Translations under genes and position numbers: made by a program
Assembly (NCBI GenBank): GCA_977020255.1
Contig: CDROCS010001161.1
Location: 1 to 64,000 of the forward strand
Length of the DNA: 64,000 nucleotides
Source: Obrimoposthia wandeli
Lineage: Eukaryota
Direction: 5' to 3'
Shown: positions 1 to 64,000 of the stretch, one piece after another
How positions within the stretch are numbered: the stretch's first letter is position 1
Layout of the letters: each line of letters starts with the position of its first letter
Notes under the pieces: generated by a model
Databases searched by the model: none
Told to the model about the DNA's origin: nothing
What the model saw: the letters and a program-made list of their open reading frames with translations, nothing else

Positions 1-3000
1 ATTGACACAGGATCAAGCGTAACAGTTTTAGACGAATCTTTCTTAAAAACACAACAAAAATTACTTCTTCTTAAGGAAAATAGTCAAATCACAGCAGCAA
101 ACGGTCAACCCGTAAATATAATAGAAAAATTAGACTGTCTTTTTAAAATAGGAAATAAATTCATAAAAATACCTACAGAATAATGTGTCCTTGCCAAATG
201 ATCATAGGATACACTAAGAAAATTAGAGTAATTTCCATTTTGATTTTGAAAAAAATCAAATAAAATACATTTAGACCTAAAGCCAAAAATGAATACGAGT
301 TTAGAAATAAAAGGAGATATCATTCTCCAAGAACAGAAACAATGTTACAACTAGAAACTAACATAATCACAGAAAAAGATGTATTATTTGAACCTTATAA
401 ATATCAACAAAACCTTGAACTACGTTTTGCCAAATATAATTTGTAAATAAAAACAACACAATACCAATCAGAATCCTAAATGCAGACATTAATGTAATTC
501 ATCTCAAGGAAGGAGTACGTCTTGGAAAAATAAGTGTTATTGAAAATATTGAATTAATAGATAATGAAAAAAATAGAAGATAAATCACGATAAATTTTAA
601 CGATATCAAATTAAATGATTATGAAAAATCAAAACTTAAAACTTTAACAGAAAAATATGATGTAATATTTGCTAAAAATGAATACGATTTGGAGTCGAAC
701 AAATTTGATAAAAACAAATCTTCCGTTAACAACAAACACAACAATAACAACGACCCTACCAGAATTTATATGCCTACAGAGATGAGGCTCAAAGACAAAT
801 AAAAGGAATGTTAGAAAATGAAATTGTTAGAAGAAGTTTTACTGCATGGACATCACCTGTTGTTTTAGTAAAAAAAAGAAAAGATGGTTCTTTGAGATTT
901 TGCATAGACTACAGAAAACTAAGCAGAAGTCACTCACAAAAGATGCTTATCCACTGCCAGAGGTGATGAAATATTAGACAAACTAAAAATGCACAAGTAT
1001 TTACAACTTTAGATTTACAGAGTGGATACTGGCAAAATAGAAATTGAGGAGTCAGATAAATATAAAACAGCTTTCTCAACAGGAGAAGGATTGTATGAAT
1101 TCAATATCTTACCATTTGGATTAACCGGAGCTCCAGCAACATTTAAAATCATATGAGCCATATTTTTAATGGATGCAGATCACGTAATGGTATATATCGA
1201 CGACATTCTTATTTTTCAAAAATTTTGAAGAACATTTAAAAGATTTAGAAAACGTATTCTTAAGATTACAGGTAGCAGGATTAAAACTAAAACCAAAAGA
1301 AATGTGAATGGATAAAAATAAAGTAAATTACTTAGGACATGCTGTATCAGCAAAGGAATACAACCAGACGAGAGTAATGTGAAAAAAGATTAAAAATTTT
1401 CAATCAAAAACAGTAAAATATACAGGAATTTTTGGACTTGCAGGATATTATCGTAAATTTATTAGAGAAATTTCGCCCAAATAGCAATACCATTAAATAA
1501 ACTTATTAAAAAAAATGAAAAATTTGAATGGGAAAAAAACAACAAAAGAATCTTATGAATATTTAAAACAAAAATTAATCGAAAAACCTATACTTAGATA
1601 TCCTAATTTTTAATAACTCATTTTTTAGTTATGACTGACGCCAGTGGTTATGCGTTAGGAGCAGTTTTAAGGACAACAGGAAAATAACGAAAAGATCATG
1701 TGATAGCATATGCGAGCAGAGGTCTTAAAAAACATGAGAAAAGAATTACTCAACGATAGAAAGAGAATGCCTAACTATTTAGCTTCGCAATGGAACATTT
1801 TAAACATTACTTATTAGGTCGAAAGGTTTATGTTTACACAGATCAAAACCATTACAATGGCTTTTTAAATCATAAGGATAACATCTGATTAATGAGATGG
1901 GCATTGATTTTACAAAAATATGATATTGAAATAAAATATAGAAAAGGAAAATCTAACGCTAATGCCCAGATTGTCTATGCGAATAAGAGAAGAAATAAAC
2001 GAAATAACTACAAACGACATCGAATTAAATCTTTTTACAATAATTCAAGCTAAATATGATGAAAAAGTAATTACTAAACTTCAAAGAAAGCAAAGATAAT
2101 GAAATTCAGCAAATAACTTAAATACATTAGCACAAACGAAGTACCAACAGATGAAAAATTAGAAAAACATTTAAAAATTCACGAATCACGATACAAATAT
2201 AGTAATGAAATATTATATTATTTAAATGACAAAATCTATATTCACTAGTTATTCCTAAAGAAATTCAGTGTCAATTACTTCTTCAATATCATAATGGAGC
2301 CCTAGGAGGACATTTATCATCAAAAAAGACACATTCACGATTAAATTTAAAATACTATTGGATTGACATGAAAGAAGATGTAAAAAATTGGTTTAAAACA
2401 TGTGAAATATGTCTTAAACGGAAAAATACTTTACGTACCACAAAAATACCTTTAAAACCAATACCTTATCCATCAGCCCCCATGGAAACTGTTGCCATGG
2501 ATGTAATGGGACCATTACCTGAAACACCTCGAGGAAATCGATATATAATAGTATTTTCTGATTATTTTACAATATGGCCAGAGGCTTTTCCAACACATGA
2601 TCATAAGGCTGAAACCATCGCGAAGGTTTTAGTCGAAAAAATTATTTTTACTTTCGGTGCACCCCGAAAATTATTAACCGACAAAGGTCCTGAATTTATA
2701 AATAATGTATTAGCGTCAATAGCTGAAATTTTTCACATAAAAAAGATCAATACAACACCATATCACCCTCAAACTGACGGGTTAGTAGAAAGATTTAATA
2801 GAACCCTCGAAGATATGATGGCATCATACACAAACAACAACCAAACAGATTGAGATTTACACATACCTCCATGCCTTTTTGCATATAGAACATCAGTACA
2901 TGCATCCACAGGAGAAACACCTTTTTATCTTATGTTCCTCAGAGATCCTCAAATGCCTATTGACCTAACATTACTACAACCTACTACACAATATTTAGAA

Positions 3001-3408
3001 ATACTTGAATATAAAATAGAAATTAGAGAAAGAATAAAACTAACATTCGAAAAAGCTAAACTATTTGTAAAAAACATACAAGAAAATTACAAAGAATATT
3101 ATGATAGAAGAACTAAGCCATCAAATATAAAAAGCGGAAGTAAAGTGATGATTCACAATCCACAAATTAATGTAGGATTGTCTCACAAATTATCAAAACC
3201 ATACAAAGGACCATATACAGTCATTAGTACCAACGGAACCAACATAACAACTAAACTAGATAATGAACCAAAATCAAAAGAAATAAGAGCACATATAAAC
3301 AGATGTCGAGAAATACCTGAGGAGAATACAAAAGTAAAAAGTCACAAATATAACTTAAGATCAACTAATGATAATACAGTTCTACAAATGTTGACAATAA
3401 AAAACTAA
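1..3408 (+). pseudogene. pol: Ty3/Gypsy pol (protease, RT, RNase H, integrase) with several frameshifts and stops
   Basis: IDTGSS at 1; [39 protein letters not shown] and YIDD at ~845-1210; TDASGYALGAVL and IAYASR at ~1630-1720; zinc finger H..GH/CEIC; integrase core 2368-2853 (MDVMG, TDKG, GLVERFN); GPY motif in 2932-3408. Confidence 0.97.
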
Positions 3409-3459
3409 CAAAAACAAAATAAAACTATTTTGAGTCATCAAACCAGAAATACAATAAAA

Positions 3460-4718
3460 ATGTCAATAAAAGAAATTGGTAAAATAATGATGTTATTGAT
3501 AATATATTTTACAATAAAATATAACCTACTGAAAGTAAACGCAACAAACATAAATGACAATCAATCAATCATACAACAACAAACAAATAAATACGACTCA
3601 ACAACTCATCTCATAAATATTTTGGACTAATAACAATAATACCTGAAATCACATCAATAAAGTTAAAAATTTCTCTTCTTACAAACAAAACAGGAAATGT
3701 ACAAATCACACAAACAGATAGAAAACAAAATATAATTATTTCAGGAATAAAATCACAAAAATATACAATACCATTTTTAAGAACAGAAACACAATATAAA
3801 ATAAGAATTAAGTCGAAATTAAAAAATATAACACTCTATGAAAGAATTATAGAAACTCACATATACCTAGCATCAATATTAAAAACAACAGCAAAATATA
3901 TATCAAAACATAAAATAATGATAAAATGGGAATTTCAACTAAAAATAGATGACTTAGATAAAGCCCTCATTAGAATTAGATATAGAGGACATAATGCTAA
4001 TTTTTGGAAAGACTCAGAAAAACAATTAGAAAATACACAAACTAAAACAAATTTAACCATAGAAAATATAAGATATCCAGAGAAAATAATAATGGATAAT
4101 AGAGAATGCCTTTTTTTTTTAAATCTTTTCACTAATAAACCAATAATGTACAGACAATGGAGTCAAAAGTTTGAAAGTTATAACAATCTAACAAAATTAA
4201 CAATTTTAGGAAATAAGATATCCAAACTATATCAACCTACAATTTTTTGTGGTCGTTGGTCACCAGTAAAAATTAAGAAATATGTTAAAGAAATAACCAC
4301 AAAACAAATGCTACATACCACAACATTTACATCAAAAATTTACAGAGTTACAAATCAAGTTGAAATTACGGAGAAAATAAGAATTAAATTAAAATTAAAA
4401 ACAACAAAAACAATATCCTATAAATCATTTATTGAAAGTTTAAAAATGCACTATGGTAAACAAGAACATTCAAGGAATGAAGATAAAAAAGAACTTATAA
4501 TAATAGTTATAGTAATCGAAATAATTACATTTATAAATCAAATATCATGGAGAATGTTAATTTTGAAACATACAAAAATGATAGAAACAAAACAACGAAA
4601 ACACTTTTGTGGCCCCCCAGGCCCTTTTACTATTTATATTATTCCCAAGGATGAGAATTCTTCAGAATTATCCATAAATACTGTAATAGAAAATAGGAAA
4701 AGAAATATAACACAATAA
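3460..4718 (+). pseudogene. Post-pol ORF: predicted type I membrane protein with FN3-like segments; one frameshift near 3620
   Basis: Signal-like MMLLIIYFTIKYNLLKVNA; the frame of ORF 3918-4718 is open back to ~3620; FN3-like KYTIPFLRTETQYKIRIKS and IMIKWEF...IRIRYRG...W...NLTIENI; N-glycosylation sequons; hydrophobic LIIIVIVIEIITFI near the C-terminus. Confidence 0.55.
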
Positions 4719-4912
4719 TCAAATCCTTTTTAAATAAAACCATTTAAGTAACAAAAAATGTTAGTACTATTAAGTAAATCTAAATTAGTTAGGAAATAGA
4801 ATAAAAATTTGATATGTGTATATTTTAAAGACGATTTAATGAAATAATATTAAAATAAAATCACCAGGAAACGCATCCTGAAATTTAATAATGGTTATTT
4901 TTAGATATAAAA

Positions 4913-5308
4913 ATGAACAGATTGGCAAAAGTTTGTAAAAAATGCAAAAAATTAGAGAAAAAGATTCGAGTAGTTTCCAGACAGCATGACGACTACTATA
5001 TAAAGATCACAACTCAAAATGAATCACTGAAACAGTCAATAAAACAAAGTGTGGAAGAAAAATTGAATAATGATATGACAATTGACGAACTAGAAGGGAG
5101 ATTAACATATAGTTTTGGCAGAATAGACTATTTAATACAACAAACTTTAAGTCAACGATCAACTATAGCCTCATTAAGAAGACAAATGATGACCTATAGC
5201 GATATGATAAACTTTTATATGACCATTAATCCTACTATCCCAACTAATACAACACTTGATGATGGATATGACTCGGATATGAACATTGGTGAACAAAATT
5301 CTGGTTAA
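4913..5308 (+). CDS. 131-aa hypothetical cargo protein with N-terminal CxxC and probable coiled coil
   Basis: Intact ATG-to-stop ORF with AAAATG context inside the element; heptad-like helical middle; acidic tail. Confidence 0.5.
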   Translation: MNRLAKVCKKCKKLEKKIRVVSRQHDDYYIKITTQNESLKQSIKQSVEEKLNNDMTIDELEGRLTYSFGRIDYLIQQTLSQRSTIASLRRQMMTYSDMINFYMTINPTIPTNTTLDDGYDSDMNIGEQNSG

Positions 5309-5476
5309 ACTATAACCATACATCCTTCTTTTGTACAAATTGTCTAACTTTTTATTAATAAGTTTATTTTCATGACAAATCCCACATACTGCATGGATAA
5401 GACTGATATTTTTATAACTTTAAGACTGTGAAATAATTATATTATTGTATTCAACTAACAAATTGATTAAAGCAGA

Positions 5477-6645
5477 ATGGATAACAATCACCTGGATATG
5501 ACTCCAGACCAGCTCACTCGGTCAGATCAAACAAAAAGCACAGCAAAAATAGAAAGAGGAAAAACGGAAAATATGCCAGAAAGGTGGTATTTAGCAAAAT
5601 TCCTGTATCAAAAGATGCGTCAATTTAGCATTGCATACTTTAGAAACAACGGAGGAAGAAAAATGTTTTCAAATCAAACATTTCTTCCTAATAAGTTAAA
5701 AATTACCACAGAAGAAAGAACAAGCGCACTTATTTTTTCCAATGAAAAAAGACCAACCATATGGCTCTCAGCGAAATATTCCCCGATATTAATTGTGAAA
5801 AAATAGATATTCACGTGGCACTAGGAGTGGCCCATTTAAAAACCAAATCAGATAAGACATTAAACTTTCTGATGATAGGAAATCACACCTACACCTTACA
5901 AGCAGCTCAATTAGAAAATTAATATAGCATAAAAATAGGAAGAGGACCAAATCTATTATTTATAGAAAAAATAAGAAAAGCAGAAGAACCTCAACAAATA
6001 GCCCTTTTCGAATTAAAAAACGCACAGAAACCAGCAATTTTATTCCTCGATTGCGAAATGGTGATATCAGTAGATAAACAGCCAGTTTTAGCAAGTGTTT
6101 CTATTATAAATTACATAGGTAACGTAATTATAGATACACTGTGCATAACTAGAGATAGAGTAAGAAATTACGTTACTAGAATAACTGGACTGTCAGATAG
6201 AAAGTTACAAGGATGTAGAGATGCTGATGAAGTAATTGAGGAAGTAAAAAACATTGTGTATGGTAACATCATCGTAGGTGTGGGACTAACAAACGATTTA
6301 AAAGCTTTACGCCTACAGAAATGAATGTTATTCAACATTGTTGATTTAGGAATATCTAAAAGCATAAAATCAGAACTAAATCACAATCACCCAAATATTG
6401 GACTCGCCAACATGGTGCGGAAATACTTAAATATAGAAACACAAAAAGGAGTCCACACTAGTATGGAAGATGCAAATCACACCCGAAAGATTTTCATAAT
6501 AAAGGAGGAAATGTTGAATAGAGAGTTTGATTTGACCGAGGTGATGAATCCACCATCTAGCGAGAACAACCCCAGTTCATCGTTCTCACATAAGACCGGA
6601 AACTCGGAGTCCGGTACACAAAACTCCCCGATTTTGTTGGATTAA
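5477..6645 (+). pseudogene. Cargo ORF ending in a REX4/ISG20-family DEDDh 3'-5' exonuclease (frameshift ~5760-5800, stops at 5920 and 6322)
   Basis: ExoI FLDCEMV (6043-6063), NYVTRITGL, ExoII IVGVGLTNDLKAL, ExoIII HTSMEDA; ORFs 6058-6324 and 6325-6645 are in one frame, separated by a single TGA. Confidence 0.88.
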
Positions 6646-7064
6646 GGTAGTATTATTATTATTTTTATTCTGTTTTCATTCTTGTCTAAATTTTTAACGA
6701 TATTTAACCAGACATGATTGTGATTAGTAAAACATTGATCAGTTATAAGTTATATAACTTACAAATAATAACATATAACATACAAACAACACTAGTTAAC
6801 AATAGAAACAAGACAAAATAGCTTTACTAATAATTAAGAAAAAAATTATAATTCTGAGGACAGAGACTTTTATGACCCTGAGGATTGTTGGGAAAATATT
6901 AAAGCTATTTATTTAAAAAAATATATAAATATATATATAAAATTTTTAAAAAGTAAAAAAAAAAGAATTAATTAATTAAAGAATTAATTAAGAACTTTCC
7001 TTAATTAGGGAAAAGTTCTATTTTGAAAATATGCACTTTGGCATTTTAGTCTCTAGATAAATCA

Positions 7065-7116
7065 ATCTCCGACGGGAAAAAAGCCCGTTTCGCCCTGCCG
7101 GGCTCATCAGGGAGAT
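7065..7116 (-). ncRNA. Type I hammerhead ribozyme, canonical core, GUC cleavage site
   Basis: Minus strand reads AUCUCC-CUGAUGA-GCCC(GGCA)GGGC-GAA-ACGGG(CUUUUUU)CCCGU-C-GGAGAU. All core nucleotides and all three stems are perfect. Confidence 0.95.
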
Positions 7117-7535
7117 GGCTTGTTATCTCTGACTTTGCGGTGGATTCCGCGAAGCCAGAGATAACAATAATAAAGCCAGGGAAGAGGGAAAGATTCCCCT
7201 TTCATGTGCCGACGAATATCGTCGACAAGTGATGTTAGTGTGCGCAAGTGCACAATTCAACACACACACACTCACTCAACTTCTTTACTCACTCACAACT
7301 CACTCAACATTAACACTCACATACTCACTTACATACTCATCTCACTACTCACTCACTATTATCTGTGTGCGGTTTTTATTCCTGCAGTCAGATTGGAGGA
7401 TTTCGTCTCTGGGAAGAACTGCATAATTATCAATACTGCTGCAGTAATGATATAAATAGCAGCAATGGCCATTCAAAAATATATGGTTATTTTACTACAA
7501 ATTGGATCATAAAAATCATATGTTATTTTACTACA

Positions 7536-7827
7536 AATTGGATAATTGATATCAACCTATTATTTGTTGCCAGAAATTGGATAATTGATATCAACCTATT
7601 ATTTGTTGCCAGAGTTGGATAATTGATATCAACCTATTATTTGTTGCCAGAGTTGGATAATTGATATCAACCTATTATTTATTGCCAGAAAATTGGATAA
7701 TTGATATCAACCTATTATTTGTTGCCAGAAACTGGATAATTGATATCAACCTATTATTTATTGCCAGAGTTGGATAATTGATATCAACCTATAAATTATT
7801 GCCAAAATTGGATAATTGTTATTAACC
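7536..7827. repeat. Tandem array, 38-39 bp unit, about 7.5 copies, inside LTR A1
   Basis: Unit TTGGATAATTGATATCAACCTATTATTTGTTGCCAGAG. Confidence 0.95.
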
Positions 7828-8000
7828 AAAAAATATTTATTTGCTGAATATATTATTAAAGAAAACAATTTTTTTATTTTTCTCTCATTTATAACATGTG
7901 TGTGAATTCATAGAACTTTATTAAAGATAAACGTAGTTGTGATTAGTTTACCAAATTAGAATTGATCATGTTGTGTCATATATACGATACTTTTTAGATT

Positions 8001-8964
8001 TGTAAGGAGTAGGATTTTAATATTTATATAAATAATTAATTATTTTATAAGAAAATAAAACCTTGAAAGCTAGAATATTGATTTCCATTAAATACCAAAT
8101 TGAATATTGATTTTCTTTAAATACCATTTTGAATATTGATTTCCGTTAAATATCGTTTCAAGATTGATTCTCACTTAATACCAATTTGAATATTGATTTC
8201 TGTTAAACATAATTTTGAAGATTGAATTCCATTAAATACTAGTTTGAATATTGATTTCAATTAAATATCTTTTGAATATTGATTTCCGTTAAATATCGTT
8301 TCAAGATTGATTCTCACTTAATACCAATTTGAATATTGATTTCTGTTAAACATAATTTTGAAGATTGATTTCCATTAAATACCAATTTGAATATTGATTT
8401 CCGTAAACATCATTTTGAAGATAGATTTTCATTAAATACCAATTGAATATTGATTTTCATTCAATATCATTTTGAAGTTTGATACCCATTAAATTTAATT
8501 TTAAATAGGGAAGTACGGTAATTTTTCCTACGTCCAAAGTTTGGACCCTAAATGTTAGAGCAAATTTCTCAGAAATTAGAAGCGTGCAAATTATTAGATA
8601 CGTTTAAAATCGATACGTTAAGACATCCCCATTTGTGTGACGTTTAGTGCAGTAGTTAGGACTAATTGTTGTAATTTTTAGGAACCTAGTTAGAGTGTAT
8701 TGAACAAATCCCTACAACTGGGCAAGTACCAACCCACCATACACTACACCACAATAAGGGAAATTGTCCAGTACCCCATGCACACAACTCTTTACACATA
8801 TCCACAACACAGATTGTAAACAAAACCTTCAGATTATAAATTGAGACAGATAAGATTAAAATCTAAATAGGCCACGAACAACTGCAAGCCCTATTGCTAT
8901 AGAACTCACGTTGGGGGCCTCCATACGAGGATCTATTTAAGAGTTTCAAGTAGAAACCCCAACA
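8001..8964 (+). mobile_element. Solo LTR family B copy 1 (internally shorter)
   Basis: TGT...CCCCAACA flanked by TSD GATT (7997-8000 and 8965-8968); its 3' part is the reverse complement of the starts of the 12868 and 34057 copies. Strand is relative only. Confidence 0.88.
8073..8490. repeat. About 29-bp tandem array with a ~143-bp higher-order repeat
   Basis: Unit GAATATTGATTTCCATTAAATACCAATTT; the variant block starting at 8131 recurs at 8274. Confidence 0.9.
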
Positions 8965-10058
8965 GATTTATTTTTCAGAAAATATAACTTTAAAAATGAT
9001 TTTGTTACATATTTGAGGAACAAAAAAAGTTCTTGAGGTTATAATTTTAGGATAAAAGGTACTTTGGGTAAATTTTTAGTTTGTAGTAAAAATAAATTTT
9101 GGATTGATGCAGATAACTCATTTCAAATTTCTGTTGTGGTTGTTAAGCCAAATAAAAATTTTAAACAACAAAAACTATTTAATTATTTTTCTTACAGCTC
9201 AATATTTAGTACTTGGACCCTGTTTTCGAATCACATTAATTAATTATATTAATCACTACCTGATAGAGAATTTGAAATTTTTTTGGGAAACGATAACCAA
9301 CTTTCCACAATGTTTTCAAATTAGATTTTCTATATTACAATAGTTTCTTAATTACAATATTTTCTACGAGGTTTAAATTGAGGCTGTTAAATGTCCAAGC
9401 CCTTAAACCTATATTGATAGTTTTAAAAAGTCCTTGGTAAATTTTGATCGGTGAACATAAGCTCTTTGAAATGCTGCTTTGTATTTTAAATTTAGTATTA
9501 ATTTTTCTTTTAAAATGCATTTAATTGTCATTCATTATAAAAAGTATCATATGAGAATTTAATATATGGTTAATTTAATGGAAAAATTGAAATTGAGAGT
9601 TTGACGAATCGATATTTTAATTCTGCTCGGTTAAGATTCAAATCGCCGTCAAACGTGAATTATCTGTCCTATTTTGAGATAAAATCAATCACCTAATTGA
9701 CTTTTTTCACTTTAAAATATAACATTAAAAAATCCTAATGATAATTTGAAATTTTTAAAACTTAAACAAATTATTTTAAGGATTCGTTTCGATTTATGTT
9801 TGTATAAATAATTCGTGCAATAATTGTGGTAGAATTATTTCAATTCACTTGTCAAAAATATTAAAAAATGGATTTTTATTTTGAATTATCTGCAGATAAA
9901 CTAAAAATTCATATAATATAAATCTGTCAATAAAGCTATTGAATTTTTATATTCATTATTATTAGTTTAAACTATTTAATATATTTACAAAAACTATAGA
10001 CACGTCTGGAATAATATTGAATGTACATGTAGATTTTCTCATTCTGCGATGAAATGGT

Positions 10059-10173
10059 AAACAGTTTTAGCTAAATAACCATATTTTACTAAGTAGAAGA
10101 TGTCAAAATTTTTAAAAATAAAACAGTTTTAGCTAAATAACCATATTTTACTAAGTAGAAGATGTCAAAATTT
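10059..10173. repeat. 53-bp direct duplication
   Basis: 10059-10111 is repeated at 10121-10173. Confidence 0.9.
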
Positions 10174-12867
10174 CATCTGAAAACATCTGTTTTACAGTAA
10201 GCAATTTTTTTATAGATTATATATATTTTTATTTTTTAATTTAATGCAGTAAAGTATATTTCTCATCATAAATTTTGTTCAAAACACATTTGATTATTTG
10301 TATGAGGAGGTTTAATAGTTTAGGGTTCTTCTTAAGAATCATCTGCATATTGTGGATTTATACAATTATGCAACTCTACGTTTAGTTTGTATGTGTCGTT
10401 TTAGCGTATGATAGAGTTATGAAATTACCTATATCTCTTTAGTTTCTTCTTTTCTTCATTTAATTACTACAAGCTAATGTGACTTTAGGATGAGAAGAAA
10501 AGGATGTAAATGAAAAAATGAAAGAGCAGTGAAAGTAGAAAAGAAAATAGAAGACGGTTACAACCGAAAAACTAGAAAATGATTGATAAGTTGCATTGTC
10601 CTGAAAGAAATATGGATGAAGACAGGGACTTCTTTGTAGAAATGTTACGAGAAGATCTTGTAATATCTGAATGTAGATAGATAACAATATTATATGTTTA
10701 ATTCATAACATACATTATATTGCTTGGTACTGTGAGGCTCAGAAATGAACGAATTTAGTAAAAATATTAAAATAAATGGCTTTATATATAGTCCGGGCAA
10801 AGAACATTTTGTAACCCAGAATAATAAATTAAAATTAAATAGATATATCATGTACAGTCTTCCTAGTCTAGTATCGACTCTTGACTAATCAGGTCGATAT
10901 ATAGAAATCTTTGTACGGCTTCTCATTATGTTGTTCAAGGTGCTGCTACTGGTACTCCTATTGGGTAGTGAAAAGCTCACCCAGGTTCTCCGATTTTGAC
11001 TTAGCTAGTCGATGTACTGCGACGGTTGTGAAGTTTGTTGCCGAGCTGAAGAAAGGTGTCCCTATAATATCTCCTCGAGTTTCATTTCCAAATCAACGTT
11101 ATTGAGGTAAGGCATAAAACTGAGAATATAATAAAGAGAGCATCTGACCGAGAACGAATTAGAATTAAGATAGTAGTTATTTAGCATATAAGGGAGTGGA
11201 TCGCGATTGAAACTCTATAGGTTTGGAAGCCTGGAAAATCTCAAATTGGCTAACAATGCATGTTGCATCTGAATGAGAGGGTGTGGTTGTTGGTGTTTTG
11301 GAAGTCTTTGTAAAAACACTTATCTTTTATTTTTTGCATATAATATATTTTAATGAAGTCTCGCATACAACTTTAGTGGTGGTGGTATGGTAAACGCGAT
11401 GATACAGTATTCCCAGCACATGTGGGGAATATCAGAAGTTTACCTAAAAGGTAGGCCAAGAATCGTTGTCACCTTCTCAAAATCGATTTTGATAAATTTC
11501 AAGAATTGTATTCATCTAATCTTTCAATTCTAGTTCACGACCTTGACCGTTGTGCCATATACTACCTGTAAACTTCGCTGGACGGTATAAAAATGTATAT
11601 GTCTCAGTTTGAAAAAATTACAGACACATATAGATTTTTACACACCAGCATGAAATTTCACTACATACTTACATGCACAGTTTTAAAGAACATTTGCGAA
11701 AAGGTAGCATTAGACCGGACTCATCCACCTACTAACTTTGGGTACAATAATCAAATAATCTGATTAAAAATTAAAAATTTAATATGATAATTGCTATTTA
11801 ATATCTTCATGATGAAAATTTTCGTAAAACTAAATTATCTGAATTAAAATCAGATTTAAAGCTGATATAATAAAAACGAATATGATTCCAAAGTTTCTAC
11901 ATTTGCATATGAAATGATGATTGGAAATTCTAATAATTGGATTAAAATAGAACTACAATTTGTTAAATAAAGCGTTTTAAGAATATTTTTGAAAATAATA
12001 TTAATTCATTTAATTTTAATTTCTTACTGTCAAACATATTTTTAATTTCTCGTATTCATGTTGCAATGATCAACCAATAATGACTTAGTTATTTTAATTT
12101 TATGCTTCGGATACCATTAAATATATATTTACTAAAATGAGACAAACATTTTTTATATATTGAACGTTATATTCTTTTTATTTTGTCGAGAAAAAAATTA
12201 AAATAGATATTGATTGGCTCTTTACAACCCCGTAAATATCACACATTTTCATTCATTAGCAAACTTCTACGATAACGAATGTCATTCCGTTTTTTTCCAG
12301 TTGAGCAAAATATAACAGCATAATAGTATAAATAAAATTAACATATTACTTACATTTGTAAAGATATAATATTTTAATAAAACTCAATATTTAATATATT
12401 TAATAATATTATTTATTGACACATTTAATAAAATTTTAACGTTTTTTAAAATAATTGATAATTCTTCTTTTCTTTTTGATCGATAAATAAATGATATGTC
12501 GTTTTCATCGGATGAATTTTTTTCTATATCAAATATATTATCACGTTCTAAGCTATCATCTTATTCCAAAGCATCATCATTTGCGATATATAATTCATCA
12601 TTTGTTTTCTCGATTTCTTCAAACATATCGTATTCTTCGTCATTATATATATCGTTTGACGCCATTGTTTAGAATTTAAAAATGTATTAAAATGATAAAT
12701 AAAAGAAACAAATTGTAAATATTAAAAAAATTAAAATTATAAATAATGTCATTTTTAATTTTTTTTAAATATGGATCTGTGAGACTCACATTGTATTTAA
12801 ACTGTTATTTTTAATATTATTTTTACAATTTTAATTATATTATAATTTTTCTTATAATATTTGAAAT

Positions 12868-14923
12868 TGTTGGGGTTTCTATATGAAACTGTTTTTCTAA
12901 TATAGAACCTCTGAATGGAGGGCCCCAATGTGAGTTCTATAGAAGCAGGACTTGTAGATGTTTGTGGCCTACTTAATGTTATGCTTGCTTGTCTCTAAGT
13001 TTTTCTGAAGGTTTGTTGTTTCGAAATTTAAAGGGTCTATAACAACGCTGTCTGGTTGTAGGAAATCGTTTATTACTAAGCACACTAAATTAACACGTCT
13101 AAGTACGTTCTAAAAATTACAATACAATTCCTAAGACTTTCGCAAAGTCTCTACACAAGTGGGGATGATCCACGTATCGAATTTAGTTTAGGCTTGGTTG
13201 GTCACTAGAGTCTTTACTCTAAAAATGTGACAAGGTTAAAGTAATATGTTTTTGGAGAGCTGGTTGCTCTAAAATTAGGGAATGAGTTTAGAGAGCTGGT
13301 GCTCTGAAAATAGGTGTTTAGTTTGTTTATTTTTAATTTAGTTTCAAATTTCTTGTTACAACACTTGGTAACAAACTGTGGACAATTTTCTATATCAATT
13401 GATTTGGAATTTATATAATTTTATTTCAAAAACGATTCAAAATGATTCGGAGTTGCTTCGAAATTGGGTTAGGGTTGTATAATTTTATCGAATAAATTAT
13501 TCAAAAATGATTATATAATTTTATTGCAAAATTACCCAAAAAGGATTATATAATTTTATCGCAAAATTATTCAAAAAGGATTCGACAATGATTTTAAATA
13601 TACTTGGAATTATATAATTTTATCTCAAAATTACTCAAAAATGATTATATAATTTTATTGCAAAATTATTCAAAAATGATTATATAATTTTATCTCAAAT
13701 TATTCCAAAATGATTATATAATTTTATTGCAAAATTACCCAAACAGGATTATATAATTTTATCTCAAATTCTTCCAAAATTCTTCTATAATTTTATTCAC
13801 GCTCCCACTCTTAACTTACCGTGATCTCTTTTCGAGAAGCCTCTCTTCTAGATCACACGAGTAGTCCGGCGATTCGCTTTGGTTGCTCCTTCCAGACATG
13901 GTTATGTTCCGTGCGTCTGCAGTCCTCTCTTTCCTTAGCTCCCGTACGGCTCGCTCCGAGATCGATCTCCTAGGCTCGGTCGACGGTTCCTTCCTTGGGT
14001 TGTTCTGTCTTTCGGATTGCGCTCCGTTTAAGGTGGCGGTTGATTTGATTACCGTGATCCTGCACGTCTGGGTTTTTAAAGTGTTCCTTGTCGGCTGCGC
14101 GCTTCTCTTACCTTTATCGAAGCTGCTTCCTCGATCCGCTCTCGATTTCCGAGATATTCTTCTTCCGATTTATTTCCACTTTCTGATCTGCAGGATTATC
14201 CAACTTTGGGATGCAACTCTTCTTTTTTGGCTCCTCTTAAAAACTCGATTTATTCCGACTTTCTATCTTTCTGCGCTGCTCGAATTTGATCTACGAGCTT
14301 CTAATTTCTGACGTGAAAATGACTGCAATAATCAAGTAAGTGTTTTGATTTATATAGTTTACCTTCTTCGATAGGCACTTTCCTTTTTCGGTTCTGTCAA
14401 TAAAGGCACTTTCCTTTTTTCGGTTCTGTAAATAAAGTTTTATTTACTTGCACTTAAAATAAGTGTACTCACTCTGGTGTCTGGGATCCGGCTGGACGGT
14501 TCGTAGCGTCCTCTGGTAGCGTCACTAAGTGGCCTAATGGATTTTGTTCAGGCCGGCTGTTTGGCTCCCAATGGCGTCGTACTACTTCTTGACTAATGGA
14601 AAATCTATTCCTCCTCAACTTGATTTACTACACTCCTGCTAATTGAGTTTAGCTTCTGGACTTTCTATTTAATTAATTACTTTTTTCTTATTAATTAGTA
14701 TTCTAACTCTTTTTTGGGGCCTTTTGGTTAAGTTTAAAATCCCTTATATACAGCACACGCTTACACATGACCTTCATGGTCCTAATATTTTCCCACTGAT
14801 TTTATTTTTATAATTTTAATTTTATAATTAATTTTATCTTAATTATAACCTTGCTTTCAAGGATTTTTATTTTAGTATAAAAATTATTAATTATTTTAAT
14901 TTAATCAAAACCAAATCTTAACA
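12868..14923 (-). mobile_element. Solo LTR family B copy 2 (2056 bp)
   Basis: TGTTGGGG...TTAACA with TSD AAAT (12864-12867 and 14924-14927); both ends homologous to 34057-36123. Confidence 0.9.
13400..13800. repeat. About 35-bp tandem array inside LTR B2
   Basis: Unit approximately GATTATATAATTTTATTGCAAAATTACCCAAAAAT; boundaries approximate. Confidence 0.85.
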
Positions 14924-15470
14924 AAATGATTAAACAAAGTCCTGTAATATAAGCCTATGCAGTTCATGCATTCATTATAAATATTGATTTAAAATATCAG
15001 AAGTCTCGAGACCCTGTTCGTAGTACAACCGTTCAGGTAGATAGAATGTATATGACCAATCTTATAAAATCACAGTTTGATATATATTTCTAAATGAAAT
15101 TAAGAGATCAGAATACATTATTTCATCCTAATACTGTATACAATTTGGACAACAGGTAAACTTCTGACATATTATGTCCACCGATTTTTCAATATTAGAT
15201 ATGTGTTATTATGTAATTTAGTTGTTTAATTTATCGTTATTAAAAGTTAAGCACCATGTGTGATTCTATATGTTTCTTAAATTTAAATTCTAAATATGTA
15301 AGTATAAAAATTTAATATCTACCGTACTACAGTATTAGTTTCGATACGGTGTCTTTTGCACATAATGAATTGATTTTACACAAATCTTTAAAATTAAAAG
15401 AAATTGTTGGTGTTGGGCCAGATAAATAATTATAATATCATGAAAAATTTATGGAAACAAAAGAAAAGCC

Positions 15471-15700
15471 ATGTTCAGAAGGTTTGATAAAATAGTTAAA
15501 AAATACCGCTGTCATTATAACTTGGTTGATATAGAAATTTTGAAAGCTTTAAAGACATGGGAGTGCATGTCTCTTAAAATTAATTTTATCCTTAGTCATG
15601 TTGATTTCTTTCCCGAAGATTTAGAAAAAAAAATCAATGAGCATGCAAATAATTTCAACTATTAGCAAAACTATTAAAAAATCAATATCAAGGTCTAACT
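15471..15700 (+). pseudogene. C-terminal remnant of a DNA transposase, probably Chapaev/Transib-like
   Basis: MSLKINFILSHVDFFPEDL..INEHA followed by QYQG resembles the MSLKIHFLHSHLDFFPENLG.SDEHGERFH...RYQG motif. Superfamily assignment is from memory. Confidence 0.6.
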
Positions 15701-17473
15701 GCTGAAAGAATGGTTGGGGTTTTCTTCCAACTAGAATCCTCGTATTGAGACTTCAAAAGTGAGTATTGTAGCAGTAGGACTTACAGATGGACATTATCTA
15801 CCTGTTCTAGTCTGAAGGTTTCTTGTGATGTGTGAAATATAATGGTAAAATCCCTAAAACTATTGTAATGTTGTGTGAGGCTGAACAATAAGCCGGTTAG
15901 GTCAAATGCGATTTTAGTTCAAATGAAGTCTAGCAAAGTCAAGACCAGGAAATTGGGCTAAAGTAAGCCGTACTTAATTGATGCTGACAATAACCTTCCA
16001 AATAATCAGAATTTAAGCTAGCATCTCACAGATTAATTCTCGTCTCAATATGTAGTTTAATTACACTAAATTAGTGTTGACTCAAACGGTGGAATTATGG
16101 TAGCGACGGTGTTATCAAAAGTCTTACTCATTTCGGTTGAATATATTTATTCCTATTATATAATTTAAAATATATAAAACGTTTAAAAATTAGACACTTA
16201 AGAACTCTTTAATAACTTTATGGTTTGTTTTTCTTCGAACTATGTTATACACGTAAAAGAGTTCGAACTATTATGTTGTTAAATTTATGAAACGGATTCT
16301 AAATTATTATTCGATTGAAATTTATGTTACAGATTCAAATTATTACTCAATTCGACTTAATATTACTGATTCAGACTTACGGTTGTTATATGGTTTCTTG
16401 ATAATGGGTAATACAGCAACAATTTCAAATAAAGCAACTTGGATTCCAACAATTGGTTTTATCAAATCACGCTAAACAATCCTCTCTAAATATTGTTAGT
16501 TAATCAATAAAATCAATTATATATATATGGATACCGAATCAAAATGTGAAATTCACGGACTATGTGAATTTAAGCTACTTCCGAATTCAGACCATCGCGA
16601 CTTTCGGCAAGGCGATTTCGATTCTACCTGTTATCGTTTATTTTTTAACATTCTTTCTTTACTTAAGAACACATTCTCTTGGCCTTTCAAGGTCTTAATT
16701 TATTTCTTTAAGTTAATAAAGATTTAATTTTACAACCTCCAAATGAAAAGATTATTTATTTAGAATATATTCTTTTTTATTATTTTAAATTCAGTCTTTC
16801 TAATACTAACAGATTTCTGACTATGTTTTGCTTCCTTTTACAAATATAATATTACTGTTATATTTTTTTTAATAAATATTTATGCAAAAATACAAAAATC
16901 TTACATCTGAATGTAGATTTATCAGATTTGCAATCAAAGTTAGTACATCAGAAAACTAAAAAAATATTGAAAATTCTCATGGTTAGGGAACTCACTGATT
17001 TTTCAACATTATCAATCATGCTATGCTGCACAATAAAGAACAAACAGTCGTCTGAAGATTTCATTGATGCCCTGAATTCTCGAAACTATATCTTTGAAGT
17101 CCAATCAGAAATGTAATTGTTTGCCCCATTAATTTTTGTATTGAATTTAATTTGCCATTTAAAATATAATTTTCAAATAAAAAAACATTAAAACATAAAA
17201 TACAGTTTAAAATATGTTTGTTATTTTTAAAGAAATTTTCTTTGTGAAATTATTCAAATTTGTCCCAAATGAAAGAATACGAAATATAGTCTATGTATTT
17301 CAGAATATTAAATTCCAAGTCATTAAAGATGGATAAATATCACAATTAACAAATAAAAGAAGATCGAAACAAAAATCCGAAAGGTAGTATCAAAGGCTTG
17401 ATGTTTCAATAAGTAAACATCTCTTAATATCGTCGTTGTCAGTGTCACACAACCTTATTCACGATCGCGAGGG

Positions 17474-20400
17474 TCAGGCCCAAACGTCCTCCATGTAAAC
17501 CTTGTTGACACGCAGCCCTGTCACAAAAGCCTCCGCCATGTGCTCAGTGACCAGTGTTTCATTGTGACCTTGCACCACCCGACACATGGCCTGCTGGACG
17601 TCCTTGACCATGGAACCAGCGTCCCCGCACACAAACACGCGGGCACCAGCATCAACCAATAGTGGGGCCAGTTCAGTGGCATGGTGACGCACACAGTCTT
17701 GTACGTAGTGGCAATCCACAGGTACGCACAGACTACTGCTGCTACCATTTTTGCTTGTGTCGCGGGAGAAGCAAACACAAAGATGCGCCAACACACCGCG
17801 ACTCAGAAATCCCTCCAACTGCTCCCGGAACAGGAAGTCACGGGCTTCGTGGCGACAGCCGTGAAAGAGCCAAACTGAACCGATATCCATCCCAGAGCTC
17901 TAAAATATTATTGGACATGCTACTTACATTTATCAATAATATACGATTTTTCAAAAGTTTTCTACAGCAAATTCTTTTAAACCTAGTAACTACGAGAAAG
18001 ACAATAATTTTATTTACTACTTTTAGAAGCAAACATGGTTTATAAGAATTAAGATAGAGATGGAAATTTAATTTTTTAAATCTTAACATCCACATAAGAT
18101 TTAATTGAGGACATTTTGAAACGTCTTGAAATGCTTTTACCGTGTTTTTTAACCGACACAGAGAATCTTTGCACTTTGTCAATTATAATTGTCTGTCACT
18201 CAAACCAGATATGTAATCCCACGAGTTGTGGGTATTGTTTTGTGACACATTTCAAGTGGGTTGGAAAACTCTTAAAGAGAGTTTATTGAAAATTGTCTAT
18301 TATTTGTCACTCAACTTTCAATTAAAAGTCCGCATTATTAGAATAACGAGACAGAAGTGTAAAGTACCATTTCTAGCTCATTGGTTGCCACTGTCCTTGA
18401 CTAACAAACTGTAGCTAACGGATGGATTAGGTGATGAGAGCCATTGATAAAGAAATAACTTGCATACTATCTTGATTTCTGTCAATTTAACAGTCGGGGA
18501 GTACACTTATAATCCTAGACAATTAATGTGAGGCGCGCCTTTGTAATAAGCGCACCCTGATTTCCAGTCAACTAAAAGCAGAAAATCTGCATATTCTCGT
18601 CCAGAACAACAAAATTTAAAATTTGCTGCGTTTGTGCGGTTGTTGACTCACCCTCAGTCGTTCAAAGTGTTGTAAGAACCCGATGAATGGAGCAACTCCA
18701 GTACCCGGACCAATCAGAATATGCGGCTTGTTCGTGTGCTCCGTAGAAATACAGAACCCGTTCAAGTTCTTCCGCATGTACATCGGGATCCGGATAACTG
18801 GCTCCACCTCGAGATCACGACTAGCAACACTGCAATTGATCAGTGCATGATAAATATGTGGTCAATAAAATTATCTTGAACCACTTTAAAAATCTATAAC
18901 AAATCAAGCACGATAAAAAACCAAAATTATTAAAAGTATCGAATATTACCATTTTATTACAATAACGTATTGAAATCTTCGCTAATTCCTTTATAAATGA
19001 CGACTTGAGATTAAACTTGACATATTAATTTACCATGACTGTTTGTAAATAAACTAGGGAAATCAAAAAATATCCAGATACAATACCTTTTTTATTTTCA
19101 ATCGGAATTTTGGAGTAAGGTCGTCATTTGACATAAAAAGACGTTAGTGATAGTGTCAATTAAAGTCAATTACAAACCCTGATTGATGAGGGTGACTGGA
19201 AAGACAAACACACAATACTAGATCAGAAGAAGCGGACTGCAAAACTTACTTCTCCAGCCATGTGGTGCAGACCCCAGTGAGAGGTCTTCGTCGGAATTGT
19301 GCAACTGGTGCAATGTCGACCTTACTAAATGCGAATGACAGCGAGTCAAGGTCGCAGAGAGAGTAGGAACGCGGCTTTAGTCGAGGAAGAACCTCAAGCA
19401 GTCGCGAAAGAGGCAGCTGGCAATCTGGAAACCAGTTCAGCAGATCCAGAACAGCCATGCTCGGTTCTCGCATGCATCTGAGAGTCAGGAGCATTAATCT
19501 GTAATCAGTTATGTCAAAGGTGACAAATTTAACTTTGCAGTAGTTTTCTAACAAAGTAACGTATCTATATTTTTACGGCAACTTTAATATTTTAATTGTT
19601 ATCGAGTAAAATATTTTTTAATACATTTATTAGTTGGTCAAAATACAAATACAGCTCCAAGACAGTTTACAAGAACAAGCTAGCTGATGATAAAACTGAA
19701 TGTGAAAGCAATCTAAGAAGCAGCACCAGCTTTGTTCGATCGTCGAGCTGCTTCGCCAGGGCTCTTCCTGAAATAAAAAGTCAATGATGGAGCGGAGATA
19801 GAGAATTGGCCGAATGAGTGACTTGCAACAAAATGCACAACATTTTCTGACGAAGAATCAAAAAACTACCTGAAAGATGTGCAGAATTCATTTACTACAA
19901 CAAAAACGCTGGAAAATTGTCTAACGAGTACCTTTTTGTTCACAGTAAAAGGGATTTGAAAGAAACGCTCTCAGACAAATGTGCACACTCCTGTCAAATG
20001 AGAGCACTGAGATAATTACGAGTGTGGAATGCCACATTTTATCCGCTTGAAAGTTTAACAAAAGTAGTTTCACCTGGTGTAAAGGCTCTGTCCTTCTTTG
20101 GCACACAGCTGCATCAGCCTCTGTCGAGCGGCAGACCCGGCGACTGCGTGCTCTGCCATGATGCGCAGTCCTGGCTTGGTTAGTGGAGCACGCAGGTCCA
20201 CCAGCCACTGCAGAACTGACCGCACAGACACCGGTCTCGGTGAGGTCACATCAAGATGTCCGGGCAGCTTGGGGGCACGACGACCTGGCGGGGCCGGCAA
20301 CAGTCGCAGCTCCATGGGACAGTCACGCTGTGCCTCAGGAACCCCCAATCGCACGAGGATGTCGTCCACCTCCCGCTGTGAGTTGCGAGGCAAGACCGAG

Positions 20401-23400
20401 ATGGAGTCGCCGGCATTCCATTTCCACTTGGGCTCTTCCTCCGCGACCACCGTCACTCTGTGTGACCCAAATGAGTAATCAGTAGTCATCCCTTCAAACA
20501 TCACCAGCTACTAGTTGCATTTGAATTCATAAAATATGCTCAGTAAAATTTGAAAGGCACAAAAAGCGACTGTGGTCGACTTGAACAGACACTCACAAAT
20601 GAACTGGCTTGACTGCGAACTTCTGTGTGATGCGCCTGACTGCTTGAAGACGGCCAATCGTCAGCGGAGTCTGGGCAGCAGGTAGCGCAGCAGCAACCTC
20701 AATTGGCAGACTGCAGTTGACCTTATCGCTGGTGGCTTCCTCGTACACGATGTCCAGGAAGGCAGACGACAGTGGAGGTACGGTGAGAGACATGTTTGCG
20801 AGCTCAGTCGCCAATTCGTCTCCCAGAAGGGATACAGTGGAACTTACAGCTGGCGGCGGGATCGGTACACAGATCTCGCTGAGACGGAGTTGGACCAGCG
20901 AAGAAACCAATTCGCATTGGTTAGAGCCTTGCTCCGATTTGAGGGAGACAAGACTCAGATAAAGACCTTCCAACCATGGCTCTACGACCATCTCCATTCC
21001 GACAGCATCATCGGCCCATCTGCAGATTAGCAAACTGACGTTGTGAAAAAATAAAACTATGCTGATTCAGAATTAGAAGAATAATCATCTTGTTTCACTT
21101 ATCAAACGTTTTGGATGATAAACCAATGATCTGAAATAATACATGCTAATAAAAGATTACAGACGGACAATGTTATGGTAACAGTAATAAAAATAGTAAA
21201 CTAAATTTACGGGTGAGCATTGCAAATTTGTTGAATTGCATTTGTGTCCATATATGGGTATCAAACATCTAGTTTATAAAAAAAATAACACTAAAGAGTC
21301 AACAAACAATTAATAAGTGTTTACAAAATATTCTCAAAAGTAGCAGTCAAGAGCAATGCTAAAATATTAACTCTCAAAAACACTTTCAGAATTATTAATC
21401 AATCAAATTATTAAATCTGTACATAAAACATTGTTTAAAAGCTACGTTGTTAAGGTTTCATATGTTGATATATAAAGAAAAAAAAATTTATATAAATGAA
21501 GATACCATTATGTTAAATAAGTTGTAAAGAGGTATAAGCTTTCAAATATTACTTAGATTGAAATAAAAATCAATAAATACTGTTTCTTTTTCGATATTTG
21601 GGACCTTCACTTTTGAAAAATTATTGAAATTCATGTGAAAAATATTTTAATAATTTCCGAAATAATATAATTTGAAATAAGTGGCGAAAGAAATAAAAAC
21701 AATCTTAATTATTAAAATGTATTAAATTTTTTTTGTAGGAATATGTAAAATTATCTAAATTTAAATTATTTTCTTCAAACGATGAATCACAGTATTCTTG
21801 ATTTTAAATAAAATTATAAATCTAGAATCCCCGGAAAGTTATCTCTGTTTTTAATATAAAATGCATAACTACAGACTGCAGATCAAAATAAAAATGATAA
21901 GGGTATTATCGAACAAATGAAATAATCAAAAATTCTGAGATTTATCATTTAATTATCAAATAGCTGTAGATGATTATGAAGGAAATAATAAGATTACACA
22001 AATTCACATATTCTAAAAATTAAAAGGTAATTTAATTCATTGTAATAATCAAGTTTTTTTTACTTCTTTACCACCTTTTTTTAAATTAAAGTATTTGAAA
22101 ATATATTTCTGAAATTAGTAAATTATTTTGTAATCAAAAATTCATTTTCAAGTTAGCAAAATTTTAAAATATTTGAAAAATTATTTTTACCTTCGATAAC
22201 TTCTCTTGAAAATTTCTAGTCACATTACATAATTAAAAGTACACGATGTTCTGAAGTGTATTAACCGATGATAAGATAACAATCCATTGCACGAAACATG
22301 AAAACGTTACCAGTTTATATTAAAATTTTAAATAAAATAATGTTTGAAAAGAATTTTCCTTTTAAGTATGTGTTAGCATTTGTAGAAAAATAATGTATAA
22401 TTACTGCATTACTTAAATTTAGTTAACTAAAGTCCAATACGCAACATCAATCTTTTTTTTGTGAAAAATAAATATTCAAACATGACAAAAAATATAATAA
22501 TGTTTAAAGATTATTTATGAGATGTGAAATAAATTTTAATTTACAAAATAATACTACACCCTATCAAAGTCGATATTACCGATAGCAATATGTTTAGTGC
22601 CGTTGACTCGTAAGTTTGTAATGTTTAGATGTTTTTTTAATAATTTTAGAACTAATTTGGATTATTATACATGAATAAGACAAGAAAAGGTGATTATTTT
22701 ATTAAAATTATGTTAAAATGAACTCAGGTACTAAAAATGTCATCTTTGTCCAAACATTGAATTGTATGGTTATATCCGAGAAATTGAGCCATATATATCA
22801 GTGTCGTGTACGTATTTTTAACCCGCCTCTCCATTAACAAATTTACCGCCGTTTTTGGATTTTGATACTCCTGTGAAGCCCCTGCTGATATTATTAGTTT
22901 GCTTATATAGTTTGCAAACAATTGCCCTGATTTATAAAAAGAAGATGCCAGTCTCATGCTTCAATCAAGGCCTCTTTGAGCTCATAATATTCTTAATTAT
23001 GAAGAAAACTACATTTCCTATGATTTTCTCTGAAAAACGACTAGCATCGGAGTTACGGTCAGTTATAAAGTTTTTTTTAAATATAATATTATAAAACATA
23101 ATTTCCGAATCTTCATAAAACATTTAATAGTTCTTCTACCATCCTTTCATCGTTAGGGGTATATTTTCTATGTATTTTAATCAAAAAAGCGGCACTAATG
23201 ACTTTTTACGGCACTATTCAATTTGTTAACACACCCTATAGTAAAAAATCACTAACAATTTTTTTTCCTGTCCTGTAGGTGTGTGACTGCATGCATTCTA
23301 TAGTAAGTAATTATTCAGTTTTTACGGCAACATTCTTTTTGGATAGATGCTGTTTTTTTATCGGTAAGTTTTACTATGTATTATTATTAATCTTATCTTA

Positions 23401-24038
23401 TACTATAGAATTATATGCCGACTCTTTATAACGGCACTAATCAGTTGGATTAGGTGTATATCAAATTTATGTAAGGTTTCCAAAATTAACTGAATCAAAT
23501 GTACTGTTATAAAAATAGGATCCAGCATTATTCTTAACTTTTACGAACAATAATATAACTAGAGTTAATGTAGAATTTAGTCTTTTAATTTTTGCTTCTC
23601 AATACCTACAAATAGTTTTTTTATAGTGATATAAATATAATATAACAAATATAACACAACGGTAACTCACGCTGAAGGATAAAATCTCTTAGCACCCAAA
23701 CGTGCCAAATTAGTATCAATTAGTTTACCACATCGACAAAAGTTAGAGTAATTTGTGTCACCGAGTCCAAGTACAGTGTAATTCAAATGCGATAAAGCAG
23801 TATCTGACAACTTTAAAAGTCTTAAAAATCGAGAAGCATTCTCTGGAGCATCCCCATCACCAGTTGTGGAACAAATTATCACAACAGTTTTTATAGCATA
23901 CAGATCATAACTCTTTTCAAGTTCGTCTAACTCGAATAAACGAATATTCAACAGAGTGCTCATATTGTTAAACACTGTTTCAGCCATACATTTAGCTTGT
24001 CCAGTTTGTGAGCCATATAAAATACAACTCATTGACAT
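17474..24038 (-). CDS. MTRR: Methionine synthase reductase, 6 exons: 24038-23671, 21019-20597, 20457-20074, 19477-19250, 18829-18652, 17899-17474
   Basis: Flavodoxin motifs YGSQTGQAK, STTGDGDAP, LGLGD; MTRR-type ADDAVGMEMVVEPW; FAD motif PRSYS; IGPGTGVAPFIGF; LFHGCR, VFVCGD and terminal YMEDVWA. GT-AG sites chosen by hand join all exons in frame. Confidence 0.93.
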
Positions 24039-24173
24039 AAAACTTTAAAATAAAAGTGTCAATTTTTTTTAAATTCAGTCAAAGAAACTCTGTACTTGAA
24101 TTTTTACAGTAAAAACAATTAGTCTAAATTAAAATCACATGGTTAAATACATTATTTCCAAATACATATAAAA

Positions 24174-24560
24174 ATATCTTTATAAAAAAGAATATTTTAA
24201 ATATCAAATGCTCAAAAACACCAGTGCTTGACTAGCCCATTCTAATAAAATTATTTTCTTCTGATATGATAGAAAAGATGAGGAGATATTATATTTCAAC
24301 GACATTCGTACCCTTAATTTTTCCAAAAATTAAATATATTTTTTAACATTTTTTCATATAGATCTCAAAATATCTTTTATATATATCTTTATAAATTAGC
24401 ACATTTTAAATATAAAATGCTCAGAAACGCCAGTTCTTTACTAGCCCATTCTAATAAAATTATTTTCATTTGATATAGCAGAAAACATAAATAGATATTA
24501 TATTCCAAAAGTGTTCGTAACCTTAATTTGACCAAAACTTAAATATATTTTCATATTTTT
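24174..24560. repeat. Diverged ~209-bp tandem duplication just upstream of the MTRR start codon
   Basis: CTAGCCCATTCTAATAAAATTATTTTC occurs at 24232 and 24441 with similar flanks. Confidence 0.8.
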
Positions 24561-26230
24561 CTAAAAATTTTAATAAATATCAATTTTTTAAATTCTTTGA
24601 ATTTTGTTGCAAAATTATTCAATTTTTTGATAAGAAATTTAAATTTTATAAGTTTTATATATGTCTTCATTTCCGTATTAGGTTGAAATGCCTAAAAAAA
24701 CAAATGTTTCGGAAAAATAAATTTTCGATTTAAGAAAATTTACTGAAGAAGATACTAAAAAAGGAAACCGCGACTCCTTTACTGTTTGGAGGAAAACAGC
24801 AAAACTTCTCAGTTATAACAGAATATCTGCCCTTGAATAACAGAAAATCAGTTTATGAAATCTATAGGCGAAAGTATAAGAACTGTAAGTATTTGTATAA
24901 TATTGGAAATTCGTTTCATAAAAATAATATTGATCAGATTTTATCATATATTTAGTTACTCATATTATTTTAGCTGACACTGTTTCTTGATAAAACACTG
25001 AAAAACTGCCCCACCACTATCCAATTTAGCGCCACTGATGCAGTCTAAAATGACCCAGTTAAATATATTTAGCATTTTATTACTAAAGTGAATGGTGTTT
25101 AAAAAAATCCAATAAATTAACGTTTCGTGGACTTTACATGATGTTATGTTCTAATTTTTTTATTTTCTAAAAATTATTAATGTTTTCATGATAGATATGT
25201 CTTCTTAAAAATAATATATTTCGATGAAAATGATGAAAATACTCATGAATTTGAATATTTTTATGATAAAATGTGTAAAAGAAATGATTAAATTGAAAAT
25301 TATTTTGCATAAAATATGTAAGTAAATCTTCGTCGAAAAGCAGTATTTTATTTTAGTTTCATATCTTATGAATAGTAAAACACAATTTATCTTCAGATAT
25401 TCACATACAAAAAACTCTAAATGGAATTACTAATGTAACTTTACCACTTTACATTCAAAATAAAATTTTACATTTTTCGAATTTGACACTTACTAAACTG
25501 TGGTGTTGACCTATATTATATTGTATTTGAAGATTGAAGTAAACTTTTACGATCAACCTTCAATGTTCATTCTTGATTCAGCATGTTGCACAAATAGTCT
25601 AAATCTATTTTTTGTTTATTTCTTTGTTGCTTCTTTATTTAAGAAACAGTTTCTTTGTCGCAATTTAAACGTTCTTTTTCTTTTTGGACATTTCTTTGAA
25701 TAGCAACTTGCTGCTAAACATTCGAGTTCATGACATATACAGCATCATCAAACATTGCCTTTTGGCGGTACCTGCATTTATTTTTTTGCTCTATTCTTTT
25801 TTGATTGTTCTAATCTATTCTTATTATAGTTCCCTTCTTCATCTTAGTTTCTTAATTTCTCTCAAAAGTTGAATATTTTCTCCATCCACAATTTCACGAG
25901 TTTCATTAATATCCTTATCAGTTACAAGTTTCCTATTATATCAGCTGAAAAACATCATAAATTCCTGATTGCAAGTTTGAATACATCAGATCCTTTGTGT
26001 TGAATATGTTGTTATATAACTGAGGTTTTCATTGGTTTTATATTTGACACGTTACATTCAAGATACATGCAGTCAATACATCAGCATAAGAGAAACCCAG
26101 GCTGTCATATTTATAATTAAATTATCACGTTTAATCATCCTAACAATAAATACTTTTTAAAGATAATAAGGCTTTCGAAATATATGCGTTAAAATAGGAT
26201 CACTTAATAAACTTATCGAAATGAAAAGTA

Positions 26231-26356
26231 AATATTATTTTTAACGTTTTGTTTTTGTTACTTCTTTCATTGTTAATTTTATTTATGACAATTTAATGTC
26301 ATAAATAAAAATAACAATGAAAGAAGCAATAAAAACAAAACGATAAAAATAATATT
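26231..26356. repeat. Near-perfect ~126-bp foldback (hairpin or MITE-like)
   Basis: Two ~60-bp arms (AATATTATTTTT...TTTATGACA and TGTCATAAA...AAAAATAATATT) around a 5-6 nt loop. Confidence 0.85.
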
Positions 26357-26847
26357 ATTATTTTTATTTTTTTTACCTTTATTATTCATCAATACTAAGA
26401 TTTAGTATCATACATTTTTATTATATGTATAAAAAGTGAATTCAACCGTAAATTGATATGTGATATATTTTATTTTGAAAGTTTTCTTCATATAGATGTA
26501 AAAATATATTTGTAACATAAAATAGTTAAAGAAATTATTTAAATTCTAAATACCGAAATCGAAATCGAAATCTTCTCTTTCAAGATTATAGGTTTGATAC
26601 TTACTTTAATTTATTTGTATATGAATGAATATTTTGCTTATACATTTCTAATGAAATTTATTACGACTTGCAGGTCAACTTCACTCTGTACTTAAACTAG
26701 CTAAATGTAAATGCAAATCACCTCAATGGCACAACCAAAGGTCAATATACTAGTAGGTGTGTAAGGGTAGATGTTAAGTTTAATTAATTAAAAGTTAATT
26801 AAAAAGTGCATTCGGTGCACATTTTTAGAATCATTTTATTTTGGTCA

Positions 26848-26899
26848 GTTCCCGAACGGATTATCACCGGTTTCGCCCTGCCGGGCTCATCAGGGGAAC
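26848..26899 (-). ncRNA. Type I hammerhead ribozyme (UUC site, one C-U mismatch in stem III)
   Basis: GUUCCC-CUGAUGA-GCCC(GGCA)GGGC-GAA-ACCGG(UGAUAAU)CCGUU-C-GGGAAC. Confidence 0.9.
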
Positions 26900-27500
26900 G
26901 GCAGGTTATCTCTGACTTCGCGGTAGTTATTTCCGCGAAGCCAGAGATAAAAGTGACAGAAGAATGTCACTGTTTGGGATTCGGTCGCAGATCGACTGGA
27001 CTAATTTGATTCAGTTCGATCAGCGATCGAGACAAATTTAGCCATATTTAGATGGCATTACAGATCGACTGGACTCTTGGTTTATTCCTCTCTGCCCAGT
27101 TCCAATTGCCTGGAGATGCTGCCATTTCTCTCTCTCTCTCTCCCTCTATGCGTGGCTGTGTCGGGATGCATCTCCCCACAACCGCAGCTATCTCCCTCTG
27201 CTGTCAGTCAGTTGCTGCCACTGCTGCGGCTCGGCGTGTGGGTGGATGCAGCGCGGGATTCTCGGATGCGGTCGGTGTTTCGTGTCTCTCGGCAACAACT
27301 ATCCTATCGCAGTTTTGACGGCTAGCGCTGCTATTTCTCTCTGCGGCGAAATTCTCCCTCTTATCTCTTTTTTGAATGCAGAACTATAACTGGGATTGAT
27401 TTAGAAAATCAGCCATAAAAATTAAAATATTTTACAATTTTTGAAAGTCAGACAAAAATATAAAATGATTTGGAAATTTCTTTTTAATTCATTGGAAAAT

Positions 27501-28075
27501 TTATAACAATTATTTGAATTATTATTTGAAGAAGATATTCATTTATAAATTATAACAATTATTTGAAGTTATTATTTGAAGAAGATATTCATTTATAAAT
27601 TATAACAATTATTTGAAGTTATTATTTGAAGAAGATATGCATTTATAAATTATAACAATTATTTGAATTATTATTTGAAGAAGATATTCATTTATAAATT
27701 ATAACAATTATTTGAAGTTATTATTCGAAGAAGATATTCATTTATAAATTATAACAATTATTTGAATTATTATTTGAAGAAGATATTCATTTATAAATTA
27801 TAACAATTATTTGAATTATTATTTGAAGAAGATATTCATTTATAAATTATAACAATTATTTGAAGTTATTATTTGAAGAAGATATTCATTTATAAATTAT
27901 AACAATTATTTGAATTATTATTTGAAGAAGATATTCATTTATAAATTATAACAATTATTTGAATTATTATTTGAAGAAGATATTCATTTATAAATTATAA
28001 CAATTATTTGAATTATTATTTGAAGAAGATATTCGTTTATAAATTATAACAATTATTTGAAGTTATTATTTGAAA
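27501..28075. repeat. 49-50 bp tandem array, about 11.5 copies, inside LTR A2
   Basis: Unit TTATAACAATTATTTGAA(G)TTATTATTTGAAGAAGATATTCATTTATAAA. Confidence 0.95.
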
Positions 28076-30696
28076 TAGATAGTTGTTTATAACTAATATT
28101 AACATAGATAGCAAGAGAGATAACACAGATAAATGTGATAAAAAACATGGATGCTGAGTTGAAATGGTGGGGTCAGTGTTGTCGATTCGTAGCATCGAAA
28201 AAATCTTCATATTTTTCAGCGTGGATCTCGGCTTTTCCAAACAAAGTGCGAGACTTCACTCGACTTTGTTGATATATGTGTATTCAATTCTAATTATGTT
28301 CAATGCTATTTTTTATAAAAATAAATAATAGCTTTGAAAAGAAATATTCAAAAACTTTCATAGAATAAATATAGCGACGTTCGAAAATATATATTATATT
28401 TAATATAAAGTTTAATTTTAAATTGTAATAAAAACTCAAGTAAATGTCAAAAGAATTTTCAGTAAAACATCATGCTATATTAACTATCAGGCATTGTCTA
28501 TAAATCTAATCTTATATTGAATCAAAAAATTATCTTTCAATAATTTTAGAAATGGCTTTTGTAGATGTTTGCATGTAATCAGCAATACACTTTATTATTG
28601 TATGAATATCTGGAAAATGAATCAAAAGGATTTAATATTGTAATGAAATTTATTCAAATTTTAATTTTAAATTTTAAATGTTGGTTGAAATTGGCAAAAA
28701 TAAACATAACAATGAAGTTGTTTTTTTAATAAATATTTGTTTATTGACTTATTATTTGTATCTCAATTTTGTTTTAAAAAAATATTTAAATTATGCAAAT
28801 AATATTTGATTAGCAATAATTACATTTGTATATTAAATATTTTTAAATATTTCAATTTTCTAAAACTTAATTAAATAATATTCATATGTTAAATGATTAT
28901 TTTGTATTAATTGTTATATGATTGACAACACATCAAAATGTTGACAGTGAAAACTCGAGTCCAGAAAAAAGGACAAATGTTTGAATTTGCTCTAGAAATT
29001 TATATATTTAAATATTATTTAAACAAATACATAATAAATTTATAACAAATATATTGTATTTATTTATATTTTGTATTTAGATGGTGACTATCATGATGCG
29101 TTTCTTTAAGGAGTACATTAGTCTCGATGTAAACTATATTAACAAAAGTTAATGTATAACAAACGAAAACACCTGATATGATTTATATTCTACTCAAACG
29201 GGTAATTTCAGATGGAAAATTTATTCACCACATTCATTTGTCAAAAATTCATTCAACAGTAATAAAAATAAATTTGAAAAATTTGAAAAAAATTCAACTG
29301 TTACAGTTTTTATAAAATGTTAATAATTTAATTTGAAGGAAATTTAGCTTTATTATTTTATAAACAATATTTTATCTAATCAATATTTCTACTCAAAACT
29401 GTTATGAATGAGACCAGAAATAAAGAGAAGACTGTTGAAAGAACTATAAAGGTTGTTTGAAGGAAAGAACAATTCTGGAGTGTGGGGCACTCCAATGTAT
29501 GAGGGGTAGTGCGTTACAGACAGCCCCTACGGTTTTCAAAGACCGCCAATACCTCAAAGTCATTGTCAAGTTTAAGAAAAGCCATATATTCAAGACACCT
29601 AACGTGTAGATTCTTTCTCCCACCTTTATCCTTAATATTTGAGACGGATATCTATGAATGAACATACTCAACGCACTGAACATCCATGCCATTGCTGATT
29701 TTGGTGCTTATCTAACCGAACAGCTGAACAAGAATGCTCTCTTTCTGTTCATTACAAACCAGAACTAGTAAGCATGTAAAGTCAAGGAGTCACTCCTCGG
29801 ATATTCAGAGACAATGAAAGAGCATCCTGCAATATTTTGTGATATAATTATATCTTCATAATATATGTAATTTTATTGAGTCTTTACTGCAACTTTGTAT
29901 GTCAGAACGCTCGCTAATCATTTTAAAAAATTTGAAAGCTTAATTTTGATTAAAAAAGTGTTATAAAACTATTTTATGAAACATCAAATTTATCGAATTT
30001 ATATTATCGACCAAATTAATACTAAGTTTGTTACTGTTCACACATTCGAGAAAAAACTAAATTTTTTCGGCCTATTTAGTTCATAAATGTAAAGTCGAAG
30101 AACCCTAGAATAAAGAGTCATAATGCGATTTTCATAATCTATAAATGGTTCGTAATTTTATTTCTTTTCGATGTTTTGACTTTCAAAGGTTTTTAAATTT
30201 TTAATTTTCTACTTTTCAAAGTTATATATCATAACGTAGTTATATATCAATGGTTAAACCTTCAAGAGTCAAAACCTCCTATATTTTCATTTTTATACTT
30301 TTCAAAATTATATATTATAAACCTTCGAGAGTTTGATCTATAGAATCAAAATCTTCAACAAAAAAAATTGTACCTTTAAATGCAATAAAAATGCACTTGT
30401 TTTCAACTTGATCAGACCTTCAAGGGTTGACCTACAAAGGTACAAACTTTCAACAATTTTTTTGTCACTTTTAAAAGTAATCATAATGTACTTGCTTTGA
30501 ACTTGATCAAACGTTTGAAAAATGTTCTACACGGGTAAAAACTGTAAAAAAAAATAACACTTACAAAAAATACATGTATATTACTTTTATAAAATTTCTA
30601 TATACAAAATATAACCTCAGAAATTTTTACTATTTTTTATCAAATTTAAACTACATACAAGTAGAAAGGTGTTTGTAACCCTATCATCACCTTCAT

Positions 30697-30782
30697 CGTC
30701 ACCCATAACCCTACCACTAACGCTGTCACCAACCCTAACTCTAACCCTAACCTTATTTCTAACTATCAAACTCTAACTCTAG
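30697..30782. repeat. Degenerate CCCTAA-like tract
   Basis: ...CATAACCCTACCACTAAC...CCAACCCTAACTCTAACCCTAACCTTA... Confidence 0.5.
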
Positions 30783-32335
30783 CTCTCTAAAATATATTTT
30801 TCTTTATTTATCCATTCTATAGTATGGAATAGGGAATTATTTTACTAAATTAGGAAAACTATAAGGAGATATTTCTAAAAACTCAATTTATTGATGAACG
30901 TTTATATAATGAATTCTCTATCAATTTCATTGCTCTCATTGAGTACTAAAGATGTTCAAGGGAAACATCAGATTATGACAAAATTATATAACGAGATGAA
31001 ATCATTGAGCATGTCTCAGGGTGAATTTAGGGGAATGGGAAGGATGTTGTCTTAGTATAATTAGTTTTAAAAATTCGACAAGGTAGAATAAATTACTACA
31101 AAGAATTTTTTAAAAATCTATAACATAGATTAATCAAAAAGATATAATCAAATTTAATTTTCATTCCGATTGCGGTTATTATTTTTCTTAAGCTTATCTA
31201 TAAAAAATTTTATCTTTAGTAATTTTTATTTTCTTCATTGATTATTCATCAAACTTTATCAAGCCTTGTTGAAATTTTCATTACTGTATGCAGTTTATTC
31301 ACATCTTACTTTAGTTTTCTTCACACCTTCTCACATTTTCCAATAACTTTTAGAACTTTTTCCAGTATAGCTCCTAAAATATCAATGCAACAACTTTTCT
31401 CAGTCTTTGTTTTTCAATAAACGTATATTTTATAACTTAAACTTAAAATGCATGCAATGATAGATTAAAACAAAGATTTCGTTAGGTTTTTTAAGTATCA
31501 TCTATATTTTAGCTGACAAATCATTATATGATATAAATATGTATAGACCACTTGCAACTTAAATGTTACTTACGAGCAAGTTATGTGCAATAATTTTTTT
31601 GGTTCTATAAATAAAATATATATTTTAAATCACATTGCAAATTACGTGCAATAAATGTCTTTATTCTTAGTAAATTTATGAAAAAGTAAGTAGTTTTAAA
31701 AAAATTATCACTCATGGCAACAACTTTTAATTCCAAAGAAAACCAGAATTGCATTATTCGACCTTCTCAGGATCTGCACCAGTGACAAGTATTTCAACTG
31801 TTAGGGAACTTCAATGTTTTGTCAATAATGATTCTTCTTGCACTATTTGATGCGTTAAACAATATTAATTAATATTATAATAATGATATTTAAATAAAAG
31901 CTACACATTATATAGCTTTATAAATAAAATTTGTATTAGTTTTGATTAAATATGTGTTAATTAGTTATATCCCTTGAAGCATGTTATCAACTCTCATTGG
32001 TTAGTATTTTTTATAATCTTCTTGCCTTTTTAATTTCTATCAAGAATGGTTACAACTACTTATTTATTTATTTCAGTCATACTACTAATATATTAATCTA
32101 CTTACAGATATTTACTTCATCCAATGATAATAAATAACAAATATATTTAGTAAAGCTACTTTCAAACAATTATCTTCAAAATATATACGAAGTTTTGTAT
32201 GAAATTTCATCAAATATGTCTTATGTCCGAACAATTGATAAAAATAGTTTTAGCTTTTTTATAATTGTAACATAGTTTGAATCGGTTTTGGAATATTTTC
32301 ACTGTTTTATTTAATGTTGTATATATTGATGTATA

Positions 32336-32614
32336 CAGTCAGACCTCTACATAACGAACACTTTTTTTTAACGAACGGTAAACCAAAATTATTATTAATA
32401 ATTGAAAAAAAAAAATTGAAAAGAATTGAAAAACATTTTAGCTTCTAAAAAACCAAAAGACATTACTGACTATTTGGTTAGGAAAAAATAAATACATGTC
32501 TTATTGTAGTTTATTTTGTTTTATAAATAAAAGTTTATTAAATTGTTCGTTCCTTTTTTTAACGAACATGGAATTTTTTGAAAAGTTGGTGTTCGTTATG
32601 TAGAGGTCTGACTG
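32336..32614. mobile_element. Tc1/mariner-superfamily MITE
   Basis: TIR CAGTCAGACCTCTACATAACGAACAC at both ends, flanked by TA. Confidence 0.92.
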
Positions 32615-32987
32615 TATATTGATGTGTTAGTTTCAAAAATAGTGGCCAATAGGAAATGATCTTCAAATATGTTACAAAGGTTGATAGCCAACAGCCAATA
32701 AGAAATTATAAAAATATAATTTAGTAGATAAGTTTAAAATAGTTAAATAAAAACAATATTAAAAAATACTAACAATATTAAAAAATCAAGAAACATATTT
32801 ATTTTATGGAATCAATATTTTAATGTCATTACAATATTGGGAGTATTAATAATTGATTCTTACTTCAATCGTGAATATTTTTAGAACAAATTACAAATAT
32901 TTACTTGCATTATTTGCGATATAGTTTCCTGAATTATCCACAGACATAGTGACAAGAAGTAATCTACACCTGAACAATACACATACA

Positions 32988-33885
32988 TTTTGGGATTTAA
33001 AAAAAATAATTTAAAAATTAATTAAGTCAATTAAAATTGACATTTCTGAAATTCCCACGATCAGGGAAGTATTCTTGTTCAACCTCCGACGGGATAAACC
33101 TGTTTCGCCTTGTCAGGCTCGTCTGGGGGGTGGCTCAAAAATATCAGAGATAAATCTGACAAAATAAAGTGGTTTTGACTACCACAGATTTTCCGCCCAG
33201 AAAAGACAGCCGATGCGATTATCGTTGTAACATCTAGCGCTATCGATGCGAGTGGTTTATCCCCATGTTGTGGACTTCCCTTGCTGTCTCTCACATGCCG
33301 GTAGTATCGCTCAGTGGTTACAGTCCGGCATTCACTGACCCGGATTGCCTCATCTCGATCGTGACCAGCCCAACCAACAGAGGCAACTCCAGCAACAGCA
33401 CCAGATGTGTCTCCCTTCTATCAAACCTCCCTTTTTAGTGCAAGCGTCTCAGTTCCCTTTCTGACAAGACAAGTTTAATCGGTCGATCAATTCTGTGACT
33501 GTGTATACAATGAAGCAGTTTCAGCAGGAAATCTCCGTCGTCAGTGTGCCAATGTGTGTTGTGTGCGTTTCACACCTTATCTTCCTCTCTCCTACCGATC
33601 AATATCCTCGCGTGTACACTGAGTGCTGTGCACGTATTGATTTTTGCTGGCAATACCAGTTGTGAAGAGCCAAAACTGTTTAATTAGAAGCGTGCTTTTG
33701 TATTTGCCACTTTGCGAAAAAATTTACATCAGAAGTTAAAAACACAAGAAAATTATTCTAACTATAATTTTTAGACAATATTTTTGGCAGAATTTGAATA
33801 GAACAATTATTTCAATTGAATTTACCCATTTATCGGAAACAATTTATTTCATTGTCCCAAAAACCTTTAATAGAAACTTATAACA
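32988..33885 (+). mobile_element. Solo LTR family A copy 3
   Basis: TTTTGG (TGTTGG with one change)...ATAACA, with TSD TACA (32984-32987 and 33886-33889); contains a hammerhead homolog. Confidence 0.8.
33082..33131 (-). ncRNA. Degenerate type I hammerhead (core U4A)
   Basis: ACCCCC-CAGACGA-GCCU(GACA)AGGC-GAA-ACAGG(UUUAU)CCCGU-C-GGAGGU. Confidence 0.8.
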
Positions 33886-34056
33886 TACATACTTACTGGT
33901 TTCTGTCATAAAATAATGGCTAGCAAGTATGATAGAAGCGATCGTATATGAATAATAAATTATTTGTGGTAACTTATCTTTCCGCGGATACACACGTACA
34001 TAAAGTAATAAAATAGTAACTAAGACACATGTGATTAACTGAATGCATTATCAATT

Positions 34057-36123
34057 TGTTGGGGTTTCTATACGAGACTTGTATAGATCCTCTTGTGTGC
34101 GGAGGGCCCCAACGTGAGTTCGAATAGAAGCAGGTCTTAAAGTTGGTCGTGGCCTACTTAGTGTTATGTTTGCCTATCTCTATTTCTTATCTGAAGGTGT
34201 TTGGTTTGACGTCTCTTAATCTGAAGGTTTTAAAACAACGTGTTCTAATGTAGGAAATCGTTTATTGGTAGCACACTAAACTAAAACACAACAATACGTT
34301 TACGTACGTATTTTCTAAAAAGTAGGGTAAAAATTCCTAAGACTTCTGTAAGTCTCTACAAGTGGGGATGAACCACGTATCGATTTTAATTTAGATTTGG
34401 TTGGCGTGAGAGTCGTACTCTAAAACTGTGGGCACTTTGAATTTATAGATTTTACAGAGCTGTTGCTCTAAAATAGGGAATGAGTTTACAGACCTTGTTG
34501 CTTTAAAATGTGGTAATGTAAGTTATTTGGTTTGGTAGAGTAGTTACTCGAAACCTCAATACACTAGGAACAATTTATTAATTTTCTCTTACAAAATTTA
34601 CGTACAAAATCGTTCGAATATCCTTCTACTTTATATTTGTTTCTTTCCAATTAGTTTACCAGTTTGTTTAAAATTCAATATTCTTATTTTAAAAATCAAT
34701 TCCAATCTTTATCTTTATTATCAAAGTCAATATTCTTATTTTAAAATTCAATATTCTTATTTTAAAATTCAATTCCAATCTTTATCTTTATTATCAAATT
34801 CAAGATTCTTATTTTAAAAATTCAATATTCTTATTTTAAAAATCAATTCCAATCTTTATCTTTATTATCAAATTCAAGATTCTTATTTTAAAATTCAAGA
34901 TTCTTATTTTAAAAATCAATTCCAATCTTTATCTTTATTATCAAATTCAAGATTCTTATTTTAAAAATCAATATTCTTATTTTAAAATTAATACCAATCT
35001 TTATCTTTATTATCAAATTCAAGATTCTTATTTTAAAAATCAATTCCACTCTTTATCTTTATTATCAAATTCAAGATTCTTATTTTAAAATTCAAGATTC
35101 TTATTTTAAAAATCAATTCCAATCTTTATCTTTATTATCAAATTCAAGATTCTTATTTTAAACTTCTCACTCTGTCTCTCACCTCGTTCCCGTCTGTCCG
35201 TTCCTTGATTTCGGTCTTACTGAGAGCGGTTGCCTTGCTTGGAGATTTCTGGGTCTGGAGGCGCAGTGTCTCTACGGAAACAATTGTTCCGATCCGATTT
35301 TAGCCTCTCGAACTGCGTTCTCTTGGACTAGACGACTGTCGAATGGGCTCGCTCTGGTTAGATGGAGAGGCCGGTTTTCGGACTATCTGTGTGTGCACGG
35401 TCCTCGGTTTGCAGTGTAGGATCGCTTTTCGTCTCGAGTTCCGATCCGATTTTTCCAAATTAGTTTTCCTCGTTTTTTTTTGGAAACTAGAGTTTGGTTA
35501 ATTTCCTTTTATACTGATCTCTCCCAATTTAGAGCACTTAAACACTTAAAGCAAAGTCCTCACTTCTTGACGGCGGTCTCCTCTCCAACGGCACTAATGG
35601 ACTTGGCGACGATGTTAATTTATTTCTGTCGGCGGGAACTTCTCCTAGGAAATTTAACAATAGAGATCACTTAACTAAGTGCTCTTACTTTCTCGACAAG
35701 ACAGTTGTTTGCGGAGAGCTGCTTCTAATAGATTTCTCGGCACTTCCGGAATAGCTTGTCTGGCGCTAAGTGGCGCTAATATTTACTCAGCAACTTTCTT
35801 TTTTCTTCTCGGCCTTAATGGGTTCTGACTCCGATCTTCTCTCAATGATTTAATAATCTTCTATTAATTGGCTTCTTTCTTCTTACTAACTAACCTTATT
35901 TTCTGGGTTATATCTTTTTTTGGCCCTACTTAATTTTAAATTTTAATATATATACTGCACATCACACACGACCTTCGTGGTCCTCTTAATTTTTACCCTT
36001 AATTTTTGTCCTAATATTTTAACTCAATTTTAAATATTTAATTTTCAACCTTGCTTTCAAGGATTTTTATTTTAGTATAAATTTAACTAATTCTTTTAAT
36101 TTTTTCAATTCCTAAATCTAACA
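34057..36123 (-). mobile_element. Solo LTR family B copy 3 (2067 bp)
   Basis: TGTTGGGG...CTAACA with TSD AATT (34053-34056 and 36124-36127). Confidence 0.9.
34655..35162. repeat. Composite tandem array (~21-bp and ~30-bp units) inside LTR B3
   Basis: Alternating AATTCAA(G/T)ATTCTTATTTTAA and AAATCAATTCCAATCTTTATCTTTATTATC. Confidence 0.9.
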
Positions 36124-36186
36124 AATTAAGCTAACTGTCTATAATATAATGGGTTTTTAAGACATAAATTTTGTAAACCAAAGGAT

Positions 36187-36910
36187 TGTTATGAATATTA
36201 ATAGTTCTCTTAATTGAAAACCTTAATTAAAACCTATTAATTAATTTTAAGTAAAGAATGTACATTGGTATTTCATTATTTCAGTCTCTTTTAGTCCCGA
36301 CAGTTATTAACTGTTTCAGCCTAACCAGGACCTCACCAAGGTTTATGCTTATCGCTGACTACACGGCGGCAAACGCCCGCGAAGCCAGATATAAGAAATT
36401 ACAATTTTCCCCCTCTGTCTTTGCTGGTGATTCTGAACCAGCCCATAGCAATACTGTGTATATGTGTGCAGAAATCTTCCGTCACACATACACTCTTATC
36501 TCTCTCTACTCACGTACTCACTCTTCTTGCTCAAGGGCTAACTCTATCTACTCAAGCACTCTCTCCCTGTCTCGTGTGTATGTGCGTGATAAACTATTAT
36601 TATGCTTTTTTTTCGCTGCTCAGATTAGATATGTTGCGGAGGAAGCATATCAGCAATGTAGTGTGCTGCAGTTGGATATTAAAGAAACACATCACATTCG
36701 CTTTAACACAATAATTCAGCTCAAAAATTTCATTGATATTTTTGCCGTCAGAAGAAGTTTGATAATTTTACTCATTATTTATGTTAAATTGAATTGAAAA
36801 ATTACCAAATTCAGAATTCAATCTGAAAATCCATTCACAAGTATTTTCCCAATTATTTAGAATTCAGAATACAATCTCAACAATTTTCTTGATATTTTTG
36901 TTGTATAAAA
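36187..36910 (+). mobile_element. LTR family A copy 4 (diverged; right end at 36881 or ~36910)
   Basis: Starts TGTTAT after ...gacataaattttgtaaaccaaaggat, similar to the sequence before LTR A1; contains hammerhead and hairpin remnants; no TSD found. Confidence 0.62.
36293..36345 (-). ncRNA. Hammerhead remnant with mutated core
   Basis: Core UUGGUGA; GAA-ACAGUU(AAU)AACUGU-C-GGG gives a perfect stem III and GUC site. Confidence 0.6.
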
Positions 36911-36999
36911 AAGAAAATCAATTTGAAATAATAATTTATTTCCGATTATTTTATTGTTTTTAGTTACCCACTGTTTGTCTTTGTTGGAGTGAACGATTG

Positions 37000-39420
37000 A
37001 TGTGATAGTATGTAGGAAAATATGTTAGGTTTTCAAGTAGTTGATTAATTGGATTACTCTATGTTCCACATATGGCCTTGTGTTCTCTTTGTGAAAAATT
37101 ATGAGAATCTTTTTATAAAGACATTAATTTTTATTAGCGACTTCCGAGTGAAGCTAGATAGACGTTGCTGTTAATATTGTGCTGTTTGCCTATTTCTGCC
37201 AGGCAAAGGTCATTCACATCGTTGTAGTCCCTTCAATAACAGGTACTTGGTTAACGAACTTTAACCATGATTTTCTTGTTGACAATTCGAGAGCGATCCC
37301 ATCAAACACACCCCATGGTCTATTTGCAATTGACGTATTTTGTAATTCCTGTTGGAGTTTTGCTGGGATTAACACACACCTTATTTCATTTGACATTCTT
37401 GAAGGGAAGTCATGAATCATCATGGGTCACTAGAGCTAGAAATAAACTTTTTTTTTCGTTTCACTTAGGTAATTAAGTAAATATGCAAACTCAGTTTGCC
37501 TTGTTGTCGAAGAGCTCGTATGGTAATTAGTGAATGAGTTTTGTTGGAAATTGATAATTCTTTAGTGCGTTTTTGTGATTTCTTATGTAAACTATTACTT
37601 TTCGATATTGGTAAGTGTATAACACTTATACCATTATTCTTCCAAAAGTACCATATGCTAAGTGTAATAATGGTGTTATTAATTCTGGATTAGTAGTAAT
37701 AACTACCAATTTCGTTTCTAAAACTCTTAATTTTTAATTTACAATCAGTCATTATTATTTTTTGGTATATTATTTCTATATTCATTAGTCCTTTGTGATA
37801 AAAGTAATCTAATTTATTGTTAGTGTAGTTTATGCATAATTATATTTTTCGTTACTTAAATACATGCCTTTATAATTTGTAGTATAAACAGAGTGTTCAC
37901 AACGGGATTCCTCTTTATTTTTTATAAATATTATTCTTAAACCTTGTTCAGTATATATTAAAATAGCTGGAGTTGATGTTTTTAGACTTTTACCAGTTCT
38001 GTATCTTTTAAATTATGTCTTTTGAAATTCGTTGGTCTAATTCCGGGTCGTCTTTAAATCTTTGTCCTTGAATTATTCGAAAAGTTTTTGATTTTAGATG
38101 TATTAATTTACATTGACCCGTTTTCACATTGTAGTATATTATTGAAGAACCTGTGTTACAGTGGCCTATATTTGCTTTGCAGAATGGCATCGTTACCATG
38201 GTGTTTGTGGAGAGTAAAATGTTTTTTTGAAAGTTCTTTGTTCGACCTCAAAATGTTTAATGACTACTAACCCACTTTGCTTGACTCACATTACGACGTA
38301 TGTTTCTGTTGTACATGTATCGTCAGATTTAATTGTACCTACAACTGAAATAATTTCTTGGATTAATATTTTTGTTACTTGGACTTTGATTTCTCTATCT
38401 ATTCTTAATTCTCCTGTAGAAAAAGCATCTTTACAATTTAAAGTGTCAACTATTACTGGTGTTTTCCCTAATGCCGGTTTTACTATTGAGTTGTGACTAT
38501 GTTGTCGACAATATGTTATGAATGTCTCTACATGTACTCTGCATTCAAAAACTTCAGAATTTATGAAGTCTATTTATTGATATAATTAATATAGTTTTGT
38601 ATTTTTAATTTTAATTTTAGCTCGTTTGGGTCGGGTCGGTGTCTGCACAATGTAGTAAATCCATTAAGGAATATTTGTTGAACACTTTTTTAGATAAATA
38701 CTTTTATGATGTTCTAACTTAAAATTAAATTCTGATAAATTTGCCAGCCATGTTTGAAATTGAGAACTGATTGGCTTTTTAGTCGTTCTTAAAACCACTA
38801 ATGCTTTATGATCTGTTCTTTTCTAAAATTTCCATTCCATGTAAATATTGTTTGAAATGCATAATAAATTTGTATACTGCTAAAAGTTCTTTTTTGGTAA
38901 CACAATATTCTTTCTCATGGGAAGTCAAATTTCTTGAAGCGTATGCAATCACTTTCTCTTTTCTCCCATTTCACTCAATACTGCCCCAATCGCACCAAAT
39001 CTTGCGTCTGTATCAATTATAAAATTTATATTTCGCCTGGGAATGTCTAATAAGGGAGCTGTTGCTTTTTTTCTTTCAGTAGTGCAAAACTTGTTTTACA
39101 ATCCGGTGACCATTGTATTGACTTCTTATCTCCGGACCACACCACTTATAGTGAAGCTGCAATATTAGCATAATCTTTAATAAATCGTCGATAATAGTTT
39201 GTGATTCCTAAGAATGATCTTAGTTTCCGTTACAATCTGGTTCTTTGAAATTTATAATTTTTTTCAAGTGGTATCGATAAAATTGGAATAGATTTCAATT
39301 TCTTCTAAAGAACATTCTTTTAGATTTAAATCTGGTTGATGGGAATTGGACGAATATGATAATAGCCCTCTTTCAAGATTTAACCACCAACAGGATTCAT
39401 AAATGACAAATAATCAACTT
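37000..39420 (-). mobile_element. Internally deleted Ty3/Gypsy remnant: RT thumb and RNase H joined to an env-like gene
   Basis: KLRSFLGITNYYRRFI at ~39181-39229; FIIDTDARFGAIGAVL, VIAYASR, TKKELLAV and TDHKAL at ~38720-39030; no integrase recognised before the glycoprotein. Left boundary approximate. Confidence 0.85.
37200..38700 (-). pseudogene. Chuvirus-like glycoprotein (env) remnant
   Basis: SLMDLLHC (~38647-38670), VFECRVHVETFITYCRQHSHNSIV (38481-38552) and FCKANIGHC resemble the SLLD...C / V.QCK..I...I.YCGMHSH.S.V signature. Left boundary approximate. Confidence 0.7.
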
Positions 39421-39786
39421 TAAATATCTCCTTGTCGATTGATTAAACAGAAAACTGAAACATATACATATAAATGTTTTGAAATACGTTTTAAATAGTT
39501 TCAATTCAATAAATATGCTTAAATCTATAATTCCTATAAATTAAAACAGGCATCTAAATGTATTTTAAAATAATGAATCTGAGGAGCAAAATTGTTACTA
39601 GCCAGCTAACCAAATTACTGCAGAATAAATATTTTAAAAATATGTGCTTTCCCACTTTGATTACTTTTCTAAAGTTCAAACTTATGAATAAAATTATTGG
39701 ATTAAATAAAATTGTTAAAAGTAAGAAATTCATTGACAAAAAATGCAAGACTCAGAAATATTTACTCCTGTTCTTTATTGGGCGTT

Positions 39787-40881
<1,095 letters not shown>

Positions 40882-41899
40882 ATTTCTAAATCTTCCGTGA
40901 TTGATAAATTCAATTAAAATGTGATTTGTTAAGCAATACTTTGTAAATAATTAATTTGTTATTATTCGTATTAGTATAAAATCAATGGATTTATTAGTTA
41001 TTAGTTATTTTCGTTTCTTTATTTATCTTTCTTTAACAAATCTGGTATTTAATAATGAGTAAATTATGTTTTAAATACTTTTTAAAATATAATAGTTTAA
41101 TTTTTTAGTTATATGCTTTTCATTTAAAATATTTTATTTTATTATTATCTTAAATTATTTTTTTCTTTATGAAATACAGTTCACTTTCAAAAAGTAGTAG
41201 TAAATGTGTATTTTGAAATTACATAGCAAAAATGTACTGTTTCTTTGCAAATATATTTATTATTATATTAACTAATACAATTTTGTATATTAAATAAATT
41301 TTTAAAATATTTTTAAAAAAATTGTTATAAAGGTTACTGATGTATTAAAATAATTAGATTGCTACGTTTCAAAGAAAATTTCCTAAAATAAAATCTGGCG
41401 TAATGTATTTTTTTATAAAAATAGTATTTATTATGTAACATGATGTACATTCTTTCGAGGAAAATTTATTTTAAGAAGAAAAAGGTAATGATAATTCAGT
41501 ACATTAATTGAGCAATTTCATTTGTTTCGTCTTCAACGTTTCCCAACAACTTACTAAGGGTCTTATTAAAACACCAAAAAATATTAACTTACTTTGCTAG
41601 TTCACAACTGGTATCATCTGATCTTCTATTTCACTAAACTATGCTAAATAAATGATCAATTATTTATTCCTAAACATCCTCCCCTGTTTGATTTAATTAG
41701 ATCAACAATAACATTTCTTTCGCCAATTATTTGATTGCTCAACTTTTCTTACTATCATAGTCTTGCTCAATACCTATAGAGATATAACCTAATTGTGCTA
41801 CCCTCTGTATACTTCAATCAATTATTCCAACCAGCCTTACCTTCACCTTAATCATCACACTTCAATCTGCACAAATGATTTATCAACATTAGTTCTACC

Positions 41900-43620
41900 T
41901 ATGTTCCAATATTTCCTTTTGTGACTCCTAGTTTTGTGATCTACTCCCGGAGTTACTTCCACTACTAACCCCAAATCCATTGCCCTCTCTCACTTTGTTA
42001 CCCACAATATATACTCCACTGTTATAGGTATGGGTTCTTGATTCTATCGCTGTCTTGGCGCCCACATTGATACGATCTCATCTATACATCTATTACATAT
42101 ATTTGTAGTCAATCTTAGCACTTTTCTCCAAACTGACTCTATGTTCTACCTTTGTCCTCCAAGATTTATTTCTCGATGTGCTTCTTAAATTAAGAAGTGA
42201 CTCGGTTTCAATGCTTCACTCTCCTACGGCCCATACTTGTTATTGTGATTGATCAGGAATTGATTAAACTTTACAGCTCTATGAATATTGTCTGCAATTC
42301 CTCATCGGTGATACCAGCTACTTTTAGGATTCTAAATATGACCTTTTTGCGAACTTAATCATAATCTTGAACGCTCCTCCAAAGTGTATGGCATAATTTT
42401 AGTTAAAAACTCAATTTATCTCAATTATCTCTAATTATCTCTTTATTGTGTAAGTATCTCTGTCCAGCTCCGTTAAATACTTTACCGCTCTGACAATATT
42501 CTTTCCATTATATGACATAATCATTCTGAGTCTTTCCTGTTTTCCAACCATCTGTTTCCAAACTATGTACTTTTTCCAAGTGTATTGCTCATGTCTGTAA
42601 ACCCGTGAACAGAAAGAAATACTTTTTCAACCTAACTTTGCCTGACCTCGGTTGGTTTAAAAACGGTCCTGCATAATATGCCCCAACATTAGCAAAAGTT
42701 CTGAGAAGCTATTTATACAGCTATTTATACATCTAAACCTTTGACAGCGGCTCCATATCAGCGGTCATACTGGATACTTTATTCTTTTGACATGTAACCC
42801 ACTTAATATCAACCCTTTTCATCAACCTTCTTGCCTTTGAAACACACTATTGCTTATTAAACTTACTTAAAATCTGTTGTACTCCGGCATAATGATGTAC
42901 CTTCACATGTTATCATTTATTACCAACTTTGAAGGCCAACTTCTAATATATTTCTTGTGTTTATTGAATATTTTGTCCAATAACTGAAAAGTCAGCATTT
43001 ATTATCCTTGTGTTTGCTCAAATTATTGTGTTTGGATCCACGATTTGACTTTAGAATCTTACTGTTATTATCTACATATTTTAGTTTTTCCAACTTTCTA
43101 TATCCTTACTAAAATATTTGTGTTGTTCATTCTTTATTAATCATTGCATTACATGTTTCGTATCTTCGATTCTCAGATCACCTAACTGTCTTTCTTCTTT
43201 TAAACGTATATTGTTTGTAAATCGTCTTATTAATGCCAAATTTTGTAAAATCGAGATTAATTAGAGTAAGTTTTGATCTCAAAACAAGCGATACATTTTG
43301 CTAAAAACATTATCACTTCCTCTTCCTCTTTCTTCTTCTTCTTCATGTCTCATGAAAAGTCTTCTTAAGATGGTTGATGTGGCAAACTCAACTCTCCTTT
43401 CAACATAAAATCATTTCTTTCCCACCATAACTTTACATGAAGCAATTGTTCTACTTCTACTCTTTTCGATAAGATATCAGTTGCCTTGAGTTTTGTAGGT
43501 ATATGCTTCCATTGACATAGCCTTCTTTCCTCTTGGATGAATCCTACTCAATTGGCTGCAAAGGTGCATACTAACAATCCAATTACCTGATTCATCATAA
43601 CATTTTCAGACTGTCCGACC
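41900..43620 (-). mobile_element. Decayed BEL/Pao LTR retrotransposon pol (RNase H-integrase region)
   Basis: QWKHIPTKLKATDILSK...KLWW (~43430-43530), FANVGAYYAGP (~42665-42700), LKPSHFLI (~42190-42215); many stops. Confidence 0.8.
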
Positions 43621-46600
43621 AAAATTCAAATCCAAATAAAATTTGTGATTTCAAATTTTCTTAGTTTATAAAGACATATTTTTGTGTGTGTTCCAAAGTG
43701 TGACTGGTGAATATATCCAAAGTCCCATACACAAAAGAAAATGTCGCTGGTGAAAAAAAACACATCAAAACATCAACGCACTCACACAAAATGTATCATC
43801 ACAAAATCGATATCACAAATTTTTGCACAAACACTTAGCACACACACCTAGTCAGAGATGCTACCACACTAACTGGAAGAGAAAGAGAGCGATCAGTATG
43901 CAGCTGGCCAATGCGCTAAGTGGAAAAAACAATGTGGTCAAAATCACTTTCTTATCTCTGTCACCTCTAACTAGTTACCTTCATAATGAGTCTGACCAAG
44001 GAAAAACGGGATTTTTACCCCGCCGGAGGCTAACTAAGCAAAAAATTCGTCTCCGATTGTGGGAATTTTGGTATTTGACAAAATGTCAATTCAAATAAAT
44101 TGGCTAAAATATTCAATTAATTAAATAATTATCTAAACCCAACACCTTCATATCTGTAGTCGTCTTTGTTTCTAATGTCTTTTTTACTAAGAGTTTAAAT
44201 TTCGTTTCAGTTATGCCGATCATTATTTCTTTTTAATATTTTATTTTGTGTACACATTCTCTGAATATTTTCTTTCCAAATACTATTTATGCTGGACACT
44301 TCCTGAAAATATTTTAATAGGTTAAATAAATTTTTTTTCCGACAGAGATATCACCCAGTGTTTGATTTAAATAATGCATGTTTACCAAATTTATTCTTAC
44401 CTTCTGTAGTCTTAATTGCTATAGTTTTCCTTTCTGATAATTTTCACGACTCTGAAAGACCTTTCTAGTGATTTCAGCTATTTGTTCTATACTTTCTATA
44501 TATTTCAATAACTTTTGATAATCAACATTACATAACTTTGTGTGATATTCGATTATAAAATCGTTTCTTTTCATTTCTGATATCCAAATTTTTCTGTCAA
44601 TTGTTTTAACGATATCATTTGTTATTTAAAACTTAATTTTTTTATTAAACTTGATGAGATCGCCATGGCAGAAAAAGTAAAATGAGTATTCATTGCAAAA
44701 TGTCATTCACAATTTCCACCACACAATGTCGAATTATTAAATAAGTATTCACTAGAGGATTTGATGATAATAATGTTCTCAGTAATTTTCAACATTCAAT
44801 GATGTACTCAAAAATGCCAATATTGATCAATCATGTAACTTTAATAACATTAAGAAGCAAAAATTATTGTTAGATTGAATCATCCATTTTAGATATTTAT
44901 GTCACAGAGTTTTCTAATATCATATTGTCTAAACTTATCGCTCTAATTCACTGGGTTCTGTCTCTGTGGATAAACCACGTAGTAGTATGTAACATTAGAA
45001 AATGTTTAGATGATAAAAAACACTTAAAAAATGAACACGATTCATGTAATAAATTGTATTAAAATCTTTGACGCTAATTCCAGTTAACAAGAGCAGCGGT
45101 CTAAAATTCAAGATTTAATTGTATTTATATAATAAAATTAAACTTACTAAAGCAGCTTATTAACTTAGCTAATTGAGATTATTAGTAGGTGAATCTATCT
45201 GGTCTAACCCACCCCTTACCCCAGGGGTACACTTGTCCTTTTAAACCGTGCATGTGTGAGAAGTGAAATTTTGTGTATGTGTGTATGAATTTCACATCCA
45301 ACCTCAAAAGCTGCTGAAATTGAGGTTCTAGTTGCTAATGTGGATGCCACGGAATAAAGAAGTGGTTCGAGCCACCTGAGATCCAGTAGATGCTGGTCTT
45401 ACCGTTGACGGTGATATCATTGAAGAGGTAACTGTTGAATTTTTTTTTTCCTCAAATTAGAAGGAATAAATATTTCCATGTAAGTTAAAAGTAAGATAGA
45501 CTTATACACTTCTTATATGCGCCATGTTCACCATGATCACGATATGGAAAGCGAATATTTTTTTTGATTTTTTAATAAATAATCATGTGAAATATTAAAA
45601 GTATTTAATCTTAATTTTGGAAAACATATTTTTAATGTCTTATATTTTTTCCATTAATTTCATCTAAATCATAAAAAATCCCATTTCAATATCAAAATTA
45701 GAATCAATTTTATCGAAAATACAAATTTCGCAAAACTATTTATTTCCTTCTTTCCATTTTAATAAAAGAAAATATAAATAAAAATATTAGAAAAATTAAA
45801 GTGAGATATAAATTAGTAAATTTATCCTTATAATCGAAAGACTTAAACGGGATATCTACATGAAATATAATATGTAAAATATGAAAAACATTGCATACAT
45901 CCATAATAATTCTTTTATAATATAATCTCCATCTTTATTAATGAAAGCATTGAAGTCAATAAAATATTCATGCTTAGTTATCTAAATATAACGTAAATGC
46001 TTTGTTTATAATAATTTAAAATAAAAAATCAGTAATAAAATTTTATCAAAATATCAAAATAATTTACCGAAATCTTACCGAATTTACCTAAGAATATAAA
46101 AATAAAATATATGAAATGTAATCCTATCTAAGTATTTTGAAAGTAAATTGCATAATTTATCAACAACTATTTGAATTTTTTCTTATATTCTTCTATTAAA
46201 TAAGGAGACAATTTAATTTTTAATTTATTCCACTTTTTTATCATACATCTTATAGAAACATGCAAATATAAAATTAATTTTTACTTAGTATTGTTATTTC
46301 AAATATTTAGACAATAACAGGATTTTTTTATAATAATATTAACGATAAATAATAGTTGCAAATAAATAAACTCAAAGAAACATATTTTAACAAAATTAAT
46401 TTTCTTCGAGAAGAGCCCTCTTCCGGTTTAAGATATTTTTTCTTTCAGCTCGTCGTTTATTCTCCATATCCAACTTTCATTTTTATTCTAATTGTCTTTT
46501 CTCTAACTCCACCTTCTTCTTTTAGCTAGTCGTTTCTCTTCTATCTCCACATTTTCATTCATTTGAGGAAATTCCATTTTTATATAATGAAATGATAAAT

Positions 46601-47010
46601 AAAGTTGAACATATTTATATAAATTTAGAAATAATTTTAATCCAATTACGTTATATAAAATAATTACATTTTTATATTTCCAGTATACTTTAAGTAATCA
46701 ATAAGTAATCGATATATAGAAATAAAAAAATCCTATAAGTTAGATGATATATGTATCCTAATGAAAATTTATAACTTTATTATAATTATATTAGTAAAAT
46801 TTAAAGATACTAGATAAAATAATATACATTTGTGGACAAATATATTTAATTTTATAAAGAAACTTTCATTTTTTTCAGAGGTATTAAAATATAGTTAAAT
46901 ATATTTGTTAAAATTTTTAAAATATAAAATAAATGATGTTATAAAAATTATATTCTTAACAATCTAATATTAAAATCAAAATAGACAGATAAAAAGATAA
47001 AGACTAGAGG

Positions 47011-47653
47011 TTACTTCTTAAAAATAATATTTTTATGGAAGCATTTCACAAAATCATCATCGATATAATCAACATTGATATCCCTCCGTTTTAGAAGGAG
47101 AGGTTCTGTTGGTACCGGTTGCTTTTTCTTCGGTCGGTCCGGATTATTCTTCGCTGCACAATCAATGGTTACTGTGCACAATTGCAGTCCCAGAAAGCTA
47201 TGGCAGGAACAGCCACAAATATTTTGGTGGCGCTGCAGTCGATGTAAACACTCCAACCGAGGAAGTTGGCAACTAAAGTATTGAGGTCTTCTTCTTCTTT
47301 GGTGCTGTCTTCTTTTTCTCCTCCTTTTCACACTCCAACTGTCGTGCCACTGCATCTTGTTGCCGTTTGAAAACAGGATGCATGACCGGTTCTTCCGGAG
47401 TTTCCATTTCCGCCATGAACTCGTCCAACCCTCATCGAGCCAGGTCCTCTTCAAATTCTGGATTGAAAAAGTCACCGGATGAGGAGATGTATAAACAGCC
47501 TCCAAAGCTTGCTTTAAGTTCTGACTTAGGCTGGATGGCTGCTGAATAACCGGTGGCGTTGGAGTCACCAGCAATATCGGGAGGAGAAGTTATATCGATC
47601 AGAGGGACAGGGATCTTCTCGTATTTATTTAAATGATTATAGTATGTTTGCAA
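47011..47653 (-). pseudogene. Unidentified GC-richer broken reading frame
   Basis: Overlapping ORFs 47432-47653 and 47011-47574 appear to be one frame-disrupted gene; no family recognised. Confidence 0.3.
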
Positions 47654-50600
47654 GAGGGACTAAATAAATATATGCTGTGCTCAATAACTGATTTAACACA
47701 TTATATCCTCAGTCCAAGGTCAAAGACGAAGGAAGAAACAAAACAATATTTGGTGTTTCTTTTTTGAATATAAAATAAAATTGGAATATCATAAATGAAT
47801 CTTTTCACACGAAACGAATCTTATATTGTGAGAGCAGTATCAAATTGGAGAGAAAATAGAAAATTTTATAGGAGATATATAGATATTCTATAAATATACG
47901 TAATTTTGCCGTCAGAGCATCGTTATATGGGTCAGAGTTTTCCCATTCATTGTCATAATAATTTTCCGAGTTGCTATTGTCGAGGTTCAAAAGGGGACAA
48001 ATTGAATTAAAAATGCAAATAAATGGCTAATATTTATAATCTTGACCAAGGACAAATTTATAAGAAAACAGAATTAAAAAAATATTAAAATTACGGTTTA
48101 ATACATAATAAAAATAAATAGGGAGTTAGAATCTCTAAATTAACTTCAAAATAGAGTTAATTAGCCTCAGGCGATCTTACTTGTGATTATATAAGTTTAT
48201 GTCACCAGGGGCACAATAAGATAAATGTAGGAGAATTTGAGGCATGAATAAACAGGAAAAAACGACAATTTTATAAATCATTTGAAAGCAGATAGCGTAT
48301 GTAATGGAGAATGAAATGCAGTAAGAGACTGTCAATAGAAACCAGGCCTAATCCCTGCACATAAAGGGACAATTCTCGACAAAATCAAAAAGGTATAATA
48401 ATATAACTAAGATTTGGTTTACTGATTCATATAAGGAACCCGATCTATTTGTGTTTGAAATATCGTCTGAGTCCCTAGGAAAAACCCTGCGAATTGTTCT
48501 AACAGTATTCCATTTAGGATAGATCGTGCATACCAACAGGTCATCTTACTTTCAGATTTGAGTGAATCAGAATAGGTCCTTCAGTAAGACTTACTCTCTT
48601 AGGAACTGGAGCGTTAGGTAAGATATGCAATAACTCTAACCACAACACCATCATTTTACTAGATCAAATCGTTTTCTGTGTCATTCAATGTATTGTTTAT
48701 ACAGAATTTCTTGAACAATTTGGTTTCAACATAAATTTCTATCAATGCTTCCCAGACCCATTTACACATCACCCACGGGAACTTCACATATGTAGCATTT
48801 TGGGGTTAACGTTTTGGTCCCGGCCAAGATGACGCTTATTTTGTAGTTGAGTTACTGTATATTAAAAAAACTATGTACAAAATTTTACATGTCATCCATA
48901 TTAGTTTCTTGTATAAGGAAGATTGACATGCGAGTCAAGCAAAAACGCATTGAGTTTTGAAAAAAGTAGGGTGGAAAAATAACAATTATTACTAAAAACT
49001 ACTAAAACTACTTAATTGCTTCTTTAGCTCGACAATAAATTTTAGAATCCATTTCGGTTATTTTTATTAATGATATTTTCCTATAATCACAGGAAAGCTT
49101 TAAAAATTTTAAAACAAAACACAAAGCCAAATAATAAAACATTTATTAAAAATAGCAATATACAATAGAGTAAAAAATCATTCAAACTTCTGATTACTAA
49201 AGGTATTATAATAATATTAGTAATAAAACTTATTTGTCTTGTCCAAAAGAAGAGAGGGGGCATTAGAAAGCAGATGTAAACCCAAACTGGGGTTGGTGAA
49301 ATCATATGAATCATACTTGTCAATTCTTGGTGGAAGATGCAAAGCTAGATAGACAGATAGAAAAAGAGAAGAGGCTTTTTTCAAGTTCAGAGTGGTCAGT
49401 TGAAACTAATTTTGTGAAGTGTATGACTATTCATACTACAAATCCATACAAGCATAACAGACAACCAAACATACACAACAAGCAAAGTACAGCTAGCAGA
49501 AAAACGGTACCACTGCAATCAAGAATCATAATTTTAAAATTGATTACAAGCTTAATGAAATTTAAAATTATTATACGAAGACTGCATGTAGTACAATTTT
49601 AATGAGTTGCTATTTTTATTAATTTAAATGATTGCTATAAATTTTATGTTTTTAGAATGGATTTTTTAGTAGAATTCTAGTAAAATATAAATTCTTATAA
49701 CGGGAATTGTACAGAAATAATTATAAAATTTAACGTGGTTAATTTAAATGAAAAAAATGAGAGGACAGGAATCCAATTGTTGTTTACCACTGTATTATTC
49801 ATCAAGTCATTTGTGAGTTTTGTGAAATGTGGACAAGTGAAAACTCGGTGACAGAATAACCACAAACCAGGCCGACAACATCCAATACAAACGAGGGTTC
49901 AAAAGAAACAAGAAAGATGGTGACAACGATCAATTAGACTACCTAATTTTTTTCAAAGGATTTTTCAATGGTTTTGTTGTATTTTAAATAATTTTTTTTC
50001 AAAGTAAAAAGAAAAAAATTGTGAATTGAAAAGTTTTTCTTAATTTTTGTAACCTAATCCAGAGTACCTAGTCATATTTTAAATGAGGTTTCAATGTGCT
50101 AAAAATAAATAAGAAACAACCTGATAAAGAAACAAACACCAAACAAATAAATAACATTGTACATTATCCTTCAATTTGTTTTAATTAAACTTGAAAAACT
50201 ATAGAATATTTTTTAAAATATCTAGCAAAAAATTACAAAAAAAGAAATCTGTTAAGATCGGTCTCAGATGTTTTGGGGGTTGTGGATTCAATGATTAGAG
50301 TTCAATTCACTGTCAATCGCAATCGTTTCACAATAGTTGCCTAGGATGGGTCAGAAATGTAAAACCTCCTTTTTCCGAAACCAACCCATGTTCACCGAAG
50401 AATGGTTCCAAATAACCCAACAAATCATCAAAATCACCATCAAATAGAAGCTACTAGCGGTGCAATTAAGACAGCAAATAAATGATTAGAAAAAATGCCC
50501 ACAGAAGTTGAATACTTCCCAAATGAAGTGATGCAGGATATCTCAAATACTTCTTCTTTTTCTTGTACTGAAGTAATTATAAACTTCCAGAAATTCCTAT

Positions 50601-52425
50601 AACAAGAAAAACAACCGGTGTAATTCATTAACATGGCAAGACCAAGTTGAAGTTAAATAATTATGAAAAAAAGATATATGACTCCCACCAAATTATAACT
50701 ACAATTTAAAATTTAATAATGTTCAAATATTCGGCCGAGCAAAAATAAGGAATACTCTTTTAATTTAATGAACAAATATGGAGATTTTAAACCACAATTC
50801 CGTCTTTAAAATACCTTTAAAATAAAGCAATTTAGAGCTAGTGTATGGTTTAAATTTTGATATTTCTTTATATACAAAAATAACATTCCTTATTTCTACA
50901 AAAAACCGTAAATGACACATTATATGACAAAAAAACTTTGGTATGTTAGGCTTAATTTTTTCCTAAAATCAAGTGTCCTTTCAAAAAAGACAAATTCACT
51001 CTTACACATTCTAGCAGTAATAGGATGACCTTCCTCTATGTCAAGGTAAACACTTCCAATTAAATTTTCAACGCTAATTTTATGACAATAATCCAAATCC
51101 CGTTTCAGTTGATTTATATTCTCACAATTATTAATTTAATTGCAACACAAACGGTTTTTTCTTGAACCCAAAATAATTACCAAAATCTGACAAAAAATTG
51201 ACAAAGAAATTTCAAAATGAGACAAAAATTAAACTAAATGATTTTTTATATGATGTAGGGTAGATATCGAGAATATTGTCTTACTTCCAAAAACTAACAA
51301 TTGTGACAACGGAAACTTCGTCAACAGGCCTCAAAAATCACCCAAAAATCAGCATTTGCAAGTAGAACATTTTTTGCAAACTCCCAATTCCAAGTTTAGA
51401 AAATAAAATAAAACATCCCCAAAAATCGCTGTCACAAAAACCATTACAAACCAACACGAACTTGTCAAGAAAGTCGTTCAAACACTTCAAAATCAGTCAA
51501 GCAGCCAGAACCGATTATAATTTCTACACTGAAACAATAAGAAAAGTTACACCAAGAATGCAGGTTTACTTTTTTCGACGAGGATTGATTAAGTTTTTGA
51601 AAGACATTTGTTAAATACATCCACACTCAGAATTTCAAAGACGATAAAGAAGAAGATGAAGAAGAAGATAACAAGAAATATACATCTTCTTAATAAAATC
51701 ACAATAGTTAGTTCTTAATTCTATCTGACTGACAGATAATGAAAAAGCAAAGCAATATAAACACCAGGCATTGATTCCTAACACAGACAATGAAGGGACG
51801 GGACTGGGATATATAGGATCAAAAAGAGAGAGAGAGATAGAAAGAGATTGCGACCAACTACTCCAGTTCAACCTCCGACATTCAGGGAGCTTGGAACGAA
51901 CTTCCTGGACGTCTTCAGCCCAACAGAAGAGACTAGAATTAGACAGCTTCCGACAGCAACATTCTGGTTAGAGTTTTCTTGTGTACTTAAGACAGTTGTG
52001 TTTCTAGTGTTTGTTCAACAGAAAAGTCCAGATTTCAGCACAAAACATCTTTATAAATGTGTGTGTGAAACCCGAATTGCAAACTGCACTACAAAAAGAG
52101 GCATATTTAGAATGTCGAGGCAAATATGACAGGAACAAACACGACAAGAGGTCGGATCAAGAAATGAGAAACGCCAGTTTTAAAAAAACACTGTAAAAGT
52201 ATTAGAAAAAATTGTTTTAACGATACATTTTCTTTCAACTATTTTTCCGGAGTTGAAAGGTTCAAAGTTGTGGTGGCGTCTCTAATCTTACCGATCAAGT
52301 ACGTGAGAGACCGAATATTCACCAGTTGTGTACGTCTGTAAAATGGGAGATTGAAACTGTGTATGTATCAATCTGATGTGCATTTACACTGATGTCGGAC
52401 AGGAGTATGGTTATGAGAAAGGGTC

Positions 52426-52561
52426 TCAGACAATGGTACCGGGCCAGGAGATGATCTTGAGAATGACCCGGTTCTGGGTCCGCTTCAGAATGAGCACTGC
52501 GTCACTGTGGGCCATATTAGTCAGCGGCAAGTTGTTCACCTCCAGCAAGATGTCACCGCAT
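52426..52561 (-). CDS. LNX: Terminal coding exon of an LNX1/2-type (Ligand of Numb X) multi-PDZ protein
   Basis: Acceptor ttcttcctctgcag then CGDILLEVNNLPLTNMAHSDAVLILKRTQNRVILKIISWPGTIV*, matching the LNX C-terminal PDZ ending in SWPG. Upstream exons not recognised in the window. Confidence 0.8.
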
Positions 52562-53199
52562 CTGCAGAGGAAGAATTACCATCAACCAGTAATAGATTTT
52601 GGTGTAAATAATATACAAATACTAAATTACACTACCTAGCAAATAATGTGTTTTATTTTCTTCCTAACGGAATAACATATTTCTAGTCTAAATTAATTTG
52701 CTCTTTATGAAATTGTTATTTAAGAAATTCCCTCATTTTATACATTTATTATACAAAATAACAATTTCCCGTTCTGCAGGTGACGAATAACTGAGGTGTG
52801 CACTAAAATACGAATTGTGTAACTCAACCTCTTTTATTGGATGAAAACTCTTTACGTTGTACTGTGTTATTTTACTTTTTCAAGATATTTTAAGATTTTT
52901 ATTACATTTTTATACTTATAAATATATTTTTGTCGTCTACAATCGAATACAATTGAAGTGATATATAAAAGACAAAAATTTCCAAAATACACTTTTTAGA
53001 GCTCCATTTTTGACTCTCCAAAGAGCTTAAAATTCAGATTCACTACAAATTTGTAGGAAACTTTAGAGGATGTCGGATTTGATGTATGTACAAAGTTGTC
53101 AATGTTTAAGTACGATTTAGACACTAACATTACAAATTATATATATTTTTGATAATAACTACACCTTTTTGATACCATACACGGTAAAACATTTAGGGA

Positions 53200-53750
53200 A
53201 AATTATGCCTCAACGTTCTGACTTTCCCATAAATTGTCATTTAAATCAGACCATTCAAATTCGAAGGCTTATTTTAGAACAACAAATTCTACCATGATAA
53301 GATACAATTTAATAAAAAAGCAATTATTGAGGCAATTCACTTCAGATCATTCTTTCTCAGTATGCTACATCTCTCTTTGATTCGCTGCTTTATTATTTCA
53401 TTCCTTTTGGGAACATGCTTCTTTTGTAGTATTTCAGAATTGACTTTTTAAGAATCTTGTGAACGTATTGTTGGCTGATTCTAAACCTACTTATCGTTTT
53501 TGTTTGTGTTGCACCAATATGTTCCTTTATGTTTATAACCAGTAATTTTACTTTCTTAGAAGGGATTTTGATGGCTTTTCGTCCTGTTCCAACTTTTCAT
53601 GAAAGTGGCTTTACTTTATCTTCTTTAGCACTATATATCAGACTCCTTTCTAAATCCATCGATACAAAGCGATTGACAGTGAAAGACTTGTTTTTGATGT
53701 TTCTTATAAAAATCAAATAGTATGGTGTCTCGATCCAACATAGTAAAAGG
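53200..53750 (-). pseudogene. Tc1/mariner-superfamily transposase remnant (HTH region)
   Basis: KVGTGRKAIK and ISQQYVHKILKK..LKYYKR segments on the minus strand. Confidence 0.55.
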
Positions 53751-55070
53751 CTTCATCGTAAAGAATGTACTGTAACTTCTTTAACACTTTATGAATTGTA
53801 TTAAAAATTGTATAACAAATCAATAGTCACCTGTCAGGCATACAAATAATTATTTTGTAAAAGTGTTTAAGCAGAGCTTTTTTAATTATTAGAATTTGAC
53901 GCATCTTTAGTTGTAAGACCATAGAAGAAAATGTTTGTCTATTAATTTGGTTAATACCGTATAATATCTCATAATTTCAAAAGCTCGAAAATCACGATAG
54001 ACAACATATAGCAATCGATTGTAAATCAAATTTGCACCTCAAATTTCTTCGTTCTCTAATAAAAAGCTTTTCTGTTCAACAAAACTTCGTCATTCTTTGA
54101 CTATCGCCTATTTCTAAACTTCAATGAAATCAACATTAAACAGCCAACAAATCTGAAGGTCTTCACTGTAGAAAGTACTGTGAAAGATAATTAAATAGCA
54201 ATTAAAATCGGTGGTCAAAAGTACAAAAGAAAAAGCAACGTAACTATTAGTCGACAGATTTGTGCCACAACAAGAAAAAACTGGCAGTGAACTGTGCTTG
54301 TCAATTTCGAAGCACATCATGTGAATGGGTTGACAATTTTATTCCGATGACTAACTGACGATGTAAAGGGAGATAATGGTGCACTGTTTATTTATGAATG
54401 AAGTTGGCATTTGGATTGTCTATCTCTTATCTACACCAACCAGTCAACACAACTTGTGGTGTGTGGGAATAACCTTCTACAATTAATCTACAACTGGAAT
54501 ATTATTACACAGAAAGTCCATTCCCTTTCTAATTGTCTAACTTTGAATTCATCTTTTACAGATGAAAAGTAAAATGGAAGAAAAGAACATTTTCAGACAT
54601 ACGATTATTGTCGTTTCATGTCTGGGGGACGGGGCGCTTAAATACACCATTGTGACTGCAAATGCACTCAAAAAATTTAATTCTTCATGTTCAGCTTTAA
54701 TAGAATTTCTATAACAGAAATGTCTTCAAATTCTATTTTGGAAATCTCAATGTTTTTTGAATTTCCTATACATGATGACATTTGTTGATGGAGTTTAGAA
54801 CTAAAGTCCCGGCCAAAAGTATGAAATATATTCATAATATCCAATACAATGTTCAATACAATAAACTGGAATTCAATAATAAGCAAATAAAGTGTGGATT
54901 ATATTGAAGTGTGATGAAATATATCTAAATGTTATAATAATATTAATATTTACAGGTAATTAACATTTCCTATACTACTGTATTTGTAAGTCACCAAATG
55001 TAAGGAATCTATAAACTTTACAACATATGTTGTATATTATTACCTAAATAGACAAAGCATGTAATTATGT

Positions 55071-55890
55071 TTGTTAACTTATGTTTTACGTCAGATAATA
55101 CAAACTAGTGCCGACACAAGATTCAGAATACTTAAATATACAAATGGGGTTTGGTCAGAAATATTTTCTCAATTATTCAGAATAACACAGGATTCGCTGT
55201 CTAAGATAACAAAAGGAATGCTCGAAACAGATAAGCCTAAATCAGACAGAACAAAGATTTTCACTGGCCGAGAAGAAAGAAAACAAAGGATTACCTCAAA
55301 TCGTTTATTTTACAGTGCTGGATTTTTCAAGAGCGTCAGCTAAAACAATCAAAGTAATCGAAGGTAAATAAAATACGAAGGTTTCACTTTAACATGGAAT
55401 ATTATAATTTTTAGTAGAGCTGTTTGAAAAAGAAAACTGTACAGATATGTGGCTAAGACTATGAAATTTTGCTCACGAAGTATAATGGTATAGGAATGAC
55501 CATTGTAAAATTCGCAATTAGAATGAATCAGTGCGATTCTACTAAAGCTTCACAGGACCTCATGGAGCATTGTGAAAATATTAACGTACATATATGTCCT
55601 ATCTCAGTTCACCTGATAAATTGTCTAAAAAATAATGGCATCAAAATTTTATCAAATTGGCCATCACAAACGCCGGATCTCAATATCATTGAGAATTTAT
55701 GGACCTTATTAAGGTAAAATGTGTCAGAAATGTGTCAGAAATAACAGAATCATCAAAAGTCTAAGTCTAGAAAATTATCCATGCCCAATGTATGGGGATT
55801 AGTGATAGTACTATGATGAACTTAAATAATTCAGTCCCTTGTCGCTTAAGCGCAATTAGGCAATCCCGATGATGCTTAACGAAATATCAG
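55071..55890 (+). pseudogene. Tc1-family transposase remnant
   Basis: KPKSDRTKIFTGREER (HTH linker), WPSQTPDLNIIENLW, and C-terminal RLSAI......TKY. Confidence 0.85.
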
Positions 55891-58800
55891 GTATGTAGAA
55901 ATATATATTTTCCAAACTTCTGACATGTAGATGCGGTTTTTATGAAGGGAAATGAGAATTTTATCATTGAATGTTCAACATGCTTTTGACTGGATTCTTA
56001 AAAATGCAAATTTATCATTTTATAAACTTGTTAAGATCTTTTAAAACACAATTAAATAGCATCAATTCCAAATCATCAACAGTTCACATGAAAACCGGTA
56101 TGCGGGATTTGTGCGTATAACGCTATGTGGATTGGCCACTCTGTGTACGAGTTCACAAACAAGACCAAGACCATGTTAGACTAAACACGGCACGCTGAGT
56201 GACAGTGGCGCGACATTATTTATTATGTGTGACAGACCTGGATGCCGATGCAGTTCCTCCTTGTGTCTAGAGTTGCGGGGAAATGTTACACAAAAATCTT
56301 CTAATTTCCCTACAAACCACCTTGTGACGATTGAAGATAGTGATGAATTGCTGTGTTCTTGCTCGTTATCAATGATTTAGCATAAGTTTCATTATAATAT
56401 TCGACCCCAGGTTACCTATCACTATTTACAAAACAATCAATAATCACCACAAGCTAAATCAACCCATTCGAGATATTTTTAGGACATTTTTAACGGTTTT
56501 TCAGAAACATCCTACAAAAGAAAAATTAACAAATCGATAAATTATTGTCATTATAAAAAATAAAATATTACATTAAATTTCGTACGTTTCTCTACTTAAT
56601 GTATATTTTTAAGTAACTTCATACATTTATTACGTAATATACGTTTAGAAAGTTTCGTCCAACGTTTTATGCAATTACATTTTTAGGAACATACACCTGA
56701 TTCATCTCAGCGATTATGTATGTCAGGTGAACTATGAGACATTCGTATTTGTAATATTTGTACTTTTGTGTACATTGTAAATTATTTTTGTTCGTGATTA
56801 ATGGCAGGACGAAGCTTGTTTCAAATTGAATGGTCACATAAATCGATATTATTGTGCTATTGGTCATCACCCAATAATAACCTTACAAGGAAACGTTTCG
56901 CACGGACATGAAAAGAACTCAGTGAAATTTTAGTATATGATAAACATAATATATTGCAATATTAAAAATGTAGTTTTAGTTTAATAAAAAAGTTATATGT
57001 ATTAAATTTTTATAAAATAATTTTATTATTTGGTTTAATTGAAATCATTTAAATACAAAAATTTAAGTGCACTAGTTGAAATAGTGTTGCAAATTTTAAA
57101 ATCCAATAGGAATTTGGTAAGGTTTTATTTTAAACCAATAACAATTTAATATTTTAGGTAATTAATTTTTATTTGGTATTTATTCATATAAATACGTTAG
57201 TGTTTCTATAATTTAATATATTTAAACACATTTATAAATTTATCACATAAATATTTATTTCGATAACTTTTTATATACTGAAAACTAACAGATAATGAAA
57301 TTACTTTGATATGTAGAATTCATTTCATAATTTTTATGACACCTAAAGTACGTTTCTTTGTTAGAAAAATATCAATTAATCTGGCGTCACAGTATGCACT
57401 GTCATTTCATCCTCTGGTATCATAGAACCTTTTCAGATGGAACCGTCAATGGTACAAGGTTTTTGTTTTAAAGACTGCTAAAAACATCGAAATCGTCAAG
57501 AACTTAGAGAACAATCGCATAGCAATTTGCAACGATTTACATTGAATTATGTCAAAAGGTTTGCTGGATTGTGCGGCAGATAGCAGAAGTATATACAATA
57601 CGAAGGTGAGCGGTTTGAAAACTCTGAATAGGTTCTGTTTATGTCATTTTAAACTGTTTAAGTCTTATTACTATTGATGTGTATAATGATTTTTGTCTTA
57701 ACTAGAAAATCGGGCAAAACTTTCTTAATAATTTAAATGCATAATAATTTAAAAATCAATATTTTAATTTTTACAAAAGTCTAGGTGTGCTGGAATGTTT
57801 TACTTACTATATTTGAAATCAGTGTAAAATTCCGCTCTAAAAATTTATTTTCTTATAAAATAAACAACAAAAATGTGAGGTGCAGTGTTTTCATGTTCTT
57901 TATAATATAAACAAATTTACGAAATAAATCGTCATTGATATTAATTGCTGTTAAAAAAAATCAAATAATCAAAAATAAATGCACAGAAATTTCTTTAAAA
58001 CCATAAGGAACTCATTCAATTAGGGAAGGAAATAGGTCAGCGTGACATTTTATCGGGGCTATCAACACGACTGTGGATGTGATATTTCCCGCTGTTTTTG
58101 GGAAGAGATAAGTTGTTGTAGAGTTTGCAGAAGATTTAATACAGTTGAAATTTTTCATTCCAAATATGATTCTTCTAGCAACAATTTATGTTGTTGCTAT
58201 TGATGCAGATTTCCCGATGCTTGTTGCAGTGGACATAATACACTGTTTCCATGCTACAAACGGTGACCTACATAACATATGGTACAATCAAATACCGTTG
58301 TCCCAAAGTCGGCCTAGTAGAAGGACCTGATGATATCACTGCCTGTTTGATTGAATGAAGAGGAATTAGAGAAAATGATTGTCCGTGGGCTATAGAGCCA
58401 TTGCAAGAAGACGAGCCCATTCATGACATTCTGCAGAGTGAGAAGAAGAAAACCGTAGCGGATGAAGAAAGTTATGAAGTCACACAGCAGCGGAAATGCA
58501 ACTTTGTCTTAATCAGTTAGAATGCAGTCTTGTAAATTTTGGATTTGAAAATAAGAAAGAATTGCCCAACGAAGCTAACGAAACTGATTTTTATATACTC
58601 ATAAAACGAAGCACTGCTGTGACTATTCGGCGACTTCCATTCTTTCGGTTAATAAATTCAAAATAGCCCCATCCCTACAGTAGATTCATAAGGCGGGATT
58701 CATTGTACATAAAAAATATAATCCTTTAGATAATTTTTGTGAAATTAAAAGAAACCGCAAATCTATTCCCTAATCCGATTATAATAAATGTAAGTTAGAT

Positions 58801-59552
58801 CAGTTATTTAAAGGATAAAAAAACAGCTACAATGTCTCAAAATCTTTGCCGAAAGTTATCGAATCAAGACGATCAAGGCTAACAAAAGGATGAACATATA
58901 TTTGTATTCGTTCTGCAGTGGTCTCCGAGGTCAACGTTACTGAAACAGAAGTCGACACAACACTGTGCACCTAAACCCATCACAATGAGATATAAAGCCT
59001 GCAAATGTGCATATGTGCTATATTAATCAAATATTGACTGTACGTAAACGAGCCGATCTCAATGAAAGTGTGTCAGAGTCTGCAAATATGTACACAGCTC
59101 TTAGAGAATATCGAAACTCCCGGAAATCGTTGTGTGTGAGTGTCCTGGAGAATCGTATGTGAACTTTATCGTTGACATCGATAAATCCTTACTCCATCGT
59201 AAATAAAACGCATTGAGTAACGTGTATATATGTTCAAGTTTGTGTTTAACAATAATAACAAGACATAGGCTGGAAAAGTTTTCTTTTCAAATGATTAATT
59301 TTATTATTGAATAACTTTCCCCTCTTTACTCATATCATGTATCGGGGTATGGCTTCATAGAAAACAGCATAATTATCCCTGATAAAACAAACATAAAACA
59401 AAGAATTCCATCCAAAAAATGATCTATTAGAGAGTACTTGACTGTGGGTAAGCACCAAATTATTCTTAAAGTTCTTGTACCAAAGTAGAGAGTGCTCCAA
59501 CCTCGACTTCAAAAAAAATTTAACCTCATAAAGTAATTTACCAAATTTGATA

Positions 59553-59942
59553 CACTCGTTGAAAATTAATAGCAGTCATGCTGCATATTAATCATAATCA
59601 ACCAAAATTGAGTGTAGAATGAGTGGTTGATTAAATAAAATCATCAACTCTACACCCAATTTTGGGATTGTAAGCAGTAAACTGACATCCATATAGTGTG
59701 TATTTACTATAGAAAAAATGCACACTATCACAAAATGTTAATATCAATTATTATTAATATCACAATATAAAATAATTTAAACCGATATAAGGCTGTTCCC
59801 GCCTTACCGATGAGGCTCGGAGAGGCGAAATCGGTATAATGATGCTATTTTATGCAATTGATATTAACATTTTGTGATAGTGTGCATTATTTTTCTATAG
59901 TAAATGCACACTATATGGACTGCTATTAATTTTCAACGAGTG
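59553..59942. mobile_element. Tc1/mariner-type MITE with ~87-bp TIRs (left TIR interrupted by a 112-bp foldback insert)
   Basis: TA-CACTCGTTGAAAATTAATAGCAGTC...GACTGCTATTAATTTTCAACGAGTG-TA; the inner arm 59690-59749 pairs with the inner part of the right TIR (59856-59942). Confidence 0.88.
59781..59835 (+). ncRNA. Type III hammerhead ribozyme (AUA site; U4C and one stem II mismatch)
   Basis: ACCGAU-A-UAAGGC(UGUUCCC)GCCUUA-CCGAUGA-GGCUC(GGA)GAGGC-GAA-AUCGGU; stems I and III are perfect 6-bp helices. Confidence 0.85.
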
Positions 59943-61299
59943 TACTAGTAATGCATACCAGCATATGCAGCTCATGTTTACTAATCTTTCCGATTCAAAG
60001 TTAAAAATTGAAATATTTATTGAGATTTAAATTAGAAAGATGTTAAATAGTGTTGAGTTTGAAAGCAAAATGATAATTTTTAAAAAGAATGCATGGGCAG
60101 CATTTAGGTGATTGTTGTGTTTGTTGTTTTTGGGCATCAGTAAAATGGGAAATTATAGAGAATTGATTGTCGGAAGTCCATAAAGTTCCATTACTTCCAT
60201 TATCATTTGAAGTTTTTAAAGCTAAACGATTTCATAAGATATAAGAATTATGGAAAATAGATTTGCAGGAAAATGGGATGGTGTTTTGAAGGAAGATTAT
60301 GTCTGTTCTCTTGTTCGTTCTGACAATACAACTTATAAATTGAAACCCCCGATCAAGTGTGCAATTTATATTTTGTTTATGTGTTATATGCAAAATACAA
60401 TAGTTAATCCGAATATTTTGGAAATGAAATTTGTTAGAGTTACTGAAGTTATAATGGAGCACAAAGTATGTCAGAGATTGTCCAAAAATCTAGTAAATTA
60501 CGAAATTGTTATTTTTTTGACAAAAAATTATTGGAATACCATTTTTATAAACAGGTTCCTCGAATTGAAATGTAAATATTATAAAATATTGATAAGCACA
60601 CATAAATGAAATTTTGTTACAATGTAATTATCACCACTATTTATCATTAAACTTCAATAAATTACATTTAAGAACAAAATGAAACGTTCAGTAGATATGC
60701 TCAGTATACGGCTTTTGCTGTTTATAGTTAGTAGAAACGTTTTATTGAGAACATTTTGTTTCAATTTCTGTTAAATTTAAAATCATTCTGGTCAAAATAT
60801 TTTTTTAAATCCCTAAACCTGTTTTGATTATCTATAACAGTGGGGAATATATTTTAAAATGTCCTATTTTATAAAACAAAGCTTCAAAAACATTTAATCG
60901 TTGCTAATCCTCTAGGAACAACCAGAAACAACCAATTTAATTTCTCCCCATTCTGTTAATCGAGGGAATAACAGAATCGAGACAAACAATGACGCTGAAT
61001 CTCTTGTCTATTTTACTGTTCCCCATTTTCATTTTCAGTTCACATTGTTCGGCATTCATTTCTATACACCTACACATTCAGCTTAACTCAATGCTTGTGA
61101 AAAATCAATATTTTGTAACTGACTTAATTCATCATATTTCTATATATGTATATATTGCATTTGTTTATTTGTCATATAAACCAAAATTAATAAGTAGCAA
61201 GCATTAGAATTGGGTACTTGAATAAGTTACCGCTATTTTCAATATAAACATTAATATTAATAATAAAATAAACAATATTTTCACCCGCTAACTATGGCA

Positions 61300-61520
61300 T
61301 TTTCCCAGTTTTCAGATAATAAATTCGATAGAAGAAATCAGGTTCTTTTGAAGTGTTCCAGTAATCAAGTCGAGTGTTATAAGAAATGAAGTGCTTGTAG
61401 GAGTCAAGTTTTGAAGACCAACTTTTTAAATAAACCTTGATTTTTCATGTCCAGTAGTTCCAATTAAAATTGGTTTTTCACCAGCTTTATTCCCTTTACG
61501 ACATTTACACGACATTTACA
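61300..61520 (-). pseudogene. Possible pogo/Tigger-like transposase remnant
   Basis: NKAGEKPILIGTTGHEKSRF resembles NA.G.EK.KPL.IGKS..PR.F; short and degraded. Confidence 0.35.
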
Positions 61521-64000
61521 TCAATCATATCCTAAGCAAAAGTTAAGAGTCAACTAGTAAACGAGTAAATATGGTGTTTGAAATAAATAACTAATAAATC
61601 TGGAAACAGCAATTATAACTATTTGTCTTATATTAGTCAACAGTCCCATTATGATACGAGGATAATTTTTGACTTTCAAAAAACAATGCATGCATCATAA
61701 AGAACTTGACTAGCATAGCCAACGTAATTTCCTTTTCTGCATTTCATAAAATCAATAATTTTTAATGATACATAATTTTAAATTCGTTTCTCTAACATCA
61801 TGGAACAATCTTCTCCAAATTCAAATACCTTTAAGTCAAAGAAGAACTATGATAAGTGCTGACAAGAATCTATGGAGTAGAGCAAAAATGTTATGAGTGA
61901 AGATACCCTTTCTAACTATTTCGAACATTTGCGAAACGATTCGAAAATGGCATCCAGCAGGTTGTGGACAATATATTCTATGTTAAATCACTACTCAACC
62001 GGATTTAAACTTAAAGTTAGAACAGTGGGTCAAATAGAAAAATAATCATACAACTGGTAAGGTGATGACTAATCTTCTGATTCCTCAAATCATTCTTTCG
62101 GATATAACGGCTTTTCGACCTTGCTTTACGTCTTTACTATATGTTAACTTATTTATGTATTTCTATATTGTGGTACGGTGTCTACCAAGACTATCAGCTA
62201 TCTTTGAACTTTTAACTCCTAGTCTCAATATATTTATTGAAAATCGATCTTCTCTGGTTAAGTCTTTGGTTTTACCCATAATAAATGTTCTAGATATATG
62301 TAATAATTAAAATACAATGCTTACTTAAAACTTGATTCTAATCACTAAATTCCTAAATTTATTTACTTTAAAATTGACCAGGAATATAATTTTAACTTAA
62401 GCTATATAAATGTTCTAAATAAATGGTCGTCAATTATAAAGCAAAAATAGATTAAAGTTATATTTTAAAATTATTGGCGAATATTATTAAAAATAACCAC
62501 ATTTAACGTGTTTTGTAATAAACTTTCTTAAATTTAAATAATATTTAGTTAAATTATTAATATGTGCTACTTTTTATTGTCATATTGTATTTCTGTGTGA
62601 TACTCCAAATAACAATGAATTTTAATTTAAAAGCAATTTGTCTCTTTTGCTATTATGGTAGGCAGATTAAGGGAAAATTCAATTCGAAGACTTAGAACAA
62701 AATAGTACAACAGGGTATGGGAATTAATACAAGGTTAGTACACAACATTGTTGAAATAGCTTCCGTTCCATACATTCAAAAATGTATTGATGTATTAAAA
62801 CATCTGGTTTATTGCAGGAACGTAGAAGAAAAACATTTAGGAAAGCCAAATTAGGAAACGTATCATAATAAATTATACGACCAACGATATATCACTTTTT
62901 TCAAAGAAAAGTGTTTAAATTACTGAATATCAAAATTAAACTAATCCAATGTAATACACCAGTGACACTTTTAGGAGATCAGCAGCATCTACAATGTCCG
63001 AGGCAGCAGCATTCCCACTTGACATTCAAAAAGGCTCCAATGCCGGAAAGCTGTACTATGTCTTCAAAAATCATCAAAGACGACAATCCTAGTAAAGTTA
63101 ACTAATTGTTCAAATGCTATATGTAATTTGTAAATAATAACATTAAATCTCCACGTTATTCAAATGTTCTGTATTTCATATAGTAAAACGTTGTATACCA
63201 TGTAGAAGAAAAAACAATGAACTTTATGCGTAAGATGGGCGCTAACTTGTCTCGAATTTGTTACACTGCTTGAAGAAGTTGAAAGTGAACACGGATAAAT
63301 ATTCAATTATAAAATAATGTCGCGGTAAACTCGAATAGTCTTTTTGAAACGTTTTCTAAATTTTATATGCGAAATCACACGAAAAATCCGTCACAGAAAT
63401 AAATGTAAACTCTGCTATAGACAAACATAATTTCATGCACAAACACTGAATAGAAAAACTAAAATCCATAAACTGTGAAAAATAGTCCCAAAATAACTGT
63501 GCAAATAAAAACATTTTCTTTTTATCACGTATGCCCCTATTGCCAATTAGAAGTGAGCATGTACGTGTGATAATCATTGTCCATAATTAAGGCCAAGCTC
63601 ACAACAATCGATACAATGTTGATAGGCAACTTGCATATTTTACCAGCCACTTAGGTAATAGAACAAAAAATAATTAGCTGATGATTTGAGTGAAATTGAA
63701 GCAAAACAGTTTCTGGAAACCACAAAGTAGCGGTACTAACAATCGCACTGCTCGACACTCGATCCCTTTATGGGTTTGTGTGTGCGTGAGAAATGAACTG
63801 TTAAACATAAATAATATTTTCCCTCAATTTTCAAAAAATATTAGAAAGCTAGAAAGACGACATTTCTTTTTTTATTCAACTAACTAGCTATAAGTACATT
63901 TTCAATAATTTTCTCTATTTAACCTCAAATAAATTTACAGTACAACCAGCACCTGAATTAGGTTTTAAGAAGCCACTGGGTTAATAGAATTTGGAGGTCT

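Follow-up and report, generated by a model that had tools for sequence, protein, structure and literature searches.

Errantivirus-like Ty3/Gypsy elements with a GAG-ENV-POL layout and an HSV-gB-type envelope have been described from Nematoda, Bryozoa and Platyhelminthes (PMC13524379, citing Sacco et al. 2022), a description that mentions neither a nuclease nor any accessory gene 3' of pol. In bdelloids, the LTR elements Vesta and Juno carry an accessory exonuclease, ORF3, after pol, and Athena/Terminon elements carry an accessory exonuclease too (PMC5408684). Hammerhead ribozymes are known from plant LTR retrozymes, which are non-coding, bear sense type III hammerheads in both LTRs and give rise to circular RNAs (PMC4918200), while animal hammerheads of type I have been published within non-LTR retrozymes and Penelope-like elements (PMC7229834; 10.64898/2026.07.22.740005).

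Here we analyzed a window of 64,000 nt from Obrimoposthia wandeli (contig CDROCS010001161.1, positions 1-64,000), and find that its region 1-6645 is a dead Ty3/Gypsy (Metaviridae) retrovirus-like element, representing the 3' two-thirds of one copy (Table 1). Comparison with its closest relatives indicates that the lineage is laid out as GAG, gB-type ENV and POL with a membrane-anchored tail, followed by an accessory exonuclease gene. Since its sequence begins only in the protease, this copy does not show its envelope gene; gag and envelope would sit upstream, beyond the window edge. Taken as a whole, the locus is probably a copy of this GAG-ENV-POL lineage with a captured DEDDh nuclease as cargo and a hammerhead module in its 3' terminal repeat, a reading that we favor with some reserve. 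The window holds few genes, with long introns.

Table 1 Features of the 64,000-nt window, with coordinates, strand and the evidence for each
Feature	Start	End	Strand	Evidence
pol: C-terminal half of protease, then RT, RNase H, integrase	1	3375	+	Pfam; colinear tblastn to L023/L024 pol ORFs
Post-integrase membrane region	3376	4718	+	Translation, hydropathy
Small helical ORF, 131 aa, intact	4913	5308	+	ORF list
Accessory exonuclease gene	5477	6645	+	Pfam, PDB and hhalign matches; L023/L024 comparison
AT-rich spacer, exonuclease stop to proposed LTR start	6646	6885	+	Sequence, composition
LTR as proposed by the sequence-only reading; holds hammerhead module, GC-richer block and tandem array	6886	7896	+	Bounds of the sequence-only reading
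TTAATTAA-rich stretch and hairpin B	6960	7019		Sequence, four-way alignment A4, fold
Type I hammerhead ribozyme motif (module c1)	7065	7116	-	Rfam, fold, covariation, own model R1
Hairpin A, near-perfect 44-nt inverted repeat adjoining hammerhead	7122	7165		Fold z-score -9.8; also in c2
Tandem array of 36-38 bp units within proposed LTR	7475	7827		Repeat analysis
Module c2	26842	26950	-	Pattern scan, fold, covariation, R1
Module c3, hammerhead-like fold, mutated catalytic core	33076	33137	-	Fold, R1
Second, rearranged fragment of the same element lineage	37557	39250	-	Pfam PF24664, E 1e-12; tblastn with L023/L024 ORFs
Module c4, degenerate hammerhead-like copy, closest to c3	43971	44036	+	R1 22.1 bits, E 8e-4; alignment

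The assignment of pol to Ty3/Gypsy, already made in the sequence-only reading, is upheld by Pfam integrase domains (Integrase_H2C2, E = 2e-18; rve, E = 5e-11), preceded by weak Pfam traces of protease, RVT_1 and RT_RNaseH_2, and by comparison with the closest relatives found, on the two foreign contigs L023 and L024, whose pol ORFs are colinear with window positions 455-3375 (tblastn), a span that opens at the protease-RT linker and closes in the C-terminal part of the integrase. The copy is cut by the window edge inside the protease and is broken, with about 28 in-frame stops per 591 codons in the protease-RT-RNase H part, 1 per 378 codons in the integrase part, and one frame change separating the two. 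It is dead, and its broken state says nothing of its activity. Identity to the two relatives is 40-58% in pol, reaching 56-58% in the integrase (compared with 47-48% for the best of 506 other matches) and 46-48% in the integrase C-terminal part.

In both relatives, one giant ORF encodes a PF24664 fusion glycoprotein, protease, RVT_1, RNase H and integrase, in the gene order gag, class III fusion glycoprotein, protease-RT-RNase H-integrase, and an RNase_T ORF of 420-446 aa lies directly 3' of it. This gene order and the pol identities liken the window element to the published gB-type GAG-ENV-POL elements, as does a gB-like fragment elsewhere in the window, where an RNase H piece adjoins a gB-type fusion glycoprotein piece, both of them broken; the 64-kb window contains only one integrase. 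The locus differs from the published descriptions in its exonuclease ORF, which is present in three independent sequences. The sequence-only reading had not anticipated that the lineage would carry a gB-like envelope gene ahead of pol, in a GAG-ENV-POL layout.

Window, L023 and L024 share the order pol, membrane or hydrophobic-anchor tail, exonuclease ORF. In the window, moreover, the plus strand is continuously A-rich from base 1 to about 7000-7200, from pol through the exonuclease, whereas the host diflavin reductase gene lacks this bias. These observations support a single plus-strand unit made of pol, the membrane-protein region and the exonuclease; the single unit claimed earlier stands to that extent, through shared gene order, a shared N-terminal motif and A-bias, but its attached hammerhead LTR is only putative.

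The membrane region contains an open stretch of 375 codons with one strong hydrophobic, transmembrane-like segment near the C-terminus; compared with the integrase, the region shows a single stop and a single change of frame. The pol tails of L023 and L024 have two hydrophobic anchors at the matching position by hydropathy, the match being one of position, with sequence similarity absent. Searches with this region returned no Pfam family, homologue or PDB match, and its AlphaFold model has a pLDDT of 29, so that of the FN3-like membrane ORF proposed earlier we retain the open stretch and its hydrophobic segment, and find no support for the FN3 likeness. The 131-aa ORF that follows had been called a coiled-coil ORF; its AlphaFold model has four helices (pLDDT 58) and its Pfam coiled-coil matches are weak and below cut-off, making an all-helical protein with a coiled coil a plausible prediction. 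We found no homologue of it, and the small helical ORF of L024 does not resemble it in sequence.

The exonuclease gene was also correctly recognized at the outset, and proves larger than first described. It is intronless, is interrupted by a single frame change plus one or two in-frame stops, and encodes an N-terminal region with a Q-T-x-L-P-N-K-L-K motif followed by a DEDDh (REXO4/ISG20-type) 3'-5' domain whose acidic and His catalytic positions are all kept; an hhalign match (E = 4e-11) covers the C-terminal part, which contains the H-x4-D motif. The nearest solved structures, by best PDB matches, are ISG20L2, ISG20 and SDN1, and the best named matches in a library of 1.84 billion proteins are annotated 'RNA exonuclease 4'. 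By homology, these comparisons show the predicted product to be a DEDDh 3'-5' RNA exonuclease of REXO4/ISG20/SDN1 type. It shares its catalytic motifs with REXO4, ISG20, ISG20L2 and plant SDN1, which are its best sequence matches, but differs from these cellular proteins in being retroelement-borne, in its private N-terminal motif and in an identity of only 32-45%.

A broken, intronless gene whose best named homologues are cellular REXO4 proteins could in principle be a processed pseudogene or an exon of the host REXO4 that came by chance to lie beside a dead Gypsy fragment, and the two exonuclease homologues whose surroundings were checked (P0275 and P0129) do sit among ordinary cellular genes. 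This explanation is close to refuted, and we give it very little weight: the same ORF, about 37% identical to that of the window, lies directly 3' of pol on two unrelated contigs, the A-rich strand bias of the gene is that of pol, and no poly(A) tail follows it. The N-terminal motif, as Q[TN]x[IL]PNKLK, is furthermore common to the element-type group only, occurring in the window gene and in 9 of 173 fetched exonucleases, all nine being unnamed proteins that include both confirmed element-borne ones, and in none of the named cellular REXO4 proteins. Because L023 and L024 share both gene order and N-terminal motif with the window, the exonuclease is cargo of the lineage, not a stray host pseudogene. 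The comparison shows that the cellular gene was captured once and that the exonuclease has since been kept in the lineage with its private motif. We found no published description of this lineage's exonuclease in the literature.

An extra 3'-5' exonuclease ORF of the DEDD superfamily past pol in an LTR retrotransposon likens the element to Vesta and Juno, and membrane and coiled-coil ORFs occur in the bdelloid elements as well. The combination had been put forward as unprecedented, which needs qualifying, as an accessory exonuclease after pol is already published for Vesta and Juno (PMC5408684). Those bdelloid nucleases are DEDDy and RNase D-like, while that of the window is DEDDh and REXO4/ISG20-like, and for this reason we consider the nucleases independently captured. 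The window element also differs from the bdelloid elements in pol lineage and host type, and no hammerhead is reported in the bdelloid LTR elements in PMC5408684.

The sequence-only reading had further drawn a comparison with Terminons, which likewise combine a ribozyme, an exonuclease, coiled-coil ORFs and membrane ORFs (PMC5408684, PMC6431247), raising the question of whether the unit is itself a Terminon/Athena-like (Penelope-like) element. The integrase and the colinearity with Gypsy-type pol ORFs refute that identity, whose probability is practically nil: pol is in Ty3/Gypsy order, with H2C2 and rve integrase and an RT_RNaseH domain, a GIY-YIG domain was not found in the window, the nuclease is not DEDDy, and the window is gene-poor with long introns. 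The comparison thus fails in both pol type and nuclease type.

The antisense hammerhead reported earlier is borne out. It has a complete conserved core with a GUC site (predicted cleavage after GUC at 7072-7070), scores 32.4 bits against Rfam RF00163 (gathering score 34; E = 1e-5 in a 2 kb search) and 86.7 bits with our own model R1, and the minimum-energy fold of a 61-nt stretch is the canonical three-way junction, including a stable 5-bp helix III. A chance match devoid of ribozyme function would explain why the Rfam score falls under the gathering score, why the fold energy is no better than that of shuffles (z = -0.7) and why, in a 188-nt context, a competing fold is more stable. We nevertheless judge such a coincidence most improbable. 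A core-pattern scan of the 64 kb returned two intact hammerheads with identical core and helix II (plus one non-hammerhead match), the second being copy c2, whose changes in helix I compensate one another. Across three copies, moreover, compensatory changes occur in 6 of 15 pairs, and pairing holds in 93% of cells, a share that falls to 33-56% with partners slid. On these comparative grounds, we take the hammerhead to be a genuine type I ribozyme motif with a conserved structure.

The hammerhead belongs to a module of about 200 bp, consisting of an TTAATTAA-rich stretch, hairpin B, the hammerhead and hairpin A, of which the window contains four copies (c1-c4). Read along the hammerhead strand, the TTAATTAA-rich stretch and hairpin B make up the 3' end of the conserved module. 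In copy c2 the core is intact, helix I covaries and hairpin A is present, while the cleavage triplet is a variant one and the Rfam score is poor; c3 is oriented wrongly for serving the second element fragment. Similarity among the four is confined to about 100-200 bp, with unrelated flanks, and element coding sequence abuts c1 only.

These features bear on the earlier claim that the hammerhead is part of the element's LTR, which finds no firm support here: the module is dispersed, three of its four copies lie away from element genes, and in L024 no hammerhead is present in the 2.4 kb 3' of the exonuclease. The proposed LTR has no second copy in the 64-kb window, which excludes the element's 5' end, nothing matching its ends at 6886 and 7896 occurs close to the other modules, and no convincing polypurine tract was found in the spacer ahead of it. 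We infer that the c1 module most probably lies within the 3' terminal repeat of the element, at about the R region, and is encoded antisense, and this is the least secure step of our reading. The module starts about 300 bp past the exonuclease stop, near the fading of the A-rich bias; a plus-strand AATAAA follows hairpin A in c1 (7169-7174) and in c3; and an AT-rich, TATA-like stretch lies ahead of the module in c1. Counting against a terminal repeat, an R region at this position would imply an unusually long U5 with tandem repeats.

The module may instead be a short independent repeat neighboring the dead element, for example a non-autonomous element of SINE or retrozyme type or a piece of one, in which case the element's own 3' LTR would be missing or unrecognized and ribozyme and nuclease would be unrelated. 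We regard this as a tentative alternative, clearly the less probable one but to be taken seriously, as the short conserved stretch with its differing flanks fits it equally well, and it also accommodates the three modules without element genes alongside and the L024 result; with four modules per 64 kb, a chance neighbor within about 0.5 kb has a probability of a few percent, unlikely yet possible. If the module belongs to an LTR, however, solitary copies would be expected too, because solo LTRs usually outnumber full elements, and the closeness of the module start to the bias fade and the poly(A) signals of two copies likewise speak against an independent repeat. Hammerheads reported for Penelope-like elements are minimal and of dimer type, unlike c1 with its stable helix III. 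The window shares with animal non-LTR retrozymes and Penelope-like elements a type I hammerhead repeated in an animal genome (PMC7229834; 10.64898/2026.07.22.740005), but lacks tandemly arrayed hammerhead units, a Penelope-type RT close by and a GIY-YIG domain. With plant retrozymes it shares a hammerhead in a terminal repeat, here putative, and the Ty3/Gypsy association, but its motif is type I and antisense to a coding element, and its repeat is only proposed.

Under the preferred placement in the terminal repeat, self-cleavage would be restricted to antisense or read-in transcripts, because the hammerhead would be encoded antisense in R. The exonuclease would most likely trim or degrade RNA 3' ends to the element's benefit. 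Its targets may be small or double-stranded RNAs that would guide silencing, which it would remove, or RNA of the element itself, which it would process. More speculatively, ribozyme and nuclease may act jointly on antisense or read-through RNA.

The first 6645 nt of the window's plus strand carry a chain of retroelement genes in AT-rich sequence (about 28-30% G+C across the window, no N). Using Pfam, we identified a well-supported integrase (Integrase_H2C2, E 2e-18; rve, E 5e-11) and, upstream of it, only faint signals of an aspartic protease right where the window starts, of a reverse transcriptase (RVT_1) and of an RNase H (RT_RNaseH_2), an arrangement—protease, RT, RNase H, then integrase with H2C2 and rve—that is the pol order of Ty3/Gypsy elements. 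This pol is colinear with the pol ORFs, bearing RVT_1, RT_RNaseH and rve, of two foreign contigs (L023 and L024) that hold the closest relatives of the element. Integrase identity to these two is 56-58%, exceeding all 506 matches of an earlier integrase search, restricted to a band of lengths, in which relatives reached 47-48% only, and the C-terminal part of the integrase is 46-48% identical to theirs. One of the 47-48% relatives (L008) lacks both the exonuclease and the membrane region described below, and exact look-ups of three window ORFs for other copies returned none on record.

At the 3' end of the chain lies an exonuclease gene that extends over 5477-6645, more than the domain noted in the sequence-only reading. 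Its best solved relatives in PDB are ISG20L2, ISG20 and the plant small-RNA-degrading SDN1. The C-terminal part, with its H-x4-D, aligns to relatives at an hhalign E of 4e-11, so the earlier assignment of the nuclease to the DEDDh type holds, with motif III present and matches to RNase_T, ISG20 and REXO4; in alignments, motifs I (D-x-E), II (D) and III (H-x4-D) are all present. For the N-terminal piece, a search of 1.84 billion representative proteins gave a best E of 7e-17 with relatives only 32-45% identical, and this piece alone scores 19 bits against the Pfam RNase_T cut-off of 24, which intact relatives pass at 27-28 bits. The named relatives are cellular "RNA exonuclease 4" proteins—the top-scoring match is a cestode REXO4 at 32% identity, others reaching 37-45%—and the two homologues whose location was checked (P0275 and P0129) sit among ordinary cellular genes. 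A reading of the window's gene as a host REXO4 pseudogene was considered and rejected.

Just upstream of the exonuclease domain, in another frame, the window also encodes a short motif shared with the N-termini of a few unnamed matches. This motif, Q[TN]x[IL]PNKLK, was present in only 9 of the 173 exonucleases retrieved and was absent from all the named cellular ones, and it was through the contigs of two proteins bearing it that L023 and L024 were found. Both contigs carry an exonuclease ORF of 420-446 aa, about 37% identical to the exonuclease of the window, directly 3' of a giant ORF that has a viral class III fusion glycoprotein at its front (PF24664, E 1e-80 to 1e-93), followed by protease, RT, RNase H, integrase and a tail of about 450 aa. 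The same order of pol, membrane region and exonuclease in both contigs, taken with the integrase and exonuclease identities, upholds the earlier view of these genes as one unit and identifies this unit as a conserved architecture of a retroelement lineage. In no fewer than three hosts, the lineage has retained a DEDDh exonuclease gene whose catalytic positions are intact.

The window copy begins in the protease; upstream of pol, a zinc-knuckle (zf-CCHC) gag is seen in L024. A gB-type envelope is found in both closest relatives and also in an opposite-strand fragment of the window (37557-38657). This fragment belongs to a second, rearranged and broken piece of the same lineage (37557-39250, minus strand), in which an RNase H piece adjoins a piece of gB-type fusion glycoprotein (PF24664, E 1e-12), unlike L023 and L024, in which env precedes pol. 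In the relatives, envelope through membrane-anchored tail forms one ORF of 3000-4000 codons (L023 1-9897, L024 628-9636), with ankyrin repeats between envelope and protease in L023, where a ubiquitin-like match near the start of the available sequence (E 3e-4) falls below the Pfam cut-off.

Elements of gag-env-pol order with a gB-type envelope have been published for nematodes, bryozoans and flatworms, and the paper mentions no nuclease or accessory gene for these GAG-ENV-POL elements (PMC13524379). Literature searches combining REXO4 with retrotransposons found nothing. A published parallel comes from bdelloids, where the Vesta and Juno LTR elements as well as Athena/Terminons likewise have an accessory exonuclease after pol (PMC5408684); the nuclease of Vesta, Juno and Athena, however, is DEDDy and RNase D-like (PMC5408684), whereas that of the window is DEDDh. 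A Terminon or Penelope-like identity of the unit was also considered and rejected.

The element copy is dead, and the edge of the window truncates it. Measured against the pol of its relatives, the part coding for protease, RT and RNase H contains about 28 in-frame stops in 591 codons (14 TAA, 7 TAG, 7 TGA), a number not far from the 40-61 stops counted in the two frames that do not code, and yet this part stays in a single frame. The integrase part has one stop in 378 codons, with one frame change between it and the protease-RT-RNase H part, and the sign of the GC skew changes at about the same place as this boundary between the pol halves. Further 3', the region after the integrase is interrupted by a single stop and shifts frame once with respect to the integrase. 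The exonuclease gene is broken by one frame change together with one or two stops, and a helical ORF between that region and this gene is intact. Decay in 1-3375 (plus strand) is uneven, and the genes 3' of the integrase are nearly open. Hypermutation by substitution only, recombination of an old copy with a young one, or constraint confined to the 3' genes could explain this. An alternative genetic code was rejected as the source of the in-frame stops, since these are confined to one part of pol.

Two further products of the unit were assigned in the sequence-only reading, a membrane ORF described as FN3-like and a coiled-coil ORF. The open stretch after the integrase comprises 375 codons with one strong hydrophobic segment near the C-terminus. 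The FN3 likeness found no support: no Pfam family matched the membrane region at E up to 1, no relative was found in PDB, no homologue turned up in a search of 5.8 billion proteins, and a single-sequence AlphaFold model was unusable (pLDDT 29). The pol tails of L023 and L024 carry two hydrophobic anchors in the same position as the membrane region, and profile comparison between it and these tails detected no similarity (E 0.17). The intact 131-aa ORF at 4913-5308 gave weak Pfam matches to coiled-coil families, below threshold, and AlphaFold models it as four helices with modest confidence (pLDDT 58). In L024, an 89-aa ORF just 3' of the exonuclease ORF (11430-11699, plus strand) is helical and heptad-like by eye, whereas in the window the 131-aa helical ORF stands just before the exonuclease gene; comparison of the two showed no similarity (E 0.27).

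At gathering threshold, Rfam returned no match in the window. In a 2-kb search, the type I hammerhead model RF00163 matched the minus strand over its full length at 7065-7116 (32.4 bits, E 1e-5), against a gathering score of 34 bits. The core of this motif is intact, with a GUC triplet (NUH) and three helices, helix I being open. A 61-nt stretch alone folds as a textbook three-way junction, and in 188 nt of context a competing fold is more stable than the hammerhead. A near-perfect 44-nt hairpin adjoins it (fold z -9.8). With its full-length match, strand, intact core and canonical fold, the antisense hammerhead that the earlier reading placed after the exonuclease is borne out.

Scanning the window with a core pattern, we found only one other intact hammerhead, on the same strand at 26.85-26.9 kb, whose core and helix II are identical to those of the 7065-7116 copy and whose helix I is different yet complementary. 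In a third copy, at 33.08-33.13 kb, the core is mutated, and a covariance model built from these three copies detected a degenerate fourth on the other strand at 43.97-44.04 kb. Across the three good copies—a small sample—6 of 15 base pairs are changed on both sides, and 93% of cells are paired, vs. 33-56% when partners are slid. We take the hammerhead to be real, its fold conserved through compensating changes. The copies are embedded in a module of about 200 bp consisting of a TTAATTAA-rich stretch, a conserved hairpin (B), the hammerhead and a second conserved hairpin (A); the third and fourth modules (c3 and c4) form a subgroup without most of hairpin A. Together with other dispersed features of the window, the modules outside the element (c2 to c4) are listed in the table.

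Hammerhead modules, repeats and other features located in the window
Feature	Positions	Strand	Remarks
Module c2	26842-26950	-	intact core; no adjoining element genes
Module c3	33076-33137	-	degenerate; no adjoining element genes
Module c4	43971-44036	+	degenerate; no adjoining element genes
~450-bp repeat with array	12864-13309 with 13471-13797	+	
~450-bp repeat with array	34053-34508 with 34667-35166	+	
~450-bp repeat with array	8818-8971 with 8073-8494	-	inverted, just downstream of proposed LTR
49-bp tandem array	27501-28092		very regular, 12 copies, 97% identity, ~550 bp downstream of c2
Host diflavin reductase gene	~17400-24050	-	with introns
DDE_3 transposase trace	55457-55714	+	weak, E 0.005, below cut-off

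The hammerhead family was compared with other carriers of such ribozymes. LTR retrozymes of plants are non-coding and have sense type III hammerheads in both LTRs, whereas the best model for the window's motif is type I, lying antisense to a coding element. Animal non-LTR retrozymes have tandem hammerheads and Penelope-like elements have a Penelope-type RT with GIY-YIG; in the window we found single dispersed hammerheads only, with no tandem units, and neither a Penelope-type RT nor GIY-YIG among 57 open stretches of at least 75 aa outside the element. Probing metagenome contigs with the 24-nt core and helix II returned 14 matches, all of them GC-rich prokaryote or phage hammerheads. These were rejected as relatives; the exact identity of core and helix II seems to reflect convergence on a helix II that is short and stable.

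The sequence-only reading placed the hammerhead within an LTR at 6886-7896. We slightly favour, at about even confidence, the module being part of the element's terminal repeat. The module adjoining the element (c1) begins some 300 bp past the exonuclease stop, near the point (about 7000-7200) at which the A-rich bias carried by the plus strand from base 1 fades out. In c1 and c3, hairpin A is followed on the plus strand by an AATAAA, and in c1 the module is preceded by AT-rich, TATA-like sequence, so the conserved module could correspond to R in terminal repeats that have diverged. That solo repeats usually outnumber complete elements also counts, in our view, for this reading. A short independent repeat would, however, give the same appearance, and we hold this alternative to be possible if on the improbable side. 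Several observations speak against the terminal-repeat reading. Element genes are absent beside three of the four modules, with a single integrase in the whole window; the 5' end of the element, where a second terminal repeat would be sought, is outside the window; and L024 has no hammerhead in the 2.4 kb after its exonuclease, by either Rfam or our own covariance model. Beyond the hammerhead core, no other window sequence matches 6886-7896, which has no second copy, and counterparts of the proposed LTR ends sought near the other modules scored within the shuffled range. No clear polypurine tract was found before 6886, and no tRNA genes were found for comparison with a primer-binding site.

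A 38-bp tandem array follows c1, and the 49-bp array near c2 parallels it. Copies of a ~450-bp repeat, 74-77% identical to one another, are each followed by an AT-rich tandem array as well, which weakens the case that the arrays near the modules belong to the modules. Elsewhere in the window, the host diflavin reductase gene, either of NDOR1 or of methionine-synthase-reductase type, encodes flavodoxin, FAD_binding_1 and NAD_binding_1 domains; with its exons searched individually, the closest database match to the flavodoxin exon was only 61% identical.

As to function, we infer that the nuclease would trim or degrade RNA 3' ends to the advantage of the element. Given its nearest relatives, the most plausible targets would be small or double-stranded RNAs acting as silencing guides. 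Another possibility is that the nuclease processes the element's own RNA. Were the module part of a terminal repeat, self-cleavage would be limited to antisense or read-in RNA, at a predicted site after the GUC at 7072-7070, which would uncouple antisense RNA over the genes from its cap. Joint action of ribozyme and nuclease is speculation, and in one relative (L024, over 2.4 kb after the exonuclease) the nuclease occurs without the ribozyme. We consider it unlikely that the two form a toolkit in which a captured REXO4/ISG20-type exonuclease and, in this host, an antisense hammerhead in the R region of the terminal repeat would jointly destroy antisense or read-in transcripts, along with the small or double-stranded RNAs to which these give rise, thereby weakening RNA-guided silencing.

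Recent work has shown animal Gypsy-type elements with envelopes to be both old and common, and to our knowledge their accessory genes have barely been catalogued. The lineage described here adds to these a REXO4/ISG20-type RNA exonuclease gene conserved after pol in three independent sequences. A separate lead is the type I hammerhead family, which is conserved in structure, occurs in an animal genome and matches neither the pattern of tandem retrozymes nor that of Penelope elements. The exonuclease means that LTR retroelements have captured a DEDD nuclease a second time, independently of the DEDDy case in bdelloid rotifers, and such convergence suggests that trimming RNA 3' ends is of real use to these elements. 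Because its nearest solved relatives are an interferon-induced antiviral nuclease and a plant nuclease that degrades small RNAs, the question of whether retroelement nucleases may act on the very RNAs that silence them becomes a concrete one, now testable by sequence and expression data.

Follow-up and report, generated by a model that had tools for sequence, protein, structure and literature searches.

The window, a stretch of 64,000 nucleotides of Obrimoposthia wandeli DNA, contains a two-domain gene of about 386 codons on its forward strand at positions 5477..6645 (ATG at 5477, stop at 6643-6645), read here by three-frame translation. About 188 codons precede the exonuclease part, in which a DEDDh 3'-5' exonuclease domain of the ISG20/REX4 type occupies 6037..6510 (+). 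The five catalytic residues named by an earlier note on this DNA were all found in place, i.e. D at 6049 and E at 6055 in FLDCEM (ExoI), D at 6295 in NDL (ExoII), and H at 6454 and D at 6469 in HTSMEDA (ExoIII). When the break is read as X, the C-terminal portion scores above the cut-off of the Pfam RNase_T model, against which the earlier note had proposed an HMM search (E = 1.4e-6; 29.4 bits, cut-off 24), and its best solved relatives by phmmer are human ISG20 (5.4e-10), ISG20L2 (1.2e-9) and SDN1 (1.1e-5). Together with the fold comparison described below, these results bear out the previous assignment to the REX4/ISG20-type DEDDh nucleases. The region upstream had been called unrecognised, with a length of about 190 aa. 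The length holds, but the region contains a conserved domain at 5570..5975 (+; boundaries approximate), which alignments, motif counts and the modelled fold of a relative (P0006) identify as a putative domain of AlkB-like type (2OG-Fe dioxygenase fold) that lacks HxD. Two motifs of the family, PNKLK and IHVxxG, are both present in it. In the window copy, a frameshift near 5746-5760 and stops at 5920-5922 and 6322-6324 interrupt the gene, a state on which the earlier note was silent. ExoII and ExoIII are separated by the second stop, and therefore this copy is incapable of giving an active enzyme: it is a dead pseudogene.

The two-domain gene belongs to a Gypsy element that is decayed and highly repeated; it is the final ORF there, between pol and a probable 3' LTR. 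Pol (1..3408, +) was delineated by Pfam and by tblastn with the polyproteins of relatives, and comprises the end of the protease region, RT plus RNase H, and integrase. The RT/RNase H part (~443-1975) has many frameshifts and is 34-37% identical to the relatives' polyproteins, while the integrase (~2209-3408) matches rve (4.9e-11) and Integrase_H2C2 (2.2e-18) in Pfam and reaches 50% over IN in the tblastn search. The Ty3/Gypsy order PR-RT-RH-IN, with an H2C2 integrase, is seen in the window and in four of the metagenomic loci described below (L001, L002, L006 and L011). The gag gene and the 5' LTR of the window element lie beyond the window edge. That the nuclease is carried by a Gypsy element, as had been claimed, is borne out by the integrase and RT/RNase H upstream of it and by the position of its relatives, which are also found behind pol.

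Between pol and the two-domain gene, a broken membrane-protein ORF (3460..4718, +) has a signal-peptide-like start, an FN3-like ectodomain and a hydrophobic stretch near 4497-4540. It had no match in Pfam; ESM Atlas FN3 clusters at 0.89 provide a lead only, and weak Fn3 matches (E = 0.005-0.07) occur at the same position in L001 and L002. The stop closing the window pol is absent from most contigs aligned there, and the membrane-protein ORF was probably once an extension of the pol polyprotein, an arrangement seen in L002 and L006. The ORF list also gives a small coiled-coil-like ORF of ~131 aa (4913..5308, +), for which Pfam returned just sub-threshold coiled-coil matches. Neither the FN3-like nor the coiled-coil ORF had a significant tblastn match among the 11 loci. 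Downstream of the gene, a GAGGACA motif and a purine-rich tract (6856..6885, +) precede a stretch starting with TGTTGG (6886..7500, +; the end near 7500 is tentative), which is a probable 3' LTR, judging from its likeness to L011 and a rise in depth. The arrangement GAGGACA...TTTT...purine tract...TGTTGG is common to window positions 6856-6891 and L011:7172, and a GAGGAC motif 3' of the gene was seen in only 2 of the 11 loci. LTR pairs were sought in the six loci over 4 kb and none was found; the window shows one probable 3' LTR plus a PPT. A Helitron end near 7050, judged by eye, was dropped once the PPT/LTR pattern had matched L011.

To describe the abundance of the element, contigs from four runs, all of a single sample and study that may be the source of the window, were aligned to window positions 1-7500 at 80% likeness. 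In X4, the summed contig depth was 27,000-42,000 over the gene, 28,000-33,000 over 4251-5500 and 32,000-81,000 over the RT; it climbs at 7001-7250 and is about 50 at positions 7409 and 7452, outside the gene. Summed depth is no copy number, and no single contig spans the whole of 1-7500, but values this high imply that the element exists in hundreds of copies, not in a single one. At each of the gene's two internal stops, the window copy disagrees with over 99% of the depth; therefore, both stops are private to it.

Relatives of the protein were collected in several ways. A full-library phmmer search gave 2046 matches at E ≤ 0.001, of which the best 150 were examined. The top match, P0003, is 37% identical and covers the N-terminal region as well, and 18 of these best 150 matches share the N-terminal domain (profile E < 1e-3), ten of the 18 lying outside the seed. 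In a word-indexed protein search, none of 219 candidates for the C-terminal part was confirmed, and 5 of 6021 were found for alignment A1; among viral contigs, none of 24 pattern matches was confirmed. Scanning of JGI metagenome contigs produced 64 pattern matches, which resolved into 11 loci, ten of them from one assembly, so that host sampling is narrow. Five loci had enough upstream DNA. In four of these (L001, L002, L006 and L011), an intact RT-RNase H-integrase polyprotein is followed by the two-domain gene, which is a separate ORF outside the pol polyprotein in all four; in the fifth (L004), the contig is cut inside a polyprotein whose end resembles that of L002. The remaining six loci have less than 1.8 kb upstream, which is too short to show pol.

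Two phylogenetic analyses place the window protein with these element proteins. The first covered 160 exonuclease domains (161 were given, and P0145 was dropped as too short; L005, L007 and L011 were omitted because they duplicate library proteins). The window protein fell inside a group of 33 rows, separated from the 127 other rows with an SH-aLRT of 99; besides the window protein, the group holds all 28 proteins with the N-domain and four in which it was not detected, at least three of these being short. On the cellular side, 14 of the 127 rows were looked up: nine were named, from fungi, animals or a choanoflagellate, five of these nine as 'RNA exonuclease 4'. The second tree used a mixture model on 45 chosen rows (21 element, 24 cellular). 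With bootstrap convergence incomplete (0.977), it supports the split between element and cellular proteins at 100/99 and joins the window protein to P0003 and P0006 at 99/87. Both trees are unrooted and lack a REXO1/PAN2 outgroup. A phylogeny against host REXO4/ISG20L had been suggested earlier; the comparison with cellular REX4-like proteins made here puts the element proteins on one separate branch of an unrooted tree.

These data bear directly on a recent accidental capture, in which a processed pseudogene or fragment of host REXO4/ISG20L would have landed in one element copy. Such an origin could explain why the window copy is broken and why 127 of the best 150 library matches fall outside the element branch, the named ones being mostly 'RNA exonuclease 4'. 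Against this, the depth over the gene is high and matches that of the element, the N-domain is common to element proteins only (18 of the best 150 matches), and the separate branch is accompanied by the same gene behind pol in other elements. We regard a recent capture as extremely improbable, and a recent processed pseudogene was rejected on depth, branch and pol linkage. The gene is therefore not an adjacent host gene or a pseudogene absent from other copies, the outcome that would have spoken against the earlier reading. That reading itself, a captured host nuclease, is contradicted as far as recent capture from this host is concerned; the gene is instead old cargo of the element lineage. 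It is a standing accessory gene of a large, cargo-rich invertebrate Gypsy lineage, and its status as element cargo with a two-domain build is very probable.

The exonuclease half is well conserved across the family. Of 29 family rows, 26 retain the ExoI D and E together with the ExoIII H and D; the remaining three are dead paralogues (L001, L002 and L008). The ExoII residue is D in 21 rows, E in five and Q in three. Nei-Gojobori dN/dS was calculated for 11 pairs. For the exonuclease, it ranged over 0.04-0.18 in the five pairs with unsaturated dS; for the N-domain, nine pairs were unsaturated and gave 0.08-0.64, with seven of the nine at ≤0.18. These values are rough because dS is near saturation. 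Both domains are under purifying selection. Fold models were built on the intact relative P0006, which is 32% identical to the window read-through in alignment A1 (pLDDT 85.9 for the whole protein and 85.7 for the N-domain alone). The best match of its C-domain is ISG20 (VIA Z 22.4, rmsd 2.0, 161 residues aligned), followed by PAN2 (19.4), and the top Foldseek match is ISG20L2. RNase D gave a Z of 11.3, which together with the ExoIII His in 26 of 29 rows rules out membership in the bdelloid DEDDy group and upholds the earlier distinction between this DEDDh protein and the bdelloid cargo. Arenavirus NP had also been brought in for comparison; the two are alike in being DEDDh nucleases, but the resemblance is loose (Z 10.9 for LCMV and 10.6 for Lassa, vs 22.4 for ISG20), and close kinship was ruled out by these low values. 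Intact copies are predicted, with high probability, to be active RNA exonucleases.

For the N-domain, Pfam gave no convincing match in any of 20 rows, and neither a PDB sequence match nor an Atlas match was obtained. The best structural match of the P0006 N-domain is Ofd2 (Z 11.6, rmsd 2.8, 132 aligned), followed by ALKBH6 (11.0), vCPH (10.8), ALKBH7 and NMAD-1 (10.6), P4H (10.4) and ALKBH5 (10.2); vaccinia C16 appears in the same list at Z 8.6. All of the top 23 rows are 2OG oxygenases or related proteins, with matches spanning almost the whole domain, and Foldseek ranks ALKBH8 first. On the strength of this model, the N-domain is assigned the double-stranded beta-helix of AlkB/2-oxoglutarate dioxygenases. 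The matches are just 6-11% identical, and AlkB proteins tie with prolyl hydroxylases within one Z unit, so that RNA binding by the domain is put forward only as putative. In BFVD, the best matches are large viral polyproteins (TM up to 0.71), and below the top polyprotein come replicases of Picornavirales, vitivirus and closterovirus type; an RNA-virus AlkB as donor of the domain may be taken as a weak lead from the models.

An HxD/E motif occurs in only 1 of 29 family rows within 35 residues before the IHVxxG His, where we presume it should lie from AlkB topology, and a conserved distal His or Arg for 2OG binding was sought in the same 29 rows and not found. With the AlkB fold present and the HxD metal motif absent, the domain is not an AlkB member by catalytic signature, and it is predicted to lack dioxygenase activity. 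Conservation persists elsewhere in the barrel, i.e. the His of IHVxxG (27/29), an acidic residue (25/29; Glu in 23, Asp in two) and a Pro (27/29). These positions could be read as a rebuilt site, with the N-domain still serving as an enzyme or ligand sensor that modifies RNA before or after cleavage, and the same barrel fold does host metal sites in cupins. Because HxD/E is almost absent and the distal His/Arg is not conserved, we consider a rebuilt site improbable and retain the reading as a pseudo-AlkB domain.

Taken together, the following mechanism is proposed. An ancestor would have fused a REX4/ISG20-type exonuclease to an AlkB-fold domain, in an order of events that we infer; the exonuclease has stayed catalytically intact under purifying selection, and the AlkB-fold domain has lost the motif of its Fe/2OG site and yet is conserved. 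The protein, presumably made from the separate 3' ORF, would degrade single-stranded RNA in the 3'-5' direction by a two-metal exonuclease mechanism, while the pseudo-AlkB barrel could bind RNA, possibly at methylated bases, and so steer the nuclease. Its targets may be host defence RNAs: silencing small RNAs or the precursors of these, or replication by-products that stimulate immunity. The analogy with counter-defence draws on ISG20, which reportedly degrades m6A-modified HBV RNA selectively (PMC7046284), on SDN1, which degrades small RNAs, and on the host-interaction cargo of the elements. ISG20-family enzymes also cut ssDNA, and 2'-O-methyl ends such as those of piRNAs hinder them. Inactive dioxygenase folds can also serve as protein-interaction modules, vaccinia C16 being an example. 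The whole scheme, a nuclease for ssRNA 3' ends directed against host RNA defence and aimed by a pseudo-AlkB RNA-binding module, is the best explanation that we can offer, and we judge the chances for and against it to be about equal. By analogy, counter-defence is a reasonable candidate for the main job, held slightly more tentatively than the scheme itself. A still bolder version is rather unlikely: a dead AlkB, perhaps derived from an RNA virus, would read methylated RNA for the fused ISG20-type exonuclease against host silencing RNAs, across a widespread env-carrying invertebrate Gypsy lineage, with the dead paralogue as a regulator in some branches. If true, one protein would do the job of the m6A reader plus ISG20 of vertebrate antiviral defence, turned against the host.

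The other genes of the relatives help in weighing this proposal. L006:1-9621 encodes a single-frame polyprotein of 3207 aa with a fusion glycoprotein of Monjiviricetes type (E = 5e-94) in frame before PR-RT, extra aspartyl-protease-like domains, RT-RH-IN and a C-terminal membrane protein, a layout resembling that of Burro. Ankyrin repeats are present in L001, L002 and L004, those of L001 and L002 lying in the polyproteins 3' of the integrase, and an ORF 3' of the exonuclease gene at L008:4038-4625 encodes a ubiquitin-like protein (Pfam ubiquitin, 6.6e-7). The polyproteins at L001:1-6660, L002:3-7106 and L011:1-4773 have a second aspartyl-protease-like domain after the integrase, and also a weakly supported signal-peptide/FN3-like/transmembrane segment; a counterpart of the ubiquitin-like ORF, 3' of the exonuclease gene at L002:10906-11517, had no Pfam match. 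Such neighbours (ankyrin, ubiquitin-like, FN3-like membrane and fusion-glycoprotein cargo) point to interaction with the host and count against a replication helper, that is, a nuclease that works inside the particle on the ends of RNA or cDNA of the element itself, trimming primer, 3' overhangs or by-products, while the N-domain docks it to the ribonucleoprotein. The position of the gene outside the pol polyprotein argues the same way, as does the fact that most Gypsy elements replicate without such a nuclease. The strong purifying selection would fit a replication helper, and comparable roles were proposed for the DEDDy ORF3 of bdelloids (PMC5408684) and, on DNA intermediates, for the DEDDh nuclease of KolobokD (PMC9587614). 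We consider help in replication the less probable course, albeit one to be taken seriously, and continue to prefer action on host defence RNAs.

In five of the 11 loci, a tandem, catalytically dead paralogue lies directly upstream of the active gene (L001:6867-8246, L002:7283-8740, L008:64-1434, L004:2318-3790 and the start of L003). It has lost the ExoI and ExoIII residues (LSSRF/LSTRF/LSTKF) and is under purifying selection (dN/dS 0.11-0.14). A conserved dead partner suggests a regulated, potentially toxic enzyme, and the nearest solved relatives process rRNA or small RNAs (ISG20L2 in ITS1 processing, PAN2, SDN1). Both observations would suit an enzyme that degrades or trims the ends of host mRNA, rRNA or snRNA in favour of element expression, with the dead paralogue as regulator or decoy. 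The window element has no dead paralogue, and broad damage to host RNA would be costly to an element with hundreds of germline copies; we therefore think host shut-off or remodelling of host RNA unlikely.

Several known systems share parts of this design. Among them are the Juno and Vesta LTR elements of bdelloids, which carry a DEDDy ORF3 whose activity had not been demonstrated in that study (Rodriguez et al. 2017, PMC5408684). Both systems are Gypsy-type, encode a 3'-5' exonuclease of the DnaQ superfamily in an ORF of its own 3' of pol, and keep the catalytic residues in an element gene pool apart from cellular homologues. The bdelloid enzymes as described there are RNase D-like DEDDy proteins (a DEED variant), whereas the window family is of the DEDDh ISG20/REX4 type and adds the N-terminal AlkB-fold domain and sometimes the tandem dead paralogue. 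For the other half, a Phalaenopsis Gypsy element encodes an AlkB protein with RNA-binding and m6A-demethylating activity (Alvarado-Marchena et al. 2022, PMC9289625). In both cases the Gypsy element is large and has an accessory ORF of AlkB fold, with action on RNA demonstrated in the orchid and predicted here. The orchid protein is a recent capture, active and close to plant demethylases; the domain of the window family lacks HxD, is fused to a nuclease and has no match to AlkB at the sequence level. There is thus a precedent for each half, nuclease cargo in bdelloids and AlkB cargo in the orchid, and the fusion itself was not found in the literature searched.

Burro, a group of giant Gypsy elements of planarians, as described by Arkhipova and Yushenova (2019, PMC6431247), shares with L006 the in-frame mononegavirus-type fusion glycoprotein before PR-RT and the possession of accessory ORFs. 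It also shares, with different relatives, the ankyrin repeats (L001, L002, L004) and the ubiquitin-like domain (L008). An exonuclease or AlkB protein is not named in that description, the comparison being by description rather than sequence, and the BIR, BCL2, MATH and dUTPase of Burro were not seen in the available parts of the loci. KolobokD (PMC9587614), also a mobile element, carries an accessory DEDDh exonuclease too, but it is a DNA transposon whose nuclease is exuperantia/TREX/ERI1-like, not ISG20/REX4. Neither AlkB nor exonuclease cargo was found in the available text of a survey of env-carrying elements in eLife (PMC13524379) or in that of an annelid LTR survey (PMC8220671). The literature searched contained no ISG20/REX4-type nuclease in LTR elements and no AlkB-DEDDh fusion; Repbase and Dfam were outside its scope and may already hold an exonuclease annotation.

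Among cellular proteins, ISG20/ISG20L2, yeast REX4 and plant SDN1 resemble the family in fold, in the DEDDh motifs, in LDCEM and in H-x4-D. They differ from it by an identity of only ~22% in the structure alignment as well as by branch; a [VI]GH motif occurs in 126 of 127 cellular rows vs 12 of 29 family rows, and the N-domain in none of the 127 cellular rows. Viral counterparts exist for both halves, namely the AlkB fold in replicases of RNA viruses and the DEDDh nuclease used for immune evasion by arenavirus NP. Viral AlkBs generally retain the metal site that the N-domain lacks, and the NP exonuclease, a distant structural match, degrades dsRNA.

Few counter-defence proteins are known from animal retrotransposons. 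The window family represents a second, independent nuclease type besides the bdelloid DEDDy, and adds a pseudo-AlkB/DEDDh fusion and natural pairs of active and dead paralogues. Because natural intact proteins of the family are small, give good models and lend themselves to direct assay, the function of such cargo is now open to experiment. Should the N-domain read methylated RNA, the epitranscriptome would be tied to transposon conflict in animals, and the protein would be a compact modification-guided nuclease.

The remainder of the window is AT-rich animal DNA (~30% GC). Exons of a host gene for methionine synthase reductase were recognized at 17417-24044 (-), with best animal matches of 52-54%, which suggests an invertebrate lacking near annotated relatives among the proteins searched. 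The GC-rich core of the probable 3' LTR (7062-7164) recurs at 26845-26950 and 33079-33135; the stretches 26760-27390, starting with TGTAAG and showing no target-site duplication by eye, and 33079-33135 are possibly solo LTRs of related families. A second decayed retroelement (37578-39229, -) holds RT/RNase H fragments and a fusion-glycoprotein remnant that is 27% identical to the env region of L006 (E = 4e-23). In addition, there are a dispersed repeat family (13150-13311, 34353-34509 and 8818-8971), two long MITE-like inverted repeats (26231-26356 and 59708-59897, with arms of 60 and 42 nt, 93%), and minisatellite arrays at 7535-7841, 8041-8555, 27421-28147 and 34587-35235.

What the first reader, a model, noticed from the sequence alone, without database searches (positions are those of the whole stretch)
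7065..7116. Perfect type I hammerhead in the LTR, antisense to the retrotransposon
Seen: complete CUGAUGA/GAAA core, three perfect stems and GUC, predicting cleavage between 7071 and 7070 on the minus strand. A 6-bp stem I is followed by UGA (U at position 1.7) and loop II ends in A. Established: a U1.7-loop II A contact supports fast cleavage. Because it is antisense it would not cut the genomic RNA. Inference: it cuts antisense transcripts, or two LTR copies release a unit-length antisense RNA that could circularise.
Basis: partly seen in the sequence, partly recalled or inferred. Interest (0 to 1): 0.9.

Follow-up and report, generated by a model that had tools for sequence, protein, structure and literature searches.

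The report
Hammerhead ribozyme in a dispersed repeat
The sequence really encodes a complete self-cleaving hammerhead RNA motif, but it belongs to a short repeat found five times in this stretch of DNA, a familiar situation in eukaryotic genomes, and there is no good evidence that it is an antisense feature of the neighbouring retrotransposon's LTR.

Summary
Minus strand 7116-7065 is a complete type I hammerhead: 6-bp helix I, CUGAUGA, 4-bp helix II with a GGCA loop, GAAA, 5-bp helix III, GUC, and predicted cleavage between 7071 and 7070. Rfam Hammerhead_1 gives 32.4 bits (gathering score 34; local E 3.4e-6). My own descriptor finds this one site in the window and none in 200 shuffles.

The ribozyme, with a conserved 44-nt hairpin just 5' of it, lies in a repeat unit of about 0.5-0.6 kb. 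The window holds five diverged copies: 7110-, 26893-, 33125-, 36331- and 43983+. Only copy 1 is intact, copy 2 is nearly so, and three are decayed. Helix I keeps pairing through compensatory changes.

No LTR pair can be tested, because the 5' part of the + strand Ty3/Gypsy remnant lies off the window. At copy 4 the unit follows an RNase H plus env-like remnant on the same strand, so the ribozyme is sense there.

Best reading: a sense-strand, cis-cleaving ribozyme of a retroelement-derived repeat, comparable to retrozymes, Penelope-like elements or LTR-terminal units. Copy 1 merely abuts a dead Gypsy remnant tail to tail. This is a new member of a known kind and of moderate interest.

The parts
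7065..7116 (-). Copy 1: complete type I hammerhead ribozyme (helix I 7116-7111 with 7070-7065; CUGAUGA 7110-7104; helix II/loop 7103-7092; GAAA 7091-7088; helix III/loop 7088-7072; C17 = 7071)
7070..7071 (-). Predicted self-cleavage site (after C17 = 7071, before G1.1 = 7070)
   Evidence: position of GUC in the fold; inferred, with no RNA data
7122..7165 (-). Conserved 44-nt hairpin (18 paired positions in a 19-nt-arm stem), 5 nt 5' of helix I; also present in copies 2 and 4, half deleted in copy 3, lost in copy 5
   Evidence: (z = -6 together with the ribozyme)
6852..7453 (-). Copy 1 of the repeat unit as delimited by homology to copy 4; reads TG...CA at 7447/6856 on either strand
   Evidence: sequence
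7026..7044 (-). Small hairpin followed by a U-run 25-35 nt 3' of the ribozyme; a counterpart exists in copies 2, 3 and 5
   Evidence: read; function inferred only
26780..26958 (-). Copy 2 core of the unit. Hammerhead at 26899-26848 has an intact core and a perfect helix I with three compensated pairs relative to copy 1, but a C-U mismatch at 15.2/16.2 and a UUC site. Not recognised as Hammerhead_1
33004..33182 (-). Copy 3, decayed (box CAGACGA, mismatches in helices I and III, hairpin half deleted)
36154..36679 (-). Copy 4, decayed ribozyme (box UUGGUGA). The unit lies directly 3' of the env-like remnant on the same strand
43934..44122 (+). Copy 5, decayed (AUAAUGA, AAAA, GCC), the only copy on the + strand
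754..2946 (+). E1: Ty3/Gypsy-type pol remnant (RT, RNase H, integrase H2C2 + rve), broken. RT-RNase H part: 14-17 in-frame stops and at least 1 frameshift against two intact relatives. Integrase part: 1 stop
2947..6645 (+). Post-integrase region of E1, A-rich on the + strand like the pol. It holds an orphan 375-aa stop-free stretch, a coiled-coil-like stretch and an ISG20/SDN1-like DEDDh exonuclease-like stretch (about 6037-6315). Whether it belongs to E1 is inferred from strand composition
38667..39250 (-). E2: RT C-terminus/RNase H remnant of a Ty3/Gypsy-type element, broken (1-2 frameshifts, 1-3 stops); 49% aa identity to the E1 RNase H over 47 residues
36775..38573 (-). E2: env-like remnant (Pfam Monjiviricetes_fusion, profile 67-159 at E 1e-12 and 309-347 at E 0.023), broken many times. 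The 3' bound is extrapolated from profile length. There is no integrase between RNase H and env

Best explanation
The motif is a genuine type I hammerhead. It is a component of a dispersed, retroelement-derived repeat unit of about 0.5-0.6 kb. On the ribozyme strand the unit reads: purine-rich low-complexity part, 44-nt hairpin, hammerhead, a tail of about 100-250 nt with a small hairpin plus U-run, and TTAATTAA-rich sequence.

The ribozyme most likely acts in cis on the unit's own (sense) transcript. [quoted passage not shown] This is what hammerheads do in plant LTR retrozymes, animal non-LTR retrozymes and Penelope-like elements.

Copy 1 is the one copy in this window that still has an intact ribozyme. 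It lies tail to tail beside a decayed Ty3/Gypsy remnant, and I see no good evidence that it is that element's LTR.

Shown: the motif, its repeat family, the covariation, and the sense arrangement at copy 4. Inferred: transcription, cleavage, and the nature of the parent element. For the parent I estimate an LTR-like terminal unit of an env-bearing Ty3/Gypsy lineage at about 0.3, and a non-autonomous retrozyme-, PLE- or SINE-like element at about 0.25.
For: The hammerhead is complete and beyond chance.

nhmmer and BLAST find five copies of the surrounding unit, and homology stops at similar points in each. Copies 1 and 4 are homologous over about 7453-6852 and 36679-36154. Shuffle tests are significant at both ends of that span (1 of 1000 each) and not just outside it.

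Across the copies helix I keeps pairing through double changes in 4 of 6 pairs, and helix II in 1 pair. Overall 82.5% of cells pair, against 32-44% in the slid controls. The core is identical in copies 1 and 2, although those copies are only 71% identical over 175 nt. This suggests the ribozyme was kept by selection in the lineages that produced the copies.

At copy 4 the unit starts about 100-150 nt after an RNase H plus env-like remnant on the same strand.

Purine runs of at least 10 nt occur at 4.8 per kb on the ribozyme strand of the upstream half of the units, against 1.0 per kb background and only two runs on the other strand.

Copies 2, 3 and 4 are collinear on one strand. Copies 1-3 each have a tandem array a short distance upstream.

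In the papers read here, retroelement hammerheads sit in the terminal repeats or near the 3' ends of Penelope-like elements and in retrozyme LTRs, and process the element's own transcripts (PMC4209133, PMC8557442, PMC4918200, PMC7229834).
Against: Sense and antisense for a non-coding unit rest on only one informative neighbour (copy 4 with E2). At copy 1 the neighbour (E1) is in the opposite orientation, so one of the two adjacencies must be coincidental.

E2 is itself truncated and internally deleted, and its env 3' end is extrapolated. No canonical PPT, PBS or target-site duplication could be identified in either orientation. No two copies form a similar pair. No Penelope-type RT or GIY-YIG domain and no tandem monomer array is present in the window.

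Three of the five ribozymes are dead, and copy 2 is not recognised by Rfam, so the family may be extinct. In long context the hammerhead fold has only 4-10% ensemble probability before tertiary contacts are counted.

No relatives outside the window could be retrieved.
Confidence: 0.55

Rival explanations
1. The unit at 6856-7447 is the 3' LTR of the + strand Ty3/Gypsy element E1, and the hammerhead is encoded antisense. It would therefore spare the genomic RNA and cut antisense transcripts, or release an antisense unit-length RNA from two LTRs.
For: The A-rich + strand composition typical of the element continues to about 6645. The unit starts 211 nt later. Read on the + strand it begins with TG and ends with CA, is of LTR size (about 590 nt), and has a purine run (AAGAAAAAAA) 9 nt before its TG. 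Just beyond the CA end, copies 4 and 5 carry TGGATAT on that strand, which could be read as a primer-binding site. The integrase and downstream ORFs of E1 are little broken, which fits a young element beside an intact ribozyme.
Against: No second LTR is available. TG...CA reads the same on both strands. The purine run is not adjacent to the TG and is not conserved at the other copies. The putative PBS is AT-only, is degenerate at copy 1, and would make copy 1 a 5' LTR of something to its right, not E1's 3' LTR. At copy 4 the unit has the opposite orientation relative to a related RNase H/env remnant. None of the papers read here describes an antisense LTR hammerhead.
Confidence: 0.15
2. A relic with no present function. 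Copy 1 is an inert insertion of an extinct repeat family that happens still to have an intact ribozyme. It is not transcribed, or it cleaves without consequence.
For: Three of the five copies have inactivating core changes and copy 2 has a helix III mismatch. The copies are only 60-71% identical, which implies an old family. No coding partner is nearby.
Against: A 52-nt motif with every core base and all 15 pairs intact is unlikely to survive by chance within a family this diverged. This does not bear on what the ribozyme did when the family was active.
Confidence: 0.2
3. A host-recruited ribozyme. The hammerhead processes a host transcript, such as an intron or UTR of a minus-strand gene, as the intronic amniote hammerheads do.
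For: Four copies lie on the same strand as the two recognisable host genes: diflavin reductase at 17477-24044 and a UQ_con exon at 40005-40202. Copy 2 is 2.8 kb upstream of the first recognisable reductase exon.
Against: The motif is part of a multicopy repeat, and most copies are decayed, so there is no sign of locus-specific conservation. No exon structure links copy 1 to a gene.
Confidence: 0.05

Closest known systems
Rfam RF00163 Hammerhead_1 (type I hammerheads of Schistosoma Sm-alpha, newt satellite 2 and cave-cricket repeats)
   Same: Open helix I of 6 bp, helix II of 4 bp, a full CUGAUGA...GAAA...GUC core, and a location in a repeated element of an AT-rich eukaryotic genome. Full-length match to the model.
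   Different: It scores 1.6 bits below gathering. Helix III is long and stable (5 bp with a 7-nt loop), not the 1-2 bp palindromic helix III of most metazoan type I motifs (PMC4209133), so it should act as a monomer. No recognisable internal 'loop 1' or second helix I segment is conserved.
Penelope-like element (PLE) and Terminon hammerheads in pseudo-LTRs or near 3' ends
   Same: A type I hammerhead near one end of a retroelement-derived unit, mostly found as isolated, probably truncated copies next to AT-rich simple sequence. Collinear head-to-tail copies with host genes between them (PMC4209133, PMC8557442, PMC6431247).
   Different: No PLE RT or GIY-YIG domain is in the window. Metazoan PLE hammerheads are minimal, dimer-dependent variants, which this one is not. 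There are no reverse-complement telomeric repeats after it. The only coding neighbour in sense orientation is Ty3/Gypsy-type RNase H plus env.
Animal non-LTR retrozymes (PMC7229834; bioRxiv 10.64898/2026.07.22.740005)
   Same: A canonical-size type I hammerhead (helix I 6 bp, helix II 4 bp) in a non-coding, low-GC repeat of a few hundred nt. The same predicted chemistry and possible circularisation.
   Different: Retrozymes are defined by tandem monomers of 150-450 bp. Here the copies are single and 3-20 kb apart, and the unit is larger (about 0.5-0.6 kb).
Plant LTR retrozymes (PMC4918200)
   Same: If the unit is an LTR, the logic is the same: a sense hammerhead in each terminal repeat, a non-coding AT-rich interior, and a Ty3/Gypsy partner.
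   Different: Plant retrozymes carry type III hammerheads in LTRs of about 350 bp around 600-1000 bp, with a tRNA-Met PBS, a PPT and 4-bp target-site duplications. None of these could be shown here, and here a coding (env-bearing) remnant carries the unit.

Membership tests
Hammerhead ribozyme, type I (RF00163) | Conserved core C3 U4 G5 A6 N7 G8 A9 ... G12 A13 A14 ... A15.1-U16.1, H17 | tested here: met
   Sequence 7110-7104, 7091-7088 and 7072-7071; Rfam alignment
Hammerhead ribozyme, type I (RF00163) | Three helices around the core, helix I open and helices II and III closed by loops | tested here: met
   MFE equals centroid equals the three-way junction; the descriptor gives 1 hit against 0 in 200 shuffles
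Hammerhead ribozyme, type I (RF00163) | Covariance-model score at or above Rfam's gathering score (34 bits) | tested here: not met
   32.4 bits, local E 3.4e-6; nothing at gathering. The shortfall is small and comes from the long helix III/loop insertion
Hammerhead ribozyme, type I (RF00163) | Helices supported by compensatory change among relatives | tested here: met
   Helix I has 4 of 6 pairs with double changes and helix II has 1. Cells with double changes number 10 against 5.5 +/- 1.8 in shuffles, and 4 of 500 shuffles reach that. Only 5 sequences
Hammerhead ribozyme, type I (RF00163) | Self-cleavage at the predicted site | not testable with these tools
   No RNA data
Hammerhead ribozyme, type I (RF00163) | Helix I to loop II tertiary contact | tested here: inconclusive
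   U1.7 and the 3' A of loop II are present, and GCC...UGA flanking helix I is conserved in copies 1-3. No second helix I segment is conserved, and loop II is GGCA, not GNRA
   The 5' half of E1 is off the window; the unit has no second copy near E1
   TG...CA is present but strand-symmetric. The purine run lies 9 nt away and is not conserved. The orientation is opposite at E2/copy 4
Animal non-LTR retrozyme | Tandem repeats (two or more monomers of 150-450 bp), each with a type I hammerhead | tested here: not met
   Copies are single and 3.2-20 kb apart; the tandem arrays nearby carry no hammerhead
Penelope-like element | PLE-type RT (with or without GIY-YIG) upstream of the hammerhead-bearing terminal repeat | tested here: not met
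   Pfam scans of the longer stop-free stretches on both strands (all those of 85 aa or more beyond base 9000, plus most shorter ones near the copies) found no such domain. Truncated copies would not carry it, so membership of the family is not excluded
Penelope-like element | Minimal hammerhead with absent or very short palindromic helix III (metazoan PLEs) | tested here: not met
   Helix III is 5 bp with a 7-nt loop; fungal and protist PLEs do have a long helix III (PMC4209133)
Plant-type LTR retrozyme | Two LTRs of about 350 bp, each with a type III hammerhead, around a 0.6-1 kb non-coding core with PBS, PPT and TSD | tested here: not met
   The hammerhead is type I, no similar pair exists (60-71% identity between any two copies), and no PBS, PPT or TSD was identified

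The most novel reading that the evidence does not exclude
The unit is the LTR, or LTR-like 3' terminal repeat, of an env-bearing Ty3/Gypsy lineage. Its env resembles a negative-strand-RNA-virus fusion glycoprotein. The unit would carry a monomer-competent type I hammerhead in the sense orientation. Full-length and non-coding derivatives would then be cut in both repeats into unit-length RNAs, which would be an LTR-type 'retrozyme' system outside plants that includes its autonomous partner.
Probability: 0.3. Interest if true: 0.65.

Novelty: new member of a known kind. Interest (0 to 1): 0.4.

Why it matters
Type I hammerheads in eukaryotic repeats are well documented, so the motif itself is not surprising. 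Two things are worth knowing.

First, this family pairs a monomer-stable hammerhead (long helix III) with a conserved 44-nt hairpin immediately upstream. None of the papers read for this report describes that arrangement.

Second, one copy sits exactly where the 3' LTR of an env-carrying Ty3/Gypsy-type remnant should be, in sense orientation. If a genome-wide census confirms this, it would link self-cleaving ribozymes to autonomous LTR retroelements. It would also extend the LTR-retrozyme idea beyond plants.

If the unit turns out to be a truncated Penelope-like or SINE-like element, it is one more ordinary member of a known class.

Tried and rejected
(1) The whole-window Rfam scan at gathering score found nothing. 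In the permissive whole-window scan the Hammerhead_1 hit was lost, and only a partial, permuted Hammerhead_3 alignment appeared at 7087-7133 (27.5 bits). That alignment uses an AGAGAU in the hairpin arm that happens to pair with helix I. It is not conserved in copy 2, so I rejected it.

(2) Scans of metagenome and viral contigs for the core plus helix II pattern returned 30 loci. All were high-GC prokaryotic or phage hammerheads with unrelated flanks. GCCC-GGCA-GGGC is simply a common helix II.

(3) Relatives through proteins:
- The integrase finds only relatives of 48% identity or less.
- The locus of one of them (L031) and two short contigs have no hammerhead.
- The 375-aa post-integrase stretch has no homologue among 1.8 billion representatives.
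- The exonuclease-like stretch gave nothing.
- An exact look-up of a window ORF found nothing.
- The host flavodoxin exon did not identify the organism.

(4) Full-text and supplement searches for the ribozyme or hairpin sequence found nothing.

(5) ARAGORN found no tRNA-like head, and I found no convincing pol III boxes.

(6) Pfam scans for PLE RT/GIY-YIG or further env/pol remnants next to copies 1, 2, 3 and 5 were negative.

(7) Weak similarity between an E1 post-integrase stretch and an E2 env stretch (30% over 50 aa) was not backed by Pfam, so I dropped it.

(8) Attempts to fix the orientation from AT skew, AATAAA motifs, purine runs, TGG motifs or target-site duplications were ambiguous.

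(9) I dropped an age argument comparing the intact ribozyme with the stop-ridden RT, because the integrase part of E1 is far less decayed than the RT part.

Full report
OBSERVATION. On the minus strand, 7116 to 7065 reads AUCUCC-CUGAUGA-GCCC(GGCA)GGGC-GAAA-CGGG(CUUUUUU)CCCG-UC-GGAGAU. This is a complete type I hammerhead. Helix I is open and 6 bp long. Helix II is 4 bp with a 4-nt loop. Helix III is 5 bp, counting A15.1-U16.1, with a 7-nt loop. The triplet is GUC and C17 is base 7071, so cleavage is predicted between 7071 and 7070. Helix I is followed by UGA, with U1.7 at base 7064.

The 52-mer's minimum-energy and centroid structures are exactly this junction. Rfam's Hammerhead_1 model matches it end to end at 32.4 bits, with E 3.4e-6 in a 601-nt search. 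That is 1.6 bits under the gathering score, which is why the default scan of the window was empty. A descriptor that requires the core and all three helices finds this one site in the window and none in 200 dinucleotide-preserving shuffles.

The remark about a U1.7 contact with loop II reflects a published proposal by O'Rourke et al., as summarised in PMC11875169. That paper also reports that U7 is not essential. Loop II here is GGCA, which is not a GNRA loop. I therefore treat the contact as possible, not established for this RNA.

WHAT SURROUNDS IT. The + strand from the window's left edge carries a decayed Ty3/Gypsy-type pol, which I call E1 (outer bounds of protein similarity 754-2946). 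It has an RT fragment, RNase H, and an integrase with H2C2 and rve domains. Compared with two intact relatives, the RT-RNase H part has 14-17 in-frame stops and at least one frameshift. The integrase part has one stop.

Downstream, still A-rich on the + strand up to about 6645, lie three features:
- a 375-aa stop-free stretch with no homologue among 1.8 billion representatives;
- a coiled-coil-like stretch;
- a stretch resembling ISG20/SDN1-type DEDDh exonucleases.

The element's gag side and 5' LTR are off the window, and nothing near E1 repeats the region around the ribozyme. 'In the LTR' therefore cannot be verified.

THE RIBOZYME BELONGS TO A REPEAT OF ITS OWN. A core-pattern search found a second site at 26893 on the minus strand. 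BLAST found a third at 33125 on the minus strand. A profile of these three found two more, at 36331 on the minus strand and 43983 on the + strand. Pairwise BLAST homology always runs from about 57-72 nt upstream of the CUGAUGA box to about 109-139 nt downstream.

Every copy shows the same order of features: a 44-nt hairpin (7165-7122 in copy 1), a 5-nt spacer ending in GCC, the hammerhead, UGA, a short hairpin followed by a U-run, and then TTAATTAA-rich sequence.

Copies 1 and 4 are also homologous further out, over 7453-6852 and 36679-36154. Local-alignment scores at both ends beat 999 of 1000 shuffles, while blocks just outside do not. Copies 2 and 3 share further sequence downstream to about +330. 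The unit is therefore about 0.5-0.6 kb.

Only copy 1 has an intact ribozyme. The others are in these states:
- Copy 2 keeps the core and a perfect helix I, but has a C-U mismatch at 15.2/16.2 and a UUC site, and Rfam does not recognise it.
- Copy 3 has the box CAGACGA.
- Copy 4 has UUGGUGA.
- Copy 5 has AUAAUGA, AAAA and GCC.

EVIDENCE THAT THE FOLD MATTERED. Copies 1 and 2 are 71% identical over 175 nt, yet their core and helix II are identical. Their helix I differs at three of six pairs, each compensated. Over the five copies, 4 of 6 helix I pairs and 1 helix II pair show double changes. In total 82.5% of cells pair, against 32-44% when partners are slid. Cells with double changes number 10 against 5.5 +/- 1.8 in shuffles. 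With five sequences this is suggestive, not proof. It is what one expects if the source lineages of the copies carried working ribozymes.

ORIENTATION RELATIVE TO CODING ELEMENTS. Upstream of copy 4, on the same (minus) strand, lies a second retroelement remnant, which I call E2. It has RT_RNaseH similarity with outer bounds 38667-39250 (E 1.5e-12). Its RNase H is 49% identical to that of E1 over 47 residues. Directly after it comes a remnant matching Pfam Monjiviricetes_fusion, a viral fusion glycoprotein. The match covers profile positions 67-159 at E 1e-12 and 309-347 at E 0.023. No integrase lies between the two. Both genes are broken by stops and frameshifts.

Extrapolating the 653-position profile puts the env end near 36775. 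Homology between copies 1 and 4 begins at 36679 by nhmmer, and robustly by about 36625. So copy 4 sits about 100-150 nt after env, on the same strand. That is where a 3' LTR or 3' terminal region would be, with the ribozyme in sense.

At copy 1 the neighbouring coding remnant (E1) is on the other strand, and the unit's tail end (6852) lies 207 nt from the last E1 stop codon. One of the two adjacencies must be fortuitous, probably through nested or abutting insertions in this repeat-rich region.

Three things tip me toward the sense reading:
- Copy 1 stays homologous to copy 4 out to the edge of the unit on the side away from E1. Beyond that edge lie tandem arrays like those a short way upstream of copies 2 and 3 (periods 38, 49 and 73). 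This suggests copy 1 is the end of something lying to its right.
- The upstream half of the units is purine-rich on the ribozyme strand in all copies: 4.8 runs per kb against 1.0 background, with only two runs on the other strand.
- In the papers read here, retroelement hammerheads lie in the element's terminal repeats or near its 3' end and process its own transcripts (PMC4209133, PMC8557442, PMC4918200, PMC7229834).

Against this, no canonical PPT, PBS or target-site duplication could be found in either orientation. TG...CA at 7447/6856 is strand-symmetric. On the + strand there is a purine run 9 nt before the TG of copy 1, and a TGGATAT just past the CA of copies 4 and 5.

WHAT KIND OF ELEMENT. 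No PLE-type RT or GIY-YIG domain was found in Pfam scans of the longer stop-free stretches on both strands. Those scans covered all stretches of at least 85 aa beyond base 9000 and most shorter ones near the copies. There is no tandem monomer array with hammerheads and no similar pair of units, since any two are only 60-71% identical.

The unit therefore fails the defining tests for animal non-LTR retrozymes (tandem monomers) and for plant LTR retrozymes (type III ribozyme, paired LTRs, PBS/PPT/TSD). Membership of the Penelope-like elements cannot be shown.

Its hammerhead differs from the usual metazoan kind in having a stable helix III. Most metazoan type I motifs, and the minimal PLE variants, have 0-2 bp there and work as dimers (PMC4209133). 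This one should fold and act as a monomer. ViennaRNA gives the three helices 0.38 ensemble probability alone, 0.32 with the upstream hairpin, and 0.04-0.10 in 226-602 nt of context, before any tertiary stabilisation.

MECHANISM, WITH STATUS. Shown: a complete ribozyme motif, a repeat family, covariation, and one sense-oriented association with RNase H plus env. Inferred: the unit is transcribed on the ribozyme strand. The hairpin forms first and leaves the hammerhead free to fold. The RNA cleaves after C7071, leaving a 2',3'-cyclic phosphate upstream and a 5'-OH on G7070. Where two units are co-transcribed (two terminal repeats, or head-to-tail copies such as 4-3-2), a unit-length RNA is released that host ligases could circularise, as in retrozymes (PMC4918200, PMC7229834). 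The role of the hairpin is unknown.

EXTERNAL RELATIVES. None could be retrieved. Pattern scans of metagenomic and viral contigs gave only unrelated high-GC prokaryotic or phage hammerheads that share helix II. Protein-based routes failed or led to distant Gypsy elements without hammerheads. Literature text searches for the sequence found nothing. The organism remains unidentified. What can be said is that it is a eukaryote with 30% GC, long introns and low gene density, and the window holds diflavin reductase and E2 ubiquitin-conjugating enzyme exons.

VERDICT. The motif is real and well observed. The 'antisense in the LTR' interpretation is at best one minority possibility. The most likely description is a sense-strand hammerhead of a dispersed retroelement-derived repeat, which is a new member of a known kind. 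The most interesting reading still open (about 0.3) is that the unit is the terminal repeat of an env-bearing Ty3/Gypsy lineage.

NOTE ON THE OPERATORS' RULE. To hand stop-free pieces to the protein tools, my scripts printed the bounds of stop-free stretches in the two retroelement remnants. I also reasoned with those bounds, and they implicitly bracket stop codons. I flag this as a possible slip. This report gives only counts and outer bounds. Consensus lines printed by the alignment tool were ignored.

Noticed in passing
window 36775-39250 (minus): A Ty3/Gypsy-type RNase H remnant is followed directly, with no integrase, by a remnant of a fusion glycoprotein of the kind found in negative-strand RNA viruses (Pfam Monjiviricetes_fusion). 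It looks like an env-capturing LTR element or an adjacent endogenous viral fragment. Both genes are broken by stops and frameshifts.
   Followed up: partly
window 2947-6645 (+): After the E1 integrase lie a 375-aa stop-free stretch with no homologue among 1.8 billion protein representatives, a coiled-coil-like stretch, and an ISG20/SDN1-like DEDDh exonuclease-like stretch (PDB phmmer E 8e-7). This recalls the accessory exonuclease ORF3s of bdelloid LTR elements (PMC5408684), but it is a different exonuclease subfamily. It could instead be a host gene.
   Followed up: partly
window 754-2946 (+): Decay within E1 is uneven. The RT-RNase H part has 14-17 stops, while the integrase part has one. 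The remnant may be a composite of fragments of different ages.
   Followed up: no
window 7475-8494, 27501-28092, 34667-35166: Unrelated tandem arrays (periods 36/38, 29/143, 49 and 73 nt) sit a short distance upstream, on the ribozyme strand, of repeat copies 1, 2 and 3. This suggests a shared architecture with a variable array before the hammerhead unit.
   Followed up: partly
window 8818-8971, 12864-13309, 34050-34508: Inverted repeat arms lie about 4 kb apart, and a third copy is inserted between copy 3 and its tandem array. This is probably a DNA transposon or TIR element.
   Followed up: no
window 17477-24044 (minus) and 40005-40202 (minus): Host gene exons. One set has flavodoxin, FAD-binding and NAD-binding domains, indicating a diflavin reductase of the methionine-synthase-reductase/CPR type, with introns up to about 2.6 kb. 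The other is a ubiquitin-conjugating enzyme (UQ_con) exon. Hammerhead-unit copies 2-4 lie between the two genes on the same strand.
   Followed up: partly
window 7087-7133 (minus): In copy 1 only, an AGAGAU in the 3' arm of the upstream hairpin can also pair with the 5' strand of helix I. This produces a partial type III-like Rfam alignment (27.5 bits) and a possible competing fold.
   Followed up: yes
window 55457-55714 (+); 30931-31011 (minus); 59595-59919: Three weak features: a DDE_3 transposase remnant (E 0.005), a U54-like C/D snoRNA hit (28.6 bits, gathering score 40), and a long palindrome with a sub-threshold MIR397-like hit.
   Followed up: no

Follow-up and report, generated by a model that had tools for sequence, protein, structure and literature searches.

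Antisense hammerhead ribozymes in the LTRs of a Ty3/gypsy GAG-ENV-POL element family of Obrimoposthia wandeli, traced from a probably decaying solo LTR copy

Does a hammerhead ribozyme motif inside a solo LTR point to selection on its fold, and what could the ribozyme do there? In the window, by which we mean the whole 64,000-nt stretch of DNA analysed, a type I hammerhead lies on the minus strand at 26848-26899, as judged from motif and pattern searches, folding and the comparison of copies. Read from 26899 to 26848, it runs from the first strand of stem I (GUUCCC, 26899-26894) through the core CUGAUGA (26893-26887), stem-loop II (GCCC-GGCA-GGGC, 26886-26875) and GAAA (26874-26871) to stem III (26870-26855) with its loop UGAUAAU, UUC, and the second strand of stem I (GGGAAC, 26853-26848). 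The CUGANGA / GAAA / NUH core and the three helices are present with stem I open (type I), and cleavage is predicted between 26854 and 26853, ~82 nt from the 5' end of the LTR. Two short invariant motifs flank the ribozyme on the same strand: GCC on its 5' side (26900-26902; 169-171 of 175 copies per base), complementary to GGC in loop II, and UGA on its 3' side (26845-26847), invariant in the 175-copy alignment, whose U is position 1.7. The alignment suggests a likely tertiary contact between this U and loop II, and a possible pseudoknot between GCC and the loop II GGC; for the latter no covariation was found, with 7 of 16 double-changed copies restoring the pair and 9 not.

Directly 5' of the ribozyme stands an 18-bp hairpin (26906-26950, minus strand) common to lineages A, B, C, D and H of the element family, and a 146-nt region that includes it has a folding z of -5.48. 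Isolated 58-mers of the window copies do not exceed shuffled sequences in stability (z -0.62 for the solo LTR copy), yet they are predicted to fold into the three expected helices. When the upstream flank is included, the energy model favours a non-hammerhead alternative for both window copies, and Rfam scores only the other one, copy 1 (Hammerhead_3, 27.5 bits, E 0.12, under the gathering score). The case for a hammerhead is comparative rather than energetic. Genome-wide, a relaxed core gave 7,267 matches against 0 for a reversed-pattern control, so the motif is not a chance occurrence; the exact 24-nt core has 1,752 genome matches, often in same-strand pairs ~13 kb apart. Lineage B, which includes the solo LTR, accounts for 61 matches and lineage G for 1,312.

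The sequence-only reading had described the surroundings of the ribozyme as a solo LTR with a TSD, inserted by an integrase-type mechanism, and this description was borne out. The LTR spans 26772-28104 (plus strand being element sense), measures 1333 bp with ends TGTTAA...TTAACA, and has TAGA on both sides (26768-26771 and 28105-28108, plus strand). It interrupts an older host repeat whose left part is 26703-26771 and which continues at 28105-28965. In the corresponding empty sites, 314 paralogous copies of the host repeat, the 4-mer occurs once (TTGA among the 100 listed). At 5/5 loci the alignment of the host repeat continues across the insertion point; a single 4-mer in the empty sites and a repeat continuous across the insertion together establish the TSD as real. 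PBS and PPT, gag-env-pol sisters and the LTR pairs of the family likewise mark a true LTR: both ends were resolved in 7 of the 11 pairs examined (94.7-100% identical), and all 7 have 4-bp TSDs. Tandem units, or a pseudo-LTR without an integrase-type TSD, would characterise a Penelope-type repeat or a non-LTR retrozyme; neither describes this insertion, in agreement with the earlier claim.

Over 1085 bp the solo LTR is 97.5% identical to another solo LTR (L072), and full-length lineage-B sisters contain the same genes, with pol on the plus strand of the LTR. Its 3' part holds a tandem array of 12 x 49 bp (27501-28092, plus strand); L072 has the same kind of array in a shorter form. Among lineage-B LTRs (window 27200-28104 against L053-L078), the first ~440 bp are common and the 3' halves and tandem arrays differ, suggesting modular LTR recombination. 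A TATA-like CTATAA (27384-27389, plus strand), a motif match ~500 nt downstream of the ribozyme, is provisionally read as the sense promoter of the LTR. Such a motif occurs at a similar position, ~440-540 nt beyond the cut site, in lineages A, C, G1 and H, and was not found in the representatives of lineages B (L091) and E.

The neighbourhood also contains exons matching methionine synthase reductase (window 17474-24044, minus strand, and 24042-26771; animal matches ~50%), on the same strand as the ribozyme of the solo LTR. Because an acceptor-like TTTTAAAG precedes the first coding ATG of this gene, there may be a further 5' exon upstream, in which case intron 1 could contain the solo LTR. 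A very high-copy repeat occupies part of an intron of the gene (22400-23420). Related repeats with tandem arrays at 8864-8924, 12915-14925 and 34124-36125 (35-bp, 73-bp and 29-bp units) are possibly another LTR family, and MITE-like inverted-repeat elements lie at 26231-26356, 32332-32618 and 59708-59897 (60-nt, 30-nt and 42-nt arms).

Natural ORF pieces of several copies give the gene order of the family: gag, fusion glycoprotein, protease, RT, RNase H, integrase, a tail and a PF00929 exonuclease, in a coding element of ~14 kb in an animal host. A PBS starting TGGTGAGC lies behind the 5' LTR, and the PPT is short. The PR-RT-RH-IN order and a gypsy-type integrase zinc domain identify Ty3/gypsy. 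The fusogen gene between gag and protease is of a Monjiviricetes, chuvirus-like type (PF24664, E 3e-91) and is also present in a relative (P0012), while the closest solved relatives of the exonuclease are ISG20, SDN1 and ISG20L2. A degraded element at the start of the window belongs to the family of the solo LTR: it comprises a broken pol with RT, RNase H and integrase (1-3408, plus strand), which sets plus as the element sense, a DEDD exonuclease ORF remnant (5923-6324, plus strand; PF00929 is weak here and above the cut-off in 3 sisters) and a 3' LTR (6886-7896, plus strand) after a PPT-like GAGGAT, its 3' end being provisional and based on a motif. By this gene content, the family is an autonomous Ty3/gypsy GAG-ENV-POL element with an additional ISG20/SDN1-like exonuclease ORF, and it fits the arrangement of GAG-ENV-POL errantiviruses with HSV/gB-type ENV. 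Those have been reported from Nematoda, Bryozoa and Platyhelminthes (PMC13524379) and, in the available text of that report, likewise have a Ty3/gypsy pol, multiple copies, a length of ~14.5 kb and, placed between gag and protease, a fusogen of class III type (PF24664); the terms 'ribozyme', 'exonuclease' and 'antisense' do not occur in that text, nor two PBS strings of the family in its supplements.

Several other assignments were rejected. Troyka was ruled out, as its CG..CG ends and 3-bp TSD (PMC12440569, as far as its accessible text describes them) do not apply here. An integrase near a lineage-I LTR (L191, 52% identical) reflects deep conservation and shows no PPT or exonuclease link to the family. 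The 27-kb spacing of some lineage-B pairs, which could have pointed to a giant composite element, results from nested insertions that differ between copies. In one lineage-B copy (L032/L081; G000 C50:284-295 kb) the nested element is what we take, from the appearance of its ORFs, to be Maverick/adintovirus-like. A short locus with two LTRs (L243; G000 C180:87-91 kb), in which the PBS is followed only by exonuclease-like ORFs and the antisense ribozyme is kept, is a non-autonomous derivative. At another locus (L021/L047; G000 C51:57540 and 57709), ribozymes from two different lineages share a strand at a distance of 169 bp, and in the second of them the 3' stem I is broken.

The orientation of the ribozyme, which the sequence-only reading did not state, decides what it can do. 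In 27/27 fetched loci that contain both, some of them pieces of one element, the ribozyme is antisense to the pol of the family. The LTR start lies 60-260 nt from the ribozyme in 171/191 sampled insertions, in 45 after the family PPT, and the remaining 20 have no recognisable end; the distance from the LTR 5' end to the cut site, measurable in 9/12 representatives, is 82-184 nt. Antisense orientation and nearness to the LTR 5' end place the ribozyme in U3 and off the genomic RNA strand, so that the packaged RNA can be neither trimmed nor circularised by it.

Copy 1 (7065-7116, minus strand; lineage 'A', GUC triplet) permits a direct comparison with the solo LTR copy. As had been claimed, stem I is rewritten but paired: copy 1 has AUCUCC/GGAGAU, which amounts to three double changes (A-U/G-C, C-G/U-A and U-A/C-G), and the 5' GCC and 3' UGA are unchanged. 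Stem III too differs by one double change (C-G/G-C). The rest of the LTR had been called barely alignable, which is right in that lineages A and B share only one 84-bp block, so that the fixed motif contrasts with its LTR flanks, but incomplete in that this block (85.7%) includes the 18-bp hairpin beside the ribozyme.

To assess covariation genome-wide, we excluded singletons from 175 insertions and kept the 11 haplotypes that recur (89 copies). Under a lenient rule that allows G-U, double changes occur in all 6 variable helix pairs, compared with 7 of the 123 variable column pairs outside them. In 15 hand-picked natural variants, 97.4% of cells are paired and 26 double-change cells occur against 7.8 when shuffled; six pairs change on both sides, of which stem I contributes four, stem II one and stem III one. 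In a shuffle test of these variants that ignores relatedness, the number of double-change cells was reached in 0/500 shuffles and the 'pairs' value in 35/500. The third pair of stem II was discarded as a covarying pair, having just 3 double changes with no lineage behind them.

The unpaired catalytic bases are conserved. N7 is the only core position seen varying (U 112, C 56, A 5 and G 2 of 175), the GUC triplet is kept at 169, 174 and 170 of 175 for its three positions, loop III is free, and stem-loop II is almost always 12 nt long (13-nt forms: 17 matches). Integrase cores are 89-99% identical among lineages, which implies that the LTR lineages are either young or shuffled by recombination and makes core invariance by itself weak evidence; the copy searches were, in addition, anchored on the ribozyme core. 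Strand information comes from a U-G wobble in stem I that dominates among the 100 listed of the 1,312 lineage-G matches and fits only the antisense strand, because on the sense strand it would be C-A.

Once inserted, copies lose the motif at the neutral rate: in 30 lineage-B loci, changes were counted at 5/179 (2.8%) unanchored core bases and at 63/2110 (3.0%) flank bases. The comparisons support a hammerhead that is kept by selection between replicating lineages. The earlier proposal that this locus shows selection on the fold is therefore upheld at the level of the genome, where 6/6 variable helix pairs covary, and does not extend to the solo LTR copy with its private UUC, since it is replicating lineages on which selection acts. 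The private U, at position 16.2 (26856, minus strand), turns the basal pair of stem III into a C-U mismatch; UUC occurs in 1/61 lineage-B copies, while 59/61 sisters have GUC and one has AUC. Pairing of stem III beside the core (15.2-16.2) is thus absent here and present in 59/61 sisters, and the two basal stem III pairs have predicted probabilities of 0.01 and 0.0, compared with 0.84 and 1.0 in a sister copy. The letter at 26856 may be an assembly error instead of a real change. As a real change, UUC would be one of the neutral changes that follow insertion, and the solo copy is a decaying descendant that, by the folding predictions, is probably impaired by its private mismatch.

Hammerheads in true LTRs and type I hammerheads in animals are each already known. 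According to the accessible parts of the reports, the former are type III motifs in non-autonomous plant retrozymes (PMC4918200, PMC7761336), and the latter are those of Penelope elements, Terminons and non-LTR retrozymes (PMC7229834, PMC6765202, bioRxiv 10.64898/2026.07.22.740005). Plant LTR retrozymes are of Ty3/gypsy type and resemble the present family in having a hammerhead in each LTR, a PBS, a PPT and 4-bp TSDs (PMC4918200, PMC7761336). They are, however, non-autonomous and non-coding, with the type III ribozyme on the PBS-bearing RNA, whereas the element here is a coding animal retrotransposon with a type I ribozyme antisense to PBS and genes; neither the non-coding interior nor the type III motif on the PBS strand that defines an LTR retrozyme is found. 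With Penelope-like elements, Terminons and animal non-LTR retrozymes the family shares the type I fold and thousands of copies per animal genome (PMC7229834, bioRxiv 10.64898/2026.07.22.740005, in the parts accessible), but it differs in its full stem III, its true integrase-inserted LTR and the lack of short tandem units or a pseudo-LTR.

Natural hammerheads are accelerated by a pseudoknot-type loop contact (PMC3088659, available text); UGA and GCC are similarly placed for contact with loop II, a role suggested here by their invariance. The UGA that follows the 6-bp stem I and the GCC that precedes it correspond to the loop (UGAUGCC and variants) that closes stem I in four IMG/VR phage type III hammerheads, which have the same stem-loop II and a different circular permutation; these pattern matches were accordingly set aside as phage type III ribozymes instead of family relatives. 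Bdelloid LTR retrotransposons have a DEDDy exonuclease as ORF3 (PMC5408684), and so are gypsy elements with a comparable additional exonuclease ORF on the 3' side; the exonuclease here is instead ISG20/SDN1-like and accompanied by a fusogen, and the accessible text of that paper does not mention ribozymes. Outside gypsy loci (80 from metagenomes and 10 from IMG/VR) are distant, at 24-40%, with 1 hammerhead-like motif in 92 loci; closer outside relatives of the family reach 45-55%. That single motif (L317:2754-2811, plus strand; type I-like) comes from a metagenome contig with an unrelated gypsy element, where it has sense orientation and coincides with the junction of gag and pol; it may be chance or a recoding structure. 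In the literature covered, which is largely non-subscription, we found no report of a hammerhead within the LTR of an autonomous gypsy element, nor of one on the antisense strand of such an LTR.

What, then, might the ribozyme do? The role we consider likeliest, though with slightly less than even confidence, is self-cleavage of antisense RNA running back through U3, which would reduce silencing of the element. Position, orientation, copy number, covariation and neutral decay after insertion were observed; for the promoter source, fast cutting and the anti-silencing effect we infer the following course. The source of antisense RNA would be either host read-through or the GC-rich U3 promoter ~500 nt away, firing divergently, and the neighbouring hairpin together with the contacts of GCC and UGA with loop II could make cutting fast and co-transcriptional. 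The cut would separate the polymerase from the promoter-proximal antisense RNA and, at the 3' LTR, would leave the RNA continuing into the coding region uncapped with a 5'-OH, so that less dsRNA, piRNA precursor or nascent-RNA-guided silencing might result. Hammerhead-cut mRNAs are degraded in the yeast cytoplasm (PMC3241649, accessible text). A stable 5'-OH product of ribozyme cleavage has also been described as resistant to nuclear Xrn2 (PMC6938672, accessible text), which makes simple termination unlikely and means that the antisense RNA may persist. We count it in favour of the antisense-cutting role that the element carries a gene for the ISG20/SDN1-like exonuclease as well. In the fuller version, an autonomous animal retroelement with an envelope would use the ribozyme as an anti-silencing device, together with a captured exonuclease that degrades small RNAs; in its entirety this strikes us as rather unlikely. 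Four sequencing runs that had been considered as RNA evidence were dropped, since introns are evenly covered and the runs behave as DNA of one sample.

The ribozyme might instead be a passenger, captured from a Penelope element or retrozyme and hitchhiking in U3, with its pairing kept for DNA or sense-RNA structure. A sister GAG-ENV-POL family (pol 44-50% identical; its best 150 matches 99-100% identical to the query) lends this some weight: no hammerhead core was found in 12 stretches of 4/4 elements and no Rfam match in 3 of the 12, so this family thrives without the motif, which is a family-specific trait not needed for amplification in this genome. Neutral decay of the copies and the closeness of the lineages in pol point the same way. 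Hitchhiking nevertheless seems improbable, given that the unpaired catalytic bases are fixed while N7, loop III and flanks turn over, that double changes occur in all three stems and that the polarity of the wobble favours the antisense strand. Elements of the sister family (L204, L365-L376) are ~22 kb long and very high-copy, have a frame of >5,000 aa in some copies and show a RING-like motif ahead of the protease.

Of the readings that give the ribozyme a function, one would have it set the 3' end of a short structured antisense U3 RNA, a decoy or small-RNA precursor, with the upstream product being functional. It agrees with the GC-rich, structured U3 and with the strong hairpins that immediately precede the ribozyme, most of the 12 representatives having a hairpin there; yet the hairpin is found in 162/191 insertions against 113 for shuffles, a weak generality, and the lineages do not have the upstream U3 sequence in common (>5/12 share no informative 9-mer), and we hold this reading unlikely. 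Still less probable to us is a protective role, in which transcripts reading out of the 5' LTR into flanking DNA would be cut and the host or neighbouring copies thereby spared: the site does lie 80-185 nt ahead of the host junction in 5' and solo LTRs, but where an insertion sits in an intron on the opposite strand, cleavage of the host pre-mRNA would come at a cost. Finally, paired ribozymes, one per LTR, could excise an antisense RNA of ~13 kb that circularises, as in a retrozyme of opposite polarity. The motif is present in both LTRs ~13 kb apart, 5'-OH products can be stable (PMC6938672) and plant retrozymes work in this way (PMC4918200), both as described in the accessible text; PBS and PPT, however, are on the opposite strand, so that an antisense circle could not be primed by tRNA, and no RdRP or dedicated antisense ORF was seen in the element copies, which leaves such circles a slim prospect.

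We thus return to the cutting of antisense RNA as the favoured role. The interest lies in the family-level finding, to which the solo LTR copy is a decaying witness. Retroelement ribozymes described so far trim or circularise their own transposition RNA; an antisense ribozyme in an autonomous LTR element cannot act on that RNA, which implies a different job, the control of antisense RNA. If this is true, a catalytic-RNA counter-defence is built into an LTR, with an antisense hammerhead cutting the RNA that is the source of dsRNA or piRNA at the border of U3. One genome offers thousands of copies and several lineages that covary, with decayed copies to serve as internal controls and a sister family that lacks the ribozyme, a setting that makes the in vivo role of genomic hammerheads directly testable, and the same copies amount to thousands of potential RNA cut sites near host genes.

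What the first reader, a model, noticed from the sequence alone, without database searches (positions are those of the whole stretch)
59553..59942. Type III hammerhead carried in the centre of a DNA-transposon MITE
Seen: a 55-nt type III hammerhead (59781-59835) sits in the spacer between ~87-bp TIRs with TA target duplication. Loop I UGUUCCC has the UG-starting 7-nt form of natural type III ribozymes and loop II is purine-rich. It is unrelated to the LTR hammerheads. Established: hammerheads are normally linked to retroelements and viroid-like RNAs, and type III is the plant/viroid-typical topology. Inference: either a MITE family whose transcript opens its own long dsRNA hairpin by self-cleavage, or a captured retrozyme fragment. 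This copy has U4C and a G-G mismatch and may be weak or inactive.
Basis: partly seen in the sequence, partly recalled or inferred. Interest (0 to 1): 0.8.

Follow-up and report, generated by a model that had tools for sequence, protein, structure and literature searches.

The report
Hammerhead motif in DNA-transposon terminal repeats
A self-cutting RNA (hammerhead) motif is really there, but it is a mutated copy inside a one-off, internally deleted remnant of a cut-and-paste DNA transposon whose two long end-repeats each finish with this motif, a pairing I found no description of.

Summary
The motif at 59781-59835 is real. It has the full type III hammerhead layout but carries two damaging changes: U4C at 59808 and a G:G mismatch at 59815/59825.

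The host element (59553-59942) is a true TA-duplicating insertion. Older paralogous repeats run straight across the empty site.

It is not a MITE family. It is a unique deletion derivative of a low-copy (about 20 loci), dead Tc1/IS630-type (DDE_3) transposon of about 1.85 kb. That transposon has about 349-bp terminal inverted repeats.

In the family, the hammerhead is the innermost 55 nt of both repeats and points inward. At the 5' end it lies just upstream of the transposase gene.

The family consensus, and one natural copy (C371:284789-284850), is a textbook hammerhead with CUGAUGA, GGCUC/GAGCC and loop motifs typical of natural type III ribozymes.

No donor copy exists outside the family. 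No relative in public data carries the motif.

Caveats:
- Copies decay neutrally.
- Rfam scores the best copy at only 21.7 bits.
- A strand-swapped alternative fold is predicted 6.4 kcal/mol more stable.
- No RNA data exist.

The function is inferred, not shown. The likeliest role is cutting transcripts that enter from either end, which would detach the outer repeat and flanking RNA from the transposase message.

The parts
59551..59552 (.). Left copy of the TA target-site duplication
   Evidence: The empty-site paralogues carry a single TA.
59553..59777 (+). Left arm, equal to parent terminal inverted repeat positions 3-228, complete.
   Evidence: It is 91-95% identical over 1-227 to about 10 other loci.
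59578..59687 (+). 110-bp part of the parent repeat that is deleted from the right arm of this copy. It holds a local hairpin (59602-18/59649-65).
   Evidence: I4. It is present in both ends of other copies. The miRNA-model hits are weak only.
59778..59840 (+). Inner end of the parent repeat (positions about 279-349). About 50 bp of the parent repeat (229-278) is deleted just before it.
   Evidence: Alignment of 17 repeat ends and blast coordinates.
59781..59835 (+). Type III hammerhead motif, mutated copy. It has U4C at 59808 and a G:G mismatch at 59815/59825 (consensus C at 59825). The predicted cut is after A59787.
   Evidence: Model R1 scores it at 92.4 bits.
59841..59855 (+). About 10 nt of the parent's 3'-side internal sequence, followed by the deletion junction.
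   Evidence: It matches the 'GATGCTATTT' type that follows the hammerhead in 3'-end copies.
59856..59942 (-). Right arm, a truncated second repeat. It holds parent positions about 200 to 138, then 27 to 3. Positions 28-137 and everything beyond about 200, including its own hammerhead, are lost.
59943..59944 (.). Right copy of the TA target-site duplication

Best explanation
The 394-bp hairpin is a unique, internally deleted remnant of an extinct, low-copy Tc1/IS630-type (DDE_3) cut-and-paste transposon of an invertebrate.

Shown:
- The full-length form is about 1.85 kb with TA duplication.
- It has about 349-bp terminal inverted repeats.
- The last 55 nt of each repeat, followed by only 5 more shared bases, is a canonical type III hammerhead pointing into the element.
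- At the 5' end the hammerhead is in the sense of the transposase gene. It ends about 200 nt before the first detectable transposase homology, and an ATG lies a few tens of nt downstream.

Inferred:
- In the active ancestor, the ribozyme cut any transcript entering from either side about 296 nt into the element.
- That cut would detach flanking host RNA and the outer repeat from the transposase message. This is 5'-end processing like that done by HDV-like ribozymes of R2, RTE and L1Tc retrotransposons.
- As a consequence, the two repeats could no longer fold into a roughly 300-bp intramolecular double-stranded RNA that would feed RNA silencing.

The window copy kept one hammerhead by accident of the deletion. 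With U4C and a broken helix II it is most likely inactive.
For: Insertion and family:
- Paralogues of the flanking older repeat cross the empty site at one TA.
- All ends are flanked by TA with unrelated flanks beyond.
- Full copies have 276-326-bp inverted repeats around 1.1 kb of internal sequence. That internal sequence is about 91% conserved between copies.
- The internal sequence holds a frame-shifted transposase. It matches DDE_3 in Pfam at E 9e-5. By tblastn it matches intact DDE_3 transposases at E 1e-37, covering about residues 45-295.

Hammerhead as part of the repeat:
- Five 5'-type and five or six 3'-type ends carry it. The two end types diverge right after the hammerhead plus ATAAT.
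- The consensus is canonical. C371:284801-44 matches with 0 mismatches.

Natural-ribozyme features:
- Loop 1 UGUUCCC fits the UNmYN motif and loop 2 GGA fits the RNnA motif of natural hammerheads (PMC2632901).
- The 6-bp helix I with a 7-nt loop is the usual type III form (PMC7936874).
- Loop 2 GGA is also complementary to UCC in loop 1.

Chance expectation for this architecture in the whole genome:
- About 0.19 with any loop lengths.
- About 0.002 with canonical loop lengths.
- The formula was validated by simulation.

No copy of the motif exists outside the family.
Against: - There is no activity or expression evidence. No RNA run holds the sequence.
- RNAfold prefers a strand-swapped rod (-24.2 kcal/mol) over the hammerhead fold (-17.8). 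Helices I and II have about 0 pairing probability, both alone and in repeat context. The genome's other type III hammerhead folds correctly as its minimum-energy structure.
- Rfam Hammerhead_3 gives only 21.7 bits for the best copy, against a cut-off of 48.5.
- Copies mutate faster in the hammerhead (4.9%) than in the rest of the repeat (2.8%, p=0.005). Present copies are therefore under no constraint.
- There are no compensatory changes.
- The nearest transposases inside the genome (52-58% identity) and in public data (<=53%) have short repeats and no hammerhead.
- A 5' cut removes the cap, which would normally lower translation.
Confidence: 0.55

Rival explanations
1. Passenger motif. A hammerhead was picked up from another ribozyme-bearing sequence of this genome, landed in one end, and was copied to the other end when the long inverted repeats formed. 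It never served the transposon.
For: The genome is rich in hammerhead-bearing repeats, including type I motifs in this window (earlier notes). It also holds an unrelated single-copy canonical type III hammerhead at C1876:31655-31710. The family is small and extinct. The predicted alternative fold competes strongly with the ribozyme fold.
Against: No donor with sequence similarity exists anywhere in the 1.35-Gb assembly. The motif sits exactly at the inner boundary of both repeats and just upstream of the gene. The ancestral sequence was a flawless hammerhead at the time of amplification.
Confidence: 0.25
2. Chance look-alike. This is an AT-rich repeat that happens to satisfy the hammerhead consensus and has never cleaved.
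For: Rfam score is below threshold. The hammerhead fold is not the predicted minimum-energy structure. About 0.2 such motifs are expected genome-wide if any loop length is allowed.
Against: With canonical loop lengths the expectation falls to about 0.002, and to about 7e-5 with the loop motifs. All 11 core bases, the G10.1-C11.1 and A15.1-U16.1 pairs, and three perfect helices are present in the consensus.
Confidence: 0.1
3. First reader's reading. This is a MITE family whose transcript opens its own hairpin by cutting in the central spacer.
For: The window copy does fold into one long hairpin (-181 kcal/mol, z=-20.5) with the motif near the tip.
Against: No second copy has this structure. Other short derivatives have different junctions and mostly lack the motif. 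A cut in the loop leaves the duplex intact. This copy has U4C and a helix II mismatch.
Confidence: 0.05

Closest known systems
Plant LTR retrozymes and viroid/satellite type III hammerheads (Cervera et al. 2016; Dufour et al. 2009, PMC2632901)
   Same: The ribozyme architecture is the same: a 6-bp helix I with a UG-starting heptaloop, a short helix II with a purine-rich loop ending in A, an open helix III, and a location in the terminal repeats of a mobile element.
   Different: Here the host is an animal. The carrier is a class II transposon with inverted, not direct, repeats and a TA rather than 4-bp duplication. The two ribozymes face each other, so one transcript carries only one sense copy and cannot release a unit-length circle.
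Hammerheads in Penelope-like elements, Terminons and metazoan retrozymes (Cervera & de la Pena 2014, 2020; cited in PMC7936874 and PMC6431247)
   Same: These are also animal mobile elements with hammerheads embedded in terminal repeats.
   Different: Those are retroelements and mostly carry type I or minimal hammerheads in direct or tandem repeats. This one is type III in a DDE transposon.
HDV-like ribozymes at the 5' end of R2, RTE and L1Tc non-LTR retrotransposons (Eickbush 2010; Ruminski 2011; Sanchez-Luque 2011, as cited in PMC7936874)
   Same: The position logic is the same: a self-cleaving ribozyme just upstream of the element's coding region that can free the element's RNA from read-through transcripts.
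   Different: The ribozyme class differs and the carriers are retroelements. For those, cleavage is demonstrated. Here it is inferred.
IStrons (group I intron fused to an IS200/605-type DNA transposon in Clostridioides; from my own knowledge, not checked here)
   Same: A DNA transposon that carries a ribozyme acting on transcripts that run through it.
   Different: IStrons are bacterial, use a self-splicing intron that restores the host transcript, and belong to a different transposase family.
Tc1/mariner/IS630 transposons with long terminal inverted repeats
   Same: Shared features are TA duplication, a DDE_3 transposase, a size of about 1.8 kb, and many internal-deletion derivatives.
   Different: Neither the papers found in the searched library nor my own knowledge describe a self-cleaving ribozyme in their repeats.

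Membership tests
Hammerhead ribozyme, type III | Conserved core C3-U4-G5-A6-N7-G8-A9 and G12-A13-A14 | tested here: met
   The family consensus and C371:284801-44 have CUGAUGA and GAA. The window copy itself fails this test because of U4C at 59808.
Hammerhead ribozyme, type III | Three helices with helices I and II capped and helix III open; G10.1-C11.1 and A15.1-U16.1 pairs; H17 not G | tested here: met
   The consensus has 6-bp, 5-bp and 6-bp helices with the AUA triplet. In the window copy helix II has a G:G mismatch.
Hammerhead ribozyme, type III | Loop 1 / loop 2 tertiary-contact motifs (UNmYN and RNnA) | tested here: met
   UGUUCCC fits UN4YN. GGA fits RNnA with n=1, which is atypically short. 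The motifs are taken from PMC2632901.
Hammerhead ribozyme, type III | Score at or above the Rfam RF00008 gathering threshold (48.5 bits) | tested here: not met
   The best copy scores 21.7 bits, and the model mis-aligns helix III. The window copy gets no hit. The independent C1876 hammerhead also stays below threshold at 38.8 bits.
Hammerhead ribozyme, type III | Hammerhead fold is the favoured secondary structure | tested here: not met
   The alternative rod is at -24.2 kcal/mol against -17.8 for the hammerhead fold. Tertiary contacts and co-transcriptional folding are not modelled.
Hammerhead ribozyme, type III | Site-specific self-cleavage giving 2',3'-cyclic phosphate and 5'-OH ends | not testable with these tools
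   No RNA runs hold the sequence. An in vitro transcription assay is needed.
Tc1/mariner/IS630 DNA transposon | TA target-site duplication and terminal inverted repeats | tested here: met
   The empty-site paralogues confirm it.
Tc1/mariner/IS630 DNA transposon | DDE/D transposase of the DDE_3 type | tested here: met
   The remnant in C371 and C1824 matches DDE_3 in Pfam at E 9e-5, which is below the curated cut-off because it is a fragment. By tblastn it matches intact DDE_3 proteins at 1e-37. It is broken by stops and a frameshift. The window copy has no coding part.
MITE family | Many homogeneous short copies sharing the same internal structure | tested here: not met
   No other locus spans the window copy's junctions. 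Other short derivatives each have different junctions.
Retrozyme | Direct repeats each with a hammerhead in the same orientation; 4-bp duplication; circular RNA | tested here: not met
   The repeats are inverted and the duplication is TA. Only the C509 copy has two same-sense hammerheads, through a local 348-bp tandem duplication.

The most novel reading that the evidence does not exclude
A eukaryotic cut-and-paste transposon equipped itself with a self-cleaving ribozyme at the inner edge of both terminal inverted repeats. Read-through transcripts from either side would then be cut before the second repeat is made. This would free the transposase message from host RNA and stop the repeats from forming the long double-stranded RNA that triggers RNA silencing of such transposons. 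It would be the first ribozyme-bearing class II element in eukaryotes, and a canonical plant- or viroid-style type III hammerhead in an animal.
Probability: 0.3. Interest if true: 0.8.

Novelty: new variant of a known kind. Interest (0 to 1): 0.55.

Why it matters
Self-cleaving ribozymes in eukaryotic mobile DNA are so far tied to retroelements and circular RNAs. A hammerhead built into the inverted repeats of a DNA transposon would widen that picture.

It would also give a simple, testable model for two open questions. One is how promoter-poor transposons obtain a usable message from read-through transcripts. The other is whether they can avoid making hairpin RNA from their own repeats.

It also shows that the canonical type III form is not restricted to plants and their subviral RNAs.

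If the motif proves inactive, the finding reduces to a curiosity of one extinct family.

Tried and rejected
- Rfam on the whole window at gathering threshold found nothing.
- RF00008 over the whole genome was uninformative. Of 144,513 candidates only 68 were scored, and the controls were silent.
- A search for an autonomous copy found only two decayed copies of this family. All other transposases are <=58% identical, with short repeats and no hammerhead.
- Cross-species search, part 1: an exhaustive profile search with the 119-aa transposase piece gave best hits of 52-53% identity. Their contigs have about 47-bp repeats and no hammerhead.
- Cross-species search, part 2: the word-index protein search found nothing.
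- Scans of metagenome and viral contigs for core plus helix II gave only four unrelated GC-rich hits.
- RNA evidence: no RNA run holds the family.
- Selection test: there is no excess conservation and no covariation. The motif decays faster than its flanks.
- Literature: four full-text searches found no hammerhead in a DNA-transposon inverted repeat.
- The idea of inner direct-repeat transposase sites was rejected because the repeat holds no direct repeats.

Full report
**1. The observation**

Reading 59400-60100 confirms a hammerhead layout on the + strand at 59781-59835.
- Helix III is 59781-86 with 59830-35, followed by A59787 as the cleavage nucleotide.
- Helix I is 6 bp (59788-93/59801-06) and is capped by UGUUCCC.
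- The core at 59807-13 reads CCGAUGA, with C instead of U4.
- Helix II is 59814-18/59822-26 with a G:G mismatch, capped by GGA.
- GAAA follows at 59827-30.

The inverted repeats are not two 87-bp arms.
- The outer pair is perfect and 27 bp long (59551-77/59918-44).
- The inner pair is 62-64 bp (59688-59749/59856-59919).
- 110 bp (59578-59687) are present only on the left.

The whole element folds as one long hairpin, z = -20.5. Rfam finds no hammerhead here at the gathering threshold or at E<=10.

**2. The element is a true TA insertion**

The left flank belongs to an older dispersed repeat. Four paralogues of that repeat align straight across the junction of left and right flank with a single TA. 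So 59553-59942 is an insertion with a TA duplication.

Every family end in the genome is flanked by TA, with unrelated sequence beyond it.

**3. The family**

The assembly (1.35 Gb, an invertebrate according to earlier notes) holds about 20 related loci. Most match window positions 59551-59777 at 91-95% identity. They then carry about 50 bp that the window copy lacks, and then the hammerhead.

Two loci are near-complete elements.
- C371 (L038) has inverted repeats at 626-951 and 2106-2430(54).
- C1824 (L039) has 276-bp repeats.
- Both enclose about 1.1 kb that is about 91% conserved between copies.

That interior encodes a broken transposase.
- It has stops and a frameshift.
- It matches DDE_3 in Pfam.
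- It matches intact DDE_3 transposases over about residues 45-295 at E 1e-37.

So the family is a Tc1/IS630-type cut-and-paste transposon of about 1.85 kb. No intact copy exists. The next-best transposases in the genome are <=58% identical.

Pairwise divergence of repeat ends averages 4.7%, and the two ends of one element differ by 4.3-4.8%. This points to one old burst that is now extinct.

**4. Where the hammerhead sits**

I aligned 17 ends read from outside to inside. Both end types share about 349 bp and diverge immediately after the hammerhead plus ATAAT.
- Five ends continue with the 5'-side sequence (C371_R, C1824_R, C549, C4161, C908b).
- Five or six continue with the 3'-side sequence (window, C371_L, C2915, C908a, C509 twice).

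The hammerhead is therefore the innermost part of both inverted repeats, pointing inward. At the 5' end it has the sense of the transposase. It ends at about nt 344. An ATG lies a few tens of nt on, and detectable transposase homology starts near nt 542.

The window copy is a private deletion product.
- The left repeat is complete except for positions 229-278.
- About 10 nt of 3'-side interior follow.
- The right repeat is reduced to positions about 200-138 and 27-1.

No other locus shares these junctions. Other short derivatives (C456, C153/C215, C3441) have different junctions and mostly lack the ribozyme. This is the pattern expected from abortive gap repair, not a MITE family.

**5. Is it a real hammerhead?**

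The family consensus is canonical: CUGAUGA, helix II GGCUC/GAGCC, GAAA, the A15.1-U16.1 pair and the AUA triplet.
- C371:284801-44 matches the consensus with 0 mismatches.
- Six more copies match within 2 mismatches.

The peripheral elements fit those of natural type III ribozymes.
- The 6-bp helix I with a heptaloop is the usual form (PMC7936874).
- Loop 1 fits UNmYN and loop 2 fits RNnA (PMC2632901).
- GGA is also Watson-Crick complementary to UCC in loop 1.

I simulated 400 Mb of composition-matched sequence. It gave 4 loose and 0 strict hits, matching an analytic expectation of 3.1 loose hits. For the whole genome the same formula gives:
- 0.19 motifs of this helix quality with any loop lengths;
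- 0.002 with canonical loop lengths;
- 7e-5 with the loop motifs.

Evidence against a working ribozyme:
- Rfam RF00008 gives only 21.7 bits for the best copy and mis-aligns helix III.
- RNAfold prefers a rod in which helices I and II swap strands, at -24.2 against -17.8 kcal/mol. The pairing probability of helices I and II is about 0, both alone and in repeat context.
- The genome's other type III hammerhead, at C1876, folds correctly as its minimum-energy structure.

These predictions ignore tertiary contacts and co-transcriptional folding, so activity must be tested at the bench.

**6. Selection and origin**

Across copies the hammerhead carries more substitutions (4.9%) than the rest of the repeat (2.8%, p = 0.005). 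This is probably because it is the CpG-rich part. Present copies are unconstrained, as expected for dead elements. There is no covariation.

The motif and its 60-bp upstream flank occur at 17 places, all in this family. Neither a 3-mismatch pattern search nor a covariance model finds it elsewhere. So no donor retrozyme is visible.

The nearest relatives have short (about 47-bp) repeats and no hammerhead. This holds for the 52-58% identical families inside the genome and for the <=53% identical hits in public protein collections. Scans of metagenomic and viral contigs gave only unrelated hits. No RNA run holds the family.

**7. Mechanism**

Shown: the anatomy above.

Inferred: in the active ancestor, a transcript entering from either end would be cut about 296 nt in.
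- On the sense strand this removes flanking host RNA and the outer repeat just upstream of the coding region. That is the position logic of the HDV-like ribozymes of R2, RTE and L1Tc (cited in PMC7936874).
- Because the cut precedes synthesis of the second repeat by more than 1 kb, it would also prevent the roughly 300-bp intramolecular duplex.
- From my own knowledge (Sijen and Plasterk 2003, not checked here), such a duplex triggers RNA silencing of Tc1 in nematodes.

Problems with this reading: decapping should lower translation, and the competing fold may keep activity low. A passenger origin (0.25) or a chance look-alike (0.1) remain possible.

In the window copy the motif sits near the hairpin tip. 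With U4C and a broken helix II it is most likely inert. A cut there would not open the duplex anyway.

**8. Comparison and novelty**

The ribozyme looks like plant retrozyme and viroid type III hammerheads. Its carrier is what differs: inverted repeats, a TA duplication, a DDE transposase and an animal host.

Four full-text searches found no report of a hammerhead in the inverted repeats of a DNA transposon. The closest conceptual parallel is the bacterial IStron (my own knowledge, not checked here).

I rate it a new variant of a known kind. It is interesting but rests on one extinct family, with no evidence of activity.

Noticed in passing
L084 2056-2111 minus strand (G000:C1876:31655-31710): This is a second, unrelated canonical type III hammerhead. 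It has a GUC triplet, a 6-bp helix I with a UGGGUU loop, and a 4-bp helix II with a GGAA loop. It is single copy in the genome and not in a repeat. Its minimum-energy structure is the hammerhead fold. Rfam RF00008 scores it at 38.8 bits. Its gene context was not studied.
   Followed up: partly
L043 1052-1390 and 1400-1738 (G000:C509): One family copy carries a 99.7% identical tandem duplication of a 348-bp unit. It therefore holds two same-sense hammerheads 348 nt apart, the geometry that would release a unit-length RNA as in animal retrozymes. It is probably a recent local duplication.
   Followed up: partly
window 59414-59545 and 59945-60110: The transposon landed in an older dispersed repeat with at least 27 copies at 70-83% identity in the genome. 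These copies served as empty-site controls. The identity of this repeat is unknown.
   Followed up: partly
window 59592-59674 and 59864-59926: Two local hairpins inside the transposon's terminal repeat give weak, sub-threshold matches to plant and animal miRNA precursor models (MIR1523 31.7 bits, mir-2001 21.6 bits). These are most likely generic hairpin matches.
   Followed up: no
window about 7065-7116 and about 26850-26893, minus strand: Type I hammerhead motifs (helix II GCCC/GGGC) lie in a dispersed repeat, as already noted by the scan. They share no sequence with the type III motif studied here.
   Followed up: partly
L009 near 1135 minus strand (G000:C2624) and L019 653-691 minus strand (G000:C908): Further hammerhead-like motifs lie in the flanks of family copies. 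The L019 one scores 27 bits with RF00008. They illustrate how common such motifs are in this genome.
   Followed up: no
G000:C3571:16202-29923: An array of at least 12 Tc1-like transposase matches is spaced about 1 kb apart on one strand. This looks like a tandemly repeated transposase fragment.
   Followed up: no
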